From Patescibacteria group bacterium (GTDB lineage: Bacteria > Patescibacteriota > JAHJAL01): a stretch of 64,000 bases of DNA. The stretch spans positions 11,752-75,751 of the forward strand of contig DAIRGB010000001.1 in the NCBI GenBank assembly GCA_036794765.1, written 5' to 3'. The translations under genes were made by a program, and so were the position numbers. Under the pieces are notes generated by a model. The model was not told where the DNA came from and did no database searches. It was given only the letters and a program-made list of their open reading frames with translations. Shown piece after piece: positions 1 to 64,000 of the stretch (positions are counted from its first letter, which is position 1; each line of letters opens with the position of its first letter).

Positions 1-15
1 TGCAACCTGGCGGCA

Positions 16-978
16 ATGCACAATATCAATGTTTTGGATTACCCACGGGTTTCGGTGCCTAATCTGGAATTTGTGTCGGAGGTTTTGGATTGTTTTAATA
101 TTATTTATGATCGGATTGCAGATAAAATATCGACCGAAGATGGTTTAAAGCAGATACGTGAAAACTGGCTCGAGAAAGAATTGATCGATAATATTGAGAT
201 AAAGGGTCATAGTGAGTTTTTTAATATAAATAAAGAGGTGGCGCAGGGATTGGTAAAATCAGAATTATCTATCGATGACAATTTTCGACATCTTACGGTC
301 GTAAAAAAAGAGTTGGAACAGTTGAGGCAGCGTCAGTACCAGAAAATTGATCAGATTACTGCCTTGCAGTGGAAAAAAAGTTATTTGAATTATCTGACAA
401 ACAGCTGCTCGATATTGAAGATTGTAGCCAAGAAAGATTTGATTGAAAAGCAAAGAATGGAGGCAGAGAAATTTTTACCTGAATTAGAAAAAATTGAACA
501 ACTAGCTGAATCAGATTTGAATAAATTGGTTAAAGTTGAGAATAAAGGAAGTTTTTATTTTGTTGATAGTTTTCGGGAAATTGAAGAAAGTAAACGACGA
601 TTTGATGAACTTTTTGGTCAAGTTGAGGAAATCAGAAAAGGGATTGAGGAAGCGAAAAGTTGGCCATTTTATAAAAAAATATTTGAAAGAACACAGATAC
701 GACAGTTACGAGATCAGGAAAATATACTATTGGCCCAACTTGGAGTGGAAAAAATAGGTATCGAGAATGTGATGTATCTTGATCAGTTGATTAGAGAAAA
801 GTACGTTGATCTGGTTGAGATAATTGAAACAGCTGGTGGAGAAAAATATTTATTGAAGGAATATGCTTTGGGTGAATTGTTGAATGTGGTGCGGATTGAT
901 CTGAAAGCTAAATTGAGAGCTGATTTGACTGAAAATGAAAAAAAGAGGTATTTCGAATTTAAGTATTTATCTGAATAA
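16..978 (+). CDS. Hypothetical coiled-coil protein. Rich in E/K/L/Q heptad-like segments. May begin upstream of the window, because there is no in-frame stop before position 16.
   Basis: 320-aa ORF in the six-frame track. Charged helical composition. No motif I recognise. Confidence 0.45.
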   Translation: MHNINVLDYPRVSVPNLEFVSEVLDCFNIIYDRIADKISTEDGLKQIRENWLEKELIDNIEIKGHSEFFNINKEVAQGLVKSELSIDDNFRHLTVVKKELEQLRQRQYQKIDQITALQWKKSYLNYLTNSCSILKIVAKKDLIEKQRMEAEKFLPELEKIEQLAESDLNKLVKVENKGSFYFVDSFREIEESKRRFDELFGQVEEIRKGIEEAKSWPFYKKIFERTQIRQLRDQENILLAQLGVEKIGIENVMYLDQLIREKYVDLVEIIETAGGEKYLLKEYALGELLNVVRIDLKAKLRADLTENEKKRYFEFKYLSE

Positions 979-1164
979 AAAATATTGTGGTCTTTCAGGG
1001 GTGTGTTATAGTAGGGTTAAATTTGATTTAGATTTAAAGTAATGAGAATTAAAGCTTACATTTTACACATGAATTATCGCGGTTGCGTAAAACCGCATTT
1101 TGTCGTGGGCTTTTTCTCTAATAATTATCAGAATATTTCATAGGATACAAATAATTTTTAAAGA

Positions 1165-1197
1165 TAGAGCCCAGAGATTTACTTCTGGGCTTTTTTA
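1165..1197 (+). terminator. Rho-independent terminator-like hairpin followed by a T-run. It lies about 60 nt upstream of the ABC-F start, so it may be an attenuator.
   Basis: Stem GCCCAGA at 1169-1175 pairs with TCTGGGC at 1184-1190, with an 8-nt loop between them. TTTTTT follows at 1191-1196. Confidence 0.5.
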
Positions 1198-1259
1198 TGT
1201 AAGAGTTTGCTATATTCTACTAGGCTTTTCTATTTTTTAAACGAAAAAATGGAGTTGTT

Positions 1260-2732
1260 ATGTTACTTGTAAAAAATTTGACAAAATACATTAATCACCA
1301 ATTGCTTTGGGAAAATCTGAGTTTTACTCTGCACAAAAAAGACAAAGTGGGATTGATTGGTGCGAATGGGTGTGGAAAATCGACGTTGTTGAAAATAATT
1401 GTGGGATTGGAGAATTGTGATGAGGGTTCGGTTTTGGCGAAGGGGGAGAGAATTGGGTATTTGTCTCAGGAATTTTCAGAAAAGAAAGAAACGACGATAA
1501 GTGAATATTTGAATCTAGAAAATGATTATCGCGGTTATAAAGCTTTGTCGAAGGTAGGATTGGATGAAATTGATATGTACATGCCCGTTGGAAATCTGAG
1601 CGGTGGTCAGAAGACGCGATTGGTGTTGGCCAAGGTATTGATTGATCAACCGACTTTATTGTTGATGGATGAGCCAACCAATCATCTGGATGAGAGTGGA
1701 ATAAAGTGGTTGGAAAAATTTACACGGGATTTTCCCGGTATAGTATTGGTAGTGACTCATGATCGACAGTTTTTACAAGAGGCGGTAAATAAGATTGTAG
1801 AAATCGACAAAGCCAACAATCGAATAAACGAATATGTGGGAAACTATGAAGATTATTTGCGGGAGAGAGAGATAATGATGAAAAATTGGCAGGTCAGTTA
1901 TGAAAATCAAGAGAAGGAAAGAAAAAGATTGGAAAATTGGCTAGCTTTAAAAAGACAGGAAGCAAGTGTTTTTAAAGATCCGGCCAAAGGAAGACAGGTT
2001 AGACAGATGGAAAAAAGGATTGATAGAGAGATTTATCAGAACAAGATAGCTAAACCATTGGATTTGAAAACGGTGGCGGGGTTGTCTTTTAAAGGTAATA
2101 TATGGCGCGATAAATTGGTTTTAAGGTTAGAGGATTTGACAAAAAAATTTCGGGACAAAATAATTTTGAATGGAATAAACCTTGAAGTGCGAGGGCAAGA
2201 TAGAATATTGATTGGTGGTGACAATGGATCGGGAAAAACGACTTTGCTGAAAATTATCGTTAATGATTTGGCGCCGGATGATGGTTTGGTAAAGATTGGT
2301 GAGAATTTGCGATATTCATATTTTTCACAGGAGCTGAAAAATCTTGATGGTGAGCGAACGTTGTTGGACGAATTGTTGGTTTCCAGAACAGAAGATTATA
2401 TTGGTATTAGTCAGGCCAGATCGATATTGGGTTGTTTCCTGTTTTCCAAGGATGATATTTACAAAAAAGTTGAAGTATTGAGTTTTGGTGAGAAGGTTAG
2501 ATTGATTTTTGCCAAGATGATAAATCTAGAAAATCATTTATTGATATTGGATGAGCCGACTAATCATTTGGATATTCCGACCAGGGAAATTATCGAAAAA
2601 GCGTTAAATGATTATGAGGGTTCGTTGATTGTTGTCTCGCATGATCGTTATTTTGTGAAACAGATTGGATTGAATAAAAAGTATTTGTTGGAGGATGGTA
2701 AACTAAATTTAATACAGGAGCGAATCAGATGA
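1260..2732 (+). CDS. ABC-F family protein. It has two ABC ATPase domains and no transmembrane domain. The class resembles the EttA/Uup/antibiotic-resistance ABC-F proteins.
   Basis: Walker A motifs GANGCGKST and GDNGSGKTT. ABC signatures LSGGQKTRL and LSFGEKVRL. Walker B motifs LLLMDEPTNHLD and LILDEPTNHLD. An interdomain linker of about 80 aa rich in charged residues. GGAG ribosome-binding site 8 nt upstream. The stop overlaps the next start as ATGA. Confidence 0.85.
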   Translation: MLLVKNLTKYINHQLLWENLSFTLHKKDKVGLIGANGCGKSTLLKIIVGLENCDEGSVLAKGERIGYLSQEFSEKKETTISEYLNLENDYRGYKALSKVGLDEIDMYMPVGNLSGGQKTRLVLAKVLIDQPTLLLMDEPTNHLDESGIKWLEKFTRDFPGIVLVVTHDRQFLQEAVNKIVEIDKANNRINEYVGNYEDYLREREIMMKNWQVSYENQEKERKRLENWLALKRQEASVFKDPAKGRQVRQMEKRIDREIYQNKIAKPLDLKTVAGLSFKGNIWRDKLVLRLEDLTKKFRDKIILNGINLEVRGQDRILIGGDNGSGKTTLLKIIVNDLAPDDGLVKIGENLRYSYFSQELKNLDGERTLLDELLVSRTEDYIGISQARSILGCFLFSKDDIYKKVEVLSFGEKVRLIFAKMINLENHLLILDEPTNHLDIPTREIIEKALNDYEGSLIVVSHDRYFVKQIGLNKKYLLEDGKLNLIQERIR

Positions 2733-3715
2733 AAAATGTAATTGAAGTAACTAATTTGTGTAAATATTTTTCTATAAAACAAAAAGAGTTTGGGTTTTTG
2801 GGTGGGATAAAGTCGTTGTTTAGACCGAAATATAAAATGGTCGAAGCGGTAAACAATATTTCATTTGAGGTAAGAGAAGGTGAATTGTTGTCATTTATCG
2901 GTCCAAATGGGGCAGGGAAGTCAACAACAATAAAAATGCTGACAGGTATATTGTTTTCGACTGGTGGACGGATCGAGGTTTTAAATGTTGATCCGCAAAA
3001 ACAAAGACAAAAATTGGCTTTTAAAATCGGGTCGGTGTTTGGACAGAAGTCGCAGCTTTGGTATCATCTGCCACCGTTGGATACTTATAATTTGTATGCC
3101 AAAATATACGAATTGGATCAAAAGAAATATAAAGCAAGATTAGATTTTTTGGTGGAACAGTTTGAGATTGCTGATTTACTCAAAATACCGGTTAGAAAAC
3201 TGTCTTTGGGACAAAGGATGAGGTGCGAAATTGCTGCTTCGCTTTTGCATCAGCCTCGAATATTATTTTTGGATGAACCAACAATCGGTTTGGACGTGAT
3301 TGCTAAACAAAAAATTCGGGAAGTTATAAAGTTTTTGAATGAGAAAGAAAAAGTGACGATTTTTTTAACATCGCATGATGTCGGTGATATTGAGTCTTTA
3401 GCCAAAAGAACAATTATTGTCAATCACGGTCGAATTGTTTTTGATGACGAGACAAGAAGATTGAAGGAAAGATATGTAACGAAGAAGATTGTCGAATTGA
3501 TATTTGAGCAAAAAGCCAAAAAATTTGAATATCCTGCTGGGAAAGTAATTGAGAGAAAGGAAAATCGAGTTAAAGTGGAAATTGATTTGCAGGAGAAGGC
3601 GATTGATAAATTGCTGGGTTTTGCGGTTAAAAATTACGATATTATCGATATGAATGTTTATGATCGACCGATGGAGGAAATAATCGCGGATATCTATCGG
3701 CAGGAGGATTTATGA
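2729..3715 (+). CDS. ABC transporter ATP-binding protein of the ABC-2 exporter type. It resembles the COG4586-type ATPase with a C-terminal extension.
   Basis: Walker A GPNGAGKSTT. Signature LSLGQRMRCE. Walker B LFLDEPTIGLD. H-loop TSHD. ATGA overlaps with both neighbouring genes. Confidence 0.85.
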   Translation: MKNVIEVTNLCKYFSIKQKEFGFLGGIKSLFRPKYKMVEAVNNISFEVREGELLSFIGPNGAGKSTTIKMLTGILFSTGGRIEVLNVDPQKQRQKLAFKIGSVFGQKSQLWYHLPPLDTYNLYAKIYELDQKKYKARLDFLVEQFEIADLLKIPVRKLSLGQRMRCEIAASLLHQPRILFLDEPTIGLDVIAKQKIREVIKFLNEKEKVTIFLTSHDVGDIESLAKRTIIVNHGRIVFDDETRRLKERYVTKKIVELIFEQKAKKFEYPAGKVIERKENRVKVEIDLQEKAIDKLLGFAVKNYDIIDMNVYDRPMEEIIADIYRQEDL

Positions 3716-4542
3716 GAACCCGGGAGATGATAATAAATATCAATTGGAAGTTGACTAAATATTTTGAGATAGCTCGTTTGGCTTATGTTAATTCCGGGGC
3801 GTATTTGGCCAATATTTTGGGTAAAAGCCTGACAGTGGTTTTACGAATTTGGATTTTTACACAATTGTATCGAGTAACTTTTGCGGTTGCAGCTGTTGAT
3901 GTGGTGGGAGGTTTGACAGTAGCACAGGTGATTTGGAGTTTGATGTTGGTTCAAAGTTTTGAGACCTCAACCAAACCAATGATTTCCAAATTGATTGATG
4001 AAGAAATAAAATCTGGTTCTTTTGCTTATCAAGTTAATAAACCATATTCGTATATTTTTTATCATTTGGCCGGTTATTTCGGGAGGGTGGCGGCTAATGT
4101 TGGTTCAAATTTATTGATTGGATCGGTGGCGGCTTGGTTTTTAGTGGGAGCTATTGGTTCGAGTTGGTTGGGATTGTTTTTTGGTTTGTTGATTTTAGTA
4201 TTGGGATACGCTTTGGATTTTTTAATTTCATTGAGTATTGGTTTAGTTGCTTTTTGGTGGGAAGATTCAAATACAATTATGTGGATGTATTCTAAAGGCC
4301 GATTTTTATTGGGTGGTGTGATTTTGCCGATTGCTTTGTTTCCGGAGAAGATTCAGAAAATTGCTGAGTTGTTGCCTTTTGCCAATTTGTATTATGCGCC
4401 GGCGAGAATAATGGTAAATTTTGAGTGGAATTTGGTGGAAAAATTTGTGTTAGTTCAATTGGCGTGGATTATTTTTTTTATTATGATTGTTTCAATAATG
4501 TATAGTCGGGGAGTAAAAAATGTGGCAATTAATGGTGGTTAA
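3712..4542 (+). CDS. ABC-2 family transporter permease, designated subtype A.
   Basis: 276-aa protein with about 6 hydrophobic helices. Translationally coupled to the upstream ATPase. Confidence 0.65.
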   Translation: MRTREMIININWKLTKYFEIARLAYVNSGAYLANILGKSLTVVLRIWIFTQLYRVTFAVAAVDVVGGLTVAQVIWSLMLVQSFETSTKPMISKLIDEEIKSGSFAYQVNKPYSYIFYHLAGYFGRVAANVGSNLLIGSVAAWFLVGAIGSSWLGLFFGLLILVLGYALDFLISLSIGLVAFWWEDSNTIMWMYSKGRFLLGGVILPIALFPEKIQKIAELLPFANLYYAPARIMVNFEWNLVEKFVLVQLAWIIFFIMIVSIMYSRGVKNVAINGG

Positions 4543-5323
4543 AAAATATTTCGGTTTGATCTGGGAGGTGGTGAAAACCAATTTGATGACGGCGATGGAA
4601 TATCGGATGAGTTTTATCTTGCAGGTAATTGGTATGATGGCCAATGATTTGTTGATGATTGTTTTGTGGGTGATATTTTTTCAGCGGTTTGGCGAAATCA
4701 ATGGTTGGACTTTCCAAGACACGGTAATGTTGTGGTCGATTACGACGGTAAATTTTGCGATTGTTATGGTGATGTGTCGTGGGGTTTTTGAATTGGCAAA
4801 AACAATTACTCGTGGGGATTTGGATTATTATTTGTCATTTCCGGTGGATACTTTGTGGTATGTAGCGGTGAGCCAAATGTCGGTGCCGGCGGTAGGGGAT
4901 TTGTTTTTTGGGATTGTGTTGTATTTGTTGTATGGCGATTTGAGTCTTTCGGGTATTGCTTTGTATATTTTTTTGTGTGGGGTGACGGCTTGGATATTTT
5001 TTAATTTTGTTGTTTTGACACAATCAATTGCTTTTTTTGTGGGTAATTTTGAAGAAGCGGCGGAACAATGGTATCACTCGTTGCTGGGTTTTACTTTATA
5101 CCCACAATCGGTGTTTCATGGTGTTTTGAAAATGTTGATGTTTACTTTGGTACCGGCGTTTTTTATTGCAACTTTACCGGTGGATCTTATCAATCAGTTT
5201 TCTTGGGAAAAAATATTCTGGTTATTTGGTTTTGGTTTGATTACTTTTTTGATAGCAGTTGGATTATTTAGACGGGGATTGAAAAGATACGAGTCGGGAA
5301 ATTTGATTAGTTTCAAGATGTAA
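4520..5323 (+). CDS. ABC-2 family transporter permease, designated subtype B. It has an N-terminal KYFxxxW amphipathic segment and a C-terminal GLKRYESG motif.
   Basis: 267-aa protein with about 6 transmembrane segments. Overlaps the upstream gene by 23 nt. The same family recurs five times downstream. Confidence 0.65.
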   Translation: MWQLMVVKKYFGLIWEVVKTNLMTAMEYRMSFILQVIGMMANDLLMIVLWVIFFQRFGEINGWTFQDTVMLWSITTVNFAIVMVMCRGVFELAKTITRGDLDYYLSFPVDTLWYVAVSQMSVPAVGDLFFGIVLYLLYGDLSLSGIALYIFLCGVTAWIFFNFVVLTQSIAFFVGNFEEAAEQWYHSLLGFTLYPQSVFHGVLKMLMFTLVPAFFIATLPVDLINQFSWEKIFWLFGFGLITFLIAVGLFRRGLKRYESGNLISFKM

Positions 5324-5384
5324 TTTTTAGATTAAAAAATGATAGAATATAGTTAATTACTGATTGAATTGGTATTGATTTGAG

Positions 5385-5503
5385 TGAAATATTTTTATGT
5401 ATTATTTTTTCTTTTTTTAAGACTCGGGCAATACCTCTAATGAAAAGATTATTTATCTTAAACAAGTTAAAAAAAGAAAAAATAATACATAAAAATATTT
5501 CAC
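5385..5503. repeat. Copy 1 of a long palindromic element. It has perfect 37-nt inverted-repeat arms and a core of about 45 nt. It may be a structured ncRNA, a bidirectional terminator or a MITE-like element.
   Basis: The left arm GTGAAATATTTTTATGTATTATTTTTTCTTTTTTTAA is the exact reverse complement of the right arm ending at 5503. The core contains GACTC, CTAATGA and AACAAG, which are shared with copy 2 at 36824-36940. Confidence 0.55.
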
Positions 5504-5550
5504 CCAAGTTATTCTTTTGATAAAGTTTTTTATAAAAATAAATAAAAATT

Positions 5551-6528
5551 ATGTCGATTATAAAGGTTGAAAACTTGACCAAGGTTTTTGAATTGAATAA
5601 AAAGAAGGAAGGATTTTGGAATTCGGTTAAGGGACTTTTCAAGAGTGAAAAAACTTTGGTGAAGGCAGTAGACAAAGTGTCGTTTGAAATTGAGAAAGGA
5701 GAGTTGGTTGGTTTTTTGGGGCCAAATGGGGCAGGGAAGACCACAACTTTGAAAATGTTGGCGGGAATATTGTATCCGACTAGTGGTAGTGCCAAGATTT
5801 TAGGATATTATCCCTGGGATCATCAAAATGAGTTTAAGTCGCAGATTGCGATGGTGATGGGACAGAAGTCACAATTGTGGTGGGATTTGCCGGCGATGGA
5901 AACTTATTTACTCAATCAAGATATTTATGAAATTCCAGAAAAGACTTTTCGTAAAAATTTGAATTATCTGGCGGATATTTTGGATGTGGGGGAGTTTTTG
6001 GAGGTGCCAGTGCGGAAGTTGTCTTTGGGACAACGTATGAAATGTGAGTTGATTGCGGCTTTACTGCATGATCCGAAAGTGATATTTTTGGATGAGCCGA
6101 CGATCGGATTGGATGTGACTAGTCAAAAAGCGGTGCGAAGTTTTATCAAAGACTACAATCAAAAAAAGAAAGCGACGATTATTTTGACTAGTCACTACAT
6201 GGAAGATATTAAAGAATTGTGCAAGCGGGTGATTATTATCAATCAGGGACAGAAAATATATGATGATACTTATGCCGGATTGGTAAAAAAATATGCTCAA
6301 GAAAAACAGATTGAAATATTTTTTGAAAAACCGGTTTATAAAAGAGATTTTGTGGGATTGGGAAAATTGTTGGAGTTTTCCAACCAAAAAGTTTTATTAT
6401 CGGTTTCAAGAGACAAGGTGTCGGATGTGTTGGGTAAATTGGTCAAGAAATTTGCTATTGATGATATTGATGTTAAAGAGAAGCAAGCGGCGGATATTAT
6501 TGCCGAGATGTTTGCGGAGAATAAATAA
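5551..6528 (+). CDS. ABC transporter ATP-binding protein of the ABC-2 exporter type. It is a paralog of the gene at 2729-3715.
   Basis: Walker A GPNGAGKTTT. Signature LSLGQRMKCE. Walker B IFLDEPTIGLD. H-loop TSHY. Same length class as its paralog (325 aa). Confidence 0.85.
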   Translation: MSIIKVENLTKVFELNKKKEGFWNSVKGLFKSEKTLVKAVDKVSFEIEKGELVGFLGPNGAGKTTTLKMLAGILYPTSGSAKILGYYPWDHQNEFKSQIAMVMGQKSQLWWDLPAMETYLLNQDIYEIPEKTFRKNLNYLADILDVGEFLEVPVRKLSLGQRMKCELIAALLHDPKVIFLDEPTIGLDVTSQKAVRSFIKDYNQKKKATIILTSHYMEDIKELCKRVIIINQGQKIYDDTYAGLVKKYAQEKQIEIFFEKPVYKRDFVGLGKLLEFSNQKVLLSVSRDKVSDVLGKLVKKFAIDDIDVKEKQAADIIAEMFAENK

Positions 6529-6529
6529 T

Positions 6530-6608
6530 ACATTTAAAACTCTTTAAAACTAAAATAGTAACAGTTTGTCAGGGTTTGTAAGTGTTTATAAGAGTTTTTA
6601 AGGGTTTT
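6530..6608. repeat. Phased A-tract repeat spacer made of roughly 10-bp units such as TTTAAAACTC and TTATAAGAGT, present in both orientations.
   Basis: TTTAAAACTCTTTAAAACTA is followed by an inverted GTTTATAAGAGTTTTTAAGGGTTTT. The same word family occurs at 8276-8355, 9163-9252, 10070-10160 and 32620-32742. Confidence 0.5.
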
Positions 6609-7403
6609 ATGCAAAGGTATTTCAAAATATTATGGCGGATTGCGCGGATGTCGTTGGCGACTAGTTTGATGTATAAAACTGATTGGATATTGGGGGTATT
6701 TACAACATTTTCATATTCAGGTTTGCAGATATTTTTTATTGCAATGCTTTTTAGTTCAGGGGGATTGACGAGAATTGTTGGTTTTAGTGTTTGGCAGATG
6801 GTTTTAGTTTTTATGTTTGGGCAGATAATATATTTTTTTGCATTTACTTTTATATTTGAAAATGTTGGTTTGTTTCGTTATAAGGTAATGCAAGGAGAAT
6901 TGGACCATTTTTTACTGAGGCCAATTTCGCCGGTGTTCTTGTTGTCATTTCAAAAATTTGGTTTGGTTGAGGCTTCGGCAATAATTACATATACTTTGGC
7001 GACGTTGATATATTTGTTTATTAGAACGGATGTGTTATTTTCTGAAACGCAATGGTTGACGATTGGTGTGATATTTATTGGTTCTTTGGTTTTGATGTCT
7101 TGTATTTATTGGATCGCCGGGTTGATATTTTTTTATTGGCCAAATTTTTTGGCAATATGGTGGATGTTAAATAATATTAGTGATGTGGCCAAATATCCTC
7201 GTAGGATTTATCCCTCAGCGATGCAATGGTTTTTAATATTTTTTATTCCATTATTTTGTATGGTAAATCCGCTTTATGATGTTATGGATGGATCATTTGA
7301 TTTTTGGCGCGGTTTGGATATTTTTTTAGTAATAACGATGTTTGTTTTAATATATTTAATGATGTGGAAAGATGGTTTGAGACGTTATTCTTCGGCGGCT
7401 TAA
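6609..7403 (+). CDS. ABC-2 family permease of subtype B. The ORF track starts at 6582. The start proposed here is the Met of MQRYFKILWRIARMS, which matches the paralog N-termini.
   Basis: Conserved N-terminus KILWRIARMS...Y and C-terminus GLRRYSSAA. Six hydrophobic helices. Confidence 0.65.
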   Translation: MQRYFKILWRIARMSLATSLMYKTDWILGVFTTFSYSGLQIFFIAMLFSSGGLTRIVGFSVWQMVLVFMFGQIIYFFAFTFIFENVGLFRYKVMQGELDHFLLRPISPVFLLSFQKFGLVEASAIITYTLATLIYLFIRTDVLFSETQWLTIGVIFIGSLVLMSCIYWIAGLIFFYWPNFLAIWWMLNNISDVAKYPRRIYPSAMQWFLIFFIPLFCMVNPLYDVMDGSFDFWRGLDIFLVITMFVLIYLMMWKDGLRRYSSAA

Positions 7404-7482
7404 ATAGTCAATTAACAATGAATAATTAACAATTAAAAATTGATTGTAAAAAGTAATATTTTCCAAATAATTTTTTTAAAAA

Positions 7483-8274
7483 ATGAAAAAATATAAAAGA
7501 CTGTTTAGTAATTTTATTCAGATGAATCTGGCTTATCGCGAGAATTTTTTTGCTGAGTTGGTGATGCGGTCACTGGGGTTTTTTATTATGATTTTTTTGT
7601 GGAAAGCGGTGTATGCACAGAGGACATCGATTCAGGGATTTAGTTTCAATGAATTGCTAACATATTTTTTGATTGTGGAAGTTTTTCGACATTTGTTGGA
7701 AGCGAAAACTTTTTTGGAGATTAAAGAGGGGGTGCAAAAGGGGACGATTGCCAATTACTTATTATTACCGATTGATTCGATTAAAATATATTTTTCCCGG
7801 ACATTGGCGAGGAGTATTTTGTCGTTTGTCTTTTTTATTGTGCCGGTTTTATTTTTGATATATGGGACGAAAATTTTTGTGTTGCCACCGAGTATTTGGT
7901 ATTCGTTGATGACAATCGGGATGGGAATTATTGCGATGTTTATGAGTTTGTTGTTGTACACGATATTTGGCAGTATAGCTTTTTGGACGGTGGAAACGGG
8001 AAATATTATTTGGGCGTTCAATTTTATTGTGATGTTTTTGGCGGGAAAGATGATCCCTTTACAGTTTATGCCTGGTTTAATTAAAACCTTAGTTGGATAT
8101 TCGCCATTGGCGTCATTGTTCAATTTGCCGGCGACTTTGTATTTGGGAAAATTATCTTATACAGAAGCTTTGATCCAATTTGGGGTGCAGATTGGTTGGC
8201 TTTTGATTCTTTATTTGTTACTCAGATGTATTTGGCGAAAAGGGCTTAGGAGAATGGAGTTGGTGGGAGGGTGA
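7483..8274 (+). CDS. ABC-2 family permease of subtype A. Its N-terminus NLAYRENFFAELVM resembles that of the permease at 3712-4542.
   Basis: 263 aa, polytopic. C-terminus GLRRMELVGG. Confidence 0.6.
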   Translation: MKKYKRLFSNFIQMNLAYRENFFAELVMRSLGFFIMIFLWKAVYAQRTSIQGFSFNELLTYFLIVEVFRHLLEAKTFLEIKEGVQKGTIANYLLLPIDSIKIYFSRTLARSILSFVFFIVPVLFLIYGTKIFVLPPSIWYSLMTIGMGIIAMFMSLLLYTIFGSIAFWTVETGNIIWAFNFIVMFLAGKMIPLQFMPGLIKTLVGYSPLASLFNLPATLYLGKLSYTEALIQFGVQIGWLLILYLLLRCIWRKGLRRMELVGG

Positions 8275-8275
8275 A

Positions 8276-8355
8276 AAACTTATCAAACTTATCAAACATA
8301 GCAAACAAAAACCCTTATAAACTCTTTAAAACACTTTTAAACTCTTAGAAACTAT
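8276..8355. repeat. Phased roughly 10-bp A-tract repeat spacer.
   Basis: ATCAAAC, AGCAAAC, CTTATAAACT, CTTTAAAACA, CTTTTAAACT and CTTAGAAACT follow one another at about 10-bp spacing. Confidence 0.5.
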
Positions 8356-8364
8356 CATTATGAT

Positions 8365-9159
8365 ATGCAAAAGTATGGAAAAATTTTGTGGCGGATAATC
8401 AGAATGGCGGTGATGCGGGATATGATGTATAGGATAGATGTTTTTATAAGCTCGCCCGCGGCTTTTTTTTATATTTTGATAAATATTTTTTGGATAAAAT
8501 ATTTATTTGGGGCGATCGGAGATCAAGAAATTGCCGGGTATAACAATTGGGATTTTTATCTGCTGTTGTTTACTGGACAAATTGGGGCGGCGTTGTTTTT
8601 TGCCTTTATACAAAAGAGTTCCAATGCTGTTCGAGAGCAAATATTGAAAGGAGATTTGGATTATTTTTTGATAAAACCGGTTGCAAGTTGGTTTTTGATA
8701 AGTTTTCAGGACATTAATTTCCGAGTGTTTGTTTCTATTATTGGATATTTGGTAATTGGGGTTCCTTGGATTATTGTTGCCGGGAATTATCATTTTAATA
8801 TTTGGCAGTGGATAAACATTGTTTTGATATTGGTTTTTTCATTTGTTCTATCATTTGCGGTGCGATGGATAGTAACTTTGTTAAGTTTTTTTTGGGATAG
8901 ATTTGATGCCGGGATATTTTTTATTGAGTCGTTGGAAAATGTAAGTTCCTTTCCAAAATCAATTTTTCCCGGGAGTTTGCAATTCATTTTTTTGTATATA
9001 TTGCCGATGGCAATGATAAATGCACCGATTTTTCAGGTAATTGACTATTCATGGAATATTAGTTTGTTGATTGAGATGATTGGGGTGATGATCATTTTTC
9101 TTCTATTGCTGGGGTTGATGTGGAGGTTTTCATTAAAGAAATATGGGTCGGCGGGGTGA
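8365..9159 (+). CDS. ABC-2 family permease of subtype B.
   Basis: N-terminus KILWRIIRMAVMRDMMY. C-terminus KKYGSAG. Polytopic. Confidence 0.65.
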   Translation: MQKYGKILWRIIRMAVMRDMMYRIDVFISSPAAFFYILINIFWIKYLFGAIGDQEIAGYNNWDFYLLLFTGQIGAALFFAFIQKSSNAVREQILKGDLDYFLIKPVASWFLISFQDINFRVFVSIIGYLVIGVPWIIVAGNYHFNIWQWINIVLILVFSFVLSFAVRWIVTLLSFFWDRFDAGIFFIESLENVSSFPKSIFPGSLQFIFLYILPMAMINAPIFQVIDYSWNISLLIEMIGVMIIFLLLLGLMWRFSLKKYGSAG

Positions 9160-9162
9160 GAG

Positions 9163-9252
9163 AAGCAAAAACTTAACAAACATATCAAACATATCAAACG
9201 TATTAAACACTTAGAAACGCTTTTAAACGCTTAAAAACACTTTGAAACTGTA
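9163..9252. repeat. Phased roughly 10-bp A-tract repeat spacer.
   Basis: AACATATCAAACATATCAAACGTATTAAACACTTAGAAACGCTTTTAAACGCTTAAAAACACTTTGAAACTG. It can be aligned with the spacers at 8276 and 10070. Confidence 0.5.
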
Positions 9253-9269
9253 ATATTTAAAATAAATTA

Positions 9270-10064
9270 ATGAAAAGTTATTGGAAAATATTTTGGCGGG
9301 TGGCGAAGATGTCGTGGATGGTGACGGCCAGTTATAAAATTGATCTATTGGTGGGTTATACTACATCATTTATTTATTTTTTGTCACACTTGGGAATGGT
9401 ATATATTTTATTTCAGATATCTGAAAATAAGACAATTGCTGGTTTTGGTCAATTTGAGTTTTATTTTATTTTCGGTTTGGTTGAAGTATTATGGTTTATT
9501 TGTTTTGGTTTCTTTTATATCAATTCAAATAAATTGATTGATCAAATAGTTGAAGGCAAAATTGATTTTCTTTTGTTAAAGCCAAAAAATAATTTATTTT
9601 TAGTGATTTTTCAAGAAATAAACTTGGACGATTTATTGGCGATGTTTTTTTATCTTTTTTTGACTTTGGGATTGGTGAATTACATGGATTGTTGGGAATG
9701 GTTGATCAATAATTTGTGGTCGATAATAATGGTAGAAATCTGTTCAATAATTTTACTGTTTCTTTTAATTTGGATTGGTTCGTTTATCAATTTTTATTGG
9801 CCGCGTTTTATGGTGTTTAGATTGATGGTGATACACAATTCTGATATTTCACAGTTTCCCAGGCAAATATACCCTAGGTGGATGCAAGTAATATTGATGT
9901 GGGTTTTTCCATTACTTTTGATGACTTCGCCAGTTTTTGATTTGTTTTCCGGGGGTTTAAATGGGTGGTTTTGGTTGAATGTTTTTCTAGAGATTGTTGC
10001 CTTGTCATTGATTTTCATTTTAATGTGGCGGGATGGTATTCGGAGATATTGTTCGGCGGGGTGA
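9270..10064 (+). CDS. ABC-2 family permease of subtype B.
   Basis: N-terminus KIFWRVAKMSWMVTASY. C-terminus IRRYCSAG. Polytopic. Confidence 0.65.
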   Translation: MKSYWKIFWRVAKMSWMVTASYKIDLLVGYTTSFIYFLSHLGMVYILFQISENKTIAGFGQFEFYFIFGLVEVLWFICFGFFYINSNKLIDQIVEGKIDFLLLKPKNNLFLVIFQEINLDDLLAMFFYLFLTLGLVNYMDCWEWLINNLWSIIMVEICSIILLFLLIWIGSFINFYWPRFMVFRLMVIHNSDISQFPRQIYPRWMQVILMWVFPLLLMTSPVFDLFSGGLNGWFWLNVFLEIVALSLIFILMWRDGIRRYCSAG

Positions 10065-10069
10065 GGGAG

Positions 10070-10160
10070 TGAAAAACATAACAAATTTATCAAACATATC
10101 AAACTTAGCAAACACTTAGAAACTCTTTTAAACTCTTTGAAACGCTTTTAAACTGTAATT
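10070..10160. repeat. Phased roughly 10-bp A-tract repeat spacer.
   Basis: ACAAATTTATCAAACATATCAAACTTAGCAAACACTTAGAAACTCTTTTAAACTCTTTGAAACGCTTTTAAACTG. Confidence 0.5.
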
Positions 10161-10168
10161 ATTAAAAA

Positions 10169-10966
10169 TTGATGAAGAAATATTTTAAAATATTTTGGCG
10201 GGTGGGGAGGATGAGTTTGATGCGGGATATGATGTATCCGGCTGATTTTTGGACGGGGAGTTTTTCGGGAATTGTGTTTATGGCTTCGCAAATGTTGTTG
10301 ATCTGGTTTTTATTTAAAACCAGTCAGTCGGAGACTATTGCGGGATATGACATGTGGCAGATTTATTTTGTATATGGAGTTTATAATTTTGTTGTTGGTT
10401 TGGCTTATGTCTTTTTGTTGAATAATTCTTGGTCGTTCACGAGTGGAATAATTGCTGGCTTGCTTGATCTGGATTTGATTAAACCGATAAATAGTTTTGT
10501 GGCATTGTATATGAAAGAATATGAAATGGTGGTGGAGGTGATTAGTGTATTGGTTTCGTTTTTCTTGAGTTTTTGGTTGGCGATAAGCGGCAGAGTTGAA
10601 TTGAATTGGACTCAGGTTGTTTTGATATTGGTGGTAATGTTACAATCTTTTTGCCTGTATTGTGTATTGTATATTATTAGTTCAGTAATTGAACTTTTTG
10701 TTAGCCGATTTTCGGTTTTAAGGTTTATGATGCATGAATTTGATGTGGTGACAAGTTATCCTCGGCGAATGTATCCGTTGGCGATGCGGTATATTTTGTT
10801 GTTTGTCTGGCCGTTTTTTATGATTGTTAGTCCGATTTATGATATTTTTGATCAAACGTTTGATTTTGAGAAAATATTTATTTGGTCGGGAGTGAACATT
10901 ATTTTTTTATTGATATTAATCTTGATGTGGACAAGTGGTTTGAAAAAATATTGTTCGGCGGGATAG
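10169..10966 (+). CDS. ABC-2 family permease of subtype B.
   Basis: N-terminus KIFWRVGRMSLMRDMMY. C-terminus LKKYCSAG. Polytopic. Confidence 0.65.
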   Translation: MMKKYFKIFWRVGRMSLMRDMMYPADFWTGSFSGIVFMASQMLLIWFLFKTSQSETIAGYDMWQIYFVYGVYNFVVGLAYVFLLNNSWSFTSGIIAGLLDLDLIKPINSFVALYMKEYEMVVEVISVLVSFFLSFWLAISGRVELNWTQVVLILVVMLQSFCLYCVLYIISSVIELFVSRFSVLRFMMHEFDVVTSYPRRMYPLAMRYILLFVWPFFMIVSPIYDIFDQTFDFEKIFIWSGVNIIFLLILILMWTSGLKKYCSAG

Positions 10967-11026
10967 CGTTGGGAGAAATTTGAATTATTATTTGTTGTCG
11001 GGTAAAATGTAAAATAGTTAGTTTTT

Positions 11027-11098
11027 GCGGGCATAGTATAAAGGCTATTATATTACCTTGCCATGGTAAAGATACGGGTTCGATTCCCGTTGCCCGCT
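11027..11098 (+). tRNA. tRNA-Gly with anticodon GCC.
   Basis: Acceptor stem GCGGGCA pairs with TGCCCGC. Anticodon stem-loop TTACC/TTGCCAT/GGTAA. T-arm ACGGGTTCGATTCCCGT. Discriminator U. CCA is not encoded. Confidence 0.85.
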
Positions 11099-11189
11099 TT
11101 TTTGTAGTGAGAGGATTAACGTTTTTTTCTTCTCATTTTTTTGTGTCTTTACATTGTATTTATCAGATTATATACTTTGAGAGGAAAAA

Positions 11190-11585
11190 TCGGGTAATTG
11201 CTCAATTGATTTTTGGAGTTAATTGAGAGGAAAGTCCGAGCGTTTTTAACAAATTTTTGATTTGTGATGGTGATTGAGAGAAACAATCGTCCTCCTTCGC
11301 CTAACGGCTACGGCGGATAGGGAAAGTGCCACAGAGACGATACTAGTCCGCCTTCGCTTTTTTAGCTATGGCGGGTGAAAGGTGAAAAGTTTGCTTTTAA
11401 GCAAATTACTTATTGGTGACAATAAGTGTTGGTAAACCCCACCAAAATGCAAGAGGATATAAACCTCGCCGGAGCTTGGTAGCGATATCAAGCCAAGATA
11501 GATGATTACCGTGAGAATTTTATTCTCATACAGAACTCGGATTATAGATTTTTCCAATCAAATTACGAATTGTGAGTTACAAATT
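11190..11585 (+). ncRNA. rnpB: RNase P RNA, bacterial type A-like. The ends are approximate.
   Basis: Conserved P4 5' strand GAGGAAAGTCCGAGC at 11226-11241. GGGAAAGTGCCACAGAGACG. GGGTGAAAGGTGAAAAG. GGTAAACCCCACCAAAATGCAAG. P4 3' strand ACAGAACTCGGATTAT at 11530-11546. The terminal sequences are complementary, which gives a P1 helix. Confidence 0.75.
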
Positions 11586-11669
11586 ACGGGAAAGTAATGG
11601 TAAATCAGGGTTCGTAATTTTTTTTAGGTTTTTTGTTATAATTGTGATGATTCGTAAAAACTTAATTTT

Positions 11670-13115
11670 ATGAAAAGATCGGAAGTATTTTTTAATATTT
11701 CTTTGGTTTTTATTGATATTGCCATGATTTTGGTTGGCTTTGCTTTGGCCTACGAGATTAGATTGTATGCTTCAGATTTTGTGCCGGTGAAATGGGTTTT
11801 GCCTTTGAATGAATATTTGAGGTATATTATTTTGTTTATTCCGGTTTGGTTGGGAGTTTTTGCAGTGATGGGTTTGTATGCTTTTCGGGGGGTGGGGAGT
11901 TTTGTGTCGGAAATGTTGAAAGTAGTTTTGGCGGTATCGGCGACGATTAGTTTGATGATTTTGATTATCTTTTTTAATCGAGATCAATTTTTTTCACGTT
12001 TAATAATTATCTATGCATGGTTGTTTGTGACGGCAATGGTGGTGGTTGGTAGATTGGTTTTGCGGGCAGGTCAAAAATTTTTGTATCGATATGGGGTTGG
12101 AGTGCGAAGGGTGTTGATTGTGGGAGCAAATACTGTGGCGTGCGAATTAATTGAAGTGTTGGCAAAAAATAGTGATGGTTGGGAGTTGGTAGGAGTGATG
12201 GACGAAAAAAAACAACAAGGAGAAAAAGTATTGGGGAAATATCGGGTTTTGGGAGGGAGAGATAAGTTAGAAAAAATTAGAAAAAGATATCATATTGATG
12301 AAATATGGTTGGCTGAGGCAAAAAAGACAGATGAGGAAATGATAGATTTGATCAGTTTTTGTCAAAATTATGATCTGACTTTTCGTTTTGTTCCCAGTAT
12401 ATTGGAAGTAGTAAGTGCCAATGTGGAAACCCAGGCGGTAGCGGGTATGCCTTTGATTGCCTTGAAAGATACTGCTTTGGAGGGTTGGGGAAGAATAATT
12501 AAAAGAGTATTGGATATAATATTTTCTGTGGTAGTTTTGGTTTTTTTGTGGCCAGTTTTGTTATTGATTGCGTTGGCGGTAAAGTTGGATTCGCCCGGTC
12601 CAGTTTTTTATAAATCTGTCAGGGTGGGAAGAAAAGGAAGACTGTTTACTTTGTATAAATTTCGGTCAATGAAAGTAGAATATAGTATTGGTGAAGAGTA
12701 TGGTGGAAAAGAGGCGGAAAAGTATCGGGAAGAATTAAAGAAAAAAAATATAGCTGATGGTCCGATGTTCAAAGTTGAGGATGATCCACGAATAACCAGG
12801 GTAGGGAGCTTTATTCGCAAAACGAGATTAGATGAATTGGCTCAGATAATAAATGTGATGCGAGGGGAAATGAGTTGGATTGGTCCTAGGCCGCCATTGC
12901 CAGATGAGGTTAAACAGTATGAATCTCATCATTTGAAGAGGTTGGCAATTAAAAGTGGGATTACTGGTCCGTGGCAGGTGACGGGACGTCATGATTTGAC
13001 TTTTGACGAGATTGTGAAGTTGGACACGTATTATATTGAACATTGGTCTTTGGGCTTGGATTTGCAAATATTTTTTAAGACGATTTGGTTGATGTTGACG
13101 AAGAAGGGAGCTTAG
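11670..13115 (+). CDS. Polyprenyl-phosphate glycosyl-1-phosphate transferase of the bacterial sugar transferase family (WbaP/EpsL-like).
   Basis: Four or five N-terminal transmembrane segments. The C-terminal domain contains KFRSM...DGPMFKVEDDPRITRVGSFIRKTRLDELAQIINVMRGEMSWIGPRP. Confidence 0.8.
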   Translation: MKRSEVFFNISLVFIDIAMILVGFALAYEIRLYASDFVPVKWVLPLNEYLRYIILFIPVWLGVFAVMGLYAFRGVGSFVSEMLKVVLAVSATISLMILIIFFNRDQFFSRLIIIYAWLFVTAMVVVGRLVLRAGQKFLYRYGVGVRRVLIVGANTVACELIEVLAKNSDGWELVGVMDEKKQQGEKVLGKYRVLGGRDKLEKIRKRYHIDEIWLAEAKKTDEEMIDLISFCQNYDLTFRFVPSILEVVSANVETQAVAGMPLIALKDTALEGWGRIIKRVLDIIFSVVVLVFLWPVLLLIALAVKLDSPGPVFYKSVRVGRKGRLFTLYKFRSMKVEYSIGEEYGGKEAEKYREELKKKNIADGPMFKVEDDPRITRVGSFIRKTRLDELAQIINVMRGEMSWIGPRPPLPDEVKQYESHHLKRLAIKSGITGPWQVTGRHDLTFDEIVKLDTYYIEHWSLGLDLQIFFKTIWLMLTKKGA

Positions 13116-13163
13116 AAATAATTTCCAATTCTCAATTTTCAAACAATATTTTGTTGGGATATT

Positions 13164-14297
13164 ATGAAAAACATTAATAATATAAAGGTGGCGATTGTTT
13201 GTGATTGGTTGACTAATCCGGGTGGAGCAGAGAAGGTGGTGGAGGTGTTGGCGGATATTTTTCCTGAAGCTCCGATTTTTACTTCGGTTTGCGATCGAAA
13301 TCGTTTTAAATGGTTAAAAAAAAGAAAATTGATTACTTCCTGGTTGGATAGATTGCCGATAATAAGATACAAACATCAGTTGATGGCGCCATTTCGGCCA
13401 ATGGTGTTTGAAGGTTTTGATTTTTCGGAATATGATTTGGTTTTTTCTTTGACGAGTGCGGAGGCAAAAAATATTATAACTAAACCAAAAACTATTCATA
13501 TTTGTTATTGTCATACGCCGATAAGATATTATTGGAGTGATTATCATGAATATTTGAATCATCGTTTGGAGTTTGGGGTATTTAATCCTTTGATAAAATT
13601 GATTATGCCATTTTTGGTAAATAGTTTGCGGATTTCTGATAGAATGGCGGCAGATAGAGTAGATTATTTTTTGGCTAATTCTATCAATGTAAAAACAAGG
13701 ATAGAAAAATATTATCGTCGAGAATCAGAAGTGATATATCCGCCAGTGGAAGATGAATTTGAGGTAAAAAGGGGAGAAAAAAGTCAGAATGATTATTATT
13801 TGTGTTTAGGCCGTTTGGTTCCTTATAAAAAAGCTGATCTGGTCGTAGAAGCGTTTGTTAAAAATGGAAGAAGACTATTGGTTTCCGGTGAGGGGCCTTT
13901 GTTGTCTCGGTTGAAAAAAATAGCTGAGGGAAAAAGGAATATTGAAATATTGGGACGGGTGGATGATAATGAAAAAAAGATTTTGCTGGAAAATTGCAAA
14001 GCCTTGGTTTTTCCTGCGGAAGAAGATTTTGGAATTGTACCGGTGGAAGCAATGATGTGTGGCAAGCCGGTAGTTGCTTTTGGTAAGGGGGGGGCAAGGG
14101 AAACGGTGGTGGAAGATTTGTCGGGTGTGTTTTTTGAAAAACAGGATGTGGATTCATTGAATAAGGCAATAGTAATTTTGGAAAGAAAAAGATGGGATGA
14201 AAAAAAAATATCGGCTTGGGCGAGTAAGTTTAGGCGTGAAGTGTTTGTGAAAAATATCAATGAATTTGTAGCTAAAGTATTAAAAAGAGAAGTTTAA
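13164..14297 (+). CDS. Glycosyltransferase family 4.
   Basis: C-terminal GT-B motif EDFGIVPVEAMMCGKPVVA. Confidence 0.75.
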   Translation: MKNINNIKVAIVCDWLTNPGGAEKVVEVLADIFPEAPIFTSVCDRNRFKWLKKRKLITSWLDRLPIIRYKHQLMAPFRPMVFEGFDFSEYDLVFSLTSAEAKNIITKPKTIHICYCHTPIRYYWSDYHEYLNHRLEFGVFNPLIKLIMPFLVNSLRISDRMAADRVDYFLANSINVKTRIEKYYRRESEVIYPPVEDEFEVKRGEKSQNDYYLCLGRLVPYKKADLVVEAFVKNGRRLLVSGEGPLLSRLKKIAEGKRNIEILGRVDDNEKKILLENCKALVFPAEEDFGIVPVEAMMCGKPVVAFGKGGARETVVEDLSGVFFEKQDVDSLNKAIVILERKRWDEKKISAWASKFRREVFVKNINEFVAKVLKREV

Positions 14298-14346
14298 ATT
14301 GATAGTTGGCAATTAAAAATTGTGTTTTTAGTTTTTAATTATTAAT

Positions 14347-14970
14347 TTGATCAAAATGGATTTTAAAAAATCAATTCGTCCGTTGGTTGATTATTGGTGG
14401 TTAGTGTTGTTGAGTATGGTTATTGTTGTAGTGTCTCTGGTGATAATTGATAAATCGCAAAGTGCTGAATATGAGGGGACTATGACTTTGATTGTCAAAC
14501 AGACTATGCCTGTATCTGATGATTCTGGTTATAAATACGATGGATATTATGCAGTAATGGCCAATCAAACTTTTGCGGATACTTTAGAAAGTTGGCTTAA
14601 GAGTCCAGAGATGGTAGCGGAAATTTATGAAAAAGCAGAAATTGCTTATCCTAAAACTATGAGTGCATTAAGAGGTAGATTTGACGTGGAAAAGGTCATA
14701 TCTCAGAGTGTAGCGGTGGGAGTTAAGACTGGTTCCAGACAAGAAACTGAGGATTTATTGAATGCGACAAATGAAGTTATGAAATCGAGAATTGAGGGAA
14801 TGTTGGTTGATAAAGATGGTAAACCATTATTTACATTGAATAGATCAAATGTTTTAGTTTTGCCTTATACGATTGATTATCGATTGCAATTTGGGGTAGG
14901 TATTATGGGGGCAATTTGTGTGGGGATCTTTTTAGCTTATCTTATGTCGGCGATTTCTAAAGAAAAATAA
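14347..14970 (+). CDS. Wzz/CapA-like polysaccharide chain-length determinant protein. This is a small form and the assignment is tentative.
   Basis: N-terminal basic segment followed by a transmembrane segment, WWLVLLSMVIVVVSLVII, and then YEGTMTLIV. A C-terminal transmembrane segment. This topology matches the Wzz-like 2-TM fold. Confidence 0.45.
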   Translation: MIKMDFKKSIRPLVDYWWLVLLSMVIVVVSLVIIDKSQSAEYEGTMTLIVKQTMPVSDDSGYKYDGYYAVMANQTFADTLESWLKSPEMVAEIYEKAEIAYPKTMSALRGRFDVEKVISQSVAVGVKTGSRQETEDLLNATNEVMKSRIEGMLVDKDGKPLFTLNRSNVLVLPYTIDYRLQFGVGIMGAICVGIFLAYLMSAISKEK

Positions 14971-14982
14971 GAGGGAGGCAGT

Positions 14983-16071
14983 TTGAGAATATTGGTTGAT
15001 GCCAGGGGATTACTTGAAGAGACGAAGGCGGGTGTTGAAGGATACACTTACAATATGTTGGTTAATTTACAGAGAATGTACCCAAAGGATGAGTACATTC
15101 TTTTTTCATATTCTAGAACCAGAAGTCCAGAATCGGAGTTGGCAGATAAATGGCAATGGAAGCATTTTAGGTGGTCAAATCTTTTGGTTTCGGCTTCGTT
15201 TAGAATGTTAGGATATCCGGTAGTGGATAAGATTTTGGGTGATTTTGATTGGGTTTGGTTTCCGAATATTCGTTTTTTTCCGGTTAGCAAACAGATAAAG
15301 AAAATTGTGACAGTTCATGATTTGTCTTTTGAGATTATGCCTGATTGTTATTCGCACAAAAGAAGACTATGGCATTGGTATATGAATATCAGAAAAAATT
15401 TATTGGCGGCGCAAAAAGTGGTTTGTGTGTCGGAAAATACACGTCAGGATTTACTGGAAAGATATCATATTGAAGGGGAAAAGGTGTTTACTATTTATCC
15501 AGGGTTGGAATGTGAAAAATTTTGTGTTCCAAAGAAAGGAAAAAAAAGTAGATATATCGTATTTTTAGGAACATTGGAAGAGAGAAAAAATATTTTGACT
15601 TTGCTTAAAGCATATGAATATTACTCTCTTAGATTGACAGAACGTCCTTTAAAATTGGTATTAATAGGATCAAATTGTTTGACGTGGAATATTAAAGAAT
15701 ATTTGCGAGAGAGAAATATGCAAAACAGAGTAATGGTGTGCGGGTATTTGAATGATGAAGATCGGAATAAAATATTGTCGGAGTCGGCTGTGGTGGTATA
15801 TCCTTCTTATTACGAAGGTTTTGGTTTTCCCCCTTTGGAGGCGATAGCAATGGGTATTCCATCACTTTCTTCTTTTTGTGGTTCATTGGGAGAAGTATTA
15901 AGTAATAAATGTATGTTGCTTGATCCGTTGGATTATAAAACTTTAGCAGTGAATATTTCTCAGATATTAGATTCTGATTTGGAGAAAAAGAATAATGATT
16001 TAGGTGATTTTTTTCAAAGATATGATTGGGAGAAGTCGGCGTATCTTTTTCGAGAAATATTGGATAGTTGA
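14983..16071 (+). CDS. Glycosyltransferase family 4.
   Basis: YEGFGFPPLEAIAMGIP motif. Position in the locus with the other glycosyltransferase. Confidence 0.75.
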   Translation: MRILVDARGLLEETKAGVEGYTYNMLVNLQRMYPKDEYILFSYSRTRSPESELADKWQWKHFRWSNLLVSASFRMLGYPVVDKILGDFDWVWFPNIRFFPVSKQIKKIVTVHDLSFEIMPDCYSHKRRLWHWYMNIRKNLLAAQKVVCVSENTRQDLLERYHIEGEKVFTIYPGLECEKFCVPKKGKKSRYIVFLGTLEERKNILTLLKAYEYYSLRLTERPLKLVLIGSNCLTWNIKEYLRERNMQNRVMVCGYLNDEDRNKILSESAVVVYPSYYEGFGFPPLEAIAMGIPSLSSFCGSLGEVLSNKCMLLDPLDYKTLAVNISQILDSDLEKKNNDLGDFFQRYDWEKSAYLFREILDS

Positions 16072-16092
16072 TGATATAATTGGATTATAAAA

Positions 16093-18249
16093 TTGATCAA
16101 GAGGATGGGTAAGCAAAAGAAAAATATTGATGGCATAAATATTGTCAGGCAAAAACGGGCTGTTCAAAAAAATAATTTTGAATGGCTGGTTTTGCTGCAA
16201 AAAAAATTGAATATATTGTGGTTAGGTGGCGTGGGATGGTTTAAGTCATTGTTTACTCGGAGAGAAAAGGTTCCAAAAAAAGAGTTGGCTAGCATGCAAT
16301 GGGATTTTTTTGAGATGCGTAGTTTTTTTGTTAAAAATTATTCATATTTGATTGTGGCTGTTTTGTTGATTGGTTTTGTTTCGTTGACAACTTACAATCT
16401 ATGGGGAGTTAAAAATAGGGTGGTGTCGGCGGCGGAGAATGGTGCGGATCGGATGAAGATGGGAGTTGAAGAGATGAAAAAAGAAAATTTTTCTCAAGCA
16501 GTTGAAGATTTTGCCGTGGCCAATAATGAGTTTTTGAAGATAAAACGAGAGTTGAATCGGGCTGGGCAGGATAGTAATTTTATGTCAAAGAGTTTACCGA
16601 AAGACGAATATGAAAACGTTACTAGAGCGGTTGATGGTTTAATTGCGATGAGTCGGGGTGCGAAGTTGTTGGCTTTGGGATTGCAGGAGATTACTGTATA
16701 TGCCAATGGAGATTTTTCTGGCTTGGTGGTGGGGATTTTGACCAACAAGGATGGTTCGGAGAATATTTTGCCGGTAGTGGATAAAGCAGGAGATTATTTT
16801 GCCAAATCAACACTTGAGTTGGAAAATGGTATTACTTTGTTTCGACAAATTGATGAGAATCGGGTGCCGGATGAATATAAAAAGTGGTTTGATTTGATCA
16901 AAAAGGATTCCCCGAGATATCTTAGTTTGTTGACTGGTGTTAATAGTTTTTTTGGTGATTTGGATACTTTGCTTGGTCGGGATGTGCCAGTAAATTATTT
17001 GTTGTTATTTCAAAATTATAATGAAATAAGACCTACGGGTGGATTTATCGGGAGTTATGGTCTGGCTGAGTTTCGAGGGGGCAAGATGACTGAGTTGGGT
17101 TTTGATGATATTTATAATCCAGATGGTCAAATGTTGGAAAAAATTGATCCACCTTACCCGATTTCAATGATGACAAAATATTGGGAGATGAGGGATAGTA
17201 ATTGGTATCCGGATTTTCCTAGTACGGCCAAAAATGCGGTGAAAATGTATGAAAAAGAAGGAGGTTTTACGGTTGATGGTGTAATTGCCTTTACGCCGGA
17301 GGTTGTTTCCAGATTTTTGGCTTTAACTGGTCCGGTGGAGATGCCTGGTTATGGTACAACCTTGGACGAACAAAATTTTACTCAGGAGATACAAAAAAAG
17401 GTGGAATTGGATTATGATCGAGTAGAAAATAAACCAAAGAAAATTTTGGGGGATTTGTTGCCGGTTTTGATAGATCGTTTAGCCAATTTGCCGGTTGAGA
17501 AGAAGGAAGGTTTTTGGCAAACAATGTTGGATTTATTGAGTGAAAAACATATACTAGTTTTTTCATTTAATCCGGAGATAGAAAAATTGATTATGGATAT
17601 TGGTTGGGCGGGGGAGATGAAAACAATTTCTTCCAATCAAGATTATTTAAATTTGATTCATGCCAATATTGGCGGACGAAAAAGTGATTTATTTATTCGA
17701 GAGGCTATAAAACATACTGTTAGTATTGATTCTGAAGGAAATATTGTCGTTGATTTGGAAATTACCAGGAAAAATACTGAAGATTGGTCTTGGCCCAATT
17801 ATTCCAACTATGATTATTTGAGAGTTTATGTGCCGGAGGGAAGTGAGTTGTTGGCGGTTGATGGTTTTGTTAATCCGGAAGGAATGATTATTGGTGAAGG
17901 TGATGTAATAAGTTATGATCAAAAATCAGGAGAAGCAGGCTTGGGTAATACAAAGGTTACAGTGGAAAATGGAAAGACTGTTTTCTCCAATTGGATGGTG
18001 ACGGATCCTTGGTCGGCCAGTGTGGCTCGATATCAATATAGGCTGCCATTTAAAGCGGGGGAAAAATATAGTCTATATTATCAAAAACAGTCGGGGAGAA
18101 AAGAAATTGATTATATGTTTAAATTTGTTCCCGGAAAACAAAATAAGGTTTTGGGATCAAATTTGAATATTGCAAATAACGCTGGAGATTATTTTTGGCG
18201 AGATACAGTAAAGAAGGATTTGGTGATTAGTTTTGATCTGTCAAAGTAA
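16093..18249 (+). CDS. Large membrane-anchored, exported hypothetical protein that belongs to the polysaccharide locus.
   Basis: 718 aa. One N-terminal transmembrane segment, LIVAVLLIGFVSLTTY. No catalytic motif I recognise. Confidence 0.45.
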   Translation: MIKRMGKQKKNIDGINIVRQKRAVQKNNFEWLVLLQKKLNILWLGGVGWFKSLFTRREKVPKKELASMQWDFFEMRSFFVKNYSYLIVAVLLIGFVSLTTYNLWGVKNRVVSAAENGADRMKMGVEEMKKENFSQAVEDFAVANNEFLKIKRELNRAGQDSNFMSKSLPKDEYENVTRAVDGLIAMSRGAKLLALGLQEITVYANGDFSGLVVGILTNKDGSENILPVVDKAGDYFAKSTLELENGITLFRQIDENRVPDEYKKWFDLIKKDSPRYLSLLTGVNSFFGDLDTLLGRDVPVNYLLLFQNYNEIRPTGGFIGSYGLAEFRGGKMTELGFDDIYNPDGQMLEKIDPPYPISMMTKYWEMRDSNWYPDFPSTAKNAVKMYEKEGGFTVDGVIAFTPEVVSRFLALTGPVEMPGYGTTLDEQNFTQEIQKKVELDYDRVENKPKKILGDLLPVLIDRLANLPVEKKEGFWQTMLDLLSEKHILVFSFNPEIEKLIMDIGWAGEMKTISSNQDYLNLIHANIGGRKSDLFIREAIKHTVSIDSEGNIVVDLEITRKNTEDWSWPNYSNYDYLRVYVPEGSELLAVDGFVNPEGMIIGEGDVISYDQKSGEAGLGNTKVTVENGKTVFSNWMVTDPWSASVARYQYRLPFKAGEKYSLYYQKQSGRKEIDYMFKFVPGKQNKVLGSNLNIANNAGDYFWRDTVKKDLVISFDLSK

Positions 18250-18352
18250 TGATTTTTCCCGGTAATTAAGTTGTTTTTAGTATTATTTTTCGGTAGAATG
18301 GTCTTATGACCTTAATTTATGTTTAGGGATATTATTTTTTTATTTTTGATAG

Positions 18353-20347
<1,995 letters not shown>

Positions 20348-20352
20348 ATTAG

Positions 20353-22914
20353 TTGATTAAGATATTTTTAAATATGTCAAAGAAAGAAAGAAAACAAGAT
20401 AGTATGGAGAAGTTGGATCTGAAAGCAGAAGTGGGATATTTGCGGGAAGTGAATCTGGTTAACGAAATGGAGACTTCGTATCTTAATTATGCGATGAGCG
20501 TAATAGTGTCGCGTGCGTTGCCTGATGTGAGGGATGGTTTGAAACCTGTTCATCGACGAATTCTTTACGCCATGAATGAAATGGGACTTAAACATACAGC
20601 TAAGTTTAAAAAGTGCGCGGCGATTGTCGGTGATGTTATGGGAAAATATCATCCTCATGGAGATATGGCTATTTATGATAGTTTGGTTCGAATGGCTCAG
20701 CCTTGGTCATTGCGTTATCCATTGGTGTTTGGGCAGGGAAATTTTGGTTCGATGGATGGAGATAGTCCGGCGGCGCAAAGGTACACCGAAGCCAAGATGC
20801 AGAAAATGGCTGATATGTTACTCAATGATATTGATAAGGATACGATTGATTGGCGAGACAATTATGATGGAAGTCGGCAGGAGCCCAAGGTTTTACCTTC
20901 AAGATTGCCAAATTTGTTATTAAATGGCTCTAGCGGTATAGCTGTGGGTATGGCGACAAATATTCCGCCGCATAATTTGGCAGAAATAGTCGATGCAACC
21001 ATATATTTGATTGATAATCCAGAAGCAACGATCGATGAGTTGATGGAATTTGTCAAAGGTCCTGATTTTCCGACTGGAGGAGCGATATTTGGCTATGAGG
21101 ATATCAAAAATATTTATGCTACTGGTAGAGGTAAAGTTGTTATTAGAGCAATTGCTGAGATTATCGATAATGATAAAGGAAAGAAACAAATAATTATTAA
21201 AGAAATTCCTTATACAGTTAATAAAGCCGCTTTGGTAGAAAAAATTGCGGATTTGGTTAAAGAAAAAAAGATTGTTGGAATTGCGGATTTGCGTGATGAG
21301 TCGGATAAGGATGGGGTAAGGGTAGTAGTTGATTTAAAAAAAGAAGCTTATGCCAATAAAATACTGAATCAGTTGTATAAGATGACGCCGATGCAAACAT
21401 CTTTTGCGGCAAACATTTTGGCTTTGGTGGATGAGATACAGCCCAAGGTTTTAACTCTTCCAATGGTTTTGGGTTATTTTATTGAACATAGAAGGACTGT
21501 AGTTATTAGAAGAACAAAATTTGAGTTGGCCAAGGCTGAGGATCGAGCGCATATATTGGAAGGTTTGAAGAAAGCCTTGGATCATATTGATGAAGTTATT
21601 AAAACAATCAGGGCTTCTAAAACCAAAGAGGATGCCAAGGTAAATTTGATTAAAAAATTTGAATTAACGGAAAAACAGGCAGATGCTATTTTGGAAATGA
21701 GGTTGCAAACTTTGGCTGGATTGGAGAGGCAGAAGATTCTGGATGAATTGGAAGAAGTATTGAAGTTGATAAAAAAATTAAAAGAGTTGTTGGCATCAGA
21801 AAAAAAGATCATGGCAGTGGTAAAGAAGGAGTTGACCGAAGTAAAAGAACAGTTTGGTGATCCACGTTTGACAAAGGTATATAAAAATCCTTTGGGTAAA
21901 TTGGAGAATGAGGCTTTGATACCAAATGAGCAGGTACTAGTGTCTTTAACAAAGGGTGGTTATATAAAACGTCTTCCGAGTAATACATATAAAGTTCAGA
22001 ATCGAGGAGGGAAAGGGGTTACTGGAGGGGCCTTGAAAGAGGAGGATATTTTGGATGATTTTCGTGTAACTTACAATCATGATGATATTTTGTATTTCAC
22101 TACTGCTGGTCGGGTGTTTAAAGGGAAGGTTTATGAAATACCTTTGGCTTCCAGACAAGCGAAGGGAACGGCGATAGTGAATTTATTGAATTTGGCAGCG
22201 GATGAACGAGTGTCGGGTTTGGTGACGATTGCTGATTATCGAAGAGGTAAATATCTTATGATGGCAACCAAGTCGGGAACGATCAAAAAAACAGAATTGA
22301 GATATTTTAAAAAGGTGCGCAAAAGTGGTTTGATTGCGATTAAACTTCGAGATAAGGATGAGTTGCGGTGGGTTAAGGTGACCGAAGGGACGGATCAGGT
22401 AATGATGGTGACAAAAAAAGGACAAGCAATTAGATTCAATGAAAGTGATGTACGGGGAATGGGGAGGACAGCGGCAGGGGTGAGAGGAATAAAATTGAGA
22501 ACGGGTGACGAAGTGGTGTCGATGAATTTGGTGGTTCCAGGTAAAGGTGGATTTATTTTGGTAATGACTGAAAATGGGTATGGAAAAAGGACGTATCTGA
22601 GTGGTTACAAAGTGCAAAATCGAGGGGGTTTGGGGATAAAAACAGCAAAGGTTATCAAGAAAAATGGAGAAATTGTGAAGGCGGAGGTAATGGATAAAGA
22701 TTTGGATATTGATTTGATTGCGGTTTCTATCCATGGTCAGGTTATTAGGACGCCATTATCCAGTATCAGATTGATGGGTAGAGCTACTCAGGGAGTGATC
22801 GTGATGCGGATGAAAAAAGGTGACAAGTTGGCATCTGTGACTGCCTTTAGTGATTTGGACAAAGAGGTAGAAAGGCAAAGGAGTGTTCATGGAGTTCCCG
22901 TTGAGACAAAATAA
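20353..22914 (+). CDS. gyrA: DNA gyrase subunit A. An alternative start is the Met at 20374, MSKKE.
   Basis: [34 protein letters not shown]. The active-site Tyr region. C-terminal beta-pinwheel repeats. Confidence 0.9.
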
Positions 22915-22929
22915 TATTTTAAGGAAAAT

Positions 22930-25047
22930 ATGAGTGTCAAGATTTCGGATTTAGCGAAAAAATTGGGTTTGGAAATTAAGGCTTTGCGAAGTCAGATAAA
23001 GGATATGCATTTGGGGGTTAGCGAACGAGCCAATGTTTTTCGCGATGAATTGGCGATGGAGATTGAACGACGGATAAAGAAAGACGAGGTAATAAGTAAT
23101 AGTGGCAAAGAGAATGTGTTATTGAAAAAGAAGGTGGAGAAGGATATGTCCGAGGGTGTTCAAGTTGTTTCAAGTGAGGAAAATGAAACTGATTTTGGGG
23201 AAGAGATGCAAAGTGAAGTTCTTGATGTATTGGAAACAAAAAATGATGAGTTTGAAAATGAGTCGGATTTACCAAGGAAACCTCAAGTTGAGATACCGCC
23301 ATTGGTAACGGTAGGTGAATTTGCGGCGCGGATGAATATTGGTGTGTCGGATGTGATAAAAGAACTGATGAAAAACGGTATTTTGGCAAATATAAATGAA
23401 CATATAGATTTTGATACTGCTACCATAATTGGTGAAGATCTTGGTTTTGAGGTGACTTTATGTCAAAACAACGGTAATGATTTGGAAAGTTGTTTGGTTG
23501 ACGAAAATAGATACGATAAAAAATATTTTCAGACAAGACCTCCGATTATTACGGTAATGGGTCATGTTGATCATGGTAAGACTTCGATTTTGGATCGTAT
23601 TCGCAAGGCAGATGTGGTAGCTAAGGAATCCGGGGGGATTACTCAACACATGGGAGCTTATCAGGTTAAGAAAAATGGTAGAACAATTACTTTTTTGGAT
23701 ACTCCGGGTCATAAAGCCTTTTCGGCTATGAGGGCACATGGGGCGAAATTGACTGATATCGCGGTTTTGGTAGTGGCGGCTGATGACGGAGTAAAACCAC
23801 AGACAATTGAGGCTATTAATCATGCTAGGGCTGCGGGTGTACCAATAATTGTGGCTATCAATAAAATTGATAAACCGGAAGCCAATATTGATAAGGTAAA
23901 AAGAGAATTAGCTGATTTTAATCTTTTGCCGGAGGAATGGGGTGGAAATACGATTATGGTTTTGACTTCGGCCAAGAGTGGTGAGGGTATTGATGAATTA
24001 TTGGAGATGATTTTACTGGTTGCTGACGTGGAAGATTTGAAAGCTTATCGTGAAGGTCCGGCACAAGCGTTGGTGATTGAAGCTCATCTGAGTAAAAGGG
24101 TTGGTCCGGTGGCAACGGTAATGGTTACTCAAGGTTGTTTGCATGTCAGAGACAGTATAATTGTTGGTACGGTTGATGGTGTGGTGCGAGCAATGGTTGA
24201 TCAATATGGAGAAAGGATTTCCAAAGCATATCCGGCTGATCCGGTGCGGATCGCTGGTTTGCACGATGTGCCCGAGTTTGGTGATACTTTGTATGTAGTA
24301 AATAATTTGAAAGAAGCGAAGAATATTGTTCTCAGTCGTCGAAAAAGTATGATGACAAAGGGATTTACTCCCAAGACGGTTGGCATGGCCGAGTTGTCTC
24401 AGGCAGTAAGAGAAGGAAAAATAAATGTTTTGCCGGTAATTCTTAAAACGGATGTTCAGGGTTCTTTGGAAGCAATCAGGAGTTCTTTGCAAAATTTACA
24501 TAACGATGAGGTAAAAGTAGAAATTCTTCATGAAGCAGCGGGTTTGGTAAATGAATCTGATATAATGATGGCGGCCAGTTCCAATGCTTTGATTTTGTCT
24601 TTTAGGGCCAATATTGAACCTAGCGCCTTGAAATTGGCCAAGAAGATGGGGATAAAGATTTCTTCTTATGATGTGATTTATCGTTTGCTTGATGATGTGA
24701 CAGCTGCGTTGGAGGGTTTATTGAAACCGGAAATTGTAAAAGTAAAAGTTGGCAAGGGTAAGGTGTTACGCGTTTTTACTCATGGGAAAAAATTCAGAGT
24801 GATAGGGGTTGGGGTAACTAGTGGTTTGGCAGAAAAGGGTTTGGAGGTAATTGTTTTTCGAGATGGAAAAAAGGTTGGTGAAGGAAAGATAGACGGTTTA
24901 AAGAAAGGAACAGAATCGGTAGATAAAGTCGCTGAAAAAAATGAATGTGGTTTGGGATTGGCTGGAGATATCAAGGTTGAGGAGGGTGATAGTTTGGAAT
25001 TTTGGAAATCTGAATCTAGAGTGCGCCGTTTGTCTGAATTGGAATAG
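22930..25047 (+). CDS. infB: Translation initiation factor IF-2.
   Basis: G domain GHVDHGKTSILD, DTPGH, NKID. Domain order typical of IF-2. Confidence 0.9.
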   Translation: MSVKISDLAKKLGLEIKALRSQIKDMHLGVSERANVFRDELAMEIERRIKKDEVISNSGKENVLLKKKVEKDMSEGVQVVSSEENETDFGEEMQSEVLDVLETKNDEFENESDLPRKPQVEIPPLVTVGEFAARMNIGVSDVIKELMKNGILANINEHIDFDTATIIGEDLGFEVTLCQNNGNDLESCLVDENRYDKKYFQTRPPIITVMGHVDHGKTSILDRIRKADVVAKESGGITQHMGAYQVKKNGRTITFLDTPGHKAFSAMRAHGAKLTDIAVLVVAADDGVKPQTIEAINHARAAGVPIIVAINKIDKPEANIDKVKRELADFNLLPEEWGGNTIMVLTSAKSGEGIDELLEMILLVADVEDLKAYREGPAQALVIEAHLSKRVGPVATVMVTQGCLHVRDSIIVGTVDGVVRAMVDQYGERISKAYPADPVRIAGLHDVPEFGDTLYVVNNLKEAKNIVLSRRKSMMTKGFTPKTVGMAELSQAVREGKINVLPVILKTDVQGSLEAIRSSLQNLHNDEVKVEILHEAAGLVNESDIMMAASSNALILSFRANIEPSALKLAKKMGIKISSYDVIYRLLDDVTAALEGLLKPEIVKVKVGKGKVLRVFTHGKKFRVIGVGVTSGLAEKGLEVIVFRDGKKVGEGKIDGLKKGTESVDKVAEKNECGLGLAGDIKVEEGDSLEFWKSESRVRRLSELE

Positions 25048-25112
25048 TATTAAAATTTATTTCGAATTATTATTTTACCCGATTAAATAATTCTAAGGCG
25101 GGTTGTTGTTGT

Positions 25113-27380
25113 ATGAGTCTTGAGAAAATAAATTTTGTTTCTTTGGATTTGGAAACCACTGGATTGGATTCAAAAAAGGATTCAATAATCGAGGTTGGTT
25201 TGGTTCGTTTTGATTGGCGGGGAAAAATCTTGGATCGTTTTTCTTCTCTGGTATATTTTGATGGGGAGTATTCTGATTTGGTTGAATCGTTAACGGGTAT
25301 TTCCGGACGGGATTTATTGTTGGCGCCACATTGGGAGGAGATAAAAAGAGAAATTATTAAATTTGTAAAGGATGAAGATGTTTTAATAGGCCATAATATT
25401 AATTTTGATTTAAGTTTTTTATCTAGTTTTGGGATAAATTGGTTTGGTCGAAAAAATTTGGATAGTTGGTATTTGGCTACGATATTGATAAGCAACGCTA
25501 GATCATATTCTTTGGAATATTTATTGAAGATTATTGGCAAAGAGTATCAAGCTCATCGAGCACTGGATGATGCTGAAGCGGTAGTTGATTTGTATGTGTA
25601 TTGGCAAGCAGAATTGAGTAAAGTTTCAGATAAGGTGTTTGATTTGTTGCAAAAAATTGCCGTCGGTAGTAATTTGCCGGAGGGGATTTTGTACGATTTG
25701 GAAAAATTGCGAAGGAGAAGTGAAGGAGTGGTGGTTAAAATTAATAAGAATAGAGAGGAAGTATTTATAAATACAAGGGTTGAGAAAGAGTTGGATAAAA
25801 CGGATGTTGGGCAGGGTATGAATTATTTGTCAATGAATTTTCGGGAGTTGTTGAAGAGTAAACAAAAATCGGGAGTGGTAGTTGTTGGTTCTTTTTTATG
25901 GAATCATTTTATTCGAACGTTTGATTCTCGAAGGTATGATTTAATCAAATTTGATCGAAGAGATAAATTTTTATGCAAAAATTTTTGGCGAGGTTTGTAT
26001 AAAAAAACTTCTTATTCTGTTTGTGAAGCCAGAGTAGTAATAAAGATACTTTTGAAAATTGATCGGGGATATTGGGATGGATATTTGGAAGACATAATGT
26101 GGTTTAACGAGGAGAGGGATTTGGCGTTTGGACTTGGTTGTCGTGAGACTGAGGATGGACATGATTGTTATTTTGATAGAAAAATTAGAAATATTTTGCG
26201 CACAGATAGTGGTGTGATTTTACCGGCAACAATAGTTGAACAGGCGAAAGTGCTAGGCAAAAAAAGGATTTCTATTTTTTCAGAAGATCCTTTGTTGGAA
26301 GATGGTCTAACTGATTTGACCGGTTTGATCTATGATCGGGATAGCTGGACATTTGATTGCAGGCAAATAGTTGATTTGGTAGAAAAAATGAGATTGCAGA
26401 AGAAAAAAGTCAGATCAATAACTGAGTGGATGGAGAAGATGGAATTGTTGTGGAGGGGGCTGTGGTTGCTGGTTAGATCGCATGGACAAAAAGAGGAAAA
26501 TAAAATCCGATTGGAATTAACGACTGCGGTGATGGCAGAAATTTCTTTTCAGAATTTGTCAAAGCAGTGGGCAAATATTATTTCGCGTTATTCAGAGGTT
26601 TTTGAGGAATTGGAGCGGGAAAAGTTGGGCGGGGGCATAAAGAGAGTTTTTGATAATACTTTTACGTCGAGTGATTGGTTAACTTCAATTGTTGAATATG
26701 GAAGTGGATATTGGCGTTTGGAATTGAAAAGAAAAAAATTCAATGAGTGGATATTGGATTTATTAAAGGACTATTCGGTTATTAATTTGATTAATTTTTT
26801 CCCTGTTTCAAGTAATAATTATTTTTGGAGTTTGTTGGGATTTCACAAAGTGAATATATTGAATAACTCCAAACCGGAAATTCGGGCTAAAATAGAAAAT
26901 ATTTCTTGGGTAAAGTTTAGACAAAATATTGATTGGAAAAATTTGAATAGTCAATTGATAGTTTTTAATTCAAAATCTGATATGTCTGTTGCGTTGGAGG
27001 GTTTACGGGAAGAAAAAAAGGAGGGGAAGATATTTGAATTGGGAACAAAAAGGGGAGCTTGGTATTTTGATTTGTGTCAGGAAAATTTTCAAGGAGTGGT
27101 TTTAACCTCTTATGCAAATTTGGGCGAGTTGGGTGTTTTGGAAAAAAAATTTGACATAATATATTTAGATCGATTACCTTTTGATTATCCAAATAAGTTT
27201 GTATTAGCATCGAGAGCATATGAGTGGCAGGATGATTATTTTAATGATTATTTTTTGCCAAGGATGTATCAGAAGTTGTATTATGTTTCTACTTTATTAA
27301 AGCCGGAAGGAAAGTTTTTTTTGGGGGATGATAGGTGGATAAAGAAAAATTATGTTAGCAAAAGTAACAAAAAGATATGA
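25113..27380 (+). CDS. DEDD (DnaQ-like) 3'-5' exonuclease domain fused to a C-terminal region of about 580 aa with unknown function.
   Basis: Exo I FVSLDLETTGLD. Exo II GHNINFDLSFL. Exo III HRALDDAEAV. The remaining ~580 aa lack Walker motifs. Confidence 0.6.
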   Translation: MSLEKINFVSLDLETTGLDSKKDSIIEVGLVRFDWRGKILDRFSSLVYFDGEYSDLVESLTGISGRDLLLAPHWEEIKREIIKFVKDEDVLIGHNINFDLSFLSSFGINWFGRKNLDSWYLATILISNARSYSLEYLLKIIGKEYQAHRALDDAEAVVDLYVYWQAELSKVSDKVFDLLQKIAVGSNLPEGILYDLEKLRRRSEGVVVKINKNREEVFINTRVEKELDKTDVGQGMNYLSMNFRELLKSKQKSGVVVVGSFLWNHFIRTFDSRRYDLIKFDRRDKFLCKNFWRGLYKKTSYSVCEARVVIKILLKIDRGYWDGYLEDIMWFNEERDLAFGLGCRETEDGHDCYFDRKIRNILRTDSGVILPATIVEQAKVLGKKRISIFSEDPLLEDGLTDLTGLIYDRDSWTFDCRQIVDLVEKMRLQKKKVRSITEWMEKMELLWRGLWLLVRSHGQKEENKIRLELTTAVMAEISFQNLSKQWANIISRYSEVFEELEREKLGGGIKRVFDNTFTSSDWLTSIVEYGSGYWRLELKRKKFNEWILDLLKDYSVINLINFFPVSSNNYFWSLLGFHKVNILNNSKPEIRAKIENISWVKFRQNIDWKNLNSQLIVFNSKSDMSVALEGLREEKKEGKIFELGTKRGAWYFDLCQENFQGVVLTSYANLGELGVLEKKFDIIYLDRLPFDYPNKFVLASRAYEWQDDYFNDYFLPRMYQKLYYVSTLLKPEGKFFLGDDRWIKKNYVSKSNKKI

Positions 27381-28711
27381 ATAAAATAAATCAACAGTAT
27401 GAAGGTTTGATGGTGGTTTTGGTTGGCAAAACCAACGTAGGTAAATCGTCTTTATTTAATCGTTTGAGCGGTGAAGGAAAGGCGGTTGTTTGCGAAGAGC
27501 CTGGCACGACCAGAGATCGGGTAATTTCAGAGGTAGTTTGGCAGGCAAATTCGTTTTGGTTGATGGATACCGCTGGTTTATTGAAAGGATTGGGTGATGA
27601 AGAATTGAAAAAATCGATTGAGGCTCAGATAGATGAAGTGTTGGAGGAGGCGGATGTTTTGTTGTGGGTGGTTGATGGTCAGCAAGGAATAGGGGAAGAG
27701 GATTTGGCGGTTTGGCATCGGATTAAAAAAATGTCAAAAAAAGTAGTATTGGTAGTGAACAAAATTGATTCTCATAAAAAAAAGGAATTGGCTTTACAAG
27801 AAAGAAAAATTGCTTTGTCGGAGAAATATTTTGTATCTGCTAAAAATGGTTTGGGTATTGGTGATTTATTAGATTATTTGGTGGTGTGTTCACAGAAAAA
27901 GAGTTTTGTAAAATTGGATGAAAAAAAGTTTTCGACTAAGATGTGTATCGTTGGTCGGCCCAATGTGGGAAAATCAACTTTGACAAATAATTTGTGTGGT
28001 TTCGAGAGGATGGCGGTGAGTAATAAAGCTGGAACTACCAGGGATGTTGGAGAGGTGGTGATTGAATATGGTATGGAAAAAATTTTATTGATGGATACTG
28101 CGGGTTTGAGAGCAAAGGGTAAGGCTAGTAAATTCGAGATTGAAAAATATAGTGTTATTAGAGCGATCAAAGCAATGGAAATGGCTGATATTGTAACGGT
28201 CGTGATTGAAGCAGTTGAAGGGTTAACTCATCAGGACATGGTGATTTTGTCGATGGCTAGTGAGATGAATAAGGGAATAGTTTTGTTTGTTAATAAATGG
28301 GATTTGGTTGAAGATAGTGAAAAACAAAGGGATAGATTTTTGGAAAAATTACGTCGAAAATTGGGTTGGATGTGGTGGATTCCGTTGGTATTTGGTTCAG
28401 CTAAAAACAAGATGAATTTGAATTTTTTGTTGGAGAAGGTACTTGATGTGAATAAAAATTATACTTGTTGGTTAAATGAAGAAGTATTAAATAATTTGGT
28501 TTTGGATATCAAAGCTGCAGACACAAGAATGAAAGTTATTGGTTTAACAGATATTAAACAAACAAAAACAAGCCCACCGAGATTTGCGGTGGGGGTAAAA
28601 AAGATTGGTTTGGTGAGATACGAAGAGGAAAGAATGCTAAAGAATTATATTAGAGAAGCTTTTGGATTGTATGGGATTTCGTTGCAAATAAGATTCTGGG
28701 AAAATAAGTGA
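27377..28711 (+). CDS. der: GTPase Der (EngA), which has two tandem GTPase domains.
   Basis: GKTNVGKSSLFNR, DTAG and NKID in the first domain. GRPNVGKSTLTN, DTAG and NKWD in the second. C-terminal KH-like domain. Confidence 0.9.
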   Translation: MNKINQQYEGLMVVLVGKTNVGKSSLFNRLSGEGKAVVCEEPGTTRDRVISEVVWQANSFWLMDTAGLLKGLGDEELKKSIEAQIDEVLEEADVLLWVVDGQQGIGEEDLAVWHRIKKMSKKVVLVVNKIDSHKKKELALQERKIALSEKYFVSAKNGLGIGDLLDYLVVCSQKKSFVKLDEKKFSTKMCIVGRPNVGKSTLTNNLCGFERMAVSNKAGTTRDVGEVVIEYGMEKILLMDTAGLRAKGKASKFEIEKYSVIRAIKAMEMADIVTVVIEAVEGLTHQDMVILSMASEMNKGIVLFVNKWDLVEDSEKQRDRFLEKLRRKLGWMWWIPLVFGSAKNKMNLNFLLEKVLDVNKNYTCWLNEEVLNNLVLDIKAADTRMKVIGLTDIKQTKTSPPRFAVGVKKIGLVRYEEERMLKNYIREAFGLYGISLQIRFWENK

Positions 28712-29392
28712 CAGATTGTATTTGGGCGTTATCAACCAAGTGGCGTCTTTAATTGGCCAATAAGTGAATAGTGCGCGGCCGAGGATAGATTTGTAGGGAA
28801 TGGATCCGATTACGCGTGAGTCTTGAGAATTGGTGCGATTGTCGCCCATGACGAAAACTTCATTTTCTTTGACGAGAACTTCTTCTTCTCCATTGGTAGG
28901 GGTGTCAGGTGAGAGATATATTTCTTCAATAGACTCGAGATTGGCGTCGGCACTATTTTTGATATAAACCTTTCCGTTTTTAATGACTACGGTTTCTCCA
29001 GGTAGTCCGATGACACGTTTGATGAAATTTACACTTGGTTCACCTGGTTTTTGGAAAATTACAATTTCACCTCGATGCGGGGAACGGAAATGGTAGCTTA
29101 GTTTGTCAACCAGTAACATTTCTTTGTCGTGGAGAGTTGGTTCCATGCTTTGGCCGTCAACAATGAAAAGTTGGAAGAGAAATGTTTTGACTAAATAGAC
29201 GACGATGATTACGGTCAGTGCGGTCTGGACCATTTCCCAGATAAACTCGGCAATATTTTTTAGGTTGTTTTTTTGATTATTTTGCATAGTTTGTTTATTG
29301 AAATATAAGTCGAATAGTTCATATATAATTATAATAAATTGAGGCAGGAATAACAGGATTTTACATAATATTGATTGGGATTTGGTTTTCAA
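28637..29392 (-). CDS. lepB: Signal peptidase I. An alternative start is the internal Met at 29287.
   Basis: Active-site Ser region VDGQSMEPTL. Box D/E GDNRTNSQDSRVIGSIPYKSILGRA. N-terminal transmembrane segment. Confidence 0.8.
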   Translation of the reverse strand: MKTKSQSILCKILLFLPQFIIIIYELFDLYFNKQTMQNNQKNNLKNIAEFIWEMVQTALTVIIVVYLVKTFLFQLFIVDGQSMEPTLHDKEMLLVDKLSYHFRSPHRGEIVIFQKPGEPSVNFIKRVIGLPGETVVIKNGKVYIKNSADANLESIEEIYLSPDTPTNGEEEVLVKENEVFVMGDNRTNSQDSRVIGSIPYKSILGRALFTYWPIKDATWLITPKYNLSLIFPESYLQRNPIQSKSFSNIIL

Positions 29393-29417
29393 AAGAGATT
29401 AAAAAAAGTCAGAAATT

Positions 29418-30770
29418 TTGTTACAATCAAACGTAGCATTTATATTAATTTTTTTATTGATGAAAAATATTCTTAGATATTGGCATATTCCAATGGCAGT
29501 AGTTTTGGGAGTTGTCATTTTGTATATTGCTTTGATTGGTTATAGATTGTTTTTTTCCGGAAAGGCTGATTCTTCGAATAATAATTCGGGTGATAGTTTT
29601 TGGACAAATATCACTGATAGCATTGGTATCAATACCAGAAAGTTGCGAGGTGAAAGAGAGGGTAGGATAAATGTTTTAATGGTGGGAGTTCCAGGTGGCG
29701 ATCATGATGGTCCGGATTTGACCGATAGTATTTTGTTTGTCTCGGTCAATGTAAATGAAAAAAAAATTGATATGTTTTCTATACCGAGGGATTTGTATGT
29801 AGAGATTCCCGGTTTTGGGTACAACAAAATCAATTCGGCTTATTCAATGGGAAAAAATTATCAATTGGCTGGAGGAGGGATTGATGTCTTGAAAGATACT
29901 GTGGAATCAATTGTTGGTCAGAGTGTTGATTATTATGTAAAAATTGATTTTGATGGTTTTGTGAAAACTGTTGATGCTTTAGGTGGGATCGATGTGACGG
30001 TTGATGAGGATATATATGATTTTCTATATCCTGATGGTTATGGTGGCTATGAGCCGTTTTCTTTGGCAGCCGGAAAACAACATTTGGATGGAAATACGGC
30101 TTTGAAATTCGTCCGGAGTCGTCAAACAACCAGTGATTTTGATCGTTCCAAGCGGCAGCAAAAGGCTTTGGTAGCTATTAAAGATGCTTTTTTAAAAAAA
30201 GGTGTTATTGGTGGCGCCAAAGTATTGATTCAGGTGATAGATATTTTGTCGGATCATCTTGAAACTGATTTGAAGGTATGGGAATGGGAAAGGGTGGCCA
30301 AGATTGCCAAAGATTGGGATAGTGAATTGAAGGTTGCCACTCATAATTTCGATAACTCGCCGGAAGGTTTTTTGGGCGATGGCAATATCGATGGTTTGTA
30401 TGTTTTGCAACCGGTTGCGGGGGACTTTTCAGAGATACAGGAGTTTGTAGAAAAAACTATAAATAGTTCGGAGGCGCCAGAACCAACTAGTATGGTGGTT
30501 AATATTTATAATGCGACCAATCGAGTTGGATTGGCTGGAAGTTTTGCCGAAGAACTAAAAAATCAGGGTGGCGTTGAAGTGCTTGAAGTGGGTAACGCTG
30601 AGGAAAAAATTGATAAGTCGATTATTAGGTGTCAAAACAACAAAGAGTTAAAAAAGAAAATTGAGGAATTGAAGGAAAAATGGGATTTGGTTGAGGATAA
30701 AGAACAATTAGGATCGGATTTAAAATATGATTGTGAGATTATTTTAGGGGATAATTTTATTTTGGAGTAG
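29418..30770 (+). CDS. LytR-CpsA-Psr (LCP) family protein.
   Basis: N-terminal transmembrane segment. LCP domain INVLMVGVPGGD...SILFVSVN...FSIPRDLYVEIPGFG...KINSAYSMG. C-terminal LytR_C-like domain. Confidence 0.75.
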   Translation: MLQSNVAFILIFLLMKNILRYWHIPMAVVLGVVILYIALIGYRLFFSGKADSSNNNSGDSFWTNITDSIGINTRKLRGEREGRINVLMVGVPGGDHDGPDLTDSILFVSVNVNEKKIDMFSIPRDLYVEIPGFGYNKINSAYSMGKNYQLAGGGIDVLKDTVESIVGQSVDYYVKIDFDGFVKTVDALGGIDVTVDEDIYDFLYPDGYGGYEPFSLAAGKQHLDGNTALKFVRSRQTTSDFDRSKRQQKALVAIKDAFLKKGVIGGAKVLIQVIDILSDHLETDLKVWEWERVAKIAKDWDSELKVATHNFDNSPEGFLGDGNIDGLYVLQPVAGDFSEIQEFVEKTINSSEAPEPTSMVVNIYNATNRVGLAGSFAEELKNQGGVEVLEVGNAEEKIDKSIIRCQNNKELKKKIEELKEKWDLVEDKEQLGSDLKYDCEIILGDNFILE

Positions 30771-30771
30771 T

Positions 30772-31533
30772 ATGAGTTGGCTTCGATTCAAACCATTAGT
30801 GATTAGTGTGGTATTCTTGGTTATTCTGGAGTTTTTGTATTATTATCCCAGTTTGGTGTTGTGGGGCGGTTTTGTATTATTGCTAATTATTTTGGCTGGT
30901 GTGTTGTGGATTATGAGAGGTAATTGGGAGGATGGTATTATTAGGAGATCGATTTTACCTGTATTATTGGCAATGGGAGTATTGTCTTTCGGTTTTTTCA
31001 TGCATATGCCTTATTATCGTCAGGTGGTTTTGTTTGTTGGTTCTTTTTGTTTATATTTTTTGATGGTCTATGTTGATCAGTTTCCGTACAAAAGTTTTTT
31101 GATTACGCGTTTAAATTTCTCTTTTGTAGCTTTGGTGGCAGCTTATCTTTTGTTTTTTTCGATTACCAATTTTAGCGTTAGTTTGCAAATGCCTTTATGG
31201 ATATTGATGATCATTGTGGTGATGGTTAGTTTTTTGATTTTTTATTCAGTATTATGGGCTAGTGGTTTGGAAAGATCTTATGTGATGTTGTATACTGTAT
31301 TGTTGGGACTGATGATGTCCGAAATATTTTTGGTGGTTAGTTTTTGGCCGGTTGATCCTTCGGCGAAGAGTATGGTTTTGGTGGTAGTTATGTATATCTT
31401 TTGGGGATTGCTTAGTAGTTGGCTGGAAAAAGTAATGACGACGAGAGTAGTGATAGAATATTTGGCTATAGGTTTAACTTTGATGGCGGTGGTATTGTTG
31501 ACGGCAAGTTGGTTACCGCCATTTTTAATTTAG
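30772..31533 (+). CDS. Polytopic membrane protein of unknown function.
   Basis: 253 aa with seven or more hydrophobic helices. Confidence 0.5.
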   Translation: MSWLRFKPLVISVVFLVILEFLYYYPSLVLWGGFVLLLIILAGVLWIMRGNWEDGIIRRSILPVLLAMGVLSFGFFMHMPYYRQVVLFVGSFCLYFLMVYVDQFPYKSFLITRLNFSFVALVAAYLLFFSITNFSVSLQMPLWILMIIVVMVSFLIFYSVLWASGLERSYVMLYTVLLGLMMSEIFLVVSFWPVDPSAKSMVLVVVMYIFWGLLSSWLEKVMTTRVVIEYLAIGLTLMAVVLLTASWLPPFLI

Positions 31534-31558
31534 GTTGTTTATTTAACGTGGGAGATTT

Positions 31559-32608
31559 ATGAATAAAGAAAATGAGAAAATAGAAGGTCAGGTCGAAGAC
31601 AAAAAAAGTGATTTTTTTGAAAATAATGATGATTTGGTAGCTGTGCCAAAAAAAGGAATGAATTGGATGTCTATTTTGGGAATGGTGTTGATATTGATAG
31701 TCGTGGTTTTTGGAGTTGTAGCAGTTTTATTGTATGGTTTTAAAAATGAATCTCAGTTTGTAAAAATGATGGCGACTCAGTTTTATTATCCTTTTGTTGC
31801 GGTAGAAGATAAAGTGATACCGATGTCTGAATATTGGAGTAGTTTGGAATTGGTAAGGAAAAATTGTGAATTGGTGGGGACAAATTGTCAGACGACCGAT
31901 GATGATCGAAGGACAGTGTCAAAGAGATTGATTGATGAGAGATCGGTGGAAGTATTGGCTAAAAAAGAAGGGATAAATGTGGACAATAGTGAATTGGATA
32001 CTGAGTATCAGAAAATTGTGGAACAAAATGGTGGTGAGGCTGAGTTTACCAATGTAATCAGGGATAAATTGAATTGGAGTACCGATGAGTTCAAACAAAA
32101 GTTGTTGATTAGTTTGTATGGTCAAAAGTTGGAAGATAAAGTTATAGAAAAAGTGAGCGCTAAACATATTTTAATTTCTGCCGATCAGTCTGCTAGCGAA
32201 GAGGATGTAGCCAAAGCCAAGGAGAAAGCTTTAGAAGTTATTAAAAAATTGAAAGAAGGTGGTGATTTTACTGCTTTAGCAAAAGAGTACAGTAATGATC
32301 CCAGCGCAAGTCAAAATGGGGGAGATTTGGGTTACTTTTCACGAGGGATGATGGTGCCGGAATTTGAAAAAGCTGCTTTTGCTTTGGAAAAAGGTCAGAT
32401 TAGCGAACCGGTAAAAACTGATTTTGGTTGGCATGTGATCAAGGTGGAAGACAAAAAAGGTTCGGTTAAAAATAGTTTTACCGAGTGGTTGGAAGAACAG
32501 AAAAAACAGATGAAGATTGTGTATTTTTATAAGATACCGGCGGAGAAAACAGGTGATAGTGCGACCGATGCAAACCAAGTTGATGCCACTACTCCGGCTA
32601 ATCAATAA
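31559..32608 (+). CDS. Parvulin-type peptidyl-prolyl cis-trans isomerase, PrsA/SurA-like and membrane-anchored.
   Basis: N-terminal transmembrane segment. Parvulin domain KHILI...GGDLGYFSRGMMVPEFEKAAFAL...GWHVIKVE. Confidence 0.75.
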   Translation: MNKENEKIEGQVEDKKSDFFENNDDLVAVPKKGMNWMSILGMVLILIVVVFGVVAVLLYGFKNESQFVKMMATQFYYPFVAVEDKVIPMSEYWSSLELVRKNCELVGTNCQTTDDDRRTVSKRLIDERSVEVLAKKEGINVDNSELDTEYQKIVEQNGGEAEFTNVIRDKLNWSTDEFKQKLLISLYGQKLEDKVIEKVSAKHILISADQSASEEDVAKAKEKALEVIKKLKEGGDFTALAKEYSNDPSASQNGGDLGYFSRGMMVPEFEKAAFALEKGQISEPVKTDFGWHVIKVEDKKGSVKNSFTEWLEEQKKQMKIVYFYKIPAEKTGDSATDANQVDATTPANQ

Positions 32609-32619
32609 GATAATAGATA

Positions 32620-32742
32620 ACAAACCCTTATAAACTCTTTAAAACTCTTTTAAACACTTAAAAACTATGGGAATTATGAGAGTGTTTATTGTAAAGTTTG
32701 TAAGAGTATATAAGGGTTTCTAAGTGTTTATAAGAGTTTTGT
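32620..32742. repeat. Imperfectly palindromic block of the 10-bp phased A-tract repeat family. It lies upstream of tRNA-Asp.
   Basis: AAACCCTTATAAACTCTTTAAAACTCTTTTAAACACTTAAAAACT is followed by the same word set in inverted orientation, GTTTATAAGAGTTTT etc. Confidence 0.5.
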
Positions 32743-32834
32743 ATTTTGTGGTTTCATTGAAAATATTTTCATGCTTTATGTAATGAGGTGGATTTATTGT
32801 TCCAGGTTTGCTAATATTTATATGTAAATTTATT

Positions 32835-32909
32835 GGAGCCGTAGTTCAGTTTGGTTAGAACGCAGCCCTGTCACGGCTGAGGTCGCGGGTTCGAGCCCCG
32901 TCGGCTCCG
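32835..32909 (+). tRNA. tRNA-Asp with anticodon GTC.
   Basis: Acceptor stem GGAGCCG pairs with CGGCTCC. Discriminator G. Anticodon stem-loop CAGCC/CTGTCAC/GGCTG. T-loop GGTTCGAGCCC. Confidence 0.85.
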
Positions 32910-32917
32910 CTTCGTTT

Positions 32918-32950
32918 TGAGAGGAAAACCAATGGTTTTCCTCTCAACGT
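32918..32950 (+). terminator. Hairpin downstream of tRNA-Asp.
   Basis: GAGAGGAAAACC, loop AATG, then GGTTTTCCTCTC. Confidence 0.4.
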
Positions 32951-33037
32951 TTCACTGCTCTCCTTTCCTTTTCAAGGAACCAAAAATCCCGAAATGAATT
33001 CGTTGATTTTTGATAATAGATAATAAGCAGAATATAA

Positions 33038-33065
33038 AAAACCGAGTGATCGGTTTTTTTTGATG
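33038..33065. terminator. Bidirectional terminator hairpin, A-run / CCGAGTGATCGG / T-run. This is copy 1 of a direct repeat of about 28 nt.
   Basis: AAAAAACCGAGTGATCGGTTTTTTTT. An identical core recurs at 33955-33982. Confidence 0.55.
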
Positions 33066-33137
33066 GGGAGAACTGGTAAGATGAGGGTTTTGGGCATGAA
33101 AAAAGGGAGTTTCTTGCTCCCTATTGTTTATAGCGGC

Positions 33138-33326
33138 TTATTTATATCTGTTTTTGTATGCCCAGTGAAGGGCATTTGCAATTAACATTGCAAAAAAGTA
33201 AGCAATGCAAATTATTGATCCTGGCGGATAAAATTTTAGACAAAATATAAAAGTAATTGCCATAATTGTTCCACCAAAAATTGGTGCCCATTTGTTTAAA
33301 AATTTATCTTCTCTAGACAGTTTCAT
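33138..33326 (-). CDS. Small two-transmembrane-segment protein of unknown function.
   Basis: 62 aa with two hydrophobic helices. It overlaps the upstream gene by 4 nt (ATGA). Confidence 0.4.
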   Translation of the reverse strand: MKLSREDKFLNKWAPIFGGTIMAITFIFCLKFYPPGSIICIAYFFAMLIANALHWAYKNRYK

Positions 33327-33796
33327 TTTTTTTCTCCCTTCTTTTTTATTTTCTGGATTGTTCTTTTGTGTTCGGGGGTGAATTTGTATCCCCCGATTTT
33401 TAATTCATCAAGTATCTGTTCAAAGGTCTGAATATTAATTTTTTGTAATTTTACAAAAGAATGTAATCTTTCAAGATCCAGTTTCATTTCTTCGCTGTCG
33501 TGATTGGCAAAAATTTTTTCGCAGCAGTCATCGAATATTTCCTGAAAATTGACAATTTTTAATTTTGCAATTTTTTTGAGGTATTTTCCCTCAATGATGT
33601 TATTTCTCAAAATGCAACAGAAATAGTTTTTAAGATTAAGTCCTGGAGGTATTTCGTAAATTTCCTGAATGACTTTTTTCTGAATGTTGTTGTCAAAATT
33701 CAAGAAGTTTTCTAGATCGTCTGCAAAATCTAGCCAAGGTTCATCTTTTTCCATGGCTTTTAGGAGTTTTTTCGTTTCTTCTAACATTTTTTTCAC
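33323..33796 (-). CDS. Hypothetical cytoplasmic protein.
   Basis: 157-aa ORF, charged and helical. Translationally coupled to the small membrane protein. Confidence 0.45.
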   Translation of the reverse strand: MKKMLEETKKLLKAMEKDEPWLDFADDLENFLNFDNNIQKKVIQEIYEIPPGLNLKNYFCCILRNNIIEGKYLKKIAKLKIVNFQEIFDDCCEKIFANHDSEEMKLDLERLHSFVKLQKINIQTFEQILDELKIGGYKFTPEHKRTIQKIKKKGEKK

Positions 33797-33954
33797 TCTC
33801 TTTCTTTTTAAAATTCATTCTTTAAGACCCAAGAACCAAAGCCCTTTCTTGCTTTGGTACGATATTTTGGACTTAAAGAACAATAACTTTGTAGCATATA
33901 TATATATTGTTGTCAATCTTGTACTGGTGGTATTTTTTGAAATAATTATTATAA

Positions 33955-33982
33955 AAAAACCGAGTGATCGGTTTTTTAGTTT
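33955..33982. terminator. Copy 2 of the bidirectional terminator hairpin.
   Basis: AAAAAAACCGAGTGATCGGTTTTTT. Confidence 0.55.
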
Positions 33983-34272
33983 GATTTTTGTGTTATTTTT
34001 GTTGTTTGTATGAATTTTTCATGATGGAATGATAATTACAATGATTTTTAGAACTTTTTCAGCATTATTTTGGAAATATTTTATTATTGCTAGACGCTTG
34101 TTAATGATTTCTAGTATAAATCGCATGCGACCCAGAATGGACAGTATATGATATTTGTTTCTCTTTTAGTGTTCCAAAATTTTTTAAGATATTCTTTGCC
34201 AAGATCTTTATATTTATTGTATTATCATTATTGTTGTATTCTACCATTTCAAATTAATATTTTGACTATATC

Positions 34273-34301
34273 TTGACAATATTAATTAATAGTGTTATAG
34301 A
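34273..34301 (+). promoter_or_regulatory. Candidate sigma70-like promoter. TTGACA is followed by a 17-nt spacer and then TATAGA.
   Basis: TTGACA at 34273-34278 and TATAGA at 34296-34301, about 30 nt upstream of the ATG at 34332 in an AT-rich gap. Confidence 0.3.
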
Positions 34302-34331
34302 TTTAGTATTATATCTTTTATCATTTTTTGT

Positions 34332-35408
34332 ATGGAAAAATTTTTCAAAGAGGAAAAAAACGAAATAGTAAGTAATGGAGAAAATAGGAATAGTCATTTT
34401 AAAGAAGGAATAACTAAAGCTTATAAATATATTAGTATGCTTGATGACGATATAGTTAATAAAGAAATAGTTAATGGGGAGGAGGATATTGCTTTGTTGT
34501 ATTCAAGGTATTATAAAGCATCAAAACAAATAGCCATTGATTTAGGTGTAGAAAATGAATTTGGAATTGATGCCTTAACTGATTTGCTTGTTAGTGGAGA
34601 ATATAAAAAATATCAAACAGATATAATATTTCTGACGGTATTATTTTTTAGAATAAAGAATATTAAGTTGAAAATTATTACTGAGAACAGAAAGAAAAGT
34701 TATTTTTATATGGACGAACAAAAGAAAGACGGTACTCCCTTTATCGAAACAATTCCTGATAAAAATAATGATATTGATAAGGTGATTTTCAAAGAATATT
34801 TTTGTTGGTTAACAAATCAAATAAATGAAAAATATGGAGATAAAATAAATGCTTTAGAAAAAGATTTTTTGTCGTTTTTTGCGGAGGGGGATGATGTTAA
34901 AGAGATTAGAAAGAGGTTAATAGAAAAAGGGTATACCCAGCCATGGACTTCACTTGGTTTAAAAGGTTTTAAAGAAAAATTATTGAAATGGGGATTGATT
35001 GATGACCCTAATTTTAAGAGAATAGAATGGAAAAAGAATAATGTTTCAAATAGGGATGTGTTAGAAATTTATCTTAAAGAGTCAAGATATTCTTTTTCTG
35101 AGTATGAAGGTCGGTTAGTCGATGTATTTCTAAAAAATGGGAAAATTGATTTTAGCAGTGATTTTTTGGATGTAGATTTAACAAGTCTGGCTCAGAGTTT
35201 AAAAAAGAGATTAAGAGCTCATATGGCTAAGAGAGGTTTAAATTGTAGAGATTTTTTTGATTTTCTTAATAAGGTATCTATAGATGCAAAAAAAAGAAAT
35301 ATTGATTCAATTGAACCTGAGAGATTTGAACCGGAGTTGGTAAATTTTGAGAATGATTTGAGGCCATCTTGTTATAGGGGTGGAAATATTGAGGATTGGA
35401 TGCTTTGA
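34332..35408 (+). CDS. Hypothetical protein within the tRNA-Asp-adjacent islet.
   Basis: 358-aa ORF. No motif I recognise. Confidence 0.45.
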   Translation: MEKFFKEEKNEIVSNGENRNSHFKEGITKAYKYISMLDDDIVNKEIVNGEEDIALLYSRYYKASKQIAIDLGVENEFGIDALTDLLVSGEYKKYQTDIIFLTVLFFRIKNIKLKIITENRKKSYFYMDEQKKDGTPFIETIPDKNNDIDKVIFKEYFCWLTNQINEKYGDKINALEKDFLSFFAEGDDVKEIRKRLIEKGYTQPWTSLGLKGFKEKLLKWGLIDDPNFKRIEWKKNNVSNRDVLEIYLKESRYSFSEYEGRLVDVFLKNGKIDFSSDFLDVDLTSLAQSLKKRLRAHMAKRGLNCRDFFDFLNKVSIDAKKRNIDSIEPERFEPELVNFENDLRPSCYRGGNIEDWML

Positions 35409-35527
35409 TATTGTATTTTTTGAATTAATAGACTCTATATCAAAACTTTGATATAGAGTTTTTCTTTAAGTATTATCAGGTTTTGTTTTATACTGGGAAG
35501 TAGTTTAATTATTTTATTTTTTTCTAT

Positions 35528-36805
35528 ATGAAGATTGATTACAAATTGACGAAGTTGAAAAATGGGATGCGGGTGTTGTTGGTTCCAAATAAACATGTGG
35601 AGTCGGTGAATGTTTCGATTTTTTTCCGGGTTGGTTCTCGATGCGAGGATGAGAATATTGCCGGGATTTCGCATTTTTTGGAACATATGTTTTTTAAGGG
35701 AACCAAAAAAAGACCGAAGGCAAAATTTATTTCGGAGGCGATTGATAGTGTGGGTGGGGAGATGAATGCGTTTACGAGTTATGAGTATACCGGGTATTGG
35801 ATAAAAGTGGCCAAACAACATACTGATTTGGCGATTGATGTTTTGTCGGATATGATTATTGATTCCAAATTTTTGCAAAAGGAATTGGATCGGGAACGAA
35901 ATGTTATTAAAGAAGAAATGAAGATGTATGAGGATAATCCGGATTATTATATCTGGCGGGTGTGGAACAAGGTGTTGTATGGGGAGCAGGGGTTGGGACG
36001 GGAAATTGCCGGGACACGGGAGGCTTTGGACAATATTAATCATCCGGAGATGATTGAATATCGAAACAATTATTATTCGGTAGCCAATGGGTTGTTGGTA
36101 GTGGTGGGAAACTTTGTGGAAACTTCTTTGATGACGACTTTGAATAAATATTGGAATAAAGTCAGTAAGGGCATGAGATCGGAGTATCAATTGGCAAGTG
36201 ACTGTCAGCCAAAACCGCAGGTTGAATTGTTGACCAAAGATATTCAGCAGGCCAATATGTGCGTTGGAGTGAGGTCATATCGTTCTTTTCATCCTGATCA
36301 CTTTGTAGTCAATTTGATTTCGGTGATTTTGGGACGAGGGATGAGTTCACGATTATTTTTGCGGGTGCGAGAAAAACATGGGTTAGTTTATACGATTCGG
36401 GCCATGGCGGACAATTATGTCGATGTGGGAAATTTGGTTGTAAAAACCGGTTGTGATGCCAACAAAGCCGAACAGGCCTTGAAGATGATTTTGGAGGAGT
36501 TCAAAAAATTGACCAAGGAAAAAGTTTTGAAAAAAGAATTGGATAAAGCCAAAGAGTATTGGAAAGGGACTTTGATTTTGTCTTTGGAGGATTTGGAGAG
36601 TGTTGGTGGTATGGTAGGGATGCAGGAATTGTTGTTTGATAAAGTGGTTACTCCGGATCAGATGATCAAGGCGATTGATAAAGTGACGGCGGAAGATATT
36701 ATGAGAGTGGCAAAGGATATGTTTAAACCGGAAAAATTGAATCTGGCGGTGATCGGTCCTTTTAAAAATAGCAAGAAATTTCAGACGATTGTTTCTAATT
36801 TTTAG
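35528..36805 (+). CDS. M16 family (pitrilysin/insulinase-like) zinc peptidase.
   Basis: Inverted zinc motif HFLEHMFFKGT and downstream E residues. Two-domain M16 architecture. Confidence 0.8.
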   Translation: MKIDYKLTKLKNGMRVLLVPNKHVESVNVSIFFRVGSRCEDENIAGISHFLEHMFFKGTKKRPKAKFISEAIDSVGGEMNAFTSYEYTGYWIKVAKQHTDLAIDVLSDMIIDSKFLQKELDRERNVIKEEMKMYEDNPDYYIWRVWNKVLYGEQGLGREIAGTREALDNINHPEMIEYRNNYYSVANGLLVVVGNFVETSLMTTLNKYWNKVSKGMRSEYQLASDCQPKPQVELLTKDIQQANMCVGVRSYRSFHPDHFVVNLISVILGRGMSSRLFLRVREKHGLVYTIRAMADNYVDVGNLVVKTGCDANKAEQALKMILEEFKKLTKEKVLKKELDKAKEYWKGTLILSLEDLESVGGMVGMQELLFDKVVTPDQMIKAIDKVTAEDIMRVAKDMFKPEKLNLAVIGPFKNSKKFQTIVSNF

Positions 36806-36823
36806 GTAGTGTTTGTATTTATC

Positions 36824-36940
36824 GTGGAATATCCGTATAACTTTTTTTCTTTTTTTAAGACTCAGACATTTTTTCTAATGATTTTGACTATTGAACTCAA
36901 ACAAGTTAAAAAAAGAAAAAAAGTTATACGGATATTTCAC
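36824..36940. repeat. Copy 2 of the palindromic element, with 34-nt arms.
   Basis: GTGGAATATCCGTATAACTTTTTTTCTTTTTTTAA with its reverse complement at 36906-36940 (one mismatch). Core GACTCAGACA...CTAATGA...AACAAG. Confidence 0.55.
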
Positions 36941-36970
36941 TTGGTTAAATTATATTTATAGGAGCGTAAT

Positions 36971-37465
36971 ATGATTGAGCGAACTTTGGTGGCTTTGAAG
37001 CCGGATGCTGTGCAACGGGGTTTGATTGGTGAAGTGATTCATCGATTTGAACGAGCCGGTTTAAAAATTGTGGCAATGAAGATGAAGTGGGTGGATGAGG
37101 AATTTGCCAAAAAACATTATACTGAGGACATTTCGATTAGGAGAGGGGAACATGTTCGTCGTTATTTGGTGGAGTTTTTGTTGGTTGGACCGGTGGTGGC
37201 GATGGTTTTGGAGGGGGTGGATGCGATTGAAGTGGTGCGAAAGATGGTTGGTGGGACGGAACCAAAGATGGCGGTGCCGGGGACTATACGAGGTGATTTT
37301 TCGCATGTGAGTTATGACTATTGTGATTCCAAAGAAATGGTGGTAAAAAATATCATTCATGCTTCTTCGGATGCTAAAGACGCTAAACATGAGATTGATT
37401 TGTGGTTTGACAAGAGCGAGATTCATGATTACAAATCAGTTCATGATCAGCATATTTTTGATTGA
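36971..37465 (+). CDS. ndk: Nucleoside diphosphate kinase.
   Basis: ERTLVALKPDAVQRGLIGEVIHRFE. Active-site His context NIIHASSD. Confidence 0.85.
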   Translation: MIERTLVALKPDAVQRGLIGEVIHRFERAGLKIVAMKMKWVDEEFAKKHYTEDISIRRGEHVRRYLVEFLLVGPVVAMVLEGVDAIEVVRKMVGGTEPKMAVPGTIRGDFSHVSYDYCDSKEMVVKNIIHASSDAKDAKHEIDLWFDKSEIHDYKSVHDQHIFD

Positions 37466-37483
37466 CAAGTTTGTTTGTTGATT

Positions 37484-37516
37484 AAAAAAACCACTGATTT
37501 GACAGTGGTTTTTTTA
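37484..37516. terminator. Bidirectional rho-independent terminator between ndk and the convergent lipoprotein gene.
   Basis: AAAAAAACCACTG, loop ATTTGA, then CAGTGGTTTTTTT. Confidence 0.6.
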
Positions 37517-37545
37517 ATAATTTGTTATTTTTATTAAATGGGTTG

Positions 37546-38331
37546 TTATTTTATTTCGAAGAGAACTGTACTTTTAAGTTTGGTTTGATTGAGGTAAATG
37601 TCGGCGCGATAATTACCTTTGGGCCAGTTGCCATCAGGTGTTAAGAAAGTTTGGTTGTGTTGTTTGTCCAAAGTAAAGTGGGTTTTTTGGTTGGGGCCGA
37701 CGGTGGTACTGGCATCATTTATTTTTTTGGTGTCTGTGGTGTACCACCATTCCACTTTTAAATTCGAGTTTTTAGGTGCTTCGGGTGAAGTGGCAATCGT
37801 TAGAAATATTTCTTTACTGGTGGGAGAAAAGGTGTCAGTTTCGACGATTGGGTTGTGGGCGGAATCAATCTGACTGGCAGTTTTGACTGAACTAATCATG
37901 GCGTCCTGTTTGCCAGTGTCACCGATGGAAAATTTGTAGGTAGCATAGGTTTTTTGGTTGATAATGAAATCAATGCGGTATGAACCAATCTGCCAGTTAT
38001 AACCAGGTCGTTTGCTTTGAAAACCGATGGTGCCGCTGAGATTGGTGTTGATGGTATTGGAGTTGACAGGGACGTCTTCGCCGTTGCCTGTATAATTCCA
38101 GATGATTTGAATACTGGTGGGATTTTTCGTATCGGGATTGGTAAAACTAGCTTGGCCGTAGATGATAGCCGTATTTGCTTCAAAAACGGTTTGCGGATTG
38201 GTAATGAGAGAAGTTTTTTTATCTTTTTGATCGCCTAGTTTGATGTCGCTAAACTTGTACTCGCCTTGGCAGGCGGGTAAAATAAGGATGAAAATAAAAA
38301 GTGATAGGATTAGAATTGTTTTTTTGATCAT
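37546..38331 (-). CDS. Putative lipoprotein of unknown function.
   Basis: Signal peptide with lipobox LILPAC. Rich in T/N/S. Confidence 0.5.
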   Translation of the reverse strand: MIKKTILILSLFIFILILPACQGEYKFSDIKLGDQKDKKTSLITNPQTVFEANTAIIYGQASFTNPDTKNPTSIQIIWNYTGNGEDVPVNSNTINTNLSGTIGFQSKRPGYNWQIGSYRIDFIINQKTYATYKFSIGDTGKQDAMISSVKTASQIDSAHNPIVETDTFSPTSKEIFLTIATSPEAPKNSNLKVEWWYTTDTKKINDASTTVGPNQKTHFTLDKQHNQTFLTPDGNWPKGNYRADIYLNQTKLKSTVLFEIK

Positions 38332-38368
38332 ATTTTATATTTAGATTATTTTAGTTAAATTATATCAT

Positions 38369-39415
38369 ATGAATTATTGGTTGATTTTTCTGGTTGGTTT
38401 AGTGATGTCTTTGACGATAACGCCAATATTTCGTTGGTTGGCTTATAGATTCGGGATTGTGGATAAACCTGACAACAAAAGAAAACTTCACGCCAGAAGT
38501 GTAGCCTACCTTGGTGGCTTGGCTTTGTTTGTGGTTTTTTTGATCGAAATGTTTTTGTTTGTTGAATTAACAAGTAATATTTTGATGATGATTGGTGGTT
38601 TGATTTTGGTGGTTTTGATTGGCTTGGTTGATGATATTTACAAGTTGAAGCCTTGGCAAAAGTTTTTGGGTCATTTATTTGTTGGTTTTTTGTTGGTGAT
38701 TGGTGGAATCGGTATTCAATCTTTTCCTTTGCCTGATGGTGGCTATATCGGTTTAAATCAGTGGTTGGTGGAATTTTCTATTGGTGGAATATTGATAAAG
38801 TTTGCATTATTGTCGGGGGTATTTACGTTATTGTGGACGGTATTTTTGATAAATTCGGTGAATTTTTTGGATGGGTTGGATGGGTTGGCGGGAGGTATTT
38901 CTTTGATTGCATTTTTAATTATTTTTTCCTTGAGCTTATCCAAATACGTTAATCAATCTGATATTGCGGTTATTTCTGTGATTATGGTTGCGGCCTTGTT
39001 GGGATTTTTACCGTACAATTTACCATCTGCCAGTATATTTTTGGGTGATGCTGGTTCGATGATGCTTGGTTATCTTTTGGCTGTTTTATCGATCTTGTCT
39101 GGTGGAAAGGTGGCAACTTTAGTCTTGGTTTTAGGTGTGGTTATTTTAGATACTTTTTTAGTTGTAATTTCGAGAATTAGAAGTGGAAAAAAAATATGGT
39201 CGGCCGATCGCTTGCATATGCATCATCGTCTTTTAGACCGGGGAATAAAACATTGGCAAATATTATTTGGATATTATGCAGTGTCATTGGTTCTTGGTTT
39301 ATCAGCAGTACTAGTACCATCGAGCATTTTTAAGTTAGTGATTTGGTTTATTTTTATTATTATTTTTTTTATTTTTTCTTATTTGTTGATGGCCACTAAG
39401 AAGGTAACAAAATAA
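38369..39415 (+). CDS. WecA/TagO-family polyprenyl-phosphate N-acetylhexosamine-1-phosphate transferase (MraY/WecA superfamily).
   Basis: NSVNFLDGLDGLAGG. FLGDAGSMMLGY. DRLHMHHRLL. Ten or more transmembrane segments. Confidence 0.7.
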   Translation: MNYWLIFLVGLVMSLTITPIFRWLAYRFGIVDKPDNKRKLHARSVAYLGGLALFVVFLIEMFLFVELTSNILMMIGGLILVVLIGLVDDIYKLKPWQKFLGHLFVGFLLVIGGIGIQSFPLPDGGYIGLNQWLVEFSIGGILIKFALLSGVFTLLWTVFLINSVNFLDGLDGLAGGISLIAFLIIFSLSLSKYVNQSDIAVISVIMVAALLGFLPYNLPSASIFLGDAGSMMLGYLLAVLSILSGGKVATLVLVLGVVILDTFLVVISRIRSGKKIWSADRLHMHHRLLDRGIKHWQILFGYYAVSLVLGLSAVLVPSSIFKLVIWFIFIIIFFIFSYLLMATKKVTK

Positions 39416-39497
39416 GTTTGGTTATCTTGTCAATTTTTGCTGTTGATGATATAATTATGGGTGTAAGTAATATTGATTATGAGAAAAAAAGAGGTAT

Positions 39498-39869
39498 ATG
39501 AATTACTTTGATCAAGATAAATTTAGAAATTTGGTGAGGGCTTTGCAGCAGATGGTTCGTTGTCCTCAGTGTGGCGGTGTTTTCAATGAACATGATGTGG
39601 AGTTGGTAGCTGGTATTGGCCAGGCATATTTTGTGAAGATGTCTTGTAGTAATTGCGGAATAAATGTTATGGCTTCTATGATGAATATGGACAAAAATAT
39701 AACCAAAAATACTGCGGTTTCGCCTTTTTCTTCAAACGCCCAGAAAAATCAATATCCGATAATCAAGGAAAACAAAATTCAAGAGGCTATTTCTGCCAAT
39801 GAATTGATCGGTTTGCACGATTATTTGAAGGATTTTACAGGTGATTTTAAATCGGTTTTTGGTAAGTGA
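39498..39869 (+). CDS. Hypothetical zinc-ribbon protein.
   Basis: CPQCGG...CSNCG Cys4 pattern. 123 aa. Confidence 0.45.
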   Translation: MNYFDQDKFRNLVRALQQMVRCPQCGGVFNEHDVELVAGIGQAYFVKMSCSNCGINVMASMMNMDKNITKNTAVSPFSSNAQKNQYPIIKENKIQEAISANELIGLHDYLKDFTGDFKSVFGK

Positions 39870-39959
39870 GAGATTATAAATCTTGCTTTATCGAGTTGTA
39901 TGGGTTAATTTATAAGAGACGAGTTTTATCGTCTCTATTTTTATTTATTGATAAGTGAC

Positions 39960-40640
39960 ATGGAAAAGATTGTATTAAAAGCTAAGTTGAGAGATATTGT
40001 TCAAGAAAAAGTAAAAAAGATCCGCCGGGATGGCTGGTTACCCTTGGTTGTGTATGGACAAAAAAAGGACAATATAAATTTGATGGTTAATTTCAATGAG
40101 TTTGTGAAAGTTTATCGGGCGGCTGGAAATAACACTATCGTTGAGTTGGATGTGGAAGGAAGTGAAAAAGAAAACGTGTTATTGGTGGAAATTGATTATC
40201 ACCCTTTGACGGATTTGCCGCGTCATGCTGATGCTTTACGAGTGAATATGCTTGAGAAGATTAGTACTTCGGTGCCGATAAATTTTGTAGGTGTTGCTAA
40301 AGCGGTTAAGGATTTGGGCGGGACTTTTATTGCTAACATTAGTAGTTTTGACGTGACTTGTTTGCCGGCAGATTTACCCAAGGTTATCGATGTGGATATT
40401 TCTGCGTTAAATACTTTTGAAGATATGATATATGTTAAAGATGTGGTTATATCTGATAAGGTCAAGATTGAAAGAGAATTGGATGATGTTGTAGCTAAAG
40501 TGGCGGAGCCAAGATCGGCAGAAGAATTGGCTGAATTGGATAAAGAAGTAGAAGAAAATGTGGATAAAGTAGAAGTGGAAAAGGCTAAGAAAGAAGGTGA
40601 AACTACTGAAGAAGGTGAAAAGAAAGAAGAAAAGAAATAA
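39960..40640 (+). CDS. rplY: 50S ribosomal protein L25 (Ctc-type general stress protein form). The ORF track begins at a TTG at 39948. The ATG at 39960 is preferred.
   Basis: KIRRDGWLPLVVYGQ. Acidic C-terminal extension. Confidence 0.8.
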   Translation: MEKIVLKAKLRDIVQEKVKKIRRDGWLPLVVYGQKKDNINLMVNFNEFVKVYRAAGNNTIVELDVEGSEKENVLLVEIDYHPLTDLPRHADALRVNMLEKISTSVPINFVGVAKAVKDLGGTFIANISSFDVTCLPADLPKVIDVDISALNTFEDMIYVKDVVISDKVKIERELDDVVAKVAEPRSAEELAELDKEVEENVDKVEVEKAKKEGETTEEGEKKEEKK

Positions 40641-40664
40641 TTTTTTATTGAGAATTGCTATAAT

Positions 40665-40698
40665 AAAACAGGAACTTTATTCCTGTTTTATTTTTTTT
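40665..40698 (+). terminator. Rho-independent terminator after rplY.
   Basis: AAAACAGGA, loop ACTTTAT, then TCCTGTTTT followed by ATTTTTTTT. Confidence 0.65.
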
Positions 40699-40707
40699 AC
40701 AAACTAT

Positions 40708-40779
40708 CTCTCTGTAGTTCAATGGATAGAACAAGGGACTCCTAAGCCCTAGATGAAGGTTCGATTCCTTCCAGGGAGA
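40708..40779 (+). tRNA. tRNA-Arg with anticodon CCT.
   Basis: Acceptor stem CTCTCTG pairs with CAGGGAG. Anticodon loop CTCCTAA. T-arm GAAGGTTCGATTCCTTC. Discriminator A. Confidence 0.75.
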
Positions 40780-40816
40780 TTTAGATGTTTTGTGATTGAT
40801 TAATAACTAGAGTTGT

Positions 40817-41311
40817 ATGAAGAAAAGTAAAAAAGTTTTTCAAGGGCAAAAAGATGGGGAAGAACTGATTATGATTTTTCGTAAGCATTGGTTTGGTATT
40901 ATTAAACCAATTTGTTTGTTTACGTTATTATTTGTGGTGTCGGTGTTGATATTGGTATATTGGTTTGATATTACGATAATGTTGATTGTTGGATTTGTGA
41001 TTTTATTGTTGGCGATTTTTTATTTTTTGTATAATTATTTGTTGTGGTGGCAGGATGTGTATATTTTGACCACTCAAAGAGTTATTGATGTTGATCAGAA
41101 ATCTTTATTTCATCGGGTTGTGTCGGAAGCGGAGTTAAAAAATATTCAAGACACAAATTATGAGGTTGAAGGATTTTGGCGGACAATGTTGAATTTTGGG
41201 CGCGTCAAGATTCTTACTGCATCTTCTGGTCAGAGTATTGTTTTTGAGGATATATCCAATCCTCATAAAGTGCAAGAAATGATAATCCAAGCTAAAGATG
41301 TATTAGGTTAA
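40817..41311 (+). CDS. Membrane protein with a bacterial PH (YdbS/DUF304-like) domain.
   Basis: Two transmembrane segments followed by a bPH-like beta-rich domain. Confidence 0.5.
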   Translation: MKKSKKVFQGQKDGEELIMIFRKHWFGIIKPICLFTLLFVVSVLILVYWFDITIMLIVGFVILLLAIFYFLYNYLLWWQDVYILTTQRVIDVDQKSLFHRVVSEAELKNIQDTNYEVEGFWRTMLNFGRVKILTASSGQSIVFEDISNPHKVQEMIIQAKDVLG

Positions 41312-42673
41312 TGAATCGTTTAGGCTTTGGATTCGTAAGTATTCTATGGCGGGAGATATTTTGCGATCAATTGGTTCGGAGAGGATGAGAAATTCCTTGG
41401 TTTTTTTGATGTCAAGGACGTCTTTCCCAGGGCGGAGGAATTTTAACATTTTTAGTTGATTTTGAACAATATTCTTGAGATCAAAAATATTTTTGAAGGA
41501 TGTGTGGCTAGTAAAGACGCCACTTGTAAGACTTATTGGTGGCGGGGTTGTGTCGGAACCAATATTCCGAAAAATAATTTGTGAGCCCTTGATTGGATTT
41601 TGTTGGATATTTTCGATGGTTTGATCAGATAATTGATATTCTAGTTGCAACATTTCCAGGATGTGAATGGCCAAAAGAGGAATTTGGTTATTTTTCAATT
41701 GTAATTTTGTAACCATAGGAACGGAAGCAGTGAGGCGGGGATTGCACTCGATGAAGAAATGTTGACCGGTTTGAGAATCAATAACAAAATCTAATCCAAA
41801 AAAGCCGTTGTAGTTTAATTTTTGGAGATAAACACCAAATTTTTTCACATCAGAGTAGAGTCGGGATAGATTTTTAAAAACGTTTAGATTGGCAGAATAT
41901 ATATTTCCGCAAGTTCCACCGGGGGAGGGGTTGAGGTCGGGGAGGTTGGTTATTTGAAAGAAAGGTGGTTGGATGACGATTTGAGCTTTGTTGACACTAG
42001 GGTGGAGTATACAGGCATTGAGTGAATAGGTTGGTCCGTCGATTTTTTGGCTGATTTTGGTGGGATAATTGAGATAGTTGTTTTTGACTAATTGAAGTTG
42101 GTCATCTGAAGAGACCAAAAATGTGGAACTACCAGCAAATCCTCTGGGAAATTGGAGAAAAAATTGTGGTCCGTATTTTTGGGAGTAATTTTGATAGGAT
42201 ATTTCCTTTAATTTTTCGATTGAGTAATCGGGTTGAGGGAGAGATAATTCGGTTATGATTTGGGAAAAATTTATTTTATTTTCGATTTGGCGGTTGAGTT
42301 TAGCGGGATTGGCAAGCAATTGCCAGCGATTATTTTGACAAATTTTTTCCAACGAAGGAGACGGTTTATAAACTAAAATATTGGATTGATATTGGTTAAA
42401 TGATGTTATGTGCTTGATAGTAGCTGGATGATTTAGCAACACGTTGGTACTTCGTCTTTTGAGAAGATCTTTGGTGTTATTTAGTAGAGAAAAATGATTA
42501 ACAGAAGGGGGGAAAAGTTTGGTTATTGGATGATCGTCGTAACTGATGATTTTGAGAGGGAAAATTTCTTCTAATCCTAAGGCATCTTTTGGGAAAGTGA
42601 CAGCAAAAAAAATATCGTCAACGTATTGTCGGGTAATAAATTCTTTTAGGTTGGTTTGGTCTTTGATAAACAT
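41303..42673 (-). CDS. ATP-grasp family ligase.
   Basis: GFFGLDFVIDSQTGQHFFIECNPRLTAS. The E-x-N-P-R motif is characteristic of the ATP-grasp fold. Confidence 0.55.
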   Translation of the reverse strand: MFIKDQTNLKEFITRQYVDDIFFAVTFPKDALGLEEIFPLKIISYDDHPITKLFPPSVNHFSLLNNTKDLLKRRSTNVLLNHPATIKHITSFNQYQSNILVYKPSPSLEKICQNNRWQLLANPAKLNRQIENKINFSQIITELSLPQPDYSIEKLKEISYQNYSQKYGPQFFLQFPRGFAGSSTFLVSSDDQLQLVKNNYLNYPTKISQKIDGPTYSLNACILHPSVNKAQIVIQPPFFQITNLPDLNPSPGGTCGNIYSANLNVFKNLSRLYSDVKKFGVYLQKLNYNGFFGLDFVIDSQTGQHFFIECNPRLTASVPMVTKLQLKNNQIPLLAIHILEMLQLEYQLSDQTIENIQQNPIKGSQIIFRNIGSDTTPPPISLTSGVFTSHTSFKNIFDLKNIVQNQLKMLKFLRPGKDVLDIKKTKEFLILSEPIDRKISPAIEYLRIQSLNDSLT

Positions 42674-42684
42674 AGAAATTGGGA

Positions 42685-43782
42685 TTATTTTTTGATGTTT
42701 TGTTGCGACAAGATTGTGTCAATGTCTTGAGTATTTTCGGCAAAATATTCGATGATTTTTGATGTGGATAAGATGGTATTGTGTTCAGTGCCGGAAATGA
42801 TTACAACTGTTGATTGTATGTGATAATACTCAATAAATTCTAGGGCAGCAGCAAGCGATGCGGCTCCTTCAGGTGATGAATTTATTTGATTTTGTTGTAA
42901 TTTTTGATGAGCTTCTAGAATTTTTTGGTTATTGACCCAGTGGATTAGTCCTTGAGGTATTGATTTTATGACCGGAATATATATTTTTTGATTAGAGTAG
43001 TCGGCTGGATTGATTTTTTGATGTAATTTTAAATATATTTCTTTGGCTCTTTTTGGTTTGGTTAGCGAGTTGTTTCCAGCGAGTTGTTTTTCGGCGGAAA
43101 AATTTTGATGGAATAACTCTTTGGCGAGAAAAATTTGTTGACCTGATTGAACACCGACGATTTGGGGTTTGGGGATAATAGGATTTTTGTAGTAATAATT
43201 GTGCAGGCCGAGAATTGAAGCACCAGATGTGCAGTAGGAGAATATTGCCTGGCAGTTTGGTAGTTGATTATTGATTTCCCAACCTAGAGTTTCAAAACCG
43301 GTAATAGCTCGGTTGTCATGGGAAGGGTTTAGTAGAGGAATGTGATATTTTCGACTGATATATTTGGCTAATCGGTAGGCTTTTTTAGATTTAATAATTA
43401 TATGTGGATTTTTGGTGATGATTTGAGAAATTTTGTTGGCAGGAGTGGTGGGGGAAATGAGAATAATTGGCTTAATGTCGTTTTTTTGGCAAAAAGCGCA
43501 GCAAGAGATGGCGGCATTGCCAGAAGAAGACAGGACACAGTATTTTGATTCTATCTTTTTTAGGTGTGATATTTGGTAGGCCAAAGCCCTATCTTTAAAT
43601 GAACCATTGGGATTTAGATCTTCTCGTTTAAGAAATAGTTTTGAATTTTTATTATTTGTTTTTAAAAGATAGGAATGATCTTCTAAGGGGGTGTTGCCTT
43701 GGCCCAAATCAAGCTTGTTTTCCTTTTTGAATTTTTTGATAAAACCTGGATAGTTCCAGAATTTTTGCATGTTTTTTTTCAT
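42685..43782 (-). CDS. Fold-type II PLP-dependent enzyme, threonine synthase-like.
   Basis: GNTPL substrate-loop motif and lysine motif GSFKDRA. 365 aa, matching short-form ThrC. Confidence 0.6.
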   Translation of the reverse strand: MKKNMQKFWNYPGFIKKFKKENKLDLGQGNTPLEDHSYLLKTNNKNSKLFLKREDLNPNGSFKDRALAYQISHLKKIESKYCVLSSSGNAAISCCAFCQKNDIKPIILISPTTPANKISQIITKNPHIIIKSKKAYRLAKYISRKYHIPLLNPSHDNRAITGFETLGWEINNQLPNCQAIFSYCTSGASILGLHNYYYKNPIIPKPQIVGVQSGQQIFLAKELFHQNFSAEKQLAGNNSLTKPKRAKEIYLKLHQKINPADYSNQKIYIPVIKSIPQGLIHWVNNQKILEAHQKLQQNQINSSPEGAASLAAALEFIEYYHIQSTVVIISGTEHNTILSTSKIIEYFAENTQDIDTILSQQNIKK

Positions 43783-43866
43783 ATGAATAATTTGATAGAA
43801 AATTTTTTTTAATGTGTTAATATGGAAAAGAACTTATTGTTTTCAAAATTTATAGGAGAAATAAAT

Positions 43867-44022
43867 ATGAAATGTATGGATTGTGGTGAAGAGTTGATTT
43901 TGGATTTGGATGAAGAAGAATATCAAGTTGGTGATGTGTTGGAGTGCGAGTATTGTGGGGCGGAAATGGAGATTTTGCAATTGGATCCAGTGGTGTTGGG
44001 CTTGATAAATGAAGAAAAGTAG
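43867..44022 (+). CDS. LysW-like zinc-ribbon mini-protein (amino-group carrier protein family) with a non-canonical C-terminus.
   Basis: CMDCGEELILDLDEEEYQVGDVLECEYCGAEMEILQLDPVVLGL aligns by eye with LysW CPECGAEL...GE.V.CE.CGAELEV.GLDPL.L. AGGAG ribosome-binding site 7 nt upstream of the ATG at 43867. Confidence 0.5.
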   Translation: MKCMDCGEELILDLDEEEYQVGDVLECEYCGAEMEILQLDPVVLGLINEEK

Positions 44023-44023
44023 A

Positions 44024-45490
44024 TCAATTGTTTGGATTTTCGTAAATTCTTTCCAGGATGGATTTTAGTGAATATTTGTTTTTTAAGTGTGACTCTTGAA
44101 AATTGGCGCCGGCCGGGGACATCAAAATAATGTCGCCGGTTTTGGTGTTTTTTAAGGCCAATTTTAAGGTATCGGTTAGATCATTGTTTTTATGAATTTT
44201 TACTGATTTTTCTTTTTGATTTAAAAGTGATTTTTCCAGCGAATTTGAAGTTGTTCCTGGTAAAAGATAAAGGTTTTTTATTCTTTGATTAATGATTTTT
44301 GCTAAAAGATTGTGACTAACTTTTTTATGATTGCCCCCGATGATTAAATGAATATTTTTGTTGGGGAAAGAGTTAATGGCGGAAATTGTTGATGTTGGCG
44401 TACTAGATTTTAGATCATCGATTATATCTACGCCTTTTATTTGGGCGATTTTTTCTAAACGGTGGGGGATGCCTTGAAAATTATTTAGTACTTTTGTGAT
44501 AGTAGTTGCTGAAATATTGAATTTGGAGATTGCTCCCAGGGCTGCCAAAATATTGGCTGGATTGTGTGAGTTTTCTAAATATGGATTGGAAATGGATAAC
44601 CATAATTTGTTTTTATAATAAATTTTGTTTTTTTCTATATATAGGTTTTGACTTGATTTCTTTTTTAGAGAGAAAGGAATAATGGGGGCGGGGAAGCGGT
44701 GAAGGTTTTTTTTGATAATTGAATTGTCGATATTAATTATTGCTATGTCGTTTTTGTTTTGGTATTTGAACAAGCTGAATTTCGTTTCTTGATAATTTTT
44801 GTATGATTTGTGTTCGGAAATATGGTTGGGGTAGATATTTGTCAAAACTGCAATATGAGGGCTGGATTGGAGGTCAATGGTTAGTTGTCGGTTGCTGATT
44901 TCCAGGACAAGAATATCTGTTGGCTTGATAGATCTGATTTGGGGTAGTATTTGTTCATAAATACTTCTTTCGTTTCCGGAAGTAAACACTTTGTATCCTC
45001 CTGCTTGGAGAATTTTGGTTATGATTGTGGTGGTTGTAGTTTTTCCATTGCTTCCAGTAATACCGATGATTGGGCATGGGGTTAAGTCAAAGTATAATTT
45101 GGTTAAACTGGAAACGGGGATTTTCATATCGATTGCTTTTTGCAAGTGAGGAAAGTTTGGTGGATAAAGATACCAGGCTTGAGTAAGAAAGATAAGATCG
45201 GCATGGTGTATATTTTGCAGATAGTTTTCTTTGAGATTCAATTTTACTTTAGAGTTTATTATTTTTTTTAGTTTTTTGGATCTTTCTTGAGCCGATAAGT
45301 TGGTGTGAGTTTGTTTAAAACGATGACGGAATGATCGAAGATCTGGTTGAAAATCATGTAGAGTGATTTGATTAATGTTGTTGTCGATTAAAAATTCAGC
45401 AATCGCTGTTCCTTCTGATCCGGAGGCGCCAATAATGTGAATATTCTTTCCGCGAATTGTGTTTATGTATTTTTCAATATTGTCTGACAT
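44024..45490 (-). CDS. murD: UDP-N-acetylmuramoylalanine--D-glutamate ligase.
   Basis: N-terminal Rossmann GKNIHIIGASGSEG. Mur ligase P-loop IIGITGSNGKTTT. GIPHRLE. LIIGGNHK. ILMSPAGANFQ. Confidence 0.75.
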   Translation of the reverse strand: MSDNIEKYINTIRGKNIHIIGASGSEGTAIAEFLIDNNINQITLHDFQPDLRSFRHRFKQTHTNLSAQERSKKLKKIINSKVKLNLKENYLQNIHHADLIFLTQAWYLYPPNFPHLQKAIDMKIPVSSLTKLYFDLTPCPIIGITGSNGKTTTTTIITKILQAGGYKVFTSGNERSIYEQILPQIRSIKPTDILVLEISNRQLTIDLQSSPHIAVLTNIYPNHISEHKSYKNYQETKFSLFKYQNKNDIAIINIDNSIIKKNLHRFPAPIIPFSLKKKSSQNLYIEKNKIYYKNKLWLSISNPYLENSHNPANILAALGAISKFNISATTITKVLNNFQGIPHRLEKIAQIKGVDIIDDLKSSTPTSTISAINSFPNKNIHLIIGGNHKKVSHNLLAKIINQRIKNLYLLPGTTSNSLEKSLLNQKEKSVKIHKNNDLTDTLKLALKNTKTGDIILMSPAGANFQESHLKNKYSLKSILERIYENPNN

Positions 45491-45687
45491 ATGATGCGTT
45501 TTTTTAGATAGTTGAACATGATTAATTATATCAGATTTAGCGATTAAAGGATTTTTGAATGTAAAAAAATTTGTTGTTTTTTATGATAGTTTTGACTGTT
45601 ATCTTGTTGACATGCGATGGATATAAAGGTTATAATGGTGGGATTTATAAATTAATTTGGTTATAAGATATAAATAATTTAAATGAA

Positions 45688-46497
45688 ATGAAAACAAAAA
45701 AACAGTTGTTAAAAGGATGTAATTTAAGACAGAAAATTATAAGTTTGTCAAGTTTGATGGTTACTTTTACTTTGTTATTGGTTGGATGTAACCAGACAAA
45801 TGATTATGCAAATCAGCAAGGTTATTATCAGGCTCAACCGGATCAGAATAGCGGTTATTATCAATATCCGCAACAATTTGGAGCGATGCAGCCAATGAAT
45901 AACAATACTCCGAAATCTGGAAATGCTGGTGGTACTGGTACTGGTAGCTCAAAAAAGAGTGCGCCTAGTTATGGAGGTGGAGGAACAGGACAGTCGGGTT
46001 ATCAAGCGGTGGGAAACATGTGGAATAATATGTGGGGCGGTTCTTCTGATTCGGGATATTATAGTGATCAGGGTTATTATGACCCAGGGTATTACGGGGG
46101 TTATGATTCGGGTAATTATGGTTATGGTGCTGGGGATCATTATGGTAGTGGTTATAGCGATGATTATGCTAATCAAACCTATCAGGATATTTATGAGAAT
46201 AGGGCCGCAACAAATCAGGAAATAAATGATAATACTTCCCAGTGGCTTTACGAGGGGGAAGCGAATTATATCAATCCTGAGACAGGAGAATTGGAGTCTC
46301 ATGATTATACTCAGGGAAATGATTGGTATCAAGATTCCTCTGGAGATCAATGGCAGACGAGTGATTCAAGTTATACTCCGGAATATTCAACCGAAACTCA
46401 GATGGAACAATATGGAGGTTGGGCGAGTGATTACAGTGCTAGTGATTATGGATATGATTCTGGAAGCTATGATTCTGGTAGTTATGATTATGAGTAA
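45688..46497 (+). CDS. Low-complexity Tyr/Gly/Ser/Asp/Gln-rich secreted lipoprotein.
   Basis: Lipobox LLVGC. Repetitive YY, GYY and SGSYD motifs throughout. Confidence 0.5.
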   Translation: MKTKKQLLKGCNLRQKIISLSSLMVTFTLLLVGCNQTNDYANQQGYYQAQPDQNSGYYQYPQQFGAMQPMNNNTPKSGNAGGTGTGSSKKSAPSYGGGGTGQSGYQAVGNMWNNMWGGSSDSGYYSDQGYYDPGYYGGYDSGNYGYGAGDHYGSGYSDDYANQTYQDIYENRAATNQEINDNTSQWLYEGEANYINPETGELESHDYTQGNDWYQDSSGDQWQTSDSSYTPEYSTETQMEQYGGWASDYSASDYGYDSGSYDSGSYDYE

Positions 46498-46520
46498 ATA
46501 GTATACAAGATCAATAAATT

Positions 46521-46552
46521 AAAAAGTCCCACCTATTGGTGGGACTTTTTTG
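46521..46552. terminator. Bidirectional terminator between the Y-rich protein gene and rpmA.
   Basis: AAAAAGTCCCACC, loop TATT, then GGTGGGACTTTTTT. Confidence 0.65.
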
Positions 46553-46574
46553 AATACAAATATTAGATAATTGA

Positions 46575-46847
46575 TTATTTGACGTGAACGATTGTCTTCA
46601 TGCGAAGACTGCCATTGAATCTGGGGAGCTTTTTCTTTTGAAAAGAAACTGTACCATCAGCCATAGCGTAGATAGTATGGTCTTTTCCAAGGGAAACGTT
46701 GTTTCCGGGAAAATAGCGTTTTCCACGTTGGCGGAGGATTATTTCACCTTTGTTGATAGCTTGACCACCAAAAACTTTTACTCCTAGGCGTTTTGATTGA
46801 CTATCTCGCCCTAGACGTGTACTTCCACCGGCTTTTACGTGTGACAT
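46575..46847 (-). CDS. rpmA: 50S ribosomal protein L27.
   Basis: [24 protein letters not shown]. Confidence 0.9.
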
Positions 46848-48022
46848 ATTTTTCCTCTATTGGTTATTTTTTGTAAGACAAGAAGTTGACGATTGATTCG
46901 TTGATTTGGTTGGCTGTAAATCAGATCGCTATGGATTATATTATAGTTTTTTTGGAGATTCTGGTCAAGTAACCTTGTTAAATCGATAGCGACGGTTTGG
47001 GATAAGGTTTGAAAAACAGGTAGAACCATGACTAAAAATCCCGATTTTTTTAGATTGTTGGTGGAGTTGATTAAAAAGTTTCGGTATAAAGGGAGGAGGC
47101 TTTCAATTTTGGAGATAGCGTCGGCAGGGGTTATTTGAGTTTTTAATGGGGGTCCCAAAAATGGTTCAGTAATTATAGCGTCAACAGCTTTATCCAAGAT
47201 TTGTTTGGTGGCATCGGCACAAAAAATAGATTTTTCCAGATTTGGTCGGAAATTTGCTTGTGATAACTTAAATGTTTGGTTAAGCCATTTGAGATTAGCG
47301 ATCGTGTTATTGACGGCGATTTGGCTTATATCGGAGCCAATTATACTGATGTTTCGCAATAATGCTTCTTGAAGAATAACACCACTTCCGCAAAAAGGAT
47401 CGTAGATAGTTTGATTTGCTTGGGTATGTCCAAGATTGAGCATTATTTGAGCGAGCTTGGGAGGTAACATGCCTGATATGGGATCTGGTTTTGGCTTACC
47501 ATAATCTCTTTTGGTGTAAGAGTCGATATTTTGGTAAGCGATTGTTTGACCAATAATTATTTCTCGGTTGTTTTTGATTAAGACTATTTCTACCCCTTTT
47601 TCCAAAAGTCGGTTTTGATTTATAGTAGCGGCGTTGAGAGGTTGTCCTTCATTGTTGATAACAAAGCGTTTGGACAAGTTATTTTGTTTTAATTCTTTTT
47701 TGAGTTTGATTAGGTGAGAAAAAAGATTTTTGTTGAAATTGTAATAACTGATACCAATATCTCTGGGTAATTGAGGATTTTTGATAATATAATTTTGTAG
47801 AGCAGAAAAAAAATCATCCGTGGTTTGAACTTTGTATTCAAGAATTTTGATAGTGCCACCAAGTTGATCAAGAATGTTTTGAGGGTTGGAGACGGATTGA
47901 GTGAGTTTGAGAAGAATAGTGTTTGGGGTTAAACTGGTTATGGGTGGATTGTGAAAAAAACAGTTGATCTCTGCTTTGGAAAGTATTGGATTAGAGCCCA
48001 AAATAAAGATGTATGATTTCAT
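46835..48022 (-). CDS. Class I SAM-dependent methyltransferase. It resembles the UPF0020/THUMP-associated RNA N2-guanine methyltransferases.
   Basis: [24 protein letters not shown]...[13 protein letters not shown]. Motif IV is degenerate (TEPFLGPP). Confidence 0.5.
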
Positions 48023-48066
48023 ATCAGATAAAAAAGAAAATTTAATGTTAGAGATTGTGAGATATT

Positions 48067-51000
48067 ATGACCGAATATACAAAAGAAGAATTATTGAGAA
48101 ATTTTTGTCATCTGCATGTGCATTCCCATTATAGCATGTTGGATGGGGTTGGTAAAATAGGTGATATTGTTGCGAGAGCCAAGGAATATGGAATGAAAGC
48201 GATTTCCTTGACTGATCATGGGACAATGTATGGAATTATTGAATTTTACGAGAAAGCTAAAGAAGCGGGCATTAAACCAATTTTGGGATTGGAGGCTTAT
48301 CTGGCTCCTCGGAAGATGACAGATAAAACACCGCGGATTGATAACGATAATAGACATTTGACTTTGTTGGCAAAAAATATTGCTGGATATAAAAATTTGG
48401 TGAGAATTACTTCAGCGGCTCATTTGCATGGATATTATTATAAGCCAAGAGTGGATTATGATTTCTTGGTCGAGCATAGCGAGGGGATTATTTGTCTGTC
48501 CGGTTGTCTTAATGGTCCGGTGGCGAAGGCAATGATAAATAAAAATAAAAGTGGCGCTTTGGAGCATATCACAAAATTAAAAAAAATATTTAATGATGAT
48601 TTTTATCTTGAGTTGCAGTGGCATGCAAATAGCGAGGATCAAAAAATTGCCAATGAGGGTTTGATTGGCTTAGCGAAAGAATTGAATATTCCTTTGGTAG
48701 CTACTGGAGACATTCATTATATTTATCCTGAGGACAATGAAGTGCAGGATGTTTTGGTTTGTATTCAGACTGGGAAGTTGTTGAGTGATAAAGATAGATT
48801 GTCGTTTTTGGACTATAATCTTTCGATGGCTTCTCCGGAAAAAATGTTGGAAGTTTTTTCACATGTGCCCGAAGCTTTGGCTAATACAGGCAAAATTGCA
48901 GATATGTGTAATACCGAGTTGGAGTTGGGTAAATATTTTTTGCCACAAATAGAAAAACCGGAGGGTTTTAAAGATGATTTGGATTATTTGGAGTGGTTGA
49001 CAGTAAAAGGGATGGTAAAGAGATATGGTGATCCAAAATTGGTGGAAAAAGATAATTTTGATCGGGAAAAAGTGTTACAAACTTTGGATCAAAAATATGT
49101 CGAGCGGATGAACTATGAGTTAGGGGCGATCAAGAATATGGGTTTTCCTTCATATTTTTTGATAGTATATGATTTTGTTCAATATGCCAAAAATAATGAT
49201 ATTATGGTTGGTCCTGGACGTGGTTCAGGGGCGGGCAGTATTGTTTTGTATTCATTGGAGATTACGGATTTGTGCCCAATAAAATATGGATTATTGTTTG
49301 AAAGGTTTATTAATCCTGATCGTATTTCAATGCCTGATATTGATTTGGATTTTGCCGATGATAAGCGGGGTGAAGTATTGAAATATGTATGTGAAAAATA
49401 TGGTGAAGATCGGGTGGCACAAATAATCACATTTGGAACCATGAAGGCCAGAGTGGCAGTTAGAGATGTGGGACGAGTAATGGGTTTTAGTTATTCTGAT
49501 GTTGATCGGATTGCCAAGTTGATCGATCCCAAGGGAAAATTAAAACAATCGTTGGAAACGGTTCAAGAGCTGAAAGATATCTATGAAAAAGATGCTGGGG
49601 TAAAAAAGTTGATTGATATGTCAATGAAATTGGAGGGGGTGGCGAGACATTTTGGAATGCATGCTTGCGGGGTAGTTATTTCTCCCGGTCCTTTGACTGA
49701 CTATGTGCCTTTGCAAGAAGCAACAAAAGGTGATACTAAAATGTTGAGTCAGTACAGTTTGCATCCGGTGGAAGTTGTTGGTTTGGTAAAAATGGACTTT
49801 TTGGGTTTGGCCAATTTGACTATTATGAAAAATGCTTTGCGTATTATTAGAAAAGTCTATGATATTGAAGTTAATCTAAATGATATTCCTTTTGATGATA
49901 AAAAAACATATGAGATGTTGGCCCAGGGTTTGTCTACAGGAGTGTTTCAGTTGGAAAGTCAGGGGATGAAAAAATATTTGCGAAAATTGAAGCCTCAGGT
50001 ATTGGATGATGTCATTGCTATGGCAGCTATGTATCGTCCGGGACCTCTCAATAGTGGGATGACGGATGAGTTTATTGATCGCAAAAATGGTTTAAAGAAA
50101 ATCGAATATTTTCATCCAAGTATGGAGAATGCCTTAAAAGATACTTATGGGGTGGTGATTTATCAGGAACAGTGTATGCAGCTTTCAAAAGATATGGCTG
50201 GTTTTACTGGTGGTGAAGCTGATACATTACGTAAGGCCATTGGAAAAAAAATTCCTGAGTTGATGGCCAAGGTTGGCAAGGATTTTATTGATGGATGTGA
50301 GAAAAATGGGATTAGTAAAGATACGGCTCAGAAAGTATTTGATGATATGGCCAAGTTCGCTGAATACGGTTTTAATAAGGCGCATTCAACTTGCTACGGG
50401 GTTATTTCTTATAAGACTGCATATTTGAAAGCGCATTATGCTCCGGCTTATATGGCGGCGGTTTTGACTTCGGAACAGAATAATACTGACCGGTTGACGA
50501 TTGTGATTGAGGAATGCGAGCGCATGGGAATCAAAGTTTTGCCGCCTGACATCAATGAATCATTTGTGGAATTTGGTGTGGTCAAAGAAACAAAAGATGT
50601 GCGTTATGCTTTGGCGGCGATAAAAAATGTGGGAGAGGGAATTTCGGAAGAAATAGTGAAGGAAAGAGGAAAAAATGGTAATTATAAGAATATTGGTGAT
50701 TTGGTGGTACGTACGATGCCACTCGGTTTGAATCGAAAGACTTTAGAAAGTTTGATAAAATCTGGGGCTTTGGATAGGTTCGGAACAAGAGCGGCAATGA
50801 TGAATGCAATTGAGCTGATTTTGAATTTTGGTAGAGATGCTGGCAAAATTAGAGCTTTGGGTCAGACAGATATATTTGCTGCGATGGGTACGGAGGAAAA
50901 AGATGATGTCAAACCGATGGAAATTGATTTTCCAAAACTGGAAGAAGTAAGTAAAAAAGAGTTGTTGGGTTGGGAAAAAGAGTTGATGGGGATGTATTTG

Positions 51001-51603
51001 TCCGATCATCCCTTGGGAGAATACAAGAATTATTTACGAAAGAAGGCTGTTGGTTTGAGAGATTTGAGTTTGGATCAGGAGGGAGAGAAGGTAACGGTAG
51101 GAGGGGTTATAACCAGGATACAGAAAATTATTACCAAAAAAGGTGATGCTATGGCCTTTACAACGATTGAGGACATAGGTGGTATTGTAGAATTGTTAAT
51201 TTTTCCCAAGGTGTTTAGTAAAAATCAGGAATTGTGGAATGAAGGCAATGTGGTTTTGGCTTCCGGAACTATAAGTACGAAAGATAATCAAATTAAGATT
51301 TTGGTGGATAAGGCAGAAGAGATAAATTTGGTTGAGGCTAAAAAGGTTTCGGACGAGGAAGTAGCTGAGATGGAAAAAGAGACGGAGGTTGCCGAATCAA
51401 TTTTTGTAATCAAGATACCGGAAGGCAGCAAGAAGGAGATTTTGGGGCAGTTGAAGGAAATATTAATCGCAAACGAAGGAAAGAATCAGGTAAGACTATC
51501 CTTGTTTGTTCAAAATAAGGAGGTGATTGTGGAGACAGATTTAAAAGTTAGCTTGACTTCTCAATTGAAGAATCAGGTTTACTTATTGTTGAATAATGGT
51601 TAA
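48067..51603 (+). CDS. dnaE: DNA polymerase III alpha subunit.
   Basis: PHP domain HLHVHSHYSMLDG. Palm GPGRGSGAGSIVLYSLEITD. OB-fold at the C-terminus. 1178 aa. Confidence 0.9.
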   Translation: MTEYTKEELLRNFCHLHVHSHYSMLDGVGKIGDIVARAKEYGMKAISLTDHGTMYGIIEFYEKAKEAGIKPILGLEAYLAPRKMTDKTPRIDNDNRHLTLLAKNIAGYKNLVRITSAAHLHGYYYKPRVDYDFLVEHSEGIICLSGCLNGPVAKAMINKNKSGALEHITKLKKIFNDDFYLELQWHANSEDQKIANEGLIGLAKELNIPLVATGDIHYIYPEDNEVQDVLVCIQTGKLLSDKDRLSFLDYNLSMASPEKMLEVFSHVPEALANTGKIADMCNTELELGKYFLPQIEKPEGFKDDLDYLEWLTVKGMVKRYGDPKLVEKDNFDREKVLQTLDQKYVERMNYELGAIKNMGFPSYFLIVYDFVQYAKNNDIMVGPGRGSGAGSIVLYSLEITDLCPIKYGLLFERFINPDRISMPDIDLDFADDKRGEVLKYVCEKYGEDRVAQIITFGTMKARVAVRDVGRVMGFSYSDVDRIAKLIDPKGKLKQSLETVQELKDIYEKDAGVKKLIDMSMKLEGVARHFGMHACGVVISPGPLTDYVPLQEATKGDTKMLSQYSLHPVEVVGLVKMDFLGLANLTIMKNALRIIRKVYDIEVNLNDIPFDDKKTYEMLAQGLSTGVFQLESQGMKKYLRKLKPQVLDDVIAMAAMYRPGPLNSGMTDEFIDRKNGLKKIEYFHPSMENALKDTYGVVIYQEQCMQLSKDMAGFTGGEADTLRKAIGKKIPELMAKVGKDFIDGCEKNGISKDTAQKVFDDMAKFAEYGFNKAHSTCYGVISYKTAYLKAHYAPAYMAAVLTSEQNNTDRLTIVIEECERMGIKVLPPDINESFVEFGVVKETKDVRYALAAIKNVGEGISEEIVKERGKNGNYKNIGDLVVRTMPLGLNRKTLESLIKSGALDRFGTRAAMMNAIELILNFGRDAGKIRALGQTDIFAAMGTEEKDDVKPMEIDFPKLEEVSKKELLGWEKELMGMYLSDHPLGEYKNYLRKKAVGLRDLSLDQEGEKVTVGGVITRIQKIITKKGDAMAFTTIEDIGGIVELLIFPKVFSKNQELWNEGNVVLASGTISTKDNQIKILVDKAEEINLVEAKKVSDEEVAEMEKETEVAESIFVIKIPEGSKKEILGQLKEILIANEGKNQVRLSLFVQNKEVIVETDLKVSLTSQLKNQVYLLLNNG

Positions 51604-51694
51604 ATATTAAGGAAGAAATATCTAAAACATTTGTATTGTAGGTAATTGTGTTATAATATTTAAGCATATAAAATCTTATTGTTGAGAGGAATTT

Positions 51695-52204
51695 ATGGAC
51701 TTAATCGCATATGTTGAAAAGGCTCAATTAAAGAAAAAGATTCCGGCTATTAAACCGGGCTTTATTGTGGCTGTTCATCAGAGAATTAAAGAAGGTAAAA
51801 AAGAAAGAATTCAAGTGTTTAAGGGAATAGTTATTAAAGTAAAGGGTGGGTATGGTTTAAATGCTTCATTTACAGTACGAAGAGTGGCGTCTGGTGTTGG
51901 CGTTGAAAAGACTTTTTTGTTTCATTCTCCAGTGATTGAAAAGATTGTGGTTTTGAAACAAGCGAAAGTACGTCGATCAAAATTGTATTATTTGCGGGGC
52001 CGTTTTGGCAAGAAAGCCAAACTCAATTTAACAGATGAAACCGGTGTTAATGTAGAGGAATTGATTAATGAGATTGCCGGAGAGGAACCAAAAGCAGAAG
52101 TCGTGAGTGACAAGGAACAAGTTGCTGGTGAAGAAAAAAATGAATTAGTTAATGAAGTAAAAGATAATAAGACGGAAAAGAAGGAGAAGAAGGATGTTGA
52201 ATAG
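51695..52204 (+). CDS. rplS: 50S ribosomal protein L19, with a charged C-terminal extension.
   Basis: AIKPGFIVAVHQRIKEGKKERIQVFKGIVIKVKGG...RRVASGVGVEKTF. Confidence 0.85.
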   Translation: MDLIAYVEKAQLKKKIPAIKPGFIVAVHQRIKEGKKERIQVFKGIVIKVKGGYGLNASFTVRRVASGVGVEKTFLFHSPVIEKIVVLKQAKVRRSKLYYLRGRFGKKAKLNLTDETGVNVEELINEIAGEEPKAEVVSDKEQVAGEEKNELVNEVKDNKTEKKEKKDVE

Positions 52205-52373
52205 ATTGTCTGAATTGCCAGGTTTTCTTGTTAGATATGGAAAATCTGTGAGATTAAACTTAATTGATGAAACTACTTTGTGTTCTGGATTATCAGATGA
52301 GGGTATTCTGGTTTTGGATGAAGAGAAAATAATTGATACTGTCGAAAATAAAGAAAATAAAGAAAAGAGATAA
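52194..52373 (+). CDS. Small hypothetical ORF of 59 aa. It is not in the ORF track because it falls below the length cutoff.
   Basis: ATG at 52194 preceded by an AAGGAG ribosome-binding site 8 nt upstream. It overlaps the rplS stop. Confidence 0.3.
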   Translation: MLNRLSELPGFLVRYGKSVRLNLIDETTLCSGLSDEGILVLDEEKIIDTVENKENKEKR

Positions 52374-52402
52374 AGGTTGAGAACGAGAAAGGGTTTAATT
52401 TT

Positions 52403-53011
52403 TTGTTTATGAGTGTTGGCTGGCGGGAAGAGAAGAGATTGTGGTGCGAAGGTTATCGTTATGTTGCCGGTTTGGATGAGGTTGGTTATGGGGCGTGGGC
52501 GGGTCCGGTGGTGGCAGCAGTGGTTGTGTGTAAGGAAAGTAGGTTGATTTACAAATTGGATGATAGTAAAAAACTTAAGATTAAAGATCGGGAGCGTCTG
52601 GCTAAAAAAATATATAGCCGGGCGTTTTTTGTTTCAGTGGGAGAAGCGTCAGTGGAAGAAATTGCTGATTTGGGTTTAGGTGTTGCTCGAGACTTGGCTA
52701 TGATTAGATCTTTAGAGGGTTTGGAAATTGAACCTGATTATCTGATAACCGATGCGGTAAATTTAAAATGGAAGGATAAACCATGTATGGCGGTGATCAA
52801 AGCTGATGCAAAAATTGCTTCAGTGGCTGCAGCTTCTATTGTTGCCAAGGTCCATCGAGATAATTTAATGAAAAGATTGAGCCAGATTTATAAAAGACAT
52901 GGTTTTGCCAAACACAAGGGGTATGGGACGAAATATCATCAGGAAATGATTTTAAAATATGGTTTGACTGGGCAGCATAGGATAAATTATAAATTGAAGT
53001 TTTTAGATTAG
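52403..53011 (+). CDS. rnhB: Ribonuclease HII.
   Basis: GLDEVGYGAWAGPVVAAVV. DDSKKL. Confidence 0.85.
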   Translation: MFMSVGWREEKRLWCEGYRYVAGLDEVGYGAWAGPVVAAVVVCKESRLIYKLDDSKKLKIKDRERLAKKIYSRAFFVSVGEASVEEIADLGLGVARDLAMIRSLEGLEIEPDYLITDAVNLKWKDKPCMAVIKADAKIASVAAASIVAKVHRDNLMKRLSQIYKRHGFAKHKGYGTKYHQEMILKYGLTGQHRINYKLKFLD

Positions 53012-53072
53012 TATTTTATTGAAGAAAAATTTTGTAATCAAATATTTTTCTTTTGGTAATCGAGATTTAAAT

Positions 53073-53468
53073 ATGGGGAATCAAACTGCAAAACAAATTT
53101 TAGGGAAATGGGGGGAGGAGCAGGCGAGGAAATTTTTGGAAGAAAAGGGTTTCAAGTGGATGGAAAGTAATTTCAAGTATAAAAAAGGGGAAATTGATTT
53201 GGTTATGAAAAACGGGGACGATTTGATCTTTGTTGAAGTAAAAACGAAAGTGGATGATTATTCCGGCGATCCGGCAGACAATGTGGACCGAAAGAAGATT
53301 CAGCAAATAGAGTGGGTGGTGGGATATATTTTGCAAAATATTCTGTTGAAAAATAATTGGGGATTTGATGATGAAGTAAGGTGGCAGATTGATATCGTTG
53401 CAGTTTATGGTGATGGAAGGCAGGTTTTTGATATAATGCATTATGAAAATGTTACGTTTTGGGAATAG
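53073..53468 (+). CDS. yraN: YraN (UPF0102) family endonuclease. The ORF track starts at a TTG at 53019. The ATG at 53073 is preferred.
   Basis: GEEQARKFLEEKGFKWMESNFKYKKGEIDLVM...FVEVKT. Confidence 0.7.
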   Translation: MGNQTAKQILGKWGEEQARKFLEEKGFKWMESNFKYKKGEIDLVMKNGDDLIFVEVKTKVDDYSGDPADNVDRKKIQQIEWVVGYILQNILLKNNWGFDDEVRWQIDIVAVYGDGRQVFDIMHYENVTFWE

Positions 53469-53562
53469 ATGCTATTGCTCAATTAATCGGTCTATTATTG
53501 TGTCATTGAAACATTGAAAATTTATTGCAAGTTATAAATTATAAATTGAAAATTAGTTTTTT

Positions 53563-54999
53563 ATGAATAAACAAATTGTAACCAGATTTGCACCCAGTCC
53601 GACCGGTTTTTTACATATTGGCAGTTTGCGTTCCGTTCTTTATACATATTTGGAAACCAGACGATTGGGTGGGAAGTATATTTTACGTATTGAAGATACT
53701 GATCGTAGTCGATTTGTCGCTGGAGCTATTGAAGACATGCGTGGAGTTTTGGATTGGTTTGGGATCGAATTTGATGAGAGTCCGTTTGTTGGTGGTCCCA
53801 ATGGTCCGTATATTCAGTCGGAAAGAATTGATGTTTATAAAAAATATGCTGAGGAGTTGGTAAAAAAAGGTTGGGCATATTATTGTTTTTGTACGGCTGA
53901 GGAATTGAAAAATGAGAAAGAATCTGGCTTGACGATGTATAGTCGTAAATGTAGTTCTCTTACTCCTGAGGAAATAAAAAGAAAAATTGATGAAGGCCTT
54001 TCATATGTGATTAGGTTGAGAGTGCCAAAAGGAAGAATGGTAGATTATGAAGATAAAATTTTAGGTTTTTTGAAGTTTGAATCGGATATGATTGATGATC
54101 AAGTTTTATTAAAATCAGATGGTTATCCTACTTATCATTTGGCGGTAGTTGTGGATGATCATTTGATGGGAGTAAATCTGGTGACACGGGCGATGGAGTG
54201 GGTATCGTCAACTCCCAAGCAAATTTTGTTGTATGAGGCTTTTGGTTGGGATTCGCCTGATTTTGCTCATTTACCACCTGTTTTGGGAAAAGATAAAAAG
54301 AAGAAATTGGGAAAACGAGATGGAGATACGGCAGTGACTGATTATATTAAAAAAGGTTATTTGAAAGAGGCCTTGATTAATTATTTAGTGATTTCCGGTT
54401 GGCATCCCAAGGACAATCGAGAAATTTTTTCTCTGGAAGAATTGAAAAATGAATTTTCGTTGGATCGATTGAATAAAGTGGGTAGTGCTTTTGATATTGA
54501 TAAATTGAATTGGTTTAATAAAGAATATTTAAAGAGACTTGATACCGATGAGATTTTGGAGAGATTAAAAGATGTAGTCTTGGATGATAGGATTTTGAGT
54601 TTGGATAAAGAATATTTGAAAAAGATTGTTCAAGTTGAAAAAACTAGATTAAACAATTTGTCAGAGTTAAATAATATGGGAGAATATTATTTTTCGGAAC
54701 CGAAAATTGATAAGGAAAATTTAGTTTTTAAGAAGAGTACAAAGGAAACAACAAAATTGGGTTTGGAAAAAGTGGTTGAGAAAATTTCTGGTTGTGAAAA
54801 TTGGGAGTCAGAGGAATTAAATAGATTGATGCAGGAAGTGGTGAAAGAAAATAATCTAACCAATGGTGATGTTTTTTGGCCAGTTCGTTATGCCTTGACT
54901 GGCGAGATGCAAAGTGCTTCTCCGGTGGAACTGGCTTGGGTGTTGGGGAGGGGAGAGAGCTTAAAAAGGTTACAAAATGTTATAATGTTTTTTAAATGA
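53563..54999 (+). CDS. gltX: Glutamate--tRNA ligase.
   Basis: RFAPSPTGFLHIGSLRS (HIGH motif). KLGKRDG (KMSKS-like motif). The size is typical. Confidence 0.85.
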   Translation: MNKQIVTRFAPSPTGFLHIGSLRSVLYTYLETRRLGGKYILRIEDTDRSRFVAGAIEDMRGVLDWFGIEFDESPFVGGPNGPYIQSERIDVYKKYAEELVKKGWAYYCFCTAEELKNEKESGLTMYSRKCSSLTPEEIKRKIDEGLSYVIRLRVPKGRMVDYEDKILGFLKFESDMIDDQVLLKSDGYPTYHLAVVVDDHLMGVNLVTRAMEWVSSTPKQILLYEAFGWDSPDFAHLPPVLGKDKKKKLGKRDGDTAVTDYIKKGYLKEALINYLVISGWHPKDNREIFSLEELKNEFSLDRLNKVGSAFDIDKLNWFNKEYLKRLDTDEILERLKDVVLDDRILSLDKEYLKKIVQVEKTRLNNLSELNNMGEYYFSEPKIDKENLVFKKSTKETTKLGLEKVVEKISGCENWESEELNRLMQEVVKENNLTNGDVFWPVRYALTGEMQSASPVELAWVLGRGESLKRLQNVIMFFK

Positions 55000-55074
55000 A
55001 CAATTAACAATGAATAGAGACATTTTTTCTGTAAATTATTAATTTTCTTTGTTAATTGTTTATTTTGTGTGTGT

Positions 55075-55145
55075 TCCGGGATCGTCTAATGGTAGGACAG
55101 CGGCCTCTGAAGTCGTCAATCTTGGTTCGAATCCAAGTCCCGGAG
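55075..55145 (+). tRNA. tRNA-Gln with anticodon CTG.
   Basis: Acceptor stem TCCGGGA pairs with TCCCGGA. Anticodon loop CTCTGAA. T-arm CTTGGTTCGAATCCAAG. Discriminator G. Confidence 0.75.
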
Positions 55146-56726
55146 TTTTCCTGAACGAAGCATCTTGTGTGAATGGCTATTGACCATATTGGTGCTTGAT
55201 GTCACCTGTTCGAATTTGTTTTTGGTATTTTCGGATAAAATTTCTATATTCGAATTTCGGAGTATATTGGTTAGCTTGGCTAACATTTCAAATGGTTTAG
55301 ATAGCTTTACAGATAGAATTCCGTTTTCAATTTTCATTTCATCAAAGAGGACTTTAAGTAGTTCTCTTTTGTTGTCTGGTAATCCATTTTCAAATATTAT
55401 ATTTGCCTGTTGAGTCAATTCATAAATTGAAATGCCAAGCTCGTAATAAGCATTTTCTTTTCTGGTTAGTCTATCAATGGCTCTGGAAATGTCTTCTTTT
55501 TCTTTCGTGAATTTTTGGTTTAATTCTTTGTAAGTATTATCAGAAATAAGACCATCTAATTTGTCTATGTATAAAGTGTCTAGTCTTTGAGAAAGTTTAC
55601 TGTATTGGATGTGAAGTTGTTTGGCTGATGCCTCCCTAGTGACTATTTCTTCTTTGTGGTCTTCTTTTAATGACATTCTAATCCATTCATCAATTTTAGG
55701 ACTGGTTATTTTGAATCTATCGGTAATATCTGAGACTTGTTCTTCGATTTCGGCTTGTTTTGCCCATGTTTTTTGTTGGCAATTATTTTTGTGATTGCAG
55801 TGACCATATACTATCCCTTTTTGGATTTCCCAAGTAATGGTCCCATTGCATTCTTTGCAGGTCATTAATTTTTGGAAGACATAATGGTGTTTATTGTATT
55901 TTGGAGTTGTTTTGGAAGTAAGGTTTAGTTGGACTTTTTCAAATACTTCTTCTGTGACAATTGGCTCATGTTTTCCAGGATATATTTCATTTTTCCAAAG
56001 GATTTTTCCACTATAGAATGGTCTGGTAAGGATATTATGAAGCGTGCTTTTTGCCATTCTTTTACCTTTAATTGTTCTGAGTCCTTGTTTAAACATGATT
56101 TGACTTAGTTTCTTTAAAGAGTAATTTCCTGTCGCATACAGTTCAAATAACTGTTTGATTAGAGGTGCAATATTTTCATCAATAACTTGGATTTTGTGAC
56201 CTTTTTCTCCTATAGTCTTGTATCCCATTGGTGCTTTATTTGGTAGCCAGCCTTGAGATATTTTTTCTTTAAAACCTTTTTGCACTTCTTCGGACAAATT
56301 ATTGGTGTAAAATCGGGCAATGGCGACTTTCATGTCCCAAACTAGATTTTCGTGTGCTTTGGTATTTTTATTGAGAACAAAAGATTCTTTGACAAAATGG
56401 ACCTCGTGTTTGGGATTGCTTTGGACCCAGTCATTGATAATTGCTGCGTCTTTAAGGTTTCTGGTTAGTCTGTCTATCTTTTCGCATACTATAACTGAAA
56501 TTTGGTTTTGTTTTAGATATTTTAGCATTTCTTGAAAGGTGTCTCGGATTTTTTTGCCACTGGCTGATTCAGAAATACTGAATATTTTGTTTATTCGGAA
56601 TTTATTTTGAGAATAGTCTTTTAATAGTTTTTCTTGAGCTGGCAAGGAATAACCTGTTTCTTCTTGGTCCTTAGATGACACTCGGCAATATAAGACGGAT
56701 TTTGGCATATTGTTGATAGTTTTCAT
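55116..56726 (-). CDS. Large serine recombinase (phage-integrase type).
   Basis: Resolvase catalytic domain VLYCRVSSKDQ...VIVCEKIDRLTRN. Recombinase domain. Zinc ribbon CKECNGT...CNHKNNC. C-terminal coiled coil. The 3' end overlaps tRNA-Gln. Confidence 0.8.
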   Translation of the reverse strand: MKTINNMPKSVLYCRVSSKDQEETGYSLPAQEKLLKDYSQNKFRINKIFSISESASGKKIRDTFQEMLKYLKQNQISVIVCEKIDRLTRNLKDAAIINDWVQSNPKHEVHFVKESFVLNKNTKAHENLVWDMKVAIARFYTNNLSEEVQKGFKEKISQGWLPNKAPMGYKTIGEKGHKIQVIDENIAPLIKQLFELYATGNYSLKKLSQIMFKQGLRTIKGKRMAKSTLHNILTRPFYSGKILWKNEIYPGKHEPIVTEEVFEKVQLNLTSKTTPKYNKHHYVFQKLMTCKECNGTITWEIQKGIVYGHCNHKNNCQQKTWAKQAEIEEQVSDITDRFKITSPKIDEWIRMSLKEDHKEEIVTREASAKQLHIQYSKLSQRLDTLYIDKLDGLISDNTYKELNQKFTKEKEDISRAIDRLTRKENAYYELGISIYELTQQANIIFENGLPDNKRELLKVLFDEMKIENGILSVKLSKPFEMLAKLTNILRNSNIEILSENTKNKFEQVTSSTNMVNSHSHKMLRSGKLRDLDSNQD

Positions 56727-56743
56727 TTTAAATGCTCCTAGAA

Positions 56744-57127
56744 TTAATAAAATAAAGAATTATTGTATTTAGTATGTATTTTTATTTTTGGATATTTTTT
56801 AAGGCAATTATTCAATATATGGGTGTCATAGCGGTTGCGTGTTAATCGAGATATATCTGAGCATAGCAGATGATTAATATTTAATTTATTCATTGTTTGG
56901 AATAATTCTGGAATTATTTTATCTTTTGGCAAGCCTGTAAATTTTAAAGAAGAGACAATTTGAAATTTTTGACCTAAATAATCAATTAAATTCTTTTCTT
57001 GAAGGGATAGTTTTTGTAGATTATCATTTTGTTTATGACAGGCGGAAAACGAGAAACAAATTGCTTGGTTATTCATAATGGTGTTTATTAGATAAATAAA
57101 AAAGGGGCAACCTACCTTGTTGCCCAA
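56744..57127 (-). pseudogene. Degenerate or truncated serine recombinase N-terminal domain fragment.
   Basis: 127-aa ORF with LLCSDISRLTRN, which matches the resolvase DRLxR motif. It lacks the RVS-type catalytic Ser context. Confidence 0.35.
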
Positions 57128-57341
57128 TCAATTAAACCACTAGAAGAGGATTAATTGTGGAAGTAGATTGCCCCGTTTTTGTCCACAAAGAACATAAAAG
57201 ACGAGTTCTCTTCCATGGTTTAATTAATTGATTGAGCAACACTTATATTGTATCAAGTAAAATGCAGGTGATACAATGTTGTTGTGATTCGAGTGTGGCA
57301 AAATTTCTTATCTATAATAGAACGAAATTTTTGCGACACTC

Positions 57342-58352
57342 TTATTTGTGTTCAGGCGCAGGATATTCTTCTGTAAATCGAGGGTGAGTATAGTCTAGTT
57401 CTGGGTAGAGGCAGTTTTTTTCTCCTCTGGTTTCGATAATAATTTTTTCGGAGATTAACTCCTTGTAGGCAGTATTGAAGGTTTTTTCTCCAATATCATA
57501 TCCGTATTCTTTGATTTTGCCGTAAAGTTGGGTTTTGTTCATTTTTTCAGTGTTTTTCTGGAGAATTTCGACGATTGCATTTTTAGAATCAATTTTTTTG
57601 CTGGTCTTGATTTCGTTGTAGCCAGCAAATTCAAAGTCTAGAAAATCCTCATTATTTTTTATTAGCAGTTTGAAACTATTAAGCTCTTGCTGTTGTCTGA
57701 GTTTAGTTTGTTCAATCTCTAAACTGTCTTCGACTTTCGTTACAGCCAAGTGACAATCTATGGATGCTAGAATATCGGATGAACCTCGCATGTTTTGGGA
57801 GTTGGAGGATTTATTGTGCATATTCTGTTTGCGATGGTGGTGGGTCACTATAACAGTGATACCATGTTTCGTCATTTTCTTTAGATAAGCAAATACCTCG
57901 GCCATCTTTTTTGCATCGTTTTCATCGGCGTTGTGTATTCTTACCAATGAATCGAAGATGACTACTTTGTAATCGTTTTCCAAACAATACTCGATTAAGG
58001 TTTGGCATACATTTTCTATTTTTATACCAAGTATTGAAGTGACGGATATTGGTAGTTCAGGGGATGTCTGTAGTTTGACGAATCTATCATGGAGCAGTCT
58101 TTCACCATTTTCTTCGTCTATAATTAGGATTTTGGATTGTGCGGTGCGAAATTGTCCAAAGACAATGTCTCCAATTGCTATTTTTTTGGCCATGTATAAG
58201 AATAGCCATGTTTTAAAACAACTCGGTTGGCCGGAGATAACTGTAATGCCATTAGTTGGTATTAGGTATTCTACAACCCAATTTAATGGTGGGAATTCCT
58301 TGGTTAATAGCTCTTTTAATGGAATAACGTGCTTGCTAAAAATGTTTGTCAT
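57342..58352 (-). CDS. RecA-fold ATPase (RepA/AAA_25-like) with a C-terminal winged-helix domain. It is a candidate replication protein of the element.
   Basis: Deviant Walker A SGQPSCFKT. Walker B KVVIFDSLVRIH. Conserved TVIVTHHHRK. Confidence 0.5.
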   Translation of the reverse strand: MTNIFSKHVIPLKELLTKEFPPLNWVVEYLIPTNGITVISGQPSCFKTWLFLYMAKKIAIGDIVFGQFRTAQSKILIIDEENGERLLHDRFVKLQTSPELPISVTSILGIKIENVCQTLIEYCLENDYKVVIFDSLVRIHNADENDAKKMAEVFAYLKKMTKHGITVIVTHHHRKQNMHNKSSNSQNMRGSSDILASIDCHLAVTKVEDSLEIEQTKLRQQQELNSFKLLIKNNEDFLDFEFAGYNEIKTSKKIDSKNAIVEILQKNTEKMNKTQLYGKIKEYGYDIGEKTFNTAYKELISEKIIIETRGEKNCLYPELDYTHPRFTEEYPAPEHK

Positions 58353-58766
58353 GATAACTCCTATAATTAAAATAAAATATTAGATATTTGGATACATTGA
58401 CGATTATTTAGGGAGGTCCTTTGCATCGATGGTCTTTTGTTTGTTGGTTATACATATTGAGTAAAATGCTTGAAGTTTTTATTAAAAAATCGGCAAGAAT
58501 TTTTGTATCTTCCAATGATAGCTTTTGGTTGTATTCTTCTTCTATGATTTTTTGGAGATTGAGAATGGTTTGTTCGGAGAGCATTTTTTTGCAATAAAAA
58601 ATAATACTAGCCTAAAGACTAGACTAGTATCAAAATCTAAGGAATTTAATTCGTGAAAACTCTAGAAAGTTCCAGAAATTTCCATCTTTTTTAATTTTTT
58701 CAACCATAAAAAAACTCTCATTTGTAATATCGAATGAGAGTAGTTATCTAGTTTTTTCTAATTTTT

Positions 58767-59339
58767 TTACACTTGTATAATTTCTGCTTTATTATTTTTT
58801 TCCATTATTGATATTTTTAGCGGAATTTTTGCTGATATAGCTCGTGTTAAATTTTTTAAACCTTTAATGATTGATTTGTCATCTTCAGTTTTATGGTTGT
58901 CTAAAAAAGCATTTTTTACATATTGTTTCATTTTGTCTAAGTGAAAATGGAATTTATATGGTCTTGAAGCTGTTTTTGATTGATTGTAAATATATTCTAA
59001 TATTATTGAGTTGATTTCTTTATAAGGTCTATACTCTGTTTTTGAAAACTTTATACTATTTTTGTATATTATTACGTTTTCTTTTTTGTTGGATTTATTT
59101 GATTTGCCTGAATTTGTAAGTGGTTTGAATATTACATAGTTTTCCGTAAGTTTTTTTATATGTATTTTGTTAATGTTTTGAAGATAATCGATAATTTTAC
59201 GTTGTGTTCCTCTAGTCATGATAATATTGTCTCCTCCATCTGATAAGGTGATGAAGTTATAAGTAACATATCCCTCTTTGTTTGGTAATAATTCATTGAT
59301 TATTTTATTTACTACATTGAGTTCCCATTTAGTTATCAT
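58767..59339 (-). CDS. Hypothetical protein belonging to the element.
   Basis: 190-aa ORF. K/N-rich. Confidence 0.4.
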   Translation of the reverse strand: MITKWELNVVNKIINELLPNKEGYVTYNFITLSDGGDNIIMTRGTQRKIIDYLQNINKIHIKKLTENYVIFKPLTNSGKSNKSNKKENVIIYKNSIKFSKTEYRPYKEINSIILEYIYNQSKTASRPYKFHFHLDKMKQYVKNAFLDNHKTEDDKSIIKGLKNLTRAISAKIPLKISIMEKNNKAEIIQV

Positions 59340-59402
59340 ATTGGTTTAAAAATTATTATTGCTTTATTTATTAATTATGTTCTGATACGGTCAAAGTAAT
59401 AG

Positions 59403-59987
59403 ATGTCTAATAATTATTATATGAGAAAAAGTATTTATAACAAAAAAGTAGTGATGGCTTATCTGAACGAAGATTTTGATTTATTTGGAGAATATCTGGA
59501 AAAAAGGGACCCAGTGGCTTTGGTCCTTGATGCAATAGAGAAGGGTAATTTTAATCGAGATGCGGCAAGACTAGCCAATATATCAGAATCTGAGTTTTAT
59601 CTTTGGCAACAGGAGAAAATTTCTTTAAATAAAGTTAATCCATACTATAAATTGGAATTTTCGGAGTCGGTTTCCAGGGCTAAAGCAAGAAGAATCAATT
59701 TTCATTTGACTAAAATAAGAGAAGCGAGTGATAAAGATTGGCGAGCCAGTGCTTGGATGTTGGAAAAGATAGAACCAAAAATATATGGTAAAAATACGCA
59801 AATTGGTTTTAACTTTCAACCTCCTCGTATTACAATTGCTACTCAGGAAATTCCAGAGAGGACTGAAGAACAAAAGGAAAAAGATAAAGTGTATGCATCT
59901 GGTTCTGAGGATGTCCAAAAATTTAAAGAAGTAATGGAGGAAATTAAGAGAGATTTGGAAGAAAAGGAGAATCAGGATTATTCCTAA
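59403..59987 (+). CDS. Hypothetical protein with an N-terminal HTH-like segment. It could be a terminase small subunit or a regulator.
   Basis: RDAARLANISESEFYLWQ helix-turn-helix-like. Charged C-terminus. Confidence 0.4.
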   Translation: MSNNYYMRKSIYNKKVVMAYLNEDFDLFGEYLEKRDPVALVLDAIEKGNFNRDAARLANISESEFYLWQQEKISLNKVNPYYKLEFSESVSRAKARRINFHLTKIREASDKDWRASAWMLEKIEPKIYGKNTQIGFNFQPPRITIATQEIPERTEEQKEKDKVYASGSEDVQKFKEVMEEIKRDLEEKENQDYS

Positions 59988-60253
59988 GTGGTGAAATATT
60001 TGATAAATTTTGCTAATATAAAGCCGTAAGTAACAATTCAAGTGCCTAAACTTTGTATTTTATACAAGGCATGGCAGTAAAAACTCAGATACATAAAGAT
60101 GGTCCTTTTGACCAGCTTACTTGTATCTGAGTATATATCCGAAAGGATATATGGTGGACCCGAAAGGGAAAGCCGAGCTGTGTTGGAAGGACCGTTTTTG
60201 GAATGATTTCAACATAGCAGAATAATTTTCTGTTTATTTTTTAAATATATGGT

Positions 60254-60865
60254 GTGACTATGAAAAATTTCTTCAACAAATACACGATTATTGTCGGTGC
60301 TATTTGCTTGGTAGTTGGTTTTTCTTTTGGGGCGGGCGGTTATTATCTGCTTTTGCCTTACAGAACACTAAAAATTACTTCCAATGTTCCAATTCCTGGA
60401 TTGGATTTGATGACGGATACGGCAAAAGAGATATCAAATATTGTTAAACCCGTAGTAGAGAAGAAAATAGGTGAGGATTTTATGTTGGATGATAATATCA
60501 AAGTCACTTACAAATGGACCAAGGAAGAAACAAATCGACTAAGTGACGAAAATAGTTATTTTGGCTATGACCCAAAAGAAGGAATGAAATGGGTAATTTT
60601 GGCTTTTGATGCCGAGAATATTGGAAAAAAAGCTGTAAGTTTAGATATAAACAAAAATAAAGATTTTGTATTATTTGATGAAAATGACAGAGAATATGAG
60701 TCTGATTATGGATATTCTCTTGATAATTATCTTTTTAATTATCAGCTTGTTCCTGCGTTGAAATCTGAAAAAATAGTTGTCTTTTCTGTTCCCAAAGATA
60801 CAAACAAATTCAAATACATTATCTACCATGGAAAGAATGAAGATTATAAATTGATTTTGGGATAA
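60254..60865 (+). CDS. Exported protein with an N-terminal transmembrane or signal anchor and a beta-rich domain (DUF4352-like).
   Basis: Hydrophobic N-terminus IIVGAICLVVGFSFGAGG. Beta-strand-rich remainder. Confidence 0.45.
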   Translation: MTMKNFFNKYTIIVGAICLVVGFSFGAGGYYLLLPYRTLKITSNVPIPGLDLMTDTAKEISNIVKPVVEKKIGEDFMLDDNIKVTYKWTKEETNRLSDENSYFGYDPKEGMKWVILAFDAENIGKKAVSLDINKNKDFVLFDENDREYESDYGYSLDNYLFNYQLVPALKSEKIVVFSVPKDTNKFKYIIYHGKNEDYKLILG

Positions 60866-60880
60866 TACTAAGCAAACACT

Positions 60881-61324
60881 ATGAAAAAATGTCGTTATTG
60901 CATGGAAGAAGTTCAAGATGAAGCAATTAAGTGCAAATATTGTCAAAAAAGCTTATTACCTGAAGGTGTGGCAATTACTGTAATTTCCGATAATGAAAAA
61001 CAAATTGCACGAAGTATTGCAGATTATCTTACTATATCAGGTATTGTTTGGCTTATTATTGGAGCCTTACAAATTGTCGGATTAGTTACTATTATTGCAG
61101 GTATTTGGAATATTATTGTGGCAATATCTCGGTTAAATGCTTCAACTAGGGTATCGAATTTCGATAAAAATATACCAAGGCAATTTGAGAGTATGAGCGG
61201 ATTGATTATTGTTTTGATAGTTAATCTATTCTTGGGCGGAATAATAGGAGTAATTGTCGTTATTTTTGACTTTATTATTCGAGATAAGATTTTATCCAAT
61301 CGTCATATTTTTGAAAGAGATTAA
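60881..61324 (+). CDS. Zinc-ribbon membrane protein.
   Basis: CRYC...CKYC ribbon followed by two or three transmembrane helices. Confidence 0.5.
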   Translation: MKKCRYCMEEVQDEAIKCKYCQKSLLPEGVAITVISDNEKQIARSIADYLTISGIVWLIIGALQIVGLVTIIAGIWNIIVAISRLNASTRVSNFDKNIPRQFESMSGLIIVLIVNLFLGGIIGVIVVIFDFIIRDKILSNRHIFERD

Positions 61325-61332
61325 ATATTTTT

Positions 61333-61626
61333 ATGGATAAATGTCCATTTTGTGCTGAACAAATACAATCAGGTGCTATTTATTGTCATCACTGTAAATC
61401 AGATTTAAAAAAACCTGAGGAAAGAAAAGTATATCGGGATATACAACAGAATAATTCTAATAATTCCTGTTTATGGATAGGTGGAGGAGGATGTTGTTGC
61501 TTATTAGTCGTAATTATTTCAGTATTTATGTTTATGTTCTTTCTGAATGGAATATTTTTAATGGGTAATGCAGCAGTAAAAAATTCAAATCAAACATCTG
61601 TTACAACTATTACACCCAACCCATAA
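61333..61626 (+). CDS. Zinc-ribbon membrane protein, a paralog of the upstream gene.
   Basis: CPFC...CHHC ribbon followed by a Gly/Cys-rich transmembrane helix. Confidence 0.5.
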   Translation: MDKCPFCAEQIQSGAIYCHHCKSDLKKPEERKVYRDIQQNNSNNSCLWIGGGGCCCLLVVIISVFMFMFFLNGIFLMGNAAVKNSNQTSVTTITPNP

Positions 61627-61800
61627 CGACCCGTGAGGTGAATTATTTTATGTGGACTTGATAAAGTCGCCCGAATTACGCGCGAAATTTTTTTTGGGTT
61701 AATAAAATCTTAAGAACAGAAGTGGTAAAATAAAGATGTTTATAAACAAGCGGTATATTTTTCAGAAATAATATTTAAGATATTTATTGATTAAAACAAG

Positions 61801-63486
61801 ATGGCAAAAAAAGATTATACAAACTGGGACAGAAAAGACTTAATTAAAGAGATTGAGCAACTTCGCAAACGCAAGAAATATGGGCTTGTTTGGGAAGAAA
61901 AGCCGGAAAATGTTGTTGAGCAATGCAAAACCGAATTACCAGTTTTAGAAGAAGTCAAAGACAAAGAAATAATTACCGATCCCGACAAACCAGTAAATTT
62001 ATTGATTGAGGGCGACAATTATCATGCTCTTTCTGTCTTGAATTACACTCACAAAGGTAAAATTGATGTTATTTATATTGATCCGCCATATAACACAGGG
62101 GCAAGAGATTGGAAATATAACAATGATTATGTTGATATAAATGATCAGTGGAGACATAGCAAATGGTTATCGTTCATGGAAAAAAGATTAAAGCTTGCCA
62201 AAAATCTGCTCAAAAAAAATGGTGTTTTAATTTGTACGATTGATAAAAATGAGCAAGCTAATCTCGGGGTTTTGTTGCAAGAAATTTTTAATGGAAAAGA
62301 AATAGTATGTGTTACGATCATCCATAATCCTGGCGGTATTCAAGGTAAAAACTTTTCTCATACAAACGAATTTGCTTATTTTATTCATCCTCAAAATGGT
62401 AATTTTATATCAACTATTGCTAGAGATGATGTACCACCGACAGCTTTTCGAGATTGGGGAAAAGAAAGTTCAAAAAGAGAAGCGGCGAAAACTTGTTTTT
62501 ATCCAATTTTAATTAAAGACGAATCTATAGTTGGATTTGGAGGAGTTTCTTTAGATGATTTTCACCCAAAAGGCTCAAACATATTACGAAAAGACGGAAT
62601 TATTGAGGTTTACCCCGTTGATCAAAAAGGCGTTGAACGAAAATGGCGTTTTGGTCGAGAAACCGTTGAGGATATTAAGGAAGAGCTGATTTGCAAAAAG
62701 GTAAAAGGTAAATATTCAATATTCAGAGAGAAAAAAGATTATCGATGGAAAACTGTTTGGACTGAAACAAAATACAATGCAAATGTATATGGAACAAAAT
62801 TACTTAACAATATTATTGAAGCAAAATTTCCTTATCCCAAATCATTATATGCAGTAATGGATTGCGTAAAGGCAGTTATACACGATAAACAAAATTCAAT
62901 AGTGTTAGATTTTTTTGCTGGATCTGGTACGACAGGTCACGCTGTTTTAGAACTTAACAAAACAGATAACGGAAATCGAAAATTTATTTTGTGTACAAAC
63001 AATGAAGACAACAACGGCGAAGGAACAAAAATAGCAGACGACATGTGCTATCCAAGAATAGAAAAAGTAATAAATGGCTATAAAGGTTTGCTAGACGGGA
63101 AAAAATACCAAGGCTTAAATGGAAATTTAAAATACTTTCGCACAACATTTGTATTTGCAGACCCAACAGATAAAAACAAAATTGCTCTAACCGAAAAAGC
63201 AATGGAAATGCTTTGTGTAAAAGAGGATACTTTTGGAGAAGTAAAATCAACAAAGCAATACAAGATTTTCAGAAACAAGAAGCGATATACTGGCATTGTT
63301 TTTGATCATCAAGCGATAAATGATTTTAAAAAAGAAATTGCTAAGATTGACGGCAAATTCAGTCTTTATATTTTCTCGCTTGGCGACGATACTTTTGATG
63401 AGGAGTTTGAAGATATGAAGAAGAAAGTAAAATTATCACCCATACCAGAGGCGATACTTCGAGTTTATCGCAGAATATTTAAATAA
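61801..63486 (+). CDS. mod: Type III restriction-modification Mod subunit, a beta-class N6-adenine or N4-cytosine DNA methyltransferase.
   Basis: Motif IV IDVIYIDPPYNTG precedes motif I DFFAGSGTTGHAV. Confidence 0.75.
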   Translation: MAKKDYTNWDRKDLIKEIEQLRKRKKYGLVWEEKPENVVEQCKTELPVLEEVKDKEIITDPDKPVNLLIEGDNYHALSVLNYTHKGKIDVIYIDPPYNTGARDWKYNNDYVDINDQWRHSKWLSFMEKRLKLAKNLLKKNGVLICTIDKNEQANLGVLLQEIFNGKEIVCVTIIHNPGGIQGKNFSHTNEFAYFIHPQNGNFISTIARDDVPPTAFRDWGKESSKREAAKTCFYPILIKDESIVGFGGVSLDDFHPKGSNILRKDGIIEVYPVDQKGVERKWRFGRETVEDIKEELICKKVKGKYSIFREKKDYRWKTVWTETKYNANVYGTKLLNNIIEAKFPYPKSLYAVMDCVKAVIHDKQNSIVLDFFAGSGTTGHAVLELNKTDNGNRKFILCTNNEDNNGEGTKIADDMCYPRIEKVINGYKGLLDGKKYQGLNGNLKYFRTTFVFADPTDKNKIALTEKAMEMLCVKEDTFGEVKSTKQYKIFRNKKRYTGIVFDHQAINDFKKEIAKIDGKFSLYIFSLGDDTFDEEFEDMKKKVKLSPIPEAILRVYRRIFK

Positions 63487-63497
63487 TTGGAAAAACT

Positions 63498-64000
63498 ATG
63501 CAACTAAAAGATTATCAAAATACGGCTATAAAAAAACTTCTCACCAGAAGCAAGGAATTGTTGGCTCAAAGTGGCGAGAAGAAAGTTAATTTTAAAGCTC
63601 CGACTGGATCAGGTAAAACCATAATGACAGCGGAATTTTTGAAGCAACTTATTGATGATAAGGAAATCAAAACCCCACTTTCGTTTATTTGGACTGCTCC
63701 TCGAAAACTACACAAGCAAAGCAAGGAAAAACTAGAAAAGTATTATGAGGATACAAGGGCTTTGGAATGTTCCGACTTTGAAGACTTGACCGACAAGCAG
63801 ATCGGGGAAAACGAAATTTTGTTTTTGAATTGGGAAAGCATAAACAAGAAAGATAAAAACACGATTGTTAAAGAAAACGAAAAGGAATTTTATCTCGGCA
63901 AAATTGTTGAGAACACGAAAGAAGAAGGGCGGGAAATTGTTTTAATAATTGATGAAAGCCACCACCACGCCACCAGCAAAATTTCTCAAGACTTAATTTC
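63498..64000 (+). CDS. res: Type III restriction enzyme Res subunit (SF2 helicase-like). Partial; it continues past the window end.
   Basis: Walker A KAPTGSGKT. DEAH-like IDESHH. Confidence 0.7.
   Translation, partial: MQLKDYQNTAIKKLLTRSKELLAQSGEKKVNFKAPTGSGKTIMTAEFLKQLIDDKEIKTPLSFIWTAPRKLHKQSKEKLEKYYEDTRALECSDFEDLTDKQIGENEILFLNWESINKKDKNTIVKENEKEFYLGKIVENTKEEGREIVLIIDESHHHATSKISQDLI

Follow-up and report, generated by a model that had tools for sequence, protein, structure and literature searches.

Results

An open reading frame from a small clade of Patescibacteria (25113..27380, + strand; ATG start, 755 aa product) most probably encodes, at odds we put at roughly 70%, a derivative of the ExoDinG exonuclease-helicase fusions, in which an intact exonuclease is mounted on a DinG/XPD body that has turned into a non-motor scaffold or clamp. 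Because the ATPase motifs I, II and VI are missing, we file it as a motor-dead ExoDinG derivative and not as an ordinary ExoDinG; a motor-dead ExoDinG with its FeS-type ligands kept is a previously undescribed variant of these proteins. Positions refer to the window, the 64-kb stretch of DNA analysed as a whole. Its features at this locus, with the basis for their assignment, are as follows.

25113..25622 (+), aa 1-170: DEDDh (DnaQ/RNase T-like) 3'-5' exonuclease domain (Pfam, PDB match, catalytic residues)
25623..25814 (+), aa 171-234: linker between exonuclease domain and helicase body (alignment with the ExoDinG linker)
25815..25958 (+), aa 235-282, boundaries approximate: degenerate N-terminal part of HD1 (MAFFT, hhalign, model)
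25959..26207 (+), aa 283-365, boundaries approximate: FeS-type domain (ligand conservation, hhalign)
26208..26336 (+), aa 366-408: C-terminal part of HD1 with a remnant of motif II (column table, hhalign)
26337..26741 (+), aa ~409-543, boundaries approximate: Arch-like helical insertion
26742..27377 (+), aa ~544-755: HD2, preceded by the HD1 return strand with a remnant of motif III (hhalign, weak YoaA match)
27377..27380 (+): ATGA in which the stop codon of this gene overlaps the der (EngA) start codon (read from the sequence; Der domains seen)

Family and architecture

The family was recovered by exhaustive HMMER search and comprises 13 members, the window protein and 12 relatives; word-indexed homologue searches, whether with the single sequence or with the 13-sequence profile, picked up nothing beyond the protein itself and a single 76% relative. 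It is rare and confined to a small Patescibacteria clade. The same architecture of ~720-760 aa recurs in 12 of 15 representative clusters and at least 6 independent assemblies, always as an uninterrupted frame, and the ORF is therefore no product of a sequencing error that joined two genes, a possibility that the original prediction had raised against itself.

Exonuclease domain

Membership of the N-terminal domain in the DEDDh group (DnaQ/RNase T, PF00929) is clear: Pfam RNase_T PF00929 matches aa 9-161 with E=4.5e-22 (79.8 bits, cut-off 24), and among PDB sequences the PolC exonuclease domain 2p1j matches best (E=1.7e-19). Three DnaQ-like motifs had been predicted within the first ~170 aa, and all are present as described (D12-L-E14-T-T-G, H94-N-I-N-F-D99, H148-R-A-L-D-D153), with the five catalytic residues D12, E14, D99, H148 and D153 kept in 12/12 full-length members. 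With these residues the active site is intact, and we expect it to digest single-stranded nucleic acid starting at the 3' end. Identity to the exonuclease domains of Chloroflexi ExoDinGs is 35-38%. A homologue search with the exonuclease domain only returned mostly short or partial exonucleases and zero full-length intermediates. The closest outside relative, P0017, is a contig-end fragment beside a T4SS coupling-protein gene.

The best solved relatives of this domain are PolC and DnaQ exonucleases, and 'PolC-type DNA polymerase III' is the NCBI name of the 76%-identical homologue P0002; both fit a replicative proofreading exonuclease, equivalent to epsilon or to the PolC exonuclease, whose C-terminal body would serve as a replisome tether. 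The window also encodes a DnaE-type Pol III alpha (48067-51603), with no separate dnaQ in the examined parts of the 64 kb. We nevertheless consider this reading improbable, as the polymerase domain is absent, the C-terminal region has a DinG fold and not that of an epsilon tail or of PolC, and the exonuclease domain, linker and FeS anchors are collinear with those of ExoDinGs; moreover, the DnaE carries its own PHP domain, and the absence of dnaQ covers only parts of one 64-kb window. The name PolC-type DNA polymerase III was itself tried and rejected: model NF001688 reaches 84 bits against a cut-off of 873, on the exonuclease portion only, the rest being DinG-fold.

Fold of the C-terminal region

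The C-terminal 580 aa form the full four-domain DinG/XPD fold (HD1, FeS-type, Arch, HD2), with the fold-level signature of XPD/DinG SF2 proteins, two RecA-like motor domains (HD1 and HD2), of which the first holds the FeS-type and Arch domains as insertions. The degenerate RecA-like fold that we were advised to look for is thus present, and a region first described as uncharacterised and devoid of recognisable motifs proves to be a DinG derivative with overlooked FeS-type ligands, although the reported lack of Walker A and B motifs holds. An AF2 model of the region from the family alignment is confident, though built on 13 sequences only; the full-length single-sequence AlphaFold model was unusable (pLDDT 34). 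Profile alignment by hhalign pairs family positions 440-577 with E. coli DinG (EcDinG) 537-689 at P=0.0027, and its global mode gave a meaningless alignment.

Standard domain models recognise little of this. Scans of the C-terminal region, whole and in sub-fragments, against Pfam and NCBIfam at E<=10 returned noise plus one weak YoaA match (NCBIfam; last 175 aa, E=0.063, profile positions 467-571 of 630). Helicase Pfam families had zero matches to the protein even at E<=10, and a search of all PDB sequences with the family profile found nothing at the same threshold. Curated DinG models stay below their cut-offs (TIGR01407 dinG_rel, 91 bits versus 547.7; PRK08074, 84 versus 789; PRK07246, 64 versus 794), and their matches cover aa ~7-183 only. 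The motif register given below rests on ~13% identity alignments to a single full-length DinG, that of E. coli; because the ExoDinG comparison sequences (review Table S1) comprise the first ~500 aa of each protein, the positions of motifs II-VI come from E. coli DinG and a few fragments in that table only.

The linker has two helices with the family motif DWxYxxLF, which reads LPEGILYDL in the window protein, plus a variable stretch of low confidence (AF2 pLDDT <50 at residues 35-56 of the A3 model). Its counterpart in the alignment is the ExoDinG linker (NWDAYIVF in Anaerolinea), and its dN/dS of 0.25 is the highest of the segments. The collinear alignment with the N-terminal halves of 7 ExoDinGs spans the exonuclease domain, linker, motif Ia and first FeS Cys, and BLAST against the Anaerolinea ExoDinG gives E=8e-29 over aa 8-216. 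By its complete N-terminal exonuclease and matching linker, then, the protein is of ExoDinG type.

Loss of the ATPase motor

The conserved ATPase site that ExoDinGs carry in MD1/MD2 is lacking. At the start of HD1 a short strand-turn-helix occupies the place of beta1, Walker A and alpha1; in a MAFFT alignment with 7 ExoDinGs the block 'LMVEAGTGTGKSFAYLIPAAIFAYQN' is missing in all family members, and this gap of ~28 residues (beta1/P-loop/alpha1) holds relative to EcDinG as well. In the AF2 model, strand 60-65 and helix 68-73 are separated by a 2-residue loop where the P-loop would sit. The following motif Ia strand is kept (VVVVGS in the window, family consensus LVVS, which hhalign pairs with LVVST of EcDinG). 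A regex scan found neither Walker A ([AG]x4GK[ST]) nor a DExH box in the window protein, nor either of them at the homologous position in the 12 relatives, and GxGK[ST] of motif I is lacking there in every one of the 13 members. One Walker A regex match occurs elsewhere, ADCLFGKT at residue 563 of P0004; it lies in HD2 and is not conserved.

Motif II survives as a remnant. The segment 'ISIFSEDPLLEDG' corresponds to 'vviDEAHhLEDva' of DinG, with 'SEDP' in place of 'DEAH' (DExH) and S390 in place of the Walker B Asp; position 390 is S, I, V, L, N, T or G among members (Asp in 0/13), and position 391, that of the Walker B Glu, is E or D in 9/13. The register, taken from EcDinG 'LDEGHHLPD' and from Table S1 DinG sequences such as 'DEAHHLEDVAT', is fixed by the LED box, whose E396 and D397 are invariant (13/13). 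Motif VI (QxxGRxxR) is replaced by 'YYVSTLLK', and Arg is absent at both of its positions in all 13 members, with or without a 1-residue gap. Motifs I, II and VI are hence genuinely missing, as predicted for the ~580-aa region, and this is no standard DinG helicase whose motifs had escaped the eye.

Since the P-loop, Walker B Asp and motif VI Arg are lost, we expect no canonical ATP binding or hydrolysis and no translocation or unwinding. Could the protein instead still be an active helicase-nuclease of ExoDinG type, driven by ATP, with ATPase motifs that have diverged past recognition? The retained overall DinG fold, the acidic residue kept by 9/13 members where the Walker B Glu should be, the invariably basic position 721 and the strong purifying selection on the region would all suit it. 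Yet the ~28-residue block is deleted, not mutated, in all members and modelled as a mere 2-residue turn; GK[ST] occurs nowhere homologous, all 13 lack the Walker B Asp and the two motif VI Arg, and the Pfam and NCBIfam helicase HMMs do not match, so that we regard a functional motor as very unlikely. A non-canonical nucleotide site could still form from E396/D397, R701, R717, basic 721 and D739/R741.

Retained ligands and selection

The FeS-type domain offers four putative ligands in the window protein, C288 (in YLC), C343, H350 and C352, together with an invariant WDG motif (321-323). C288, C343 and C352 do not vary among the 13 members, all of which have a fourth Cys or His between C343 and C352: His in the window protein, P0002, P0003, P0009-P0011 and P0013, and Cys in P0004-P0008 and P0012. 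These anchors are paired by hhalign with C120, KWDG, C194 and C199/C205 of EcDinG. CCHC variants of the CCCC motif are recognised among DinG-like proteins (PMC11981726), and by ligand pattern the protein has the FeS domain in HD1 (3-4 Cys, CCCC/CCHC) that, alternatively with a pFeS domain, characterises ExoDinGs; the cluster itself is predicted, and the Cys3His/Cys4 site could hold Zn instead of [4Fe-4S]. In HD2 the family keeps LPFDxP (688-693), R701, F710, Y713, R717-M718, G733 and D739-x-R741...Y747.

The C-terminal region is under strong purifying selection (dN/dS = 0.18), with 22 invariant columns among sequences 20-25% identical, and selection on the helicase body and FeS-type ligands nearly matches that on the nuclease. 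Loss of the catalytic helicase motifs in a rare family might otherwise be taken for decay, the helicase part being a drifting appendage, or for an artefact of two ORFs fused by assembly error. These selection and conservation data, along with the confident model and with the uninterrupted frame of similar length across at least 6 assemblies and 12 clusters, effectively refute that reading. A body kept under selection without its motor argues that the scaffold has an ATP-independent job, be it binding, selection or sensing.

Gene order

The gene lies directly after infB, as originally noted, infB ending at 25047, 65 nt upstream. The ATGA at 27377, from which translational coupling to der was proposed, is present in the sequence, the TGA stop (27378-27380) overlapping the der ATG (27377-27379). 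Loci L001, L006, L007 and L008 likewise show an overlap of 1-8 nt, and L005 has a 17-nt gap between the homologue and der. In every genome examined the order gyrB-gyrA-infB-X-der-lepB is fixed, X being the gene described here; gyrB and gyrA thus belong to the same cluster as infB, X and der. Since gene order is kept region-wide in these small genomes, lying next to infB and der says little about function. Conserved synteny and published ExoDinG biology would nonetheless be consistent with a housekeeping role in RNA or DNA end processing.

This setting also bears on a defence function against phages or mobile elements, along the lines of CasDinG or of the DEDDh effectors of CRISPR and CBASS systems. 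CasDinG is among the structural neighbours, and the PADLOC DEDDh and PDC-S48 models match the exonuclease domain; however, the PADLOC matches involve this generic domain only, with none on the C-terminal region, and in every genome examined the gene belongs to a constant housekeeping cluster free of cas or defence neighbours, leaving a defence nuclease highly improbable.

Discussion

The motor-dead ExoDinG derivative that we favour keeps its four-domain shape, its metal-cluster ligands (Cys3His here, Cys4 in several relatives) and the structural residues at the end of HD2. Its dead helicase body may act as a passive clamp or guide for ssDNA or ssRNA, which would choose substrates and offer their 3' ends to the exonuclease, presumably with no ATP-dependent regulation or translocation of the kind reported for the ExoDinGs of S. 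aureus and B. subtilis. The target might be the 3' ends of pre-rRNA or other RNA, as for the Listeria enzyme, at which co-transcription with der and infB may hint; DNA 3' ends at stalled forks or R-loops, the targets proposed for B. subtilis and S. aureus, are an equal possibility. The boldest version is a doubtful proposal that we offer only tentatively: a DinG helicase turned by evolution into an ATP-independent FeS-cluster RNA/DNA clamp gating a 3'-5' exonuclease, the protein serving this clade of the candidate phyla radiation (CPR) as a housekeeping exoribonuclease that trims pre-rRNA 3' ends or takes part in ribosome quality control, and being expressed together with IF2 and with Der, the GTPase of 50S assembly.

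ExoDinGs are actively studied, and what the helicase half contributes to their nuclease is still debated. This clade is a natural experiment in which the ATP motor has been excised while the helicase body and FeS-type ligands remain under purifying selection, and it provides a simple system in which to probe the role of the FeS domain in XPD/DinG proteins apart from unwinding. Were the clamp and exoribonuclease reading true, it would be a natural separation-of-function variant, implying that the ExoDinG nuclease depends on the FeS/Arch/HD2 scaffold rather than on the motor. The assignment also corrects the misleading public annotations 'PolC-type DNA polymerase III' and plain '3'-5' exonuclease', and adds Patescibacteria to the distribution of DinG-like proteins, members that a BLAST survey seeded with E. 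coli DinG would miss. Its scope is modest, the clade being small and rare and a motor-dead precedent existing in cyanobacterial sDinG.

Comparison with known systems

The closest known proteins are the FeS-type ExoDinGs of Chloroflexi (Anaerolinea thermophila E8N555; the CCHC variant of Tepidiforma; PMC11981726), whose parts come in the same order, DEDDh exonuclease, linker, HD1 with FeS and Arch, and HD2. Common anchors are the linker motif (DWxYxxLF/NWDAYIVF), the motif Ia strand, GRxNYLC (here DRxxYLC) and the CCCC/CCHC ligands. The window protein differs in lacking beta1/Walker A/alpha1, the Walker B Asp and the motif VI Arg, in being ~150-200 aa shorter, and in a helicase part that, unlike that of ExoDinG, Pfam and NCBIfam DinG models do not recognise; its clade is outside the coverage of the DinG review (PMC11981726).

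The original prediction likened the layout to Firmicute exonuclease-DinG fusions without helicase signatures; the layout and the lost signatures stand, but the closest relatives are the FeS-bearing Chloroflexi proteins and not the Firmicute ones with pFeS. The ExoDinGs of S. aureus, B. subtilis and Listeria (PDB 8ZEF, 9II8) are the same fusion of exonuclease and DinG fold (Foldseek E~1e-16) and share the expected activity, 3'-5' exonuclease on ssDNA or RNA, predicted for the window protein. Their ATPase motifs are all retained, and their pseudo-FeS domain contains 0-1 Cys, whereas here the situation is reversed, the motor being lost and the FeS ligands kept. The Firmicute nuclease is ATP-modulated, with helicase activity reported in 2025; for S. 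aureus DinG a 2012 report found no helicase activity and 2025 work did, ATP inhibiting both activities (PMC3270479, PMC12345164, PMC12525004, PMC12774634). E. coli DinG (PDB 6FWR/6FWS) and archaeal and eukaryotic XPD, by contrast, lack an exonuclease domain and, with motifs I, II and VI complete, are active 5'-3' helicases.

Two groups offer parallels for the loss of one activity. Cyanobacterial sDinG (PMC11981726 section 3.9) is a precedent for a DinG fold in which conserved ATP-binding residues are predicted to be absent, and which is hence not expected to work as a conventional helicase; it differs in that the exonuclease and any FeS or pFeS domain are absent and the Arch is compact, and belongs to another phylum, with no sequence relationship detected. 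pExoDinG (e.g. Caulobacter; PMC11981726 section 3.6) follows the same principle of one dead catalytic module in a retained fold, and is the mirror image of the protein described here: pExoDinG pairs a dead nuclease with an intact helicase and FeS domain, whereas the window protein pairs a dead motor with an intact nuclease.

Gene, exonuclease domain and genomic context

The gene under study, X, begins with ATG, encodes a 755 aa product and, as originally predicted, directly follows infB and is translationally coupled to der:

22930-25047, infB, ending 65 nt upstream of X
25113-27380 (+), X, exonuclease with a C-terminal body of predicted DinG fold
27377-27380, TGA of X overlapping the ATG of der (EngA), whose product is a 50S-assembly GTPase

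The protein carries the DnaQ-type motifs DLETTG (D12, E14), HNINFD (D99) and HRALDD (H148, D153) where the original prediction had placed them, and Pfam RNase_T matches aa 9-161 (E=4.5e-22). Among solved structures its sequence is closest to the PolC exonuclease domain 2p1j (E=1.7e-19), along with DnaQ / Cas2-DEDDh; the best NCBIfam matches are to TIGR01407 and PRK08074, both exo-DinG models, and to PolC, all restricted to aa ~7-183 and far under cut-offs (e.g. 91 bits vs 547.7). The five DEDDh residues are kept in 12/12 full-length family members (the window protein and relatives with the same C-terminal region), and the nuclease active site is intact.

A word-indexed protein search returned the window protein itself and one relative only, P0002 (76% identity; NCBI GCA_049322675.1, 'Patescibacteria group bacterium'), publicly annotated 'PolC-type DNA polymerase III'. 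That name would imply a replicative proofreader, or a tethered epsilon-like role, but the window protein lacks a polymerase domain, and a separate DnaE is encoded elsewhere in the window:

48067-51603 (+), DnaE-type DNA polymerase III alpha subunit with N-terminal PHP domain

Because of this separate alpha subunit the name is an annotation artefact arising from exo-domain similarity; the proofreading and epsilon-like roles retain a slim residual likelihood.

An exhaustive HMMER search with a C-terminal profile, over 1.84 billion cluster representatives, returned just 15 proteins, 12 of them with the same architecture (723-759 aa). Family 90% clusters have 1-2 members each, and members bear the public name '3'-5' exonuclease [Patescibacteria group bacterium]'. 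In 185,579 species-representative genomes, a pattern scan picked up three loci, whose labels read Patescibacteria or uncultured bacterium. The phyletic check suggested originally thus yields a small family.

Synteny around X is fixed: the order gyrA-infB-X-der occurs in 6/6 loci examined (the window and, from other assemblies, L001/L004, L005, L006, L007 and L008), usually with gyrB before and lepB(-)-LytR-DUF5656 after, and X overlaps der by 1-8 nt in 5/6. Fusion of two genes by sequencing error, which would have undone the original prediction, is rejected since independent assemblies carry the frame uninterrupted at the same length. A defence nuclease could be read from PADLOC matches, but these are limited to the generic exo domain, and the genomic context is core housekeeping.

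Other features of the window are as follows:

11182-11560 (+), bacterial class A RNase P RNA (160 bits), adjoining a tRNA (11027-11098)
11670-16071, cluster of sugar transferase and glycosyltransferases
16093-18249, 718-aa DUF4012 protein, immediately upstream of gyrB, a junction also present in L001
41303-42673 (-), 456-aa ORF, no Pfam family at E<=1e-6
55116-56726 (-), large serine recombinase (Pfam Resolvase + Recombinase), beginning directly beside a tRNA gene (55075-55145)
60043-60160 (+), LOOT RNA (RF03000), an sRNA; full-length Rfam match, 72.7 bits vs gathering 46.4
61801-63486, N6/N4 DNA methylase, like the LOOT RNA downstream of the serine recombinase

The stretch from 55075 to ~63500 resembles a mobile element integrated at a tRNA gene, or what is left of a prophage, possibly with the LOOT RNA inside it.

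Fold of the C-terminal region

Pfam and NCBIfam matched nothing on aa 180-755 bar one marginal NCBIfam match to YoaA, a DinG paralogue (E=0.063, the last 175 aa against positions 467-571 of a 630-position profile). Judged by eye, the final ~100 aa ('FDIIYLDRLPFDYP...R...F..Y.LPRM...G....GDDR...K.Y') resemble the end of HD2, the second motor domain, in DinG/XPD. A single-sequence AlphaFold model of the window protein reached pLDDT 34; the C-terminal region with the 13-sequence family alignment (model A3) reached pLDDT 81.6, pTM 0.81. When A3 was searched against the PDB with Foldseek, each of the 40 best matches was a DinG, XPD/Rad3 or CasDinG, including E. coli DinG 6FWR (E=5.4e-19, TM 0.62), the exo-DinG of S. 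aureus (9II8/8ZEF, about 1e-16) and Finegoldia DinG (1e-12). The family profile matches that of E. coli DinG at statistically weak P=0.0027, collinear over DinG 47 to 687. The body is thus predicted to adopt a DinG/XPD fold.

Anchors in E. coli DinG and in the family
Motif Ia: LVVST; LVVS
GRGRYVC120PRN; DxRxxYLC288R
YKWDGL; WDG321-323
SC194...C199...C205; RC343...C352
LDEGHHLPD; SEDPLLED
IAFPPIDSP; LPFDYP
YDKRLLTKNYG; GDDRWIKKNY

ATPase motifs and FeS-type site

State of the motifs in the family
Walker A: missing in 13/13 members
Walker B: 'SEDP' replaces 'DEAH'; Asp position S/I/V/L/N/T/G, never Asp; Glu position E/D in 9/13
LED box: E396, D397 invariant
Motif VI: 'YYVSTLLK' where 'QQVGRLIR' is expected; both arginines missing in every member

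The Walker B register is fixed by the invariant LED box, which follows DEAH in many DinGs, e.g. 'DEAHHLEDVAT'. At the Walker A place the A3 model has a strand, a 2-residue turn and a helix. The body is devoid of all the residue classes on which canonical binding and hydrolysis of ATP depend. The original reading of an exo-DinG-like layout without Walker motifs or helicase signatures therefore holds, in a DinG fold with motifs I, II and VI lost, and a standard DinG with overlooked motifs does not fit. A cryptic active helicase, for all the likeness of fold, is unlikely, since the P-loop block is gone altogether and not simply mutated.

C288, C343 and C352, by contrast with these losses, are invariant in 13/13 members, each with one further potential ligand between C343 and C352. 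This is His in the window protein (H350, C-x54-C-x6-H-x-C) and in P0002, P0003, P0009, P0010, P0011 and P0013, and Cys in P0004, P0006, P0007 and P0012 (C-x4-C-x3-C; P0004, C-x5-C-x3-C), P0005 (CC) and P0008 (CxC). In the topology the site lies where DinG has its FeS domain, and its ligand set matches the CCHC/CCCC pattern treated as FeS-competent in a review of DinG-like proteins (PMC11981726); a [4Fe-4S] cluster or Zn may bind there. The putative metal ligands are conserved, and so are the structural motifs of HD2.

Selection and possible role

dN/dS, window gene vs its 76% relative (dS ~0.74)
Exo domain: 0.12
Degenerate HD1 N-part + FeS segment: 0.17
Remaining HD1 + Arch: 0.19
HD2: 0.14
Linker: 0.25

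The gene is under purifying selection, and the C-terminal region keeps 22 invariant columns although members are only 20-25% identical there; the motor-dead body must accordingly be functional rather than in decay. Together with the same-length frames in independent assemblies, these values exclude an artefact or pseudogene.

We infer that the protein would act as a 3'-5' exonuclease independent of ATP, and that its DinG-derived body may be a platform on which single-stranded nucleic acid binds. In XPD/DinG, ssDNA runs across HD2 and HD1 and beneath the Arch and FeS domains. The retained D739-x-R741 presumably corresponds to the XPD D681/R683 region. In S. aureus ExoDinG (a 3'-5' exonuclease-DinG fusion), ssDNA was observed on MD2 (= HD2) and in the exo site alike (PMC12345164). 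Characterised ExoDinGs degrade ssDNA and RNA 3'-5' (PMC3270479, PMC12525004), and that of Listeria starts breakdown of unprocessed rRNA (PMC12774634). With der coupled to X and infB next to it, a role connected with RNA or the ribosome is attractive; since gyrB and gyrA also lie in the cluster and gene order is kept across the whole region, DNA and RNA targets are about equally likely.

Relation to known exonuclease-DinG fusions

In the 2025 review, ExoDinG means a DinG that has a 3'-5' exonuclease at its N terminus and either an FeS (3-4 Cys, CCHC variants included) or a pseudo-FeS domain (PMC11981726). We found no ExoDinG described in the literature with intact nuclease, kept FeS ligands and excised motor, and no DinG-like protein described from Patescibacteria, a name that occurs neither in the main text of the review nor in its supplementary files; the review's survey used BLAST seeded with E. 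coli DinG at a cut-off of 1e-5, which the family would fail.

Outside the family, the closest exo domain is that of P0017 (43% identical), whose linker, 'SWKYAELF', resembles the family's. P0017 is a fragment at a contig end (L009 121-3444, GCA_035340955.1); it follows a gene for a VirD4/TraG-like (DUF87/TrwB) coupling protein, a context quite unlike the gyrA-infB-der cluster.

The family N-terminal 335 aa align collinearly, end to end, with the first ~500 aa of seven Table S1 ExoDinGs (PMC11981726). The exo domains are 35-38% identical (BLAST E down to 8e-29), the linker reads NWDAYIVF in ExoDinG and DWxYxxLF in the family, the motif Ia strand is common to all, and GRSNYLC corresponds to DRxxYLC. 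In contrast, no family member has anything equivalent to a ~28-residue block, 'LMVEAGTGTGKSFAYLIPAAIFAYQN' (beta1, Walker A, alpha1), whereas the nearest non-family exo relative extending far enough, P0020 (Caldilineaceae), has a normal 'IIEAGTGTGKS'. Cyanobacterial sDinG, flagged as probably not an ATPase, has neither exo nor FeS domain (PMC11981726), and pExoDinG is the mirror image of the family, its nuclease dead and its helicase live.

Follow-up and report, generated by a model that had tools for sequence, protein, structure and literature searches.

A small minus-strand operon beside a tRNA-Asp gene is bracketed by two identical hairpins, which raises the question of whether these hairpins are the traces of an inserted cassette, one terminator used twice, or the edges of something else. 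The operon lies in a 64-kb stretch of Patescibacteria DNA (the window), in a region that the initial annotation had described as an accessory islet. We compared this locus with the corresponding site in five to six related genomes. The close relatives were obtained by exact-protein look-ups; a profile search of genome contigs with an alignment of the M16 peptidase returned only relatives of at most 44% identity and missed the close genomes.

Variable content between conserved anchors

The order PpiC, tRNA-Asp, variable segment, M16 peptidase is conserved across the syntenic relatives, and PpiC-tRNA-Asp ... M16-Ndk synteny was found in the window, L004, L085, L086, L088, L100 and L102. The tRNA-Asp(GTC) gene (32835..32910, plus strand; ARAGORN, and Rfam tRNA with 67.7 bits) is the left anchor of the variable site and is kept in all of these genomes. 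Three independent assemblies (L001, L002 and L003) agree on the arrangement seen in the window, and the islet is therefore not an assembly artefact.

The filling of the slot between the anchors differs among strains. The window carries a 62-aa and a 154-aa gene plus a 358-aa gene. L102 and L103, which belong to the same species, have a single, unrelated ORF of 267 aa in its place and lack the 358-aa segment, and the flanks of L102 are 99.1–99.9% identical to those of the window. An unrelated 118-aa ORF is found in L100 (~90% nucleotide identity), an orthologous 63-aa and 156-aa pair and nothing more in L004 (~78% nucleotide identity), and other genes or none in the more distant L085, L086, L088, L097 and L099. 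The slot versions are unrelated to one another by blastp, and the 267-aa protein had no match among phage records or in IMG/VR. This presence/absence pattern, with a different gene between nearly identical flanks, bears out the earlier description of an accessory, strain-variable islet at tRNA-Asp.

The four close versions (window, L004, L100 and L102) share a homologous, conserved frame, which is made of a first hairpin (hp1), a second hairpin (T2), a 5′ stem-loop leader and a TTGACA promoter. The breakpoints between versions fall at ORF ends, inside this promoter/terminator frame. When the window was aligned with L102, the left flank showed 2 differences over its first 2232 nt and 6 by position 33096, and dense differences began at 33110. 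On the right, identity is 99.07% from 35458, with a higher density of differences toward the borders. The sharp switches between ~99.9% identity and dense differences (33096–33110 and 35457/35458), together with the raised differences at the borders, would fit homologous recombination in the flanks, without proving it.

The tRNA-Asp gene is followed by a conserved 3′ trailer (32911..33018, plus strand) with a perfect 15-bp palindrome at 32917–32947 and a pyrimidine-rich tail. The trailer is 98% identical between the window and L004 over 108 nt, although the synonymous sites of the two genomes are saturated. It is present in L102 and missing in L100, and together with hp1 it folds with z = -5.8. 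No Rfam family was found for it (Rfam matched the tRNA alone here), and it had no match among phage records or in IMG/VR. A 21-codon micro-ORF in the trailer, with ATG, GTG or TTG as its start in three genomes and TGA or TAA as its stop, was not favoured, because the zero synonymous changes point to constraint on the nucleotide sequence.

A location beside a tRNA gene had been taken as typical of horizontally acquired DNA. Two of the accompanying signs are missing here. Searches of the islet ORFs in Pfam, NCBIfam, PADLOC and PHROGs gave no domain of a recombinase or transposase, the islet is flanked by PpiC and M16 with no integrase between them, and the 22-nt 3′ end of tRNA-Asp has no second copy in searches allowing up to three mismatches.

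The minus-strand gene pair and its frame

The slot operon consists of an upstream gene for a soluble, mostly helical (predicted) protein of 154 aa (33323..33787, minus strand) and a downstream gene for a basic protein of 62 aa (33138..33326, minus strand). The two ORFs overlap by ATGA at 33323–33326, where the upstream stop lies over the next start. The initial annotation gave the same overlap and the same 62-aa protein, with 157 aa for the upstream product. We consider 154 aa more likely because the ATG at 33787 is conserved in the L004 orthologue and is used by gene callers; the GTG needed for a 157-aa product shows no such conservation. The 62-aa protein contains one 43-residue hydrophobic block (residues 13–55) split by a PPG turn, so that the two membrane segments proposed earlier are plausible. 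Its ends are basic, with a C-terminal KNRYK, and its pI is 9.7.

Both genes have orthologues in L004. The 154-aa protein is 69% identical to its counterpart with dN/dS of 0.13, and the 62-aa protein is 44% identical with dN/dS of 0.33. The dS of the pair is above 1 and saturated, similar to that of the neighbouring core genes. These results show that the pair is under purifying selection, like its neighbour PpiC.

The base composition of the islet was also compared with that of its surroundings. GC is 0.31 and 0.26 in the 1-kb bins of 33–35 kb versus ~0.36 elsewhere, and the GC and GC3 values of the islet are lower (0.22–0.34 versus 0.33–0.47), with a GC3 of 0.22 for the 358-aa gene. The plus-strand GC3 skew of that gene is nevertheless host-like (+0.62; host +0.6–0.7). 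The skew of the 154-aa gene has the host direction but is weaker (+0.31), and that of the 62-aa gene is about 0 over few sites. We rejected recent transfer from a distant donor because the 358-aa skew is host-like and the weaker 154-aa skew has the same direction. For the pair, dN/dS, the core-like dS and the weaker GC3 skew of the 154-aa gene indicate long residence or a closely related donor, and not a recent foreign arrival.

The proportions of the pair had also suggested a toxin-antitoxin, abortive-infection or holin-like module. In such a module, killing would fall to the membrane protein, with its soluble partner as regulator. Like type II toxin-antitoxin pairs and class II holins, it has small genes translationally coupled by ATGA and a small basic protein with two predicted membrane segments and charged ends, and it lies in a strain-variable site. 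In contrast, neither protein matched any family in Pfam, NCBIfam, PADLOC or PHROGs. HMMER against 1.84 billion representatives gave no remote homologues, only a self-hit and one repetitive junk protein, and the poor AlphaFold model of the 154-aa protein (pLDDT 57.8) had no Foldseek match in PDB or BFVD. The 154-aa protein falls into two clusters only, itself and the L004 orthologue, and has no relatives among phage records or in IMG/VR; a PDB sequence search found no match. There are no lysin or phage genes nearby. Instead of the patchy, multi-copy spread of such modules, the pair is present as a single copy at one fixed position in two genomes only, under selection like that on PpiC, and the alternative versions of the slot are lone soluble proteins without a membrane partner. 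We therefore regard a toxin or holin module as highly improbable. At the level of a guess, the two proteins may form a membrane-associated accessory pair, and the other versions may be strain-specific factors that phages or hosts drive to diversify.

The remaining elements of the frame surround these genes. T2 (33104..33122, minus strand) is a terminator-like hairpin, AGGGAG...CTCCCT followed by a minus-strand T-run, which was found in a terminator scan directly after the 62-aa ORF. It is present in all four alleles, and the difference between the window and L102 begins inside it. The 5′ leader stem-loop (33815..33883, minus strand; fold z = -3.1) is also conserved in all four alleles, with compensatory changes in 2 pairs. 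Upstream of it, a candidate slot promoter, TTGACA-17 nt-TGC-TACAAA (33888..33916, minus strand), was read from the sequence. Its TTGACA and extended -10 TGCTACAAA are invariant in the four-genome alignment, and the spacer between them varies. To judge from their sequence features, promoter, leader and terminators would be active.

Two hairpin copies and a second unit

The hairpin AAAAAACCGAGTGATCGGTTTTTT is an exact 24-nt repeat at 33036–33059 and 33954–33977. No other copy was found in the whole window, even with up to three mismatches, and none is expected in shuffled sequences. The minus-strand pair is indeed bracketed by identical hairpins, as first noticed, and within these 64 kb the hairpin is not a generic terminator; the exact repeat measures 24 nt instead of about 28 and its coordinates move by 2–5 nt. 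It has a 10-bp stem, a GTGA loop, an A-run before (A6) and a T-run after (T8 at hp1, T6 at hp2), and these are the sequence features of an intrinsic bidirectional terminator (stem-loop, T-run and upstream A-run).

The first copy, hp1 (A6-CCGA-GTGA-TCGG-T8; 33036..33066, no strand assigned), follows tRNA-Asp in all four close genomes, with a GTAA loop in L004, and the outgroup L088 has a similar terminator directly 3′ of the tRNA. hp1 probably ends the tRNA-Asp unit and would also back up termination of the slot operon, which is convergent with it, and we read hp1 as the left edge of a first unit. The second copy, hp2 (33954..33977, no strand assigned), would be the left edge of a second unit. 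The sequence at 33950–33977 is identical to hp1 of L100 at 28 of 28 positions, and no hairpin copy exists at the hp2 position in L004, L100 or L102. Of the suggestion that the hairpins are repeats left by insertion, one part holds: they mark unit boundaries of a duplication or insertion. The other does not, as hp1 belongs to the conserved frame and is no cassette-specific scar.

In metagenomes, our scan found the hairpin in two settings only, the L004 locus and unrelated organisms in which it is an ordinary terminator; it had no match among phage records or in IMG/VR. Since the form with the GTAA loop is a plain terminator in unrelated organisms with GC of 0.27–0.60, the hairpin is not a mobile-element signature, and we rejected it as a marker of a mobile-element family.

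The sequence behind hp2 begins with an AT-rich stretch of 354 bp (33978–34331), which had been described as noncoding with a candidate promoter. The length and the promoter match were correct, but most of the stretch is a pseudogene relic (33980..34212, minus strand) of the 3′ third of a 267-aa-type slot gene. Its local alignment with the 267-aa ORF of L102 scored 70, compared with 16.8 ± 2.4 (maximum 30) for shuffles and at most 19 for real-sequence controls, and blastn gave 66% identity to the L102 gene over 265 nt. The relic carries an in-frame stop and a frame change. It directly follows hp2, and the intact L102 gene follows hp1 and then T2.

The candidate promoter of the 358-aa gene, TTGACA-17 nt-TATAGA with TG upstream (34273..34301, plus strand), was identified by consensus match only. 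The gene itself (34332..35408, plus strand) is specific to the lineage of this strain. It is an orphan as claimed, since its protein found only itself among 5.8 billion clustered proteins and nothing in IMG/VR, phage records, PDB, Pfam, PHROGs, PADLOC or NCBIfam, and the gene was not found in L004, L100 or L102. Its AlphaFold model was too poor for use (pLDDT 39.6). A 14-bp hairpin, T3 (35430..35461, plus strand; terminator scan), comes after the gene.

A 17-nt direct repeat also occurs twice in this region, and only twice in the window (0.07 copies expected). The left copy GTATTTTTTGAAATAAT (33930..33946, plus strand) forms the right edge of the first unit and the right copy GTATTTTTTGAATTAAT (35413..35429, plus strand) that of the second, which gives the locus a tandem repeat structure. 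Homology of the window with L100 and L102 ends at 33939, inside the left copy, and resumes at 35458/35459, with the promoter region of the M16 peptidase following. In place of the 1.5 kb found in the window, L100 and L004 have only a short spacer, which is homologous between them. As the window groups with L100 (~90% versus ~78% nucleotide identity), the 358-aa segment is a gain in the lineage of the window. We rejected an insertion sequence as the identity of this 1.5-kb segment: it has no terminal inverted repeats and no similarity to transposases, and target duplications are typically shorter than the 17-nt repeat.

These observations bear on two other explanations of the hairpin pair. hp2 might have been kept or have arisen independently because a terminator was needed between divergent units, with identity maintained by selection. 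A form this simple (A-run, short GC core, GNRA-type loop, T-run) does converge in unrelated genomes, and the islet is rich in terminator-like hairpins, of which 17 were found at 28–40 kb against 7.0 ± 2.4 expected. However, no transcript needs to end at the position of hp2, upstream of both divergent promoters, and the relatives manage without this copy. Matches of 24/24 to hp1 and 28/28 to hp1 of L100 go beyond the functional requirement, and the relic sits after hp2 much like the intact gene after hp1 and T2 in L102. Such reuse is very unlikely.

Alternatively, the hairpin might be an attachment site at which the 918-bp unit with the 62-aa and 154-aa genes, or the second unit, was inserted as a circle by a recombinase encoded elsewhere, so that the two hairpins would be attL and attR. 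The exact identity of the copies, loop included, speaks for this, and successive insertions at one site can give tandem units, as in additive flexible islands (PMC10872708). A large serine recombinase is encoded at 55116–56726 in the window, but it belongs to an element of its own at tRNA-Gln, and the islet has no recombinase in or beside it. L004, L100 and L102 hold one unit and one hairpin each, the same-species breakpoints lie in T2 and near 33939/35458, outside the hairpin, and the plain terminator use of the GTAA-loop form and its absence from IMG/VR also count against an attachment site. We consider site-specific insertion unlikely, but less so than reuse of a terminator.

Proposed exchange of whole units and comparison with known systems

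The explanation that we favour, with some reservation, is that the slot is akin to a minimal mobile element or to a flexible islet of the replacement type, that its content is exchanged by homologous recombination, and that two units are stacked in this strain. Alternative whole transcription units carrying unrelated orphan genes would be swapped among strains at the gap between tRNA-Asp and M16, most likely by homologous recombination in the conserved flanks and without an element-encoded recombinase. Each unit would begin with hp1, the end point of the tRNA-Asp transcript and a reserve terminator for the convergent operon, and continue with T2, the ORF or ORFs, the leader and the TTGACA promoter. 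Unit 1 (33036–33946) would then comprise hp1, T2, the 62-aa and 154-aa genes, leader, promoter and a 17-nt repeat, and unit 2 (33954–35429) hp2, the decayed 267-aa-type gene, the 358-aa gene with its own promoter and the other 17-nt repeat.

A single recombination event, unequal or illegitimate, could have produced the stack by joining the right end of one version to the left end of a second. Two copies each of the 24-nt hairpin and of the 17-nt repeat would result, and hp2 would therefore be a by-product of stacking and no needed terminator. This step would be an extra illegitimate crossover, because homologous recombination normally replaces units and does not add them. The tandem order a-U1-b-a-U2-b would allow either unit to be the second arrival, and the relic, only ~66% identical to the L102 gene, does not pin the direct source to L102.

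Minimal mobile elements were described in Neisseria (Saunders & Snyder 2002; Snyder et al. 2007). In the definition given by PMC3082526, a conserved gene pair flanks whole-gene cassettes that vary between strains, there are no mobility genes, and exchange is attributed to homologous recombination. The slot has the same conserved flanking genes, strain-varying cassettes and lack of mobility genes. It differs in belonging to a lineage of Patescibacteria metagenome-assembled genomes (MAGs), in the promoter/leader/terminator frame shared inside the versions, in the tandem-stacked versions and in cargo that is all orphan.

For flexible islands, PMC10872708 defines a replacement and an additive type. 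The slot shares with the replacement type a fixed and often tRNA-bounded position, unrelated content within one species and raised differences at the borders. Unlike those islands of tens of kb, it is one transcription unit of 1–2.3 kb, without glycosyltransferase or surface-polysaccharide genes. Additive tRNA-linked islands and tycheposons (PMC10872708; bioRxiv 10.1101/2020.12.28.424599) are likewise tRNA-adjacent, with short direct repeats between tandem units. In the slot, however, the repeat is a terminator hairpin and not a tRNA 3′ end, and the islet contains no tyrosine or serine recombinase.

Integron cassette arrays also consist of short units of one or two ORFs with palindromic separators and much cargo of uncharacterised function. 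Their attC sites are imperfect palindromes of ~57–141 nt with conserved core sites, whereas the slot hairpin measures 24 nt, with a perfectly paired stem and a 4-nt loop, and no attC core motif was seen in its sequence. No integrase or attI lies in or beside the islet (adjacent genes PpiC, M16 and Ndk). Integron cassettes are promoterless, and each slot unit has its own consensus-like promoter.

A bolder possibility, which we hold to be quite doubtful, is that the frame acts as a dedicated, always-expressed landing pad in which unrelated orphan genes are captured, stacked and exchanged among Patescibacteria strains, with the hairpin possibly serving as a recombination site for host enzymes. 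If true, it would be an integrase-free cassette system and a trial ground for new genes, perhaps with functions in phage or host interaction. Exchange of units by homologous recombination, which we prefer, would be an ordinary kind of genome variability and reveals no new molecular mechanism. Fragmented MAGs make it difficult to follow how gene content varies between strains of Patescibacteria, and here this variation is resolved to the nucleotide at one site. Near-identical strains carry different orphan genes in one expression frame, one strain has a stacked pair, and one version is decaying. The locus is a compact case for orphan-gene turnover in very small genomes, and surveys of pangenomes or defence islands would do well to watch it. 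A canonical example of an additive island or tycheposon is found elsewhere in the window, at tRNA-Gln.

The variable slot and its conserved frame

A Patescibacteria lineage shares the block LytR–DUF5656–PpiC–tRNA-Asp–X–M16 peptidase–Ndk, whose slot X varies in content from genome to genome. In L102/L103, relatives of the same species as the window (2 differences in 2232 nt on the left flank, 99.07% identity on the right), X holds one unrelated 267-aa ORF on the minus strand (2476-3279 in L102), and the 358-aa segment of the window is absent. An unrelated 118-aa ORF was found on the minus strand of L100 (7285-7641), whose core shares ~90% nucleotide identity with the window, and other unrelated genes in the distant relatives L085, L088, L097 and L099 (M16 59-66% identity). 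X is empty in L086 (M16 66% identity), with only 28 nt from tRNA to M16. No pairwise similarity was detected among these slot versions, and no family match was obtained for the alternative ones. L004 (core ~75-82% identity, M16 88% amino-acid identity) carries a 63+156-aa pair orthologous to that of the window, without the second hairpin and the 358-aa gene. The accessory islet proposed in the initial annotation is thus real and strain-variable, since even strains of one species carry unrelated ORFs at this site.

Just upstream of the real tRNA-Asp, a truncated tRNA-Asp-like sequence was noticed in the outgroups L085 (6123-6190) and L088 (~6915-6975), with acceptor- and D-arm-like parts and a 7-bp hairpin in place of the anticodon arm. 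Short tandem repeats of the GGAAATT/GGAAATTG type lie to the right of the slot in L004 (9736-9800) and upstream of tRNA-Asp in L100 (6830-6960); there were none at the corresponding positions of the window.

In the window, tRNA-Asp(GTC) (32835-32910) is followed by the hairpin AAAAAACCGAGTGATCGGTTTTTT, which occurs in exactly two copies in the 64 kb, hp1 (33036-33059) and hp2 (33954-33977). By chance, no match would be expected, and no further copy was found in the window with up to 3 mismatches allowed. The annotated bracketing of a cassette by two identical hairpins was therefore confirmed as an exact repeat, with coordinates shifted by 2-5 nt. The hairpin folds into a 10-bp stem with a GTGA loop, an A-run on one side and a T-run on the other. 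Its GTAA-loop form also occurs, as an ordinary terminator, in unrelated metagenomic contigs with GC of 0.27-0.60. The form of the hairpin is simple and convergent, and its exact sequence is confined within the window to hp1 and hp2. As an explanation of the second copy, we gave a selected, reused terminator module a small weight.

The variable ORFs of the window, L004, L100 and L102 are embedded in homologous regulatory sequence. This frame comprises hp1 and a following TTGATGGGGAGAACTGG stretch (loop GTGA, but GTAA in L004), a second terminator-like hairpin, T2 (33104-33122), a 5' leader stem-loop (33815-33883) in which two pairs show compensatory changes, and a predicted promoter (33888-33916, TTGACA-17-TGC-TACAAA). 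Between L100 and the window, homology is lost no more than a few codons from either end of the ORFs. Because hp1 is kept in the homologous frame of the relatives, and in the outgroup L088 a similar terminator (AAAAACAACCGA...TCGGTTGTTTTTTTGAT) lies directly 3' of tRNA-Asp, hp1 is best read as the terminator after tRNA-Asp, bounding the frame on its left, rather than as a cassette scar.

Slot genes and their residence

Two minus-strand ORFs lie between the hairpin copies, encoding 62 aa (33138-33326) and 154 aa (33323-33787) and overlapping by ATGA at 33323-33326. The annotated length of 157 aa would need translation to begin at a non-conserved GTG. In the 62-aa protein, PPG interrupts a hydrophobic block of 43 residues. 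Beyond the second hairpin, an AT-rich stretch of 354 bp is followed by a 358-aa ORF (34332-35408), which is far too long for chance: from base composition, we estimated a probability of ~1e-15 for 358 open codons in 28% GC DNA. The same arrangement of hairpins and ORFs was present in 3 independent assemblies.

None of the three proteins matched Pfam, PHROGs, PADLOC or NCBIfam. The 154-aa protein had a single relative (69% identity, from another MAG), both among 5.8 billion clustered proteins and when all 1.84 billion representatives were searched with HMMER. The 358-aa protein matched only itself among the 5.8 billion. PDB, phage records and IMG/VR returned nothing for either. The AlphaFold models were of low confidence, and fold searches with the low-confidence 154-aa model gave no match. 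Since these searches yielded no family, neither a toxin-antitoxin or holin role, as suggested earlier for the pair, nor an abortive-infection role finds support beyond gene sizes and overlap, and a toxin or holin function of the cargo likewise received little weight.

Selection and composition were also compared. Between the window and L004, where dS was 1.1-2.0 throughout, dN/dS was 0.13 for the 154-aa gene, equal to that of the neighbouring PpiC gene (0.14), and 0.33 for the 62-aa gene. Over positions 1-55000, the plus-strand third-position GC skew is very strong (about +0.6 to +0.7, range +0.55 to +0.8). Because it ignores gene orientation, this skew reflects replication-strand mutation bias, and it offers a clock of residence time. 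The 358-aa gene has a host-like skew (+0.62); that of the 154-aa gene is partial (+0.31, and 0.46 in L004). GC3 is low in the 358-aa and 62-aa genes (0.22 each), and 0.34 in the 154-aa gene, close to the lowest host values. These values suggest that the slot genes are long-term residents or came from close relatives, not recent imports from a distant donor. The notion of foreign DNA beside a tRNA gene is not supported.

Tandem units and the mode of variation

The tract specific to the window relative to L102 spans 33110-35457. Relative to both L100 and L102, homology of the promoter region stops at 33939 and restarts at 35458/35459. Because the short spacer at this site is homologous between L100 and L004, and the window groups with L100, the 1.5-kb segment is read as gained in the window lineage. 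A 17-nt repeat occurs only twice in the window (33930-33946 and 35413-35429; 0.07 copies expected). The left edge of the segment is hp2, 8 nt after the first copy, and its right edge is the second copy, followed by the terminator-like hairpin T3.

Directly after hp2, positions 33980-34212 show homology to the L102 267-aa gene, covering its 3' third; in L102, the intact gene sits after hp1 and T2. The local alignment score was 70, against 16.8 ± 2.4 for shuffled sequences and a maximum of 19 for real-sequence controls, and blastn gave 66% over 265 nt. An in-frame stop interrupts this relic, which also changes frame. The AT-rich stretch was correctly recognized in the initial annotation, but most of what had been called noncoding is homologous to a gene. 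Since hp2, the relic and the second 17-nt copy delimit a second unit, the layout reads as two slot units in tandem, [hp–T2–62aa–154aa–leader–promoter–repeat][hp–relic–promoter–358aa–repeat]. A single stacking event would explain both repeats, and the earlier proposal that repeats mark an insertion was broadly right, the hairpin and 17-nt repeats bounding the two units. The tandem structure cannot show the order of arrival, being compatible with either unit as the second.

Site-specific insertion at the hairpin would also place hairpin copies at unit edges; we regard this mechanism as unlikely. Neither a recombinase in the islet nor a repeat of the tRNA 3' end was found. Between same-species strains, near-perfect identity gives way abruptly to densely spaced differences, within T2 on the left and at 35457/35458 on the right, and the density of differences climbs toward the slot borders. 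Minimal mobile elements are defined by a pair of conserved genes that flank varying whole-gene cassettes, which homologous recombination incorporates (PMC3082526), and the content, recombinase-free state and border pattern of the slot would fit this definition. The slot likewise fits the definition of replacement flexible genomic islands (PMC10872708), and the stacked units give it an additive flavour. Judged from these sequence patterns, the slot is rather probably a minimal-mobile-element-like or replacement flexible islet. It is a fresh example of already known genome plasticity, finely resolved in a Patescibacteria lineage.

Other repeats and putative mobile DNA in the window

The 108 nt right after tRNA-Asp (32911-33018) form a trailer whose tail is rich in pyrimidines and which includes a perfect palindrome of 15 bp (32917-32947). 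Its identity to L004 is 98% despite saturated synonymous sites between both genomes; the trailer is present in L102 but absent from L100, a closer relative than L004. It matched no Rfam family and nothing in IMG/VR. A 21-codon ORF would fit within it, with ATG, GTG or TTG as its start in three genomes, but we do not favour this reading; the trailer could be a small RNA, a regulatory site or a small mobile insert.

Upstream of tRNA-Asp, a long imperfect palindrome (32617-32744) has 50-nt arms, 78% complementary, composed of ~10-nt phased units such as CTTATAAAC and GTTTCTAAG. L004 has retained part of this palindrome, and the L100 sequence differs there. The palindrome recurs at 6555-6608, 8308-8355, 9204-9249 and 10106-10154, in spacers between tandem ABC-2 paralogues, and forms a dispersed intergenic repeat family. 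The array itself (6609-10966) contains five tandem ORFs of 263-264 aa and ends just before tRNA-Gly (11027). The first ORF matched Pfam ABC2_membrane_6, and the other four, equal in size and spacing, were assumed to be paralogues on these grounds.

At tRNA-Gln (55074-55146), a 536-aa large serine recombinase (55116-56726, minus strand) follows directly and overlaps the tRNA 3' end. Downstream lie an AAA_25 protein, orphan ORFs (GC3 0.21) and a DNA methylase. Over 55074-64000, third-position GC skew drops from ~0.65 to between 0.4 and -0.06, and this region resembles a canonical integrated mobile element or prophage continuing past the window end.

Follow-up and report, generated by a model that had tools for sequence, protein, structure and literature searches.

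We analysed a 64-kb stretch of DNA from a member of the Patescibacteria (CPR), which is called the window in what follows. Inspection of the sequence, backed by a script, delineated a 117-nt near-perfect palindrome at 36824-36940, upstream of ndk, and a related palindrome was present about the border of two ABC-transporter gene sets at 5384-5503. We refer to the palindrome upstream of ndk as copy 2 and to the other as copy 1. The features on which the analysis rests are the following.

5330-5348, + strand: conserved block GATTAAAAAATGATAGAAT upstream of copy 1, extended -10-like (TGnTAGAAT)
5384-5503, + strand: copy 1, 120 nt, between an ABC-2 permease gene and an ABC ATPase gene
35528-36805, + strand: gene for an M16 (insulinase/pitrilysin-type) peptidase, upstream of copy 2, with its stop codon TAG at 36803-36805
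36807-36823, + strand: left flank of copy 2, within the DNA that is extra relative to the tight M16-ndk junction of relatives
36824-36940, + strand: copy 2, whole element, with a 35-bp stem, a 47-nt core and a predicted folding energy (dG) of -45.6 kcal/mol, z = -8.6
36824-36858, + strand: 5' arm of copy 2, consisting of GTGGAATAT (conserved terminus), CCGTATAAC (variable block) and T7CT7AA (conserved inner stem)
36859-36905, + strand: core of copy 2, 47 nt, GACTC ... CTAATGA ... AAACAAG, 70% identical to the core of copy 1
36906-36940, + strand: 3' arm of copy 2, consisting of TTA7GA7, GTTATACGG and ATATTTCAC
36941-36962, + strand: right flank, from the hairpin to the ribosome-binding site (RBS) of ndk, AGGAG at 36960-36964
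36971-37465, + strand: ndk, nucleoside diphosphate kinase, the downstream gene (Pfam NDK, 1.5e-42)
37481-37518, + strand: canonical intrinsic terminator after ndk, a 16-bp stem with a T-run

Structure of the two copies

The full arms of copy 2 are GTGGAATATCCGTATAACTTTTTTTCTTTTTTTAA (5') and TTAAAAAAAGAAAAAAAGTTATACGGATATTTCAC (3'), and the script paired them over 35 bp, with 34 Watson-Crick pairs and a single G·T at position 4. Arms and core had been written out in the first-pass annotation, and on re-reading they matched exactly; its estimate of about 30 nt between the element and the ndk start was likewise borne out, as 30 nt separate the element end from the ATG at 36971. The exact ndk product is already on record as a called gene. 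The palindrome had also been taken for a second copy of an element found elsewhere in the window, and it is indeed a paralog of 5384-5503, 74% identical overall. Only the start proposed for copy 1 (5385) had to be moved, the true start lying one base earlier, at 5384. By script, copy 1 forms a perfect 37-bp stem (5384-5420 with 5467-5503) around a 46-nt core (5421-5466).

The copies have a common layout, in which a conserved outer terminus (GTGRAATAT / ATATTTCAC) is followed by a variable block inside the arm (TTTTATGTATTA in copy 1, CCGTATAAC in copy 2) and by an inner stem that is identical in both (T6-7 C T7 AA / TT A7 G A6-7). The edges of the cores (GACTC ... AAACAAG) are also identical, and the CTAATGA motif is common to the two. 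Register-aware alignment of the stems revealed differences by five substitutions and two single-base indels, and all seven were mirrored on the opposite arm. The sole unmirrored stem change between the copies is the A>G that makes the G·T, and the stems of both copies together thus contain one non-Watson-Crick pair, a G·U, in 72. Three-way RNAalifold served as a cross-check of double-sided changes only, as MAFFT misregisters the sequence of L037, a relative described below. The copies have a 21-mer and a 23-mer in common, TTTTTTCTTTTTTTAAGACTC and AAACAAGTTAAAAAAAGAAAAAA, and the 64-kb window contains exactly two occurrences of each, against 0.01 expected. Within the window there are two copies only and no solo arms elsewhere, and lone GTGAAATAT 9-mers elsewhere in it are at chance frequency.

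Copy 2 is no assembly artefact. Its sequence was identical over 196 nt in two independent ENA assemblies, and four Logan contigs from other runs begin at 36907, which is the first 31-mer containing the G·T position; they break there because a k=31 de Bruijn graph must break at such a palindrome. The Logan contigs L004-L007, L040-L042 and L044 all end or start inside palindrome arms. Perfect palindromes break de Bruijn assemblies at predictable points, so that metagenome-assembled genomes of CPR bacteria fragment at such loci.

The two sites in relatives

The copy 2 site was compared in seven relatives, all of them distant (M16 58-69% identical). The gap between M16 and the downstream gene was 9 nt in L028/29 and L035/36, 4 nt in L034, 18 nt in L030 and 31 nt in L033, and in L031/32 it was 94 nt of GC-rich DNA unrelated to the element; the M16-ndk gap in the window is 165 nt. 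In L028 the ndk RBS follows immediately on the M16 stop codon (TAAATAGGAGTCAAATATG). The gene order M16 - ndk - reverse gene - GT4 - L25 was full in L028/29 and L031/32, and partial in L030 and L035. Copy 2 was missing at the M16-ndk site in all seven relatives examined, and the comparison of sequences indicates that it is extra DNA gained in this lineage and inserted into the operon junction. The placement of the insertion leaves both the M16 stop and the ndk RBS intact.

The best flanking direct repeats were a 7-mer, TATTTAT, at copy 2 and a 5-mer at copy 1, in AT-rich flanks of a window where repeats of at least 7 occur at about 16% of random positions. Comparison with L028 gave a possible TAGG...TAGG duplication at copy 2, which is at chance level and comes from distant relatives that offer no exact boundaries. 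Neither candidate for a target-site duplication (TAGG or TATTTAT) is supported, both being at chance level. The bases flanking the termini read C-GTG...CAC-T and A-GTG...CAC-C. A flank-homology alignment test for extension of the repeat unit was powerless, even orthologous flanks giving p of about 0.5.

One of the relatives has an inverted duplication of its own. The JGI contig L032 carries, at 5010-5440 between genes for an S26 peptidase and LytR, a 347-nt inverted duplication with perfect 23-bp arms and repeated segments, and the near-identical ENA contig L031 (5355-5440) is without it; the difference is either strain variation or an assembly artefact. The L032 hairpin at 5010-5119 was rejected, being a local inverted duplication unrelated to the element.

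The relatives available at the copy 1 site are closer, with ABC-2 permeases 84-97% identical in amino acids, and the site was occupied in all of them. L037/38/39, from three sources, carry a 113-nt imperfect hairpin with termini GTAAAATATTTTT ... AAAAATATTTCAC and loop motif CTCTAAATG, which is without the inner-stem and core-edge blocks of the window; the L037 ortholog folds much more weakly (z -3.4). L040-42 were identical to the window over their visible part, and these contigs break inside the arm. L044 reads GTGAAATATTTTT-GCGCCGC-TTTTAT, sharing the terminus but with a third variable block, and its contig ends 26 nt into the arm, the position at which a break would be expected for a perfect palindrome including TTGG/CCAA, assuming a window-like 3' flank. 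This distribution indicates that the copy in the spacer between the two ABC-transporter gene sets is the older one, inherited in position across related lineages.

The permease stop is followed by an extended -10-like block (GATAAAAAGTGATAA), 35 nt before the copy 1 hairpin, that was kept in all relatives at the copy 1 site, L037 and L044 included. The block, GAT(T)AAAAA(A/G)TGATA(G/A)..., is found at 5330-5348 in the window, at about 10800-10818 in L037 and at about 4195-4213 in L044. Since it is conserved there and absent at copy 2, it is part of the ABC locus and not of the repeat. The block points to a separate promoter for the second ABC gene set, with copy 1 in the 5' leader.

Nucleotide identity to the window was 81-94% for the permease gene, 83% for the ATPase gene and 66-70% for the 60-nt spacer upstream of the copy 1 hairpin. 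The copy 1 hairpin itself was about 56% identical to its L037 ortholog, and nothing but the termini, ACTC and the loop motif was conserved. The within-genome paralogs, at 74%, are thus closer to each other than are positional orthologs. This pattern marks a repeat family, be it through turnover, re-seeding or gene conversion, and does not mark a classical conserved structured RNA. That the termini and the loop motif were kept across lineages while the spacer diverged suggests some host-level function beyond selfish DNA.

The ABC locus has further features. The window at 2729-10966 contains tandem paralogous ABC units, with an ATPase of 328 aa and permeases of 276 and 267 aa before the hairpin, and an ATPase of 325 aa and permeases of 273, 263, 264, 264 and 265 aa after it. 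The hairpin-adjacent permease gene is 94% identical to L040 in nucleotides, compared with 99.1% over the whole 5.4-kb overlap, which hints at local recombination near it. In L037 the ATPase-permease gap measures 198 nt, compared with 53 nt in the window, and a 123-nt imperfect hairpin lies in this gap at 11994-12116 (in L038 also, from about 7438). It has many G·U pairs and predicted energies of -48.4 kcal/mol in the sense strand and -37.4 in the antisense strand, values which suggest a sense-strand RNA structure; nothing in Rfam matched it, and in sequence it does not resemble the palindromic element.

Folding, transcription and the ndk gene

Both copies are predicted to form hairpins with a stability far above chance. 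RNA folding of copy 1 gave -49.7 kcal/mol (z = -13.0), the values for copy 2 being those listed above, and for each copy none of 200 shuffles was equally stable. The element also folded strongly as single-stranded DNA, with z = -8.8 for copy 2 and -11.0 for copy 1, and its two strands folded with equal strength.

Since the hairpin is very stable and intergenic, and since copy 1 stands where two paralogous ABC units meet, the element could be imagined as an intrinsic terminator or attenuator of unusual form, dividing M16 from ndk at one site and one ABC gene set from the next at the other. We consider this very unlikely. A terminator scan found none at copy 1 or copy 2, whereas the same scan recovered the terminator at 37481-37518; the stem of the element is AT-rich, with a loop of 46-47 nt and no U-tract after it, and relatives express ndk from a tight M16 junction without any hairpin. 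The terminator at 37481-37518 marks the end of the M16-ndk unit and shows the form that terminators take in this genome.

Promoter scanning found no consensus within the element and nothing common to the two copies. Copy 2 is very probably co-transcribed with M16-ndk, because it lies in what is a tight operon junction in relatives. For both copies, co-transcription would also follow from their position, as the flanking genes are on the same strand and no terminator precedes the element. In the predicted centroid fold of the extended transcript, the hairpin takes in neither the RBS nor the AUG of ndk, and the AUG of the ABC ATPase is likewise outside the copy 1 hairpin. Occlusion of the ndk RBS was rejected, as it is absent from the centroid and appears only in a low-frequency extension of the minimum free energy structure. 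An influence of copy 2 on ndk expression is plausible. Because the RBS and AUG are outside the hairpin and the element has no terminator or promoter consensus, any such effect would come about via mRNA processing or stability, and not via occlusion of the start site.

The loop also contains an ATG (CTAATGA) from which a small lysine-rich peptide might be translated, in open reading frames of 26, 27 and 17 codons in copy 1, copy 2 and L037, respectively. We give this reading next to no credence and rejected it for its frame inconsistency between the copies, whose open frames cross the conserved block AAACAAGTTAAAAAAAG at different offsets (20 and 21). In addition, the products are dissimilar, no Shine-Dalgarno sequence precedes the ATG, and the open frames follow from the composition of T-runs and A-runs.

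The strong folding of the single-stranded DNA bears on another possibility, namely that the palindrome works as a cruciform-prone or looped DNA site, bound at its inverted termini (GTGAAATAT / ATATTTCAC) by a dimeric protein such as a regulator, a recombinase or a nucleoid protein. The termini are the part of the element that is best conserved across lineages, and A-tract/T-tract inner stems such as those found here are typical of bent DNA. However, the half-sites would be about 100 bp apart in duplex DNA, the asymmetric core of 46-47 nt carries conserved motifs of its own, and the solo GTGAAATAT 9-mers in the window are at chance level. There is also no adjacent gene for a regulator or recombinase; the only recombinase among the scanned ORFs of the window is a large serine recombinase beside tRNA-Gln, 18 kb from the element. 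A DNA-level binding site is therefore, in our estimate, decidedly unlikely.

The recombinase belongs to a region of separate interest. Its gene (Resolvase + Recombinase, 536 aa; 55116-56726, minus strand) adjoins or overlaps tRNA-Gln (55074-55146), and after it come a 127-aa ORF and an AAA_25 protein, in a region that extends from 55074 to 58352 and on to about 63486. Farther along are a LOOT RNA (RF03000, 72.7 bits, 60043-60160) and an N6/N4 DNA methylase gene (61801-63486), and the stretch from 55074 to about 63486 looks like an integrated mobile element at tRNA-Gln. LOOT RNA was considered as the identity of the palindrome and rejected, since the LOOT RNA at 60043-60160 is unrelated to it. 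The window also contains a second, unrelated repeat family of 10-nt-periodic units (AAAACTCTTATAAACACTTA and variants), with 6 matches against 0.04 expected. These are located at 6579-6608, 8308-8347 and 32622-32740, upstream of two ABC-2 permease genes and tRNA-Asp, and the set at tRNA-Asp takes the form of interleaved inverted repeats (A-B...A'-B'). The units may be phased sites of protein binding.

Origin, upkeep and known palindromic repeats

Known families and possible partners were searched for in several ways. Rfam at gathering threshold returned no family at copy 1, copy 2 or the hairpins of the relatives. Models of plant miRNA precursors (Rfam, E-value mode) scored 14-41 bits against thresholds of 80-230 and were dismissed as generic long-hairpin noise. 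A retron msr-msd ncRNA was rejected as well, the neighbours being M16 peptidase/NDK or ABC permease/ATPase, with no reverse transcriptase in the scanned window ORFs; so were TIGR arrays, which are tandem arrays with an architecture unlike that of the element. Scans for exact motifs (TTTAAGACTC N30-55 AAACAAGTTAAA and variants), which would miss diverged relatives, gave chance matches only and no palindromes in GTDB representative genomes, JGI metagenomes and IMG/VR. A BLAST search of plasmid and phage records was equally negative. The Pfam-scanned ORFs, which make up most of the 54 ORFs called in the window, include no transposase, RAYT or reverse transcriptase. A literature search found no palindromic or MITE-like repeat described for Patescibacteria (CPR).

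The reading that we favour, with a probability of roughly one half, is that the palindrome is a small, low-copy foldback intergenic repeat restricted to one Patescibacteria lineage, similar in kind to MITE-like repeats, among them Correia, ERIC and Rickettsia palindromic elements (RPE), with the ndk copy arising later, the arms kept by a DNA-level process and the hairpin co-transcribed. The ndk copy would have arisen when the element was later duplicated or transposed into the operon junction between M16 and ndk. During replication, intrastrand template switching would copy a change on one arm to the other arm. Such switching makes imperfect inverted repeats perfect or more nearly so, and repeats of this type are hotspots of it (PMC7202029). 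Template switching fits the near-exclusive Watson-Crick pairing, the mirrored indels and the lack of strand asymmetry, and the complementarity of the arms may thus be kept mainly by a DNA-level process, with possible help from selection for the hairpin. Both copies would be transcribed within mRNA and form a hairpin of 35-37 bp dsRNA, a putative substrate of RNase III or barrier to exonucleases.

The element had been called covarying in the first-pass annotation. The term stands as a description, in that 7/7 stem differences are mirrored, and falls if it implies a selected RNA structure, because template switching copies substitutions and indels from arm to arm and the two strands fold equally. 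The element is a clean natural case in which mirrored "covariation" in a palindrome cannot, on its own, be read as selection for RNA structure.

The perfect pairing would be explained as well by RNA selection as by template-switch correction of DNA. We also considered a functional structured RNA under RNA-level selection, that is, a cis-acting leader, an intercistronic processing or stability element, or an sRNA freed from the long hairpin, with UCUAA(A)UG in the loop as a binding site and with mirrored changes that are truly compensatory. This is the main rival of the favoured reading and, though less probable, has some real weight. Compensation of all seven stem differences, with a lone exception that is G·U on the sense strand, would be expected of it, and so would termini and a loop motif, CTCTAA(A)TG, that are conserved across lineages at the ABC locus amid a diverging spacer. 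The conserved extended -10-like block upstream of copy 1 is in line with it too, and the second, unrelated hairpin in the L037 operon, with its sense-strand G·U bias, suggests that the lineage has RNA hairpins in these spacers. Yet the folding energy of the element is without strand asymmetry, the pairs are almost all Watson-Crick, and exact mirroring of indels is not needed by RNA selection. Moreover, the interior of the element changes faster than the adjacent spacer, and the hairpin of the L037 ortholog is much weaker. The genes downstream of the two copies are unrelated, none of the seven relatives examined has copy 2, and Rfam has no match. The readings as selfish repeat and as RNA element are compatible, as a repeat of selfish origin can be co-opted.

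A rather unlikely variant is that the host maintains the element as a lineage-specific hairpin module, which would then not be selfish DNA in decay. A protein or RNase would recognise the conserved termini and loop motif (UCUAA(A)UG), and active, palindrome-specific copying would keep the self-correcting stem perfect, with the middle block free to vary. Such a module might uncouple expression within operons or yield small RNAs from the stem, and might seed copies without a conventional transposase or target duplication.

On the favoured reading of a foldback repeat, the element is of interest for the biology of its hosts. Patescibacteria (CPR) genomes are small and compact, and the persistence of a repeat in operon junctions implies that insertions of long hairpins are tolerated and may be used. 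If RNase III processes the hairpin, it would provide a simple handle on the post-transcriptional control of ndk and of the ABC transporter in an uncultured organism.

Set against the features of MITEs, the element is small (117-120 nt) and non-coding, the loop ORFs being frame-inconsistent and without Shine-Dalgarno sequences, and it has terminal inverted repeats in the form of arms of 35 and 37 bp that are 97-100% complementary. Two copies are present in 64 kb, and the site of copy 2 is empty in the seven distant relatives. No autonomous partner was present among the scanned ORFs of the window. That the element is a MITE is thus unproven, since no target duplication has support and a transposase was not found among those ORFs.

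REP/BIME sequences are extragenic palindromes in transcribed spacers that stabilise upstream mRNA; REPs are imperfect palindromes of 20-40 nt that occur in hundreds of copies and have a Y1 (RAYT) transposase as their partner. The present element, by contrast, has 117-120 nt, arms of 35-37 bp and two copies, with no RAYT in the scanned window ORFs. RPEs are palindromic, measure about 100-150 bp, inhabit a small, AT-rich, reduced genome, are inherited vertically at orthologous sites and decay over time. The imperfect L037 ortholog looks like such decay. RPEs form several multi-copy families and are known for in-frame insertion into protein-coding genes, whereas both copies of the element are intergenic. 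They are among the families listed in PMC10969869.

The ERIC/IRU repeats of Enterobacteria, palindromes of ~127 bp and imperfect, are similar in size to the element and are likewise intergenic in transcribed regions (PMC10969869). They occupy orthologous positions in relatives, show presence or absence elsewhere, vary in copy number and have effects on mRNA stability (PMC10969869). The element has no sequence relationship to ERIC, and its interior turns over faster than the flanking spacer. ERIC palindromes, imperfect as they are, are conserved in sequence across genera.

Correia elements have arms of about 26 bp with a TA target duplication and occur in hundreds of copies. Our element differs in its near-perfect arms of 35-37 bp, in having no supported duplication and in the two copies seen; in place of the 26-bp inverted repeat and TA, it has termini GTGRAATAT/ATATTTCAC and flanking bases other than TA. 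There is no sequence similarity and the host phylum is another one, and the mirrored variable block inside the arm is a feature of the element and not of Correia. In architecture, the Correia elements of Neisseria (CREE/NEMIS) are likewise about 100-155 bp long, with long inverted-repeat arms, a conserved core and an intergenic or intra-operon position (PMC2649163, PMC10969869). Their hairpins are co-transcribed, RNase III binds or cleaves them, and the expression of neighbouring genes is altered (PMC2649163, PMC10969869). By analogy, Correia elements offer the best functional model for the palindrome upstream of ndk.

Follow-up and report, generated by a model that had tools for sequence, protein, structure and literature searches.

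The window analysed here, a stretch of DNA of 64,000 nucleotides, carries three neighbouring genes for a LysW-like zinc-ribbon mini-protein, a PLP-dependent fold-type-II enzyme and an ATP-grasp ligase, which appear to be central to a compact carrier-protein pathway within peptidoglycan precursor synthesis. No description of this carrier module was found in the literature searched. Our preferred reading, to which we give somewhat less than even confidence, is that the terminal lysine of the carrier would undergo a cycle of loading, modification and release, and that this cycle would supply peptidoglycan synthesis with one of its building blocks, perhaps a D-amino acid. The mini-protein gene (43867-44022, forward strand, 51 aa) is divergent from the minus-strand genes for the PLP enzyme (42685-43782, 365 aa) and the ligase (41303-42673, 456 aa). 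A preliminary description of this DNA had placed all three reading frames on the correct strands and positions, and the motifs on which it relied (GNTPL and GSFKDRA in the PLP enzyme, ECNPR in the ligase) are indeed present, as is the AGGAG ribosome-binding site that it reported ahead of the mini-protein (43854-43858, forward strand, read from the sequence), 8 nt 5' of the ATG at 43867.

The mini-protein (MKCMDCGEELILDLDEEEYQVGDVLECEYCGAEMEILQLDPVVLGLINEEK) is acidic, has four cysteines (C3, C6, C27 and C30) and ends in LINEEK, the final lysine being K51. A longer reading frame of 66 aa starts at 43822; the 51-aa form is favoured because of the AGGAG site and the short N-termini of the homologues. 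The mini-protein passes the Pfam profile PF21344 (30.4 bits against a cut-off of 27), and a phmmer search of the PDB returned LysW structures as its only significant matches (3wwl, E 1.2e-5; 5k2m_E, E 5.4e-5; following match, E 0.37). The resemblance to the LysW fold noted earlier is thus borne out, and on the evidence of these searches the mini-protein and the LysW globular domain are truly homologous, the former having descended from LysW. Judged in the same way, the mini-protein cannot count as a canonical LysW: it falls short of both the LysW equivalog TIGR01206, the model proposed earlier as a check (25.7 versus 53.2), and the archaeal carrier model NF041070 (carrier_LysW_Arch; 19.7 versus 75), its tail ends in lysine, and no LysZ/LysY/LysJ/LysK-type genes (ArgB/C/D/E-like) lie in the 64-kb window. 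Many weak zinc-ribbon HMM matches to the mini-protein were also seen, small zinc ribbons being common and promiscuous in HMM space.

The canonical LysW tail is flexible and acidic and ends in a glutamate (EDWGE) whose gamma-carboxyl carries the substrate. The non-canonical C-terminus remarked on in the preliminary description proves to be a fixed trait of the family: the tail reads E-[E/Q/T]-K, not EDWGE, in 69/69 unique locus copies and in 120/122 database copies, and a terminal lysine with E or D at position -3 is found in the same 69/69 and 120/122 copies and in every one of the 167 filtered sequences. In 152 of these 167, the tail past the last CxxC measures 21 residues, as against 26 in Thermus LysW. 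DWGE-type canonical tails are present elsewhere in the superfamily. Database pipelines label the homologues 'lysine biosynthesis protein LysW'.

The PLP enzyme matches PF00291 with 119 bits and retains the main features of fold-type II. The catalytic (Schiff-base) lysine lies within GSFKDRA, an SSSGNAA sequence provides the SxGN loop and an SGA sequence the Gly-rich phosphate loop; K63, S86, G88, N89, S186, G187 and E305 are invariant in the alignment. The earlier label 'threonine-synthase-like' stands as a statement of nearest neighbour and fails as an assignment. The enzyme misses the threonine synthase equivalog TIGR00260 (51.1 versus 167) and the top ThrC PRK model (71.4 against a cut-off of 303), the latter score being level with that of the IlvA model (71.3 against 379). 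In ThrC, an N-S-x-N-P-x-R segment binds the phosphate of O-phosphohomoserine; the PLP enzyme is without its N, S and R, LVNSVNPYRLEGQKT pairing with LrpstDdsallGyet in a profile alignment with B. subtilis ThrC. By both sequence and structure neighbours, the enzyme is equidistant from threonine synthase, threonine dehydratases and Ser/Asp racemases, with SbnA, CmnB, Fn1220 and CysM as further close fold-II relatives. The SxGN loop of fold-II PLP enzymes binds the alpha-carboxylate of the substrate, and its conservation here suggests that the substrate has a free alpha-carboxylate.

The ligase combines an N-terminal pre-ATP-grasp domain with an ATP-grasp fold in which the conserved lysine and the E-x-N Mg2+ ligands are all found (catalytic E308-C-N310-P-R312). 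Its top sequence match, PRK06524, reaches 100 bits, under the cut-off of 684. Kinship with CarB or PurK, raised earlier as the unrelated family to which the ligase might belong, holds for structure and not for sequence models: the ligase shares the three-domain architecture of CarB, PurK and biotin carboxylase, and CPSase, PurK and PC models score at most 26 bits, with no equivalog-level carboxylase or PurK match. In structure comparisons the peptide and amino-acid ligases PylC, BesA, PGM1 and 8ynd match the ligase as well as the carboxylases and PurK do, and ligases activating protein carboxylates score lower (LysX 16.5, RimK 15.3, TTL 12). The partner ligase is hence structurally nearer to small-molecule-carboxylate ligases than to LysX, RimK or TTL, and the LysX/ArgX analogy proposed earlier does not hold, the enzyme not being of the RimK type.

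Genomic context places these three proteins in the cell-wall gene set. In the window, 11 nt separate the PLP and ligase genes, and the 84 nt between the PLP and mini-protein genes (43783-43866) presumably harbour divergent promoters; weak sigma-70-like matches near this region (43764-43791 on the forward strand, 43846-43819 on the reverse) are not significant in such AT-rich DNA. The mini-protein gene converges, with stop codons 1 nt apart, on a murD gene (44024-45490, minus strand; TIGR01087, 249.5 bits against a cut-off of 212) whose identity had been overlooked in the preliminary description. The encoded MurD keeps the equivalent of E. coli K348 and has N in place of D182. An mraY gene (38369-39415, forward strand; phmmer match, with PF00953 in the gene of syntenic relatives) lies 2 kb from the module as a remnant of the dcw cluster, which is fragmented in this lineage, the module still adjoining murD.

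About 70 CPR species retain the trio. Of the distinct loci whose upstream DNA is long enough, 71 in all, 69 have the mini-protein gene divergent from the PLP gene and abutting it; in relatives the median gap between the two is 40 nt. Two reciprocal look-ups begun from mini-proteins recovered the same arrangement, which is strongly conserved and not attributable to chance. The PLP and ligase genes share a strand in 75 of 79 distinct relative loci, with a median gap of -4 nt; this supports the operon suggested earlier from the 11-nt gap, and the two genes are translationally coupled in relatives. Adjacency of the mini-protein and PLP genes spans at least five flanking contexts in Microgenomates, Peribacteria and unclassified CPR. 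Two proteins (P0013 and P0015) are fusions of the PLP enzyme with the ligase, and one (P0020) fuses the ligase to an NlpC/P60 domain. The order MurD > mini < PLP > ATP-grasp recurs at L004, L015, L016, L018, L019, L094 and L096. The module sits between mraY/murD and ftsW-murG-ftsA-ftsZ in Shapirobacteria, Woesebacteria, L007, L095 and L096, and MraY directly precedes it in lineages other than that of the window. MurD is not adjacent to the module in Shapirobacteria, L007 and L095; a canonical Ddl accompanies it in L007. Shapirobacteria-type clusters contain an ATE_C/Fem-like gene, and Ddl, MurD and MurF are all absent from the 8 kb on each side. No AA_kinase, Semialdhyde_dh, Aminotran_3 or M20 family member occurs within 6-8 kb on either side of the Pfam-annotated loci, nor is there a LysX/RimK-type ligase in any annotated neighbourhood of the module. 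The dcw context next to MurD therefore points to cell-wall precursor chemistry, not to general amino-acid biosynthesis. Of the carrier-protein pathway put forward in the preliminary description, the carrier survives, and the LysX analogy and the link to general amino-acid biosynthesis do not. To our knowledge, LysW/AmCP carrier chemistry has not so far been described outside the biosynthesis of lysine and arginine and a small number of secondary-metabolite pathways.

A probable fourth component is an NlpC/P60-like protein, a cytoplasmic form of which is encoded at 70 of 96 loci, covering most lineages. Several copies pass PF00877 (L018, 59 bits; L019, 70.7; L093, 24.3; P0020, 70.6); those of Shapirobacteria stay under the cut-off of 23, with 15-20 bits, but show the catalytic-Cys motif as GIDCSG, and jackhmmer connects them with the rest. 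The NlpC/P60 family typically cleaves bonds between gamma-D-Glu and a diamino acid. The enzymes are basic (median pI 9.4 for the PLP enzymes, 9.0 for the ligases and 9.5 for the NlpC/P60-like proteins) and the mini-protein is very acidic (4.1), with comparison proteins from the same loci at 5.0 (FtsZ), 5.6 (FtsA) and 6.6 (MurA).

The preferred cycle would invert the polarity of LysW chemistry. The ligase would convert the carboxylate of a free amino acid, for which the side chain of Glu or Asp fits best, into an acyl phosphate, and would then amidate the epsilon-amino group of the terminal lysine of the carrier. The alpha-amino and alpha-carboxyl groups of the tethered amino acid would be free, so that the PLP enzyme could act on it by racemisation or beta-replacement; an NlpC/P60 amidase would release the product and regenerate the carrier, and a neighbouring Mur ligase would take the product up. 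Candidate attachment atoms on the carrier are those of the lysine epsilon-amine, the lysine alpha-carboxyl and the glutamate gamma-carboxyl. The most economical guess for the product would be D-Glu for MurD, in which case the cycle would amount to an ATP-driven, one-way conversion of the L to the D form. In its most specific version, which is improbable, L-Glu or L-Asp would be loaded by its side chain onto the lysine epsilon-amine, the fold-II PLP enzyme would epimerise it and an NlpC/P60 enzyme specific for gamma-D-glutamyl bonds would free the D-form only. Set against MurI, four proteins and the consumption of ATP are a high price for D-Glu, and we know of no fold-II PLP enzyme that acts in this way on a protein-tethered amino acid. 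The cycle as a whole is favoured by the homology of the carrier to LysW, by its tail of constant length with an invariant lysine end, by gene linkage and fusions, by the pairing of an acidic carrier with basic enzymes, by the structural class of the ligase, by the conserved SxGN loop of the PLP enzyme, by the dcw position beside MurD and by the precedents of MurD2/MurL, GspSA, CysO-CysM and LysW/X/K; against it count the neighbours of the PLP enzyme, which do not single out racemase, lyase or beta-replacement activity, the lack, in the window's lineage, of any NlpC/P60 gene within the 64 kb, and the non-adjacency of MurD in some lineages. Where murD is missing from the locus, the module might replace MurD.

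The dcw position, beside Mur ligases, would also suit a PLP enzyme and ligase acting on soluble cell-wall substrates, with the zinc ribbon serving as regulator, scaffold or pseudo-substrate instead of carrier. A fold-II racemase could, for example, make a D-amino acid that the ligase joins into a dipeptide or to the epsilon-amine of Lys3 of the UDP-MurNAc-peptide, much as in D-Asp branching by Asl(fm)/Rac or in the Alr/Ddl pair, and the Glu-Lys-COOH end of the mini-protein would imitate UDP-MurNAc-tripeptide, which terminates in D-iGlu-L-Lys-COOH. In favour of this, the close neighbours of the PLP enzyme include PLP-dependent racemases for Asp and Ser, Shapirobacteria-type clusters lack Ddl, MurD and MurF over the 8 kb to each side, and their ATE_C/Fem-like gene suggests branched peptides. 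We nevertheless regard this possibility as rather unlikely: it leaves the LysW-type fold, the fixed tail length, the invariant terminal lysine and the charge contrast unexplained, L007 has a canonical Ddl as well as the module, MurD lies beside the module in the window lineage, L018, L019, L094 and L096, and a fusion of ligase and NlpC/P60, combining synthesis with hydrolysis, suits a load/unload cycle better than a one-way ligase.

Homology of the carrier to LysW, and the conserved acidic residue at -3, could also mean that canonical polarity was kept. The ligase would then activate a carboxylate of the carrier, either the alpha-COOH of the terminal lysine or the gamma-COOH of the -3 glutamate, as in LysX, RimK and TTL, and join it to the amino group of a substrate; the PLP enzyme would add to the tethered molecule or to the lysine epsilon-amine from Ser or O-phospho-Ser, yielding by beta-replacement, in the manner of SbnA, CmnB or CysM, a diamino-dicarboxylic acid for stem position 3. 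SbnA, CmnB, Fn1220 and CysM are close to the PLP enzyme, and CysM works with the C-terminal end of its carrier CysO. This arrangement seems improbable, however, given the distance of the ligase from LysX, RimK and TTL, the blocked alpha-amine that would prevent PLP action on a tethered residue, and the less satisfactory account of the invariant lysine. It is very improbable that the mini-protein is functionally unrelated to the enzymes, as a division zinc ribbon or a graspetide-like peptide with an E(-3)-K(-1) lactam that shares the promoter region; zinc ribbons are promiscuous in profile searches, and shared gene order among the window's closest kin may reflect descent without functional meaning, but the adjacency outlasts the rearrangement of all else across the flanking contexts. 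Genuine LysW-dependent lysine or arginine biosynthesis, as the pipeline name and the Pfam LysW domain match would have it and as the preliminary description partly did, is scarcely credible in view of the failed equivalog models, the absent EDWGE tail, the dcw context and annotated neighbourhoods devoid of LysX/RimK-type ligases and LysZ/Y/J/K.

In the preferred reading, a LysW descendant, whose reactive end differs and is strictly conserved, has been recruited along with three enzymes unrelated to one another, and their new home is the gene cluster that is the most conserved of bacterial cell-envelope synthesis; this holds over much of the Candidate Phyla Radiation. If correct, the reading would add a new step to peptidoglycan precursor synthesis; in its most specific version, that step would be the first there to use a carrier protein and would give CPR bacteria an ATP-driven, unidirectional supply of D-amino acid for MurD. 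It would also explain the widespread misannotation as a lysine biosynthesis protein in organisms unable to make lysine, make the cell-wall chemistry of ultra-small, uncultivated bacteria accessible to tests in E. coli, and yield, for chemistry at protein C-termini, a new pair of small protein and ligase.

With the LysW/ArgW systems (LysW-LysX-LysZ-LysY-LysJ-LysK of Thermus, Sulfolobus and Thermococcus; AmCP in Streptomyces) the module shares a homologous zinc-ribbon globular domain, a very acidic carrier with basic partner enzymes and an ATP-grasp ligase encoded beside the carrier, a hydrolase being the plausible release enzyme. It differs in a tail that is five residues shorter and Lys-ended (E-E-K versus EDWGE), in a ligase of the biotin carboxylase/PurK/PylC/BesA structural group and not of the RimK/LysX one, in a fold-II PLP modifier where LysW has a kinase, a reductase and a fold-I aminotransferase, in an NlpC/P60 candidate for release instead of an M20 peptidase, and in its place in the dcw cluster as opposed to a lys/arg operon. 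PylC ligates onto free Lys, and BesA and MfnD use the gamma-carboxyl of Glu, but these enzymes show about 10% identity, their acceptors are free small molecules and not a protein tail, and they have no cell-wall link. In glutathionylspermidine synthetase/amidase (GspSA), an ATP-grasp-like synthetase and a CHAP amidase of the NlpC/P60 superfamily, sometimes fused, act on the same amide bond, a pairing that matches the fusion P0020; its substrates, however, are glutathione and spermidine, with neither carrier protein nor PLP enzyme. The CysO-CysM system of Mycobacterium also couples a carrier protein to a fold-II PLP enzyme, but there the carrier is of the ubiquitin-like thiocarboxylate kind instead of a zinc ribbon, and no sulfur chemistry of the CysO-CysM or SbnA/CmnB kind is implied here. 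In the cross-bridge of Enterococcus and Lactococcus, the ATP-grasp D-aspartate ligase Asl(fm), whose gene is paired with that of an aspartate racemase, links a D-amino acid through its side-chain carboxyl to the epsilon-amine of a Lys; there the acceptor is UDP-MurNAc-pentapeptide, no carrier protein takes part and the racemase is PLP-independent, and our profile search returned no match to an Asl(fm)-type family. Finally, MurD2/MurL of Xanthomonas, encoded next to murD, form an ATP-driven, unidirectional L-to-D Glu route (PMC8788868). The proposed cycle resembles it as an unconventional, ATP-consuming, one-way path to D-Glu beside a murD gene; MurL, however, epimerises Glu after its ligation to UDP-MurNAc-L-Ala, with no PLP, carrier protein or ATP-grasp partner, and the CPR MurDs keep the equivalent of the canonical MurD K348.

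The three open reading frames of the module lie where the preliminary description had placed them. The gene for the 51-aa mini-protein (MKCMDCGEELILDLDEEEYQVGDVLECEYCGAEMEILQLDPVVLGLINEEK) occupies 43867-44022 on the plus strand, behind an AGGAG ribosome-binding site (43854-43858, +; 8 nt 5' of the ATG), and the genes for the fold-type II PLP enzyme (42685-43782, -; PF00291, 119 bits) and the ATP-grasp ligase (41303-42673, -) are separated by 11 nt on the opposite strand. That description made no mention of the gene converging on the mini-protein, which encodes MurD (44024-45490, -; TIGR01087, 249.5 bits against a cut-off of 212). Among its stereospecificity residues K348 is retained and D182 is replaced by N, a pattern that fits neither MurD nor MurD2. 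MraY (38369-39415) lies about 2 kb from the module. A promoter and terminator scan of the AT-rich locus gave no informative signal. Among genome records the closest match is a Patescibacteria (CPR) MAG, with 93% identity in the ATP-grasp ligase.

Several other features of the window deserve mention. The ATP-grasp gene overlaps by 9 nt a convergent gene for a bacterial-PH-domain membrane protein (40817-41311, +), a neighbour kept in the window's lineage (loci L001-L006 and L014-L017). Between MraY and L25, a second small Cys-rich protein of 123 aa (39498-39869, +) carries CPQCGG and CSNCG motifs and yields weak zinc-ribbon matches; a gene of similar size sits in the same place in L001 (9735-10073) and L004 (9585-9935). 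Just past MurD, a 269-aa protein without a Pfam match (45688-46497, +) combines an N-terminal hydrophobic segment with a long stretch of low complexity, enriched in G, Y, S, D, Q and N. Six tandem ABC2_membrane_6 permease paralogues (4520-5323, 6582-7403, 7483-8274, 8365-9159, 9270-10064 and 10169-10966) form, together with two ABC ATPases (2729-3715 and 5551-6528), an array spanning 2729-10966. Across the window (1-64000; ~35% GC) GC skew is extreme, at +0.3 to +0.49 in 2-kb windows, independently of gene strand, and owing to this disparity the minus-strand genes (ATP-grasp, PLP, MurD, methyltransferase) encode proteins enriched in Q, N, P, I and K and depleted in G, E, D and V. This disparity has also been published for the Microgenomates order UBA1400 (Kadnikov 2020, PMC7143001). 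The skew falls to 0.14-0.2 at 55074-63486, where a gene for a large serine recombinase (55116-56726, -) overlaps the 3' end of a tRNA-Gln gene (55074-55146) and is followed by genes for an AAA_25 protein (57342-58352, -) and for an N6/N4 DNA methylase (61801-63486); this region is probably an integrated mobile element.

The mini-protein is a homologue of LysW in its globular domain, as had been proposed. It scores above the cut-off of the Pfam model for that domain (PF21344, 30.4 bits against 27), and its only significant matches among all PDB sequences are LysW proteins from Thermus (3wwl, E 1.2e-5) and Thermococcus (5k2m_E, E 5.4e-5), in alignments that extend through the LDPxxL segment, the next-ranked match having an E-value of 0.37. 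On the other hand, the full-length LysW equivalog models place it well below threshold (TIGR01206, 25.7 against 53.2; NF041070, 19.7 against 75). The unusual C-terminus noted earlier proves to be a family trait: across 69 unique copies from loci and 122 from databases, the tail follows the pattern [LIV]-x-E-[E/Q/T]-K instead of the canonical DWGE, and the final residue is Lys in every complete sequence. Counted from the last CxxC, the tail measures 21 residues in 152 of 167 sequences, as against 26 in Thermus LysW. A single-sequence query with the 51-aa protein had returned just two near-identical proteins, and a profile was needed to reach more of the family. Searching 1.84 billion cluster representatives with a profile yielded 1047 LysW-like clusters. 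Since E-x-K tails account for 48 of the best 150 of these clusters and DWGE for only five, the E-E-K mini-proteins are a distinct, large subfamily; the remainder of the best 150 carry other acidic tails or two ribbons. The wider zinc-ribbon superfamily sampled here (P0209-P0358) is far more varied than LysW itself, including long acidic tails that terminate in DDWDD, EEEWE or DWVE and two-ribbon proteins with basic tails; one tandem-ribbon protein (P0211) ends in EEEK. Two members of the mini-protein's 90% cluster (338 and 615 aa) were considered as fusions and rejected as unrelated GC-rich proteins joined by a clustering artefact.

Conservation of the trio was surveyed in 79 loci representing different GTDB species and in further metagenomic loci, annotated with local HMMs and retrieved with search patterns built from nine sequences, which skews the sampling towards Shapirobacteria. 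All ATP-grasp homologues come from CPR bacteria. The gene order is nearly universal, with the mini-protein on one strand and the PLP and ATP-grasp genes on the other: the mini-protein divergently abuts the PLP gene in 69 of the 71 distinct loci whose upstream sequence extends far enough, and in 75 of 79 loci the PLP and ATP-grasp genes share a strand, the median spacing being -4 nt, which supports the operon suspected from the short gap in the window. Two look-ups seeded with mini-proteins instead of the ligase recovered the same arrangement. Natural fusions join PLP enzyme to ATP-grasp ligase (P0013, P0015) and ATP-grasp ligase to an NlpC/P60 domain (P0020); for its PLP part, the fusion model is based on three sequences. 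A small conserved upstream gene with a GIDCSG...H signature encodes an NlpC/P60-like cysteine peptidase with no obvious signal peptide, present in 70 of 96 loci and in every lineage but the window's own. The four genes are thus tightly coupled genetically. The mini-proteins are very acidic (median pI 4.1) and the PLP, ATP-grasp and NlpC/P60-like proteins basic (9.4, 9.0 and 9.5), compared with 5.0 for FtsZ, 5.6 for FtsA and 6.6 for MurA in the same loci; LysW and its partner enzymes follow the same electrostatic logic of acidic carrier and basic enzymes.

The trio is constant while its flanks vary by lineage. The order is FtsI-MurE-(ATE_C-like)-MurC-MurA-MraY-[NlpC/P60-like]-mini-PLP-ATPgrasp-FtsW-MurG-FtsA-FtsZ in Shapirobacteria and Woesebacteria, Ddl-MurF-P60-MraY-x-mini-PLP-ATPgrasp-FtsW-MurG-FtsQ-FtsA-FtsZ in locus L007, MurC-MurB-MurA-x-MurF-MraY-P60-mini-PLP-ATPgrasp-FtsW in L095, and (MraY)-P60-MurD-mini-PLP-ATPgrasp-(FtsW) in L018, L019, L093, L094 and L096; the window's lineage retains MurD-mini-PLP-ATPgrasp, with the remaining division and cell-wall (dcw) genes dispersed. 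These orders place the module at the murD/ftsW junction of the dcw cluster. In Shapirobacteria and Woesebacteria, the conserved ~197-aa gene that separates MurE from MurC (L009, 913-1512; L026, 2019-2612; L098, 10169-10759) weakly resembles arginyltransferases (ATE_C, Fem/L-F-transferase fold) and may encode an aminoacyl-tRNA-dependent branch transferase. The module-adjacent MurD of a Peribacteria locus (L019, 458-2509; 683 aa) has a DUF559 (endonuclease-like) domain inserted or fused at residues 491-597. Among GTDB records with Shapirobacteria-type clusters (L023, L029, L032, L043 and others; L087), many bear the title 'uncultured Gammaproteobacteria bacterium' and one the title 'Candidatus Methanoperedens sp.'; these titles are evidently mislabels.

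Judged by their residues, both enzymes are catalytically intact. In the ligase, E130, K132, E308, N310 and R312 are invariant. Its expected kinship with LysX, ArgX or RimK finds no match, and its top HMM scores fall below cut-off (PRK06524, 100 against 684; PF02655, 23.0 against 23.2). A profile search of the PDB gives only weak matches to biotin carboxylase, PurK and CPS, and its nearest structural neighbours include PylC, BesA and PGM1, enzymes that activate the carboxylates of small molecules and acylate amines of Lys or of peptides. A distant homologue (24% identity) in a Komeilibacteria locus (L091, 5506-10588) follows an 807-aa protein with a Ddl-like region in surroundings without mini-protein or PLP gene, and may belong to a different cell-wall ATP-grasp cluster. 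In the PLP enzyme the Lys of GSFKDRA, the SSSGNA loop and the phosphate loop are all conserved. Its description as threonine-synthase-like stands insofar as ThrC is the top profile (92.6 bits, ahead of threonine dehydratase at 79.5 and Ser/Asp racemases at ~61-66) and fails in that the enzyme does not retain the phosphate-binding segment of ThrC. The ranking points to no single reaction type.

We tentatively favour a cycle of loading, modification and release, for which the terminal Lys of the mini-protein would serve as attachment point and a substrate carboxylate would be joined to its epsilon-amine. PLP enzymes require a free alpha-amino group, which canonical LysW chemistry would block; hence the preference for the epsilon-amine, which is also the kind of group acylated by the structural neighbours of the ligase. 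Moreover, NlpC/P60 enzymes usually target gamma-D-Glu-diamino-acid bonds, and one is paired with an ATP-grasp-like synthetase in glutathionylspermidine synthetase/amidase. The fold-II SxGN loop binds the substrate alpha-carboxylate, and its conservation suggests a tether through a side-chain carboxyl, as of Glu or Asp. The same blocked alpha-amino group weighs against loading of the carrier carboxylate with canonical polarity, followed by beta-replacement as in SbnA or CysM, which we deem unlikely. The recurrence of MurD, the D-Glu ligase, as a neighbour leads to the guess that the cycle might perform an ATP-driven L-to-D conversion of Glu, a version we hold to be distinctly doubtful; MurD2/MurL, an unconventional ATP-dependent D-Glu route encoded beside murD, offers a precedent (PMC8788868).

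Possible, if rather improbable, is a role on soluble cell-wall substrates, with the enzymes acting as racemase and D-amino-acid or branch ligase; the mini-protein would then be a regulator or would imitate the D-iGlu-L-Lys-COOH terminus of UDP-MurNAc-tripeptide. It seems very unlikely that the mini-protein is a graspetide-like peptide or just happens to lie beside the enzymes without any relation to them, and true lysine or arginine biosynthesis is hardly credible, for all that annotation pipelines label the E-E-K proteins 'lysine biosynthesis protein LysW'.

In the full-text literature searched, no description was found of CPR dcw clusters that contain a LysW-like gene, nor of the module in work on LysW, CPR, dcw, ATP-grasp or glutamate racemase in CPR. 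Of the five testable features that define the LysW family the module departs in four, namely equivalog score, tail, LysX-type ligase and LysZYJK neighbours, whereas in outline it shares with the LysW system an acidic zinc-ribbon carrier, an ATP-grasp loader and a hydrolase.
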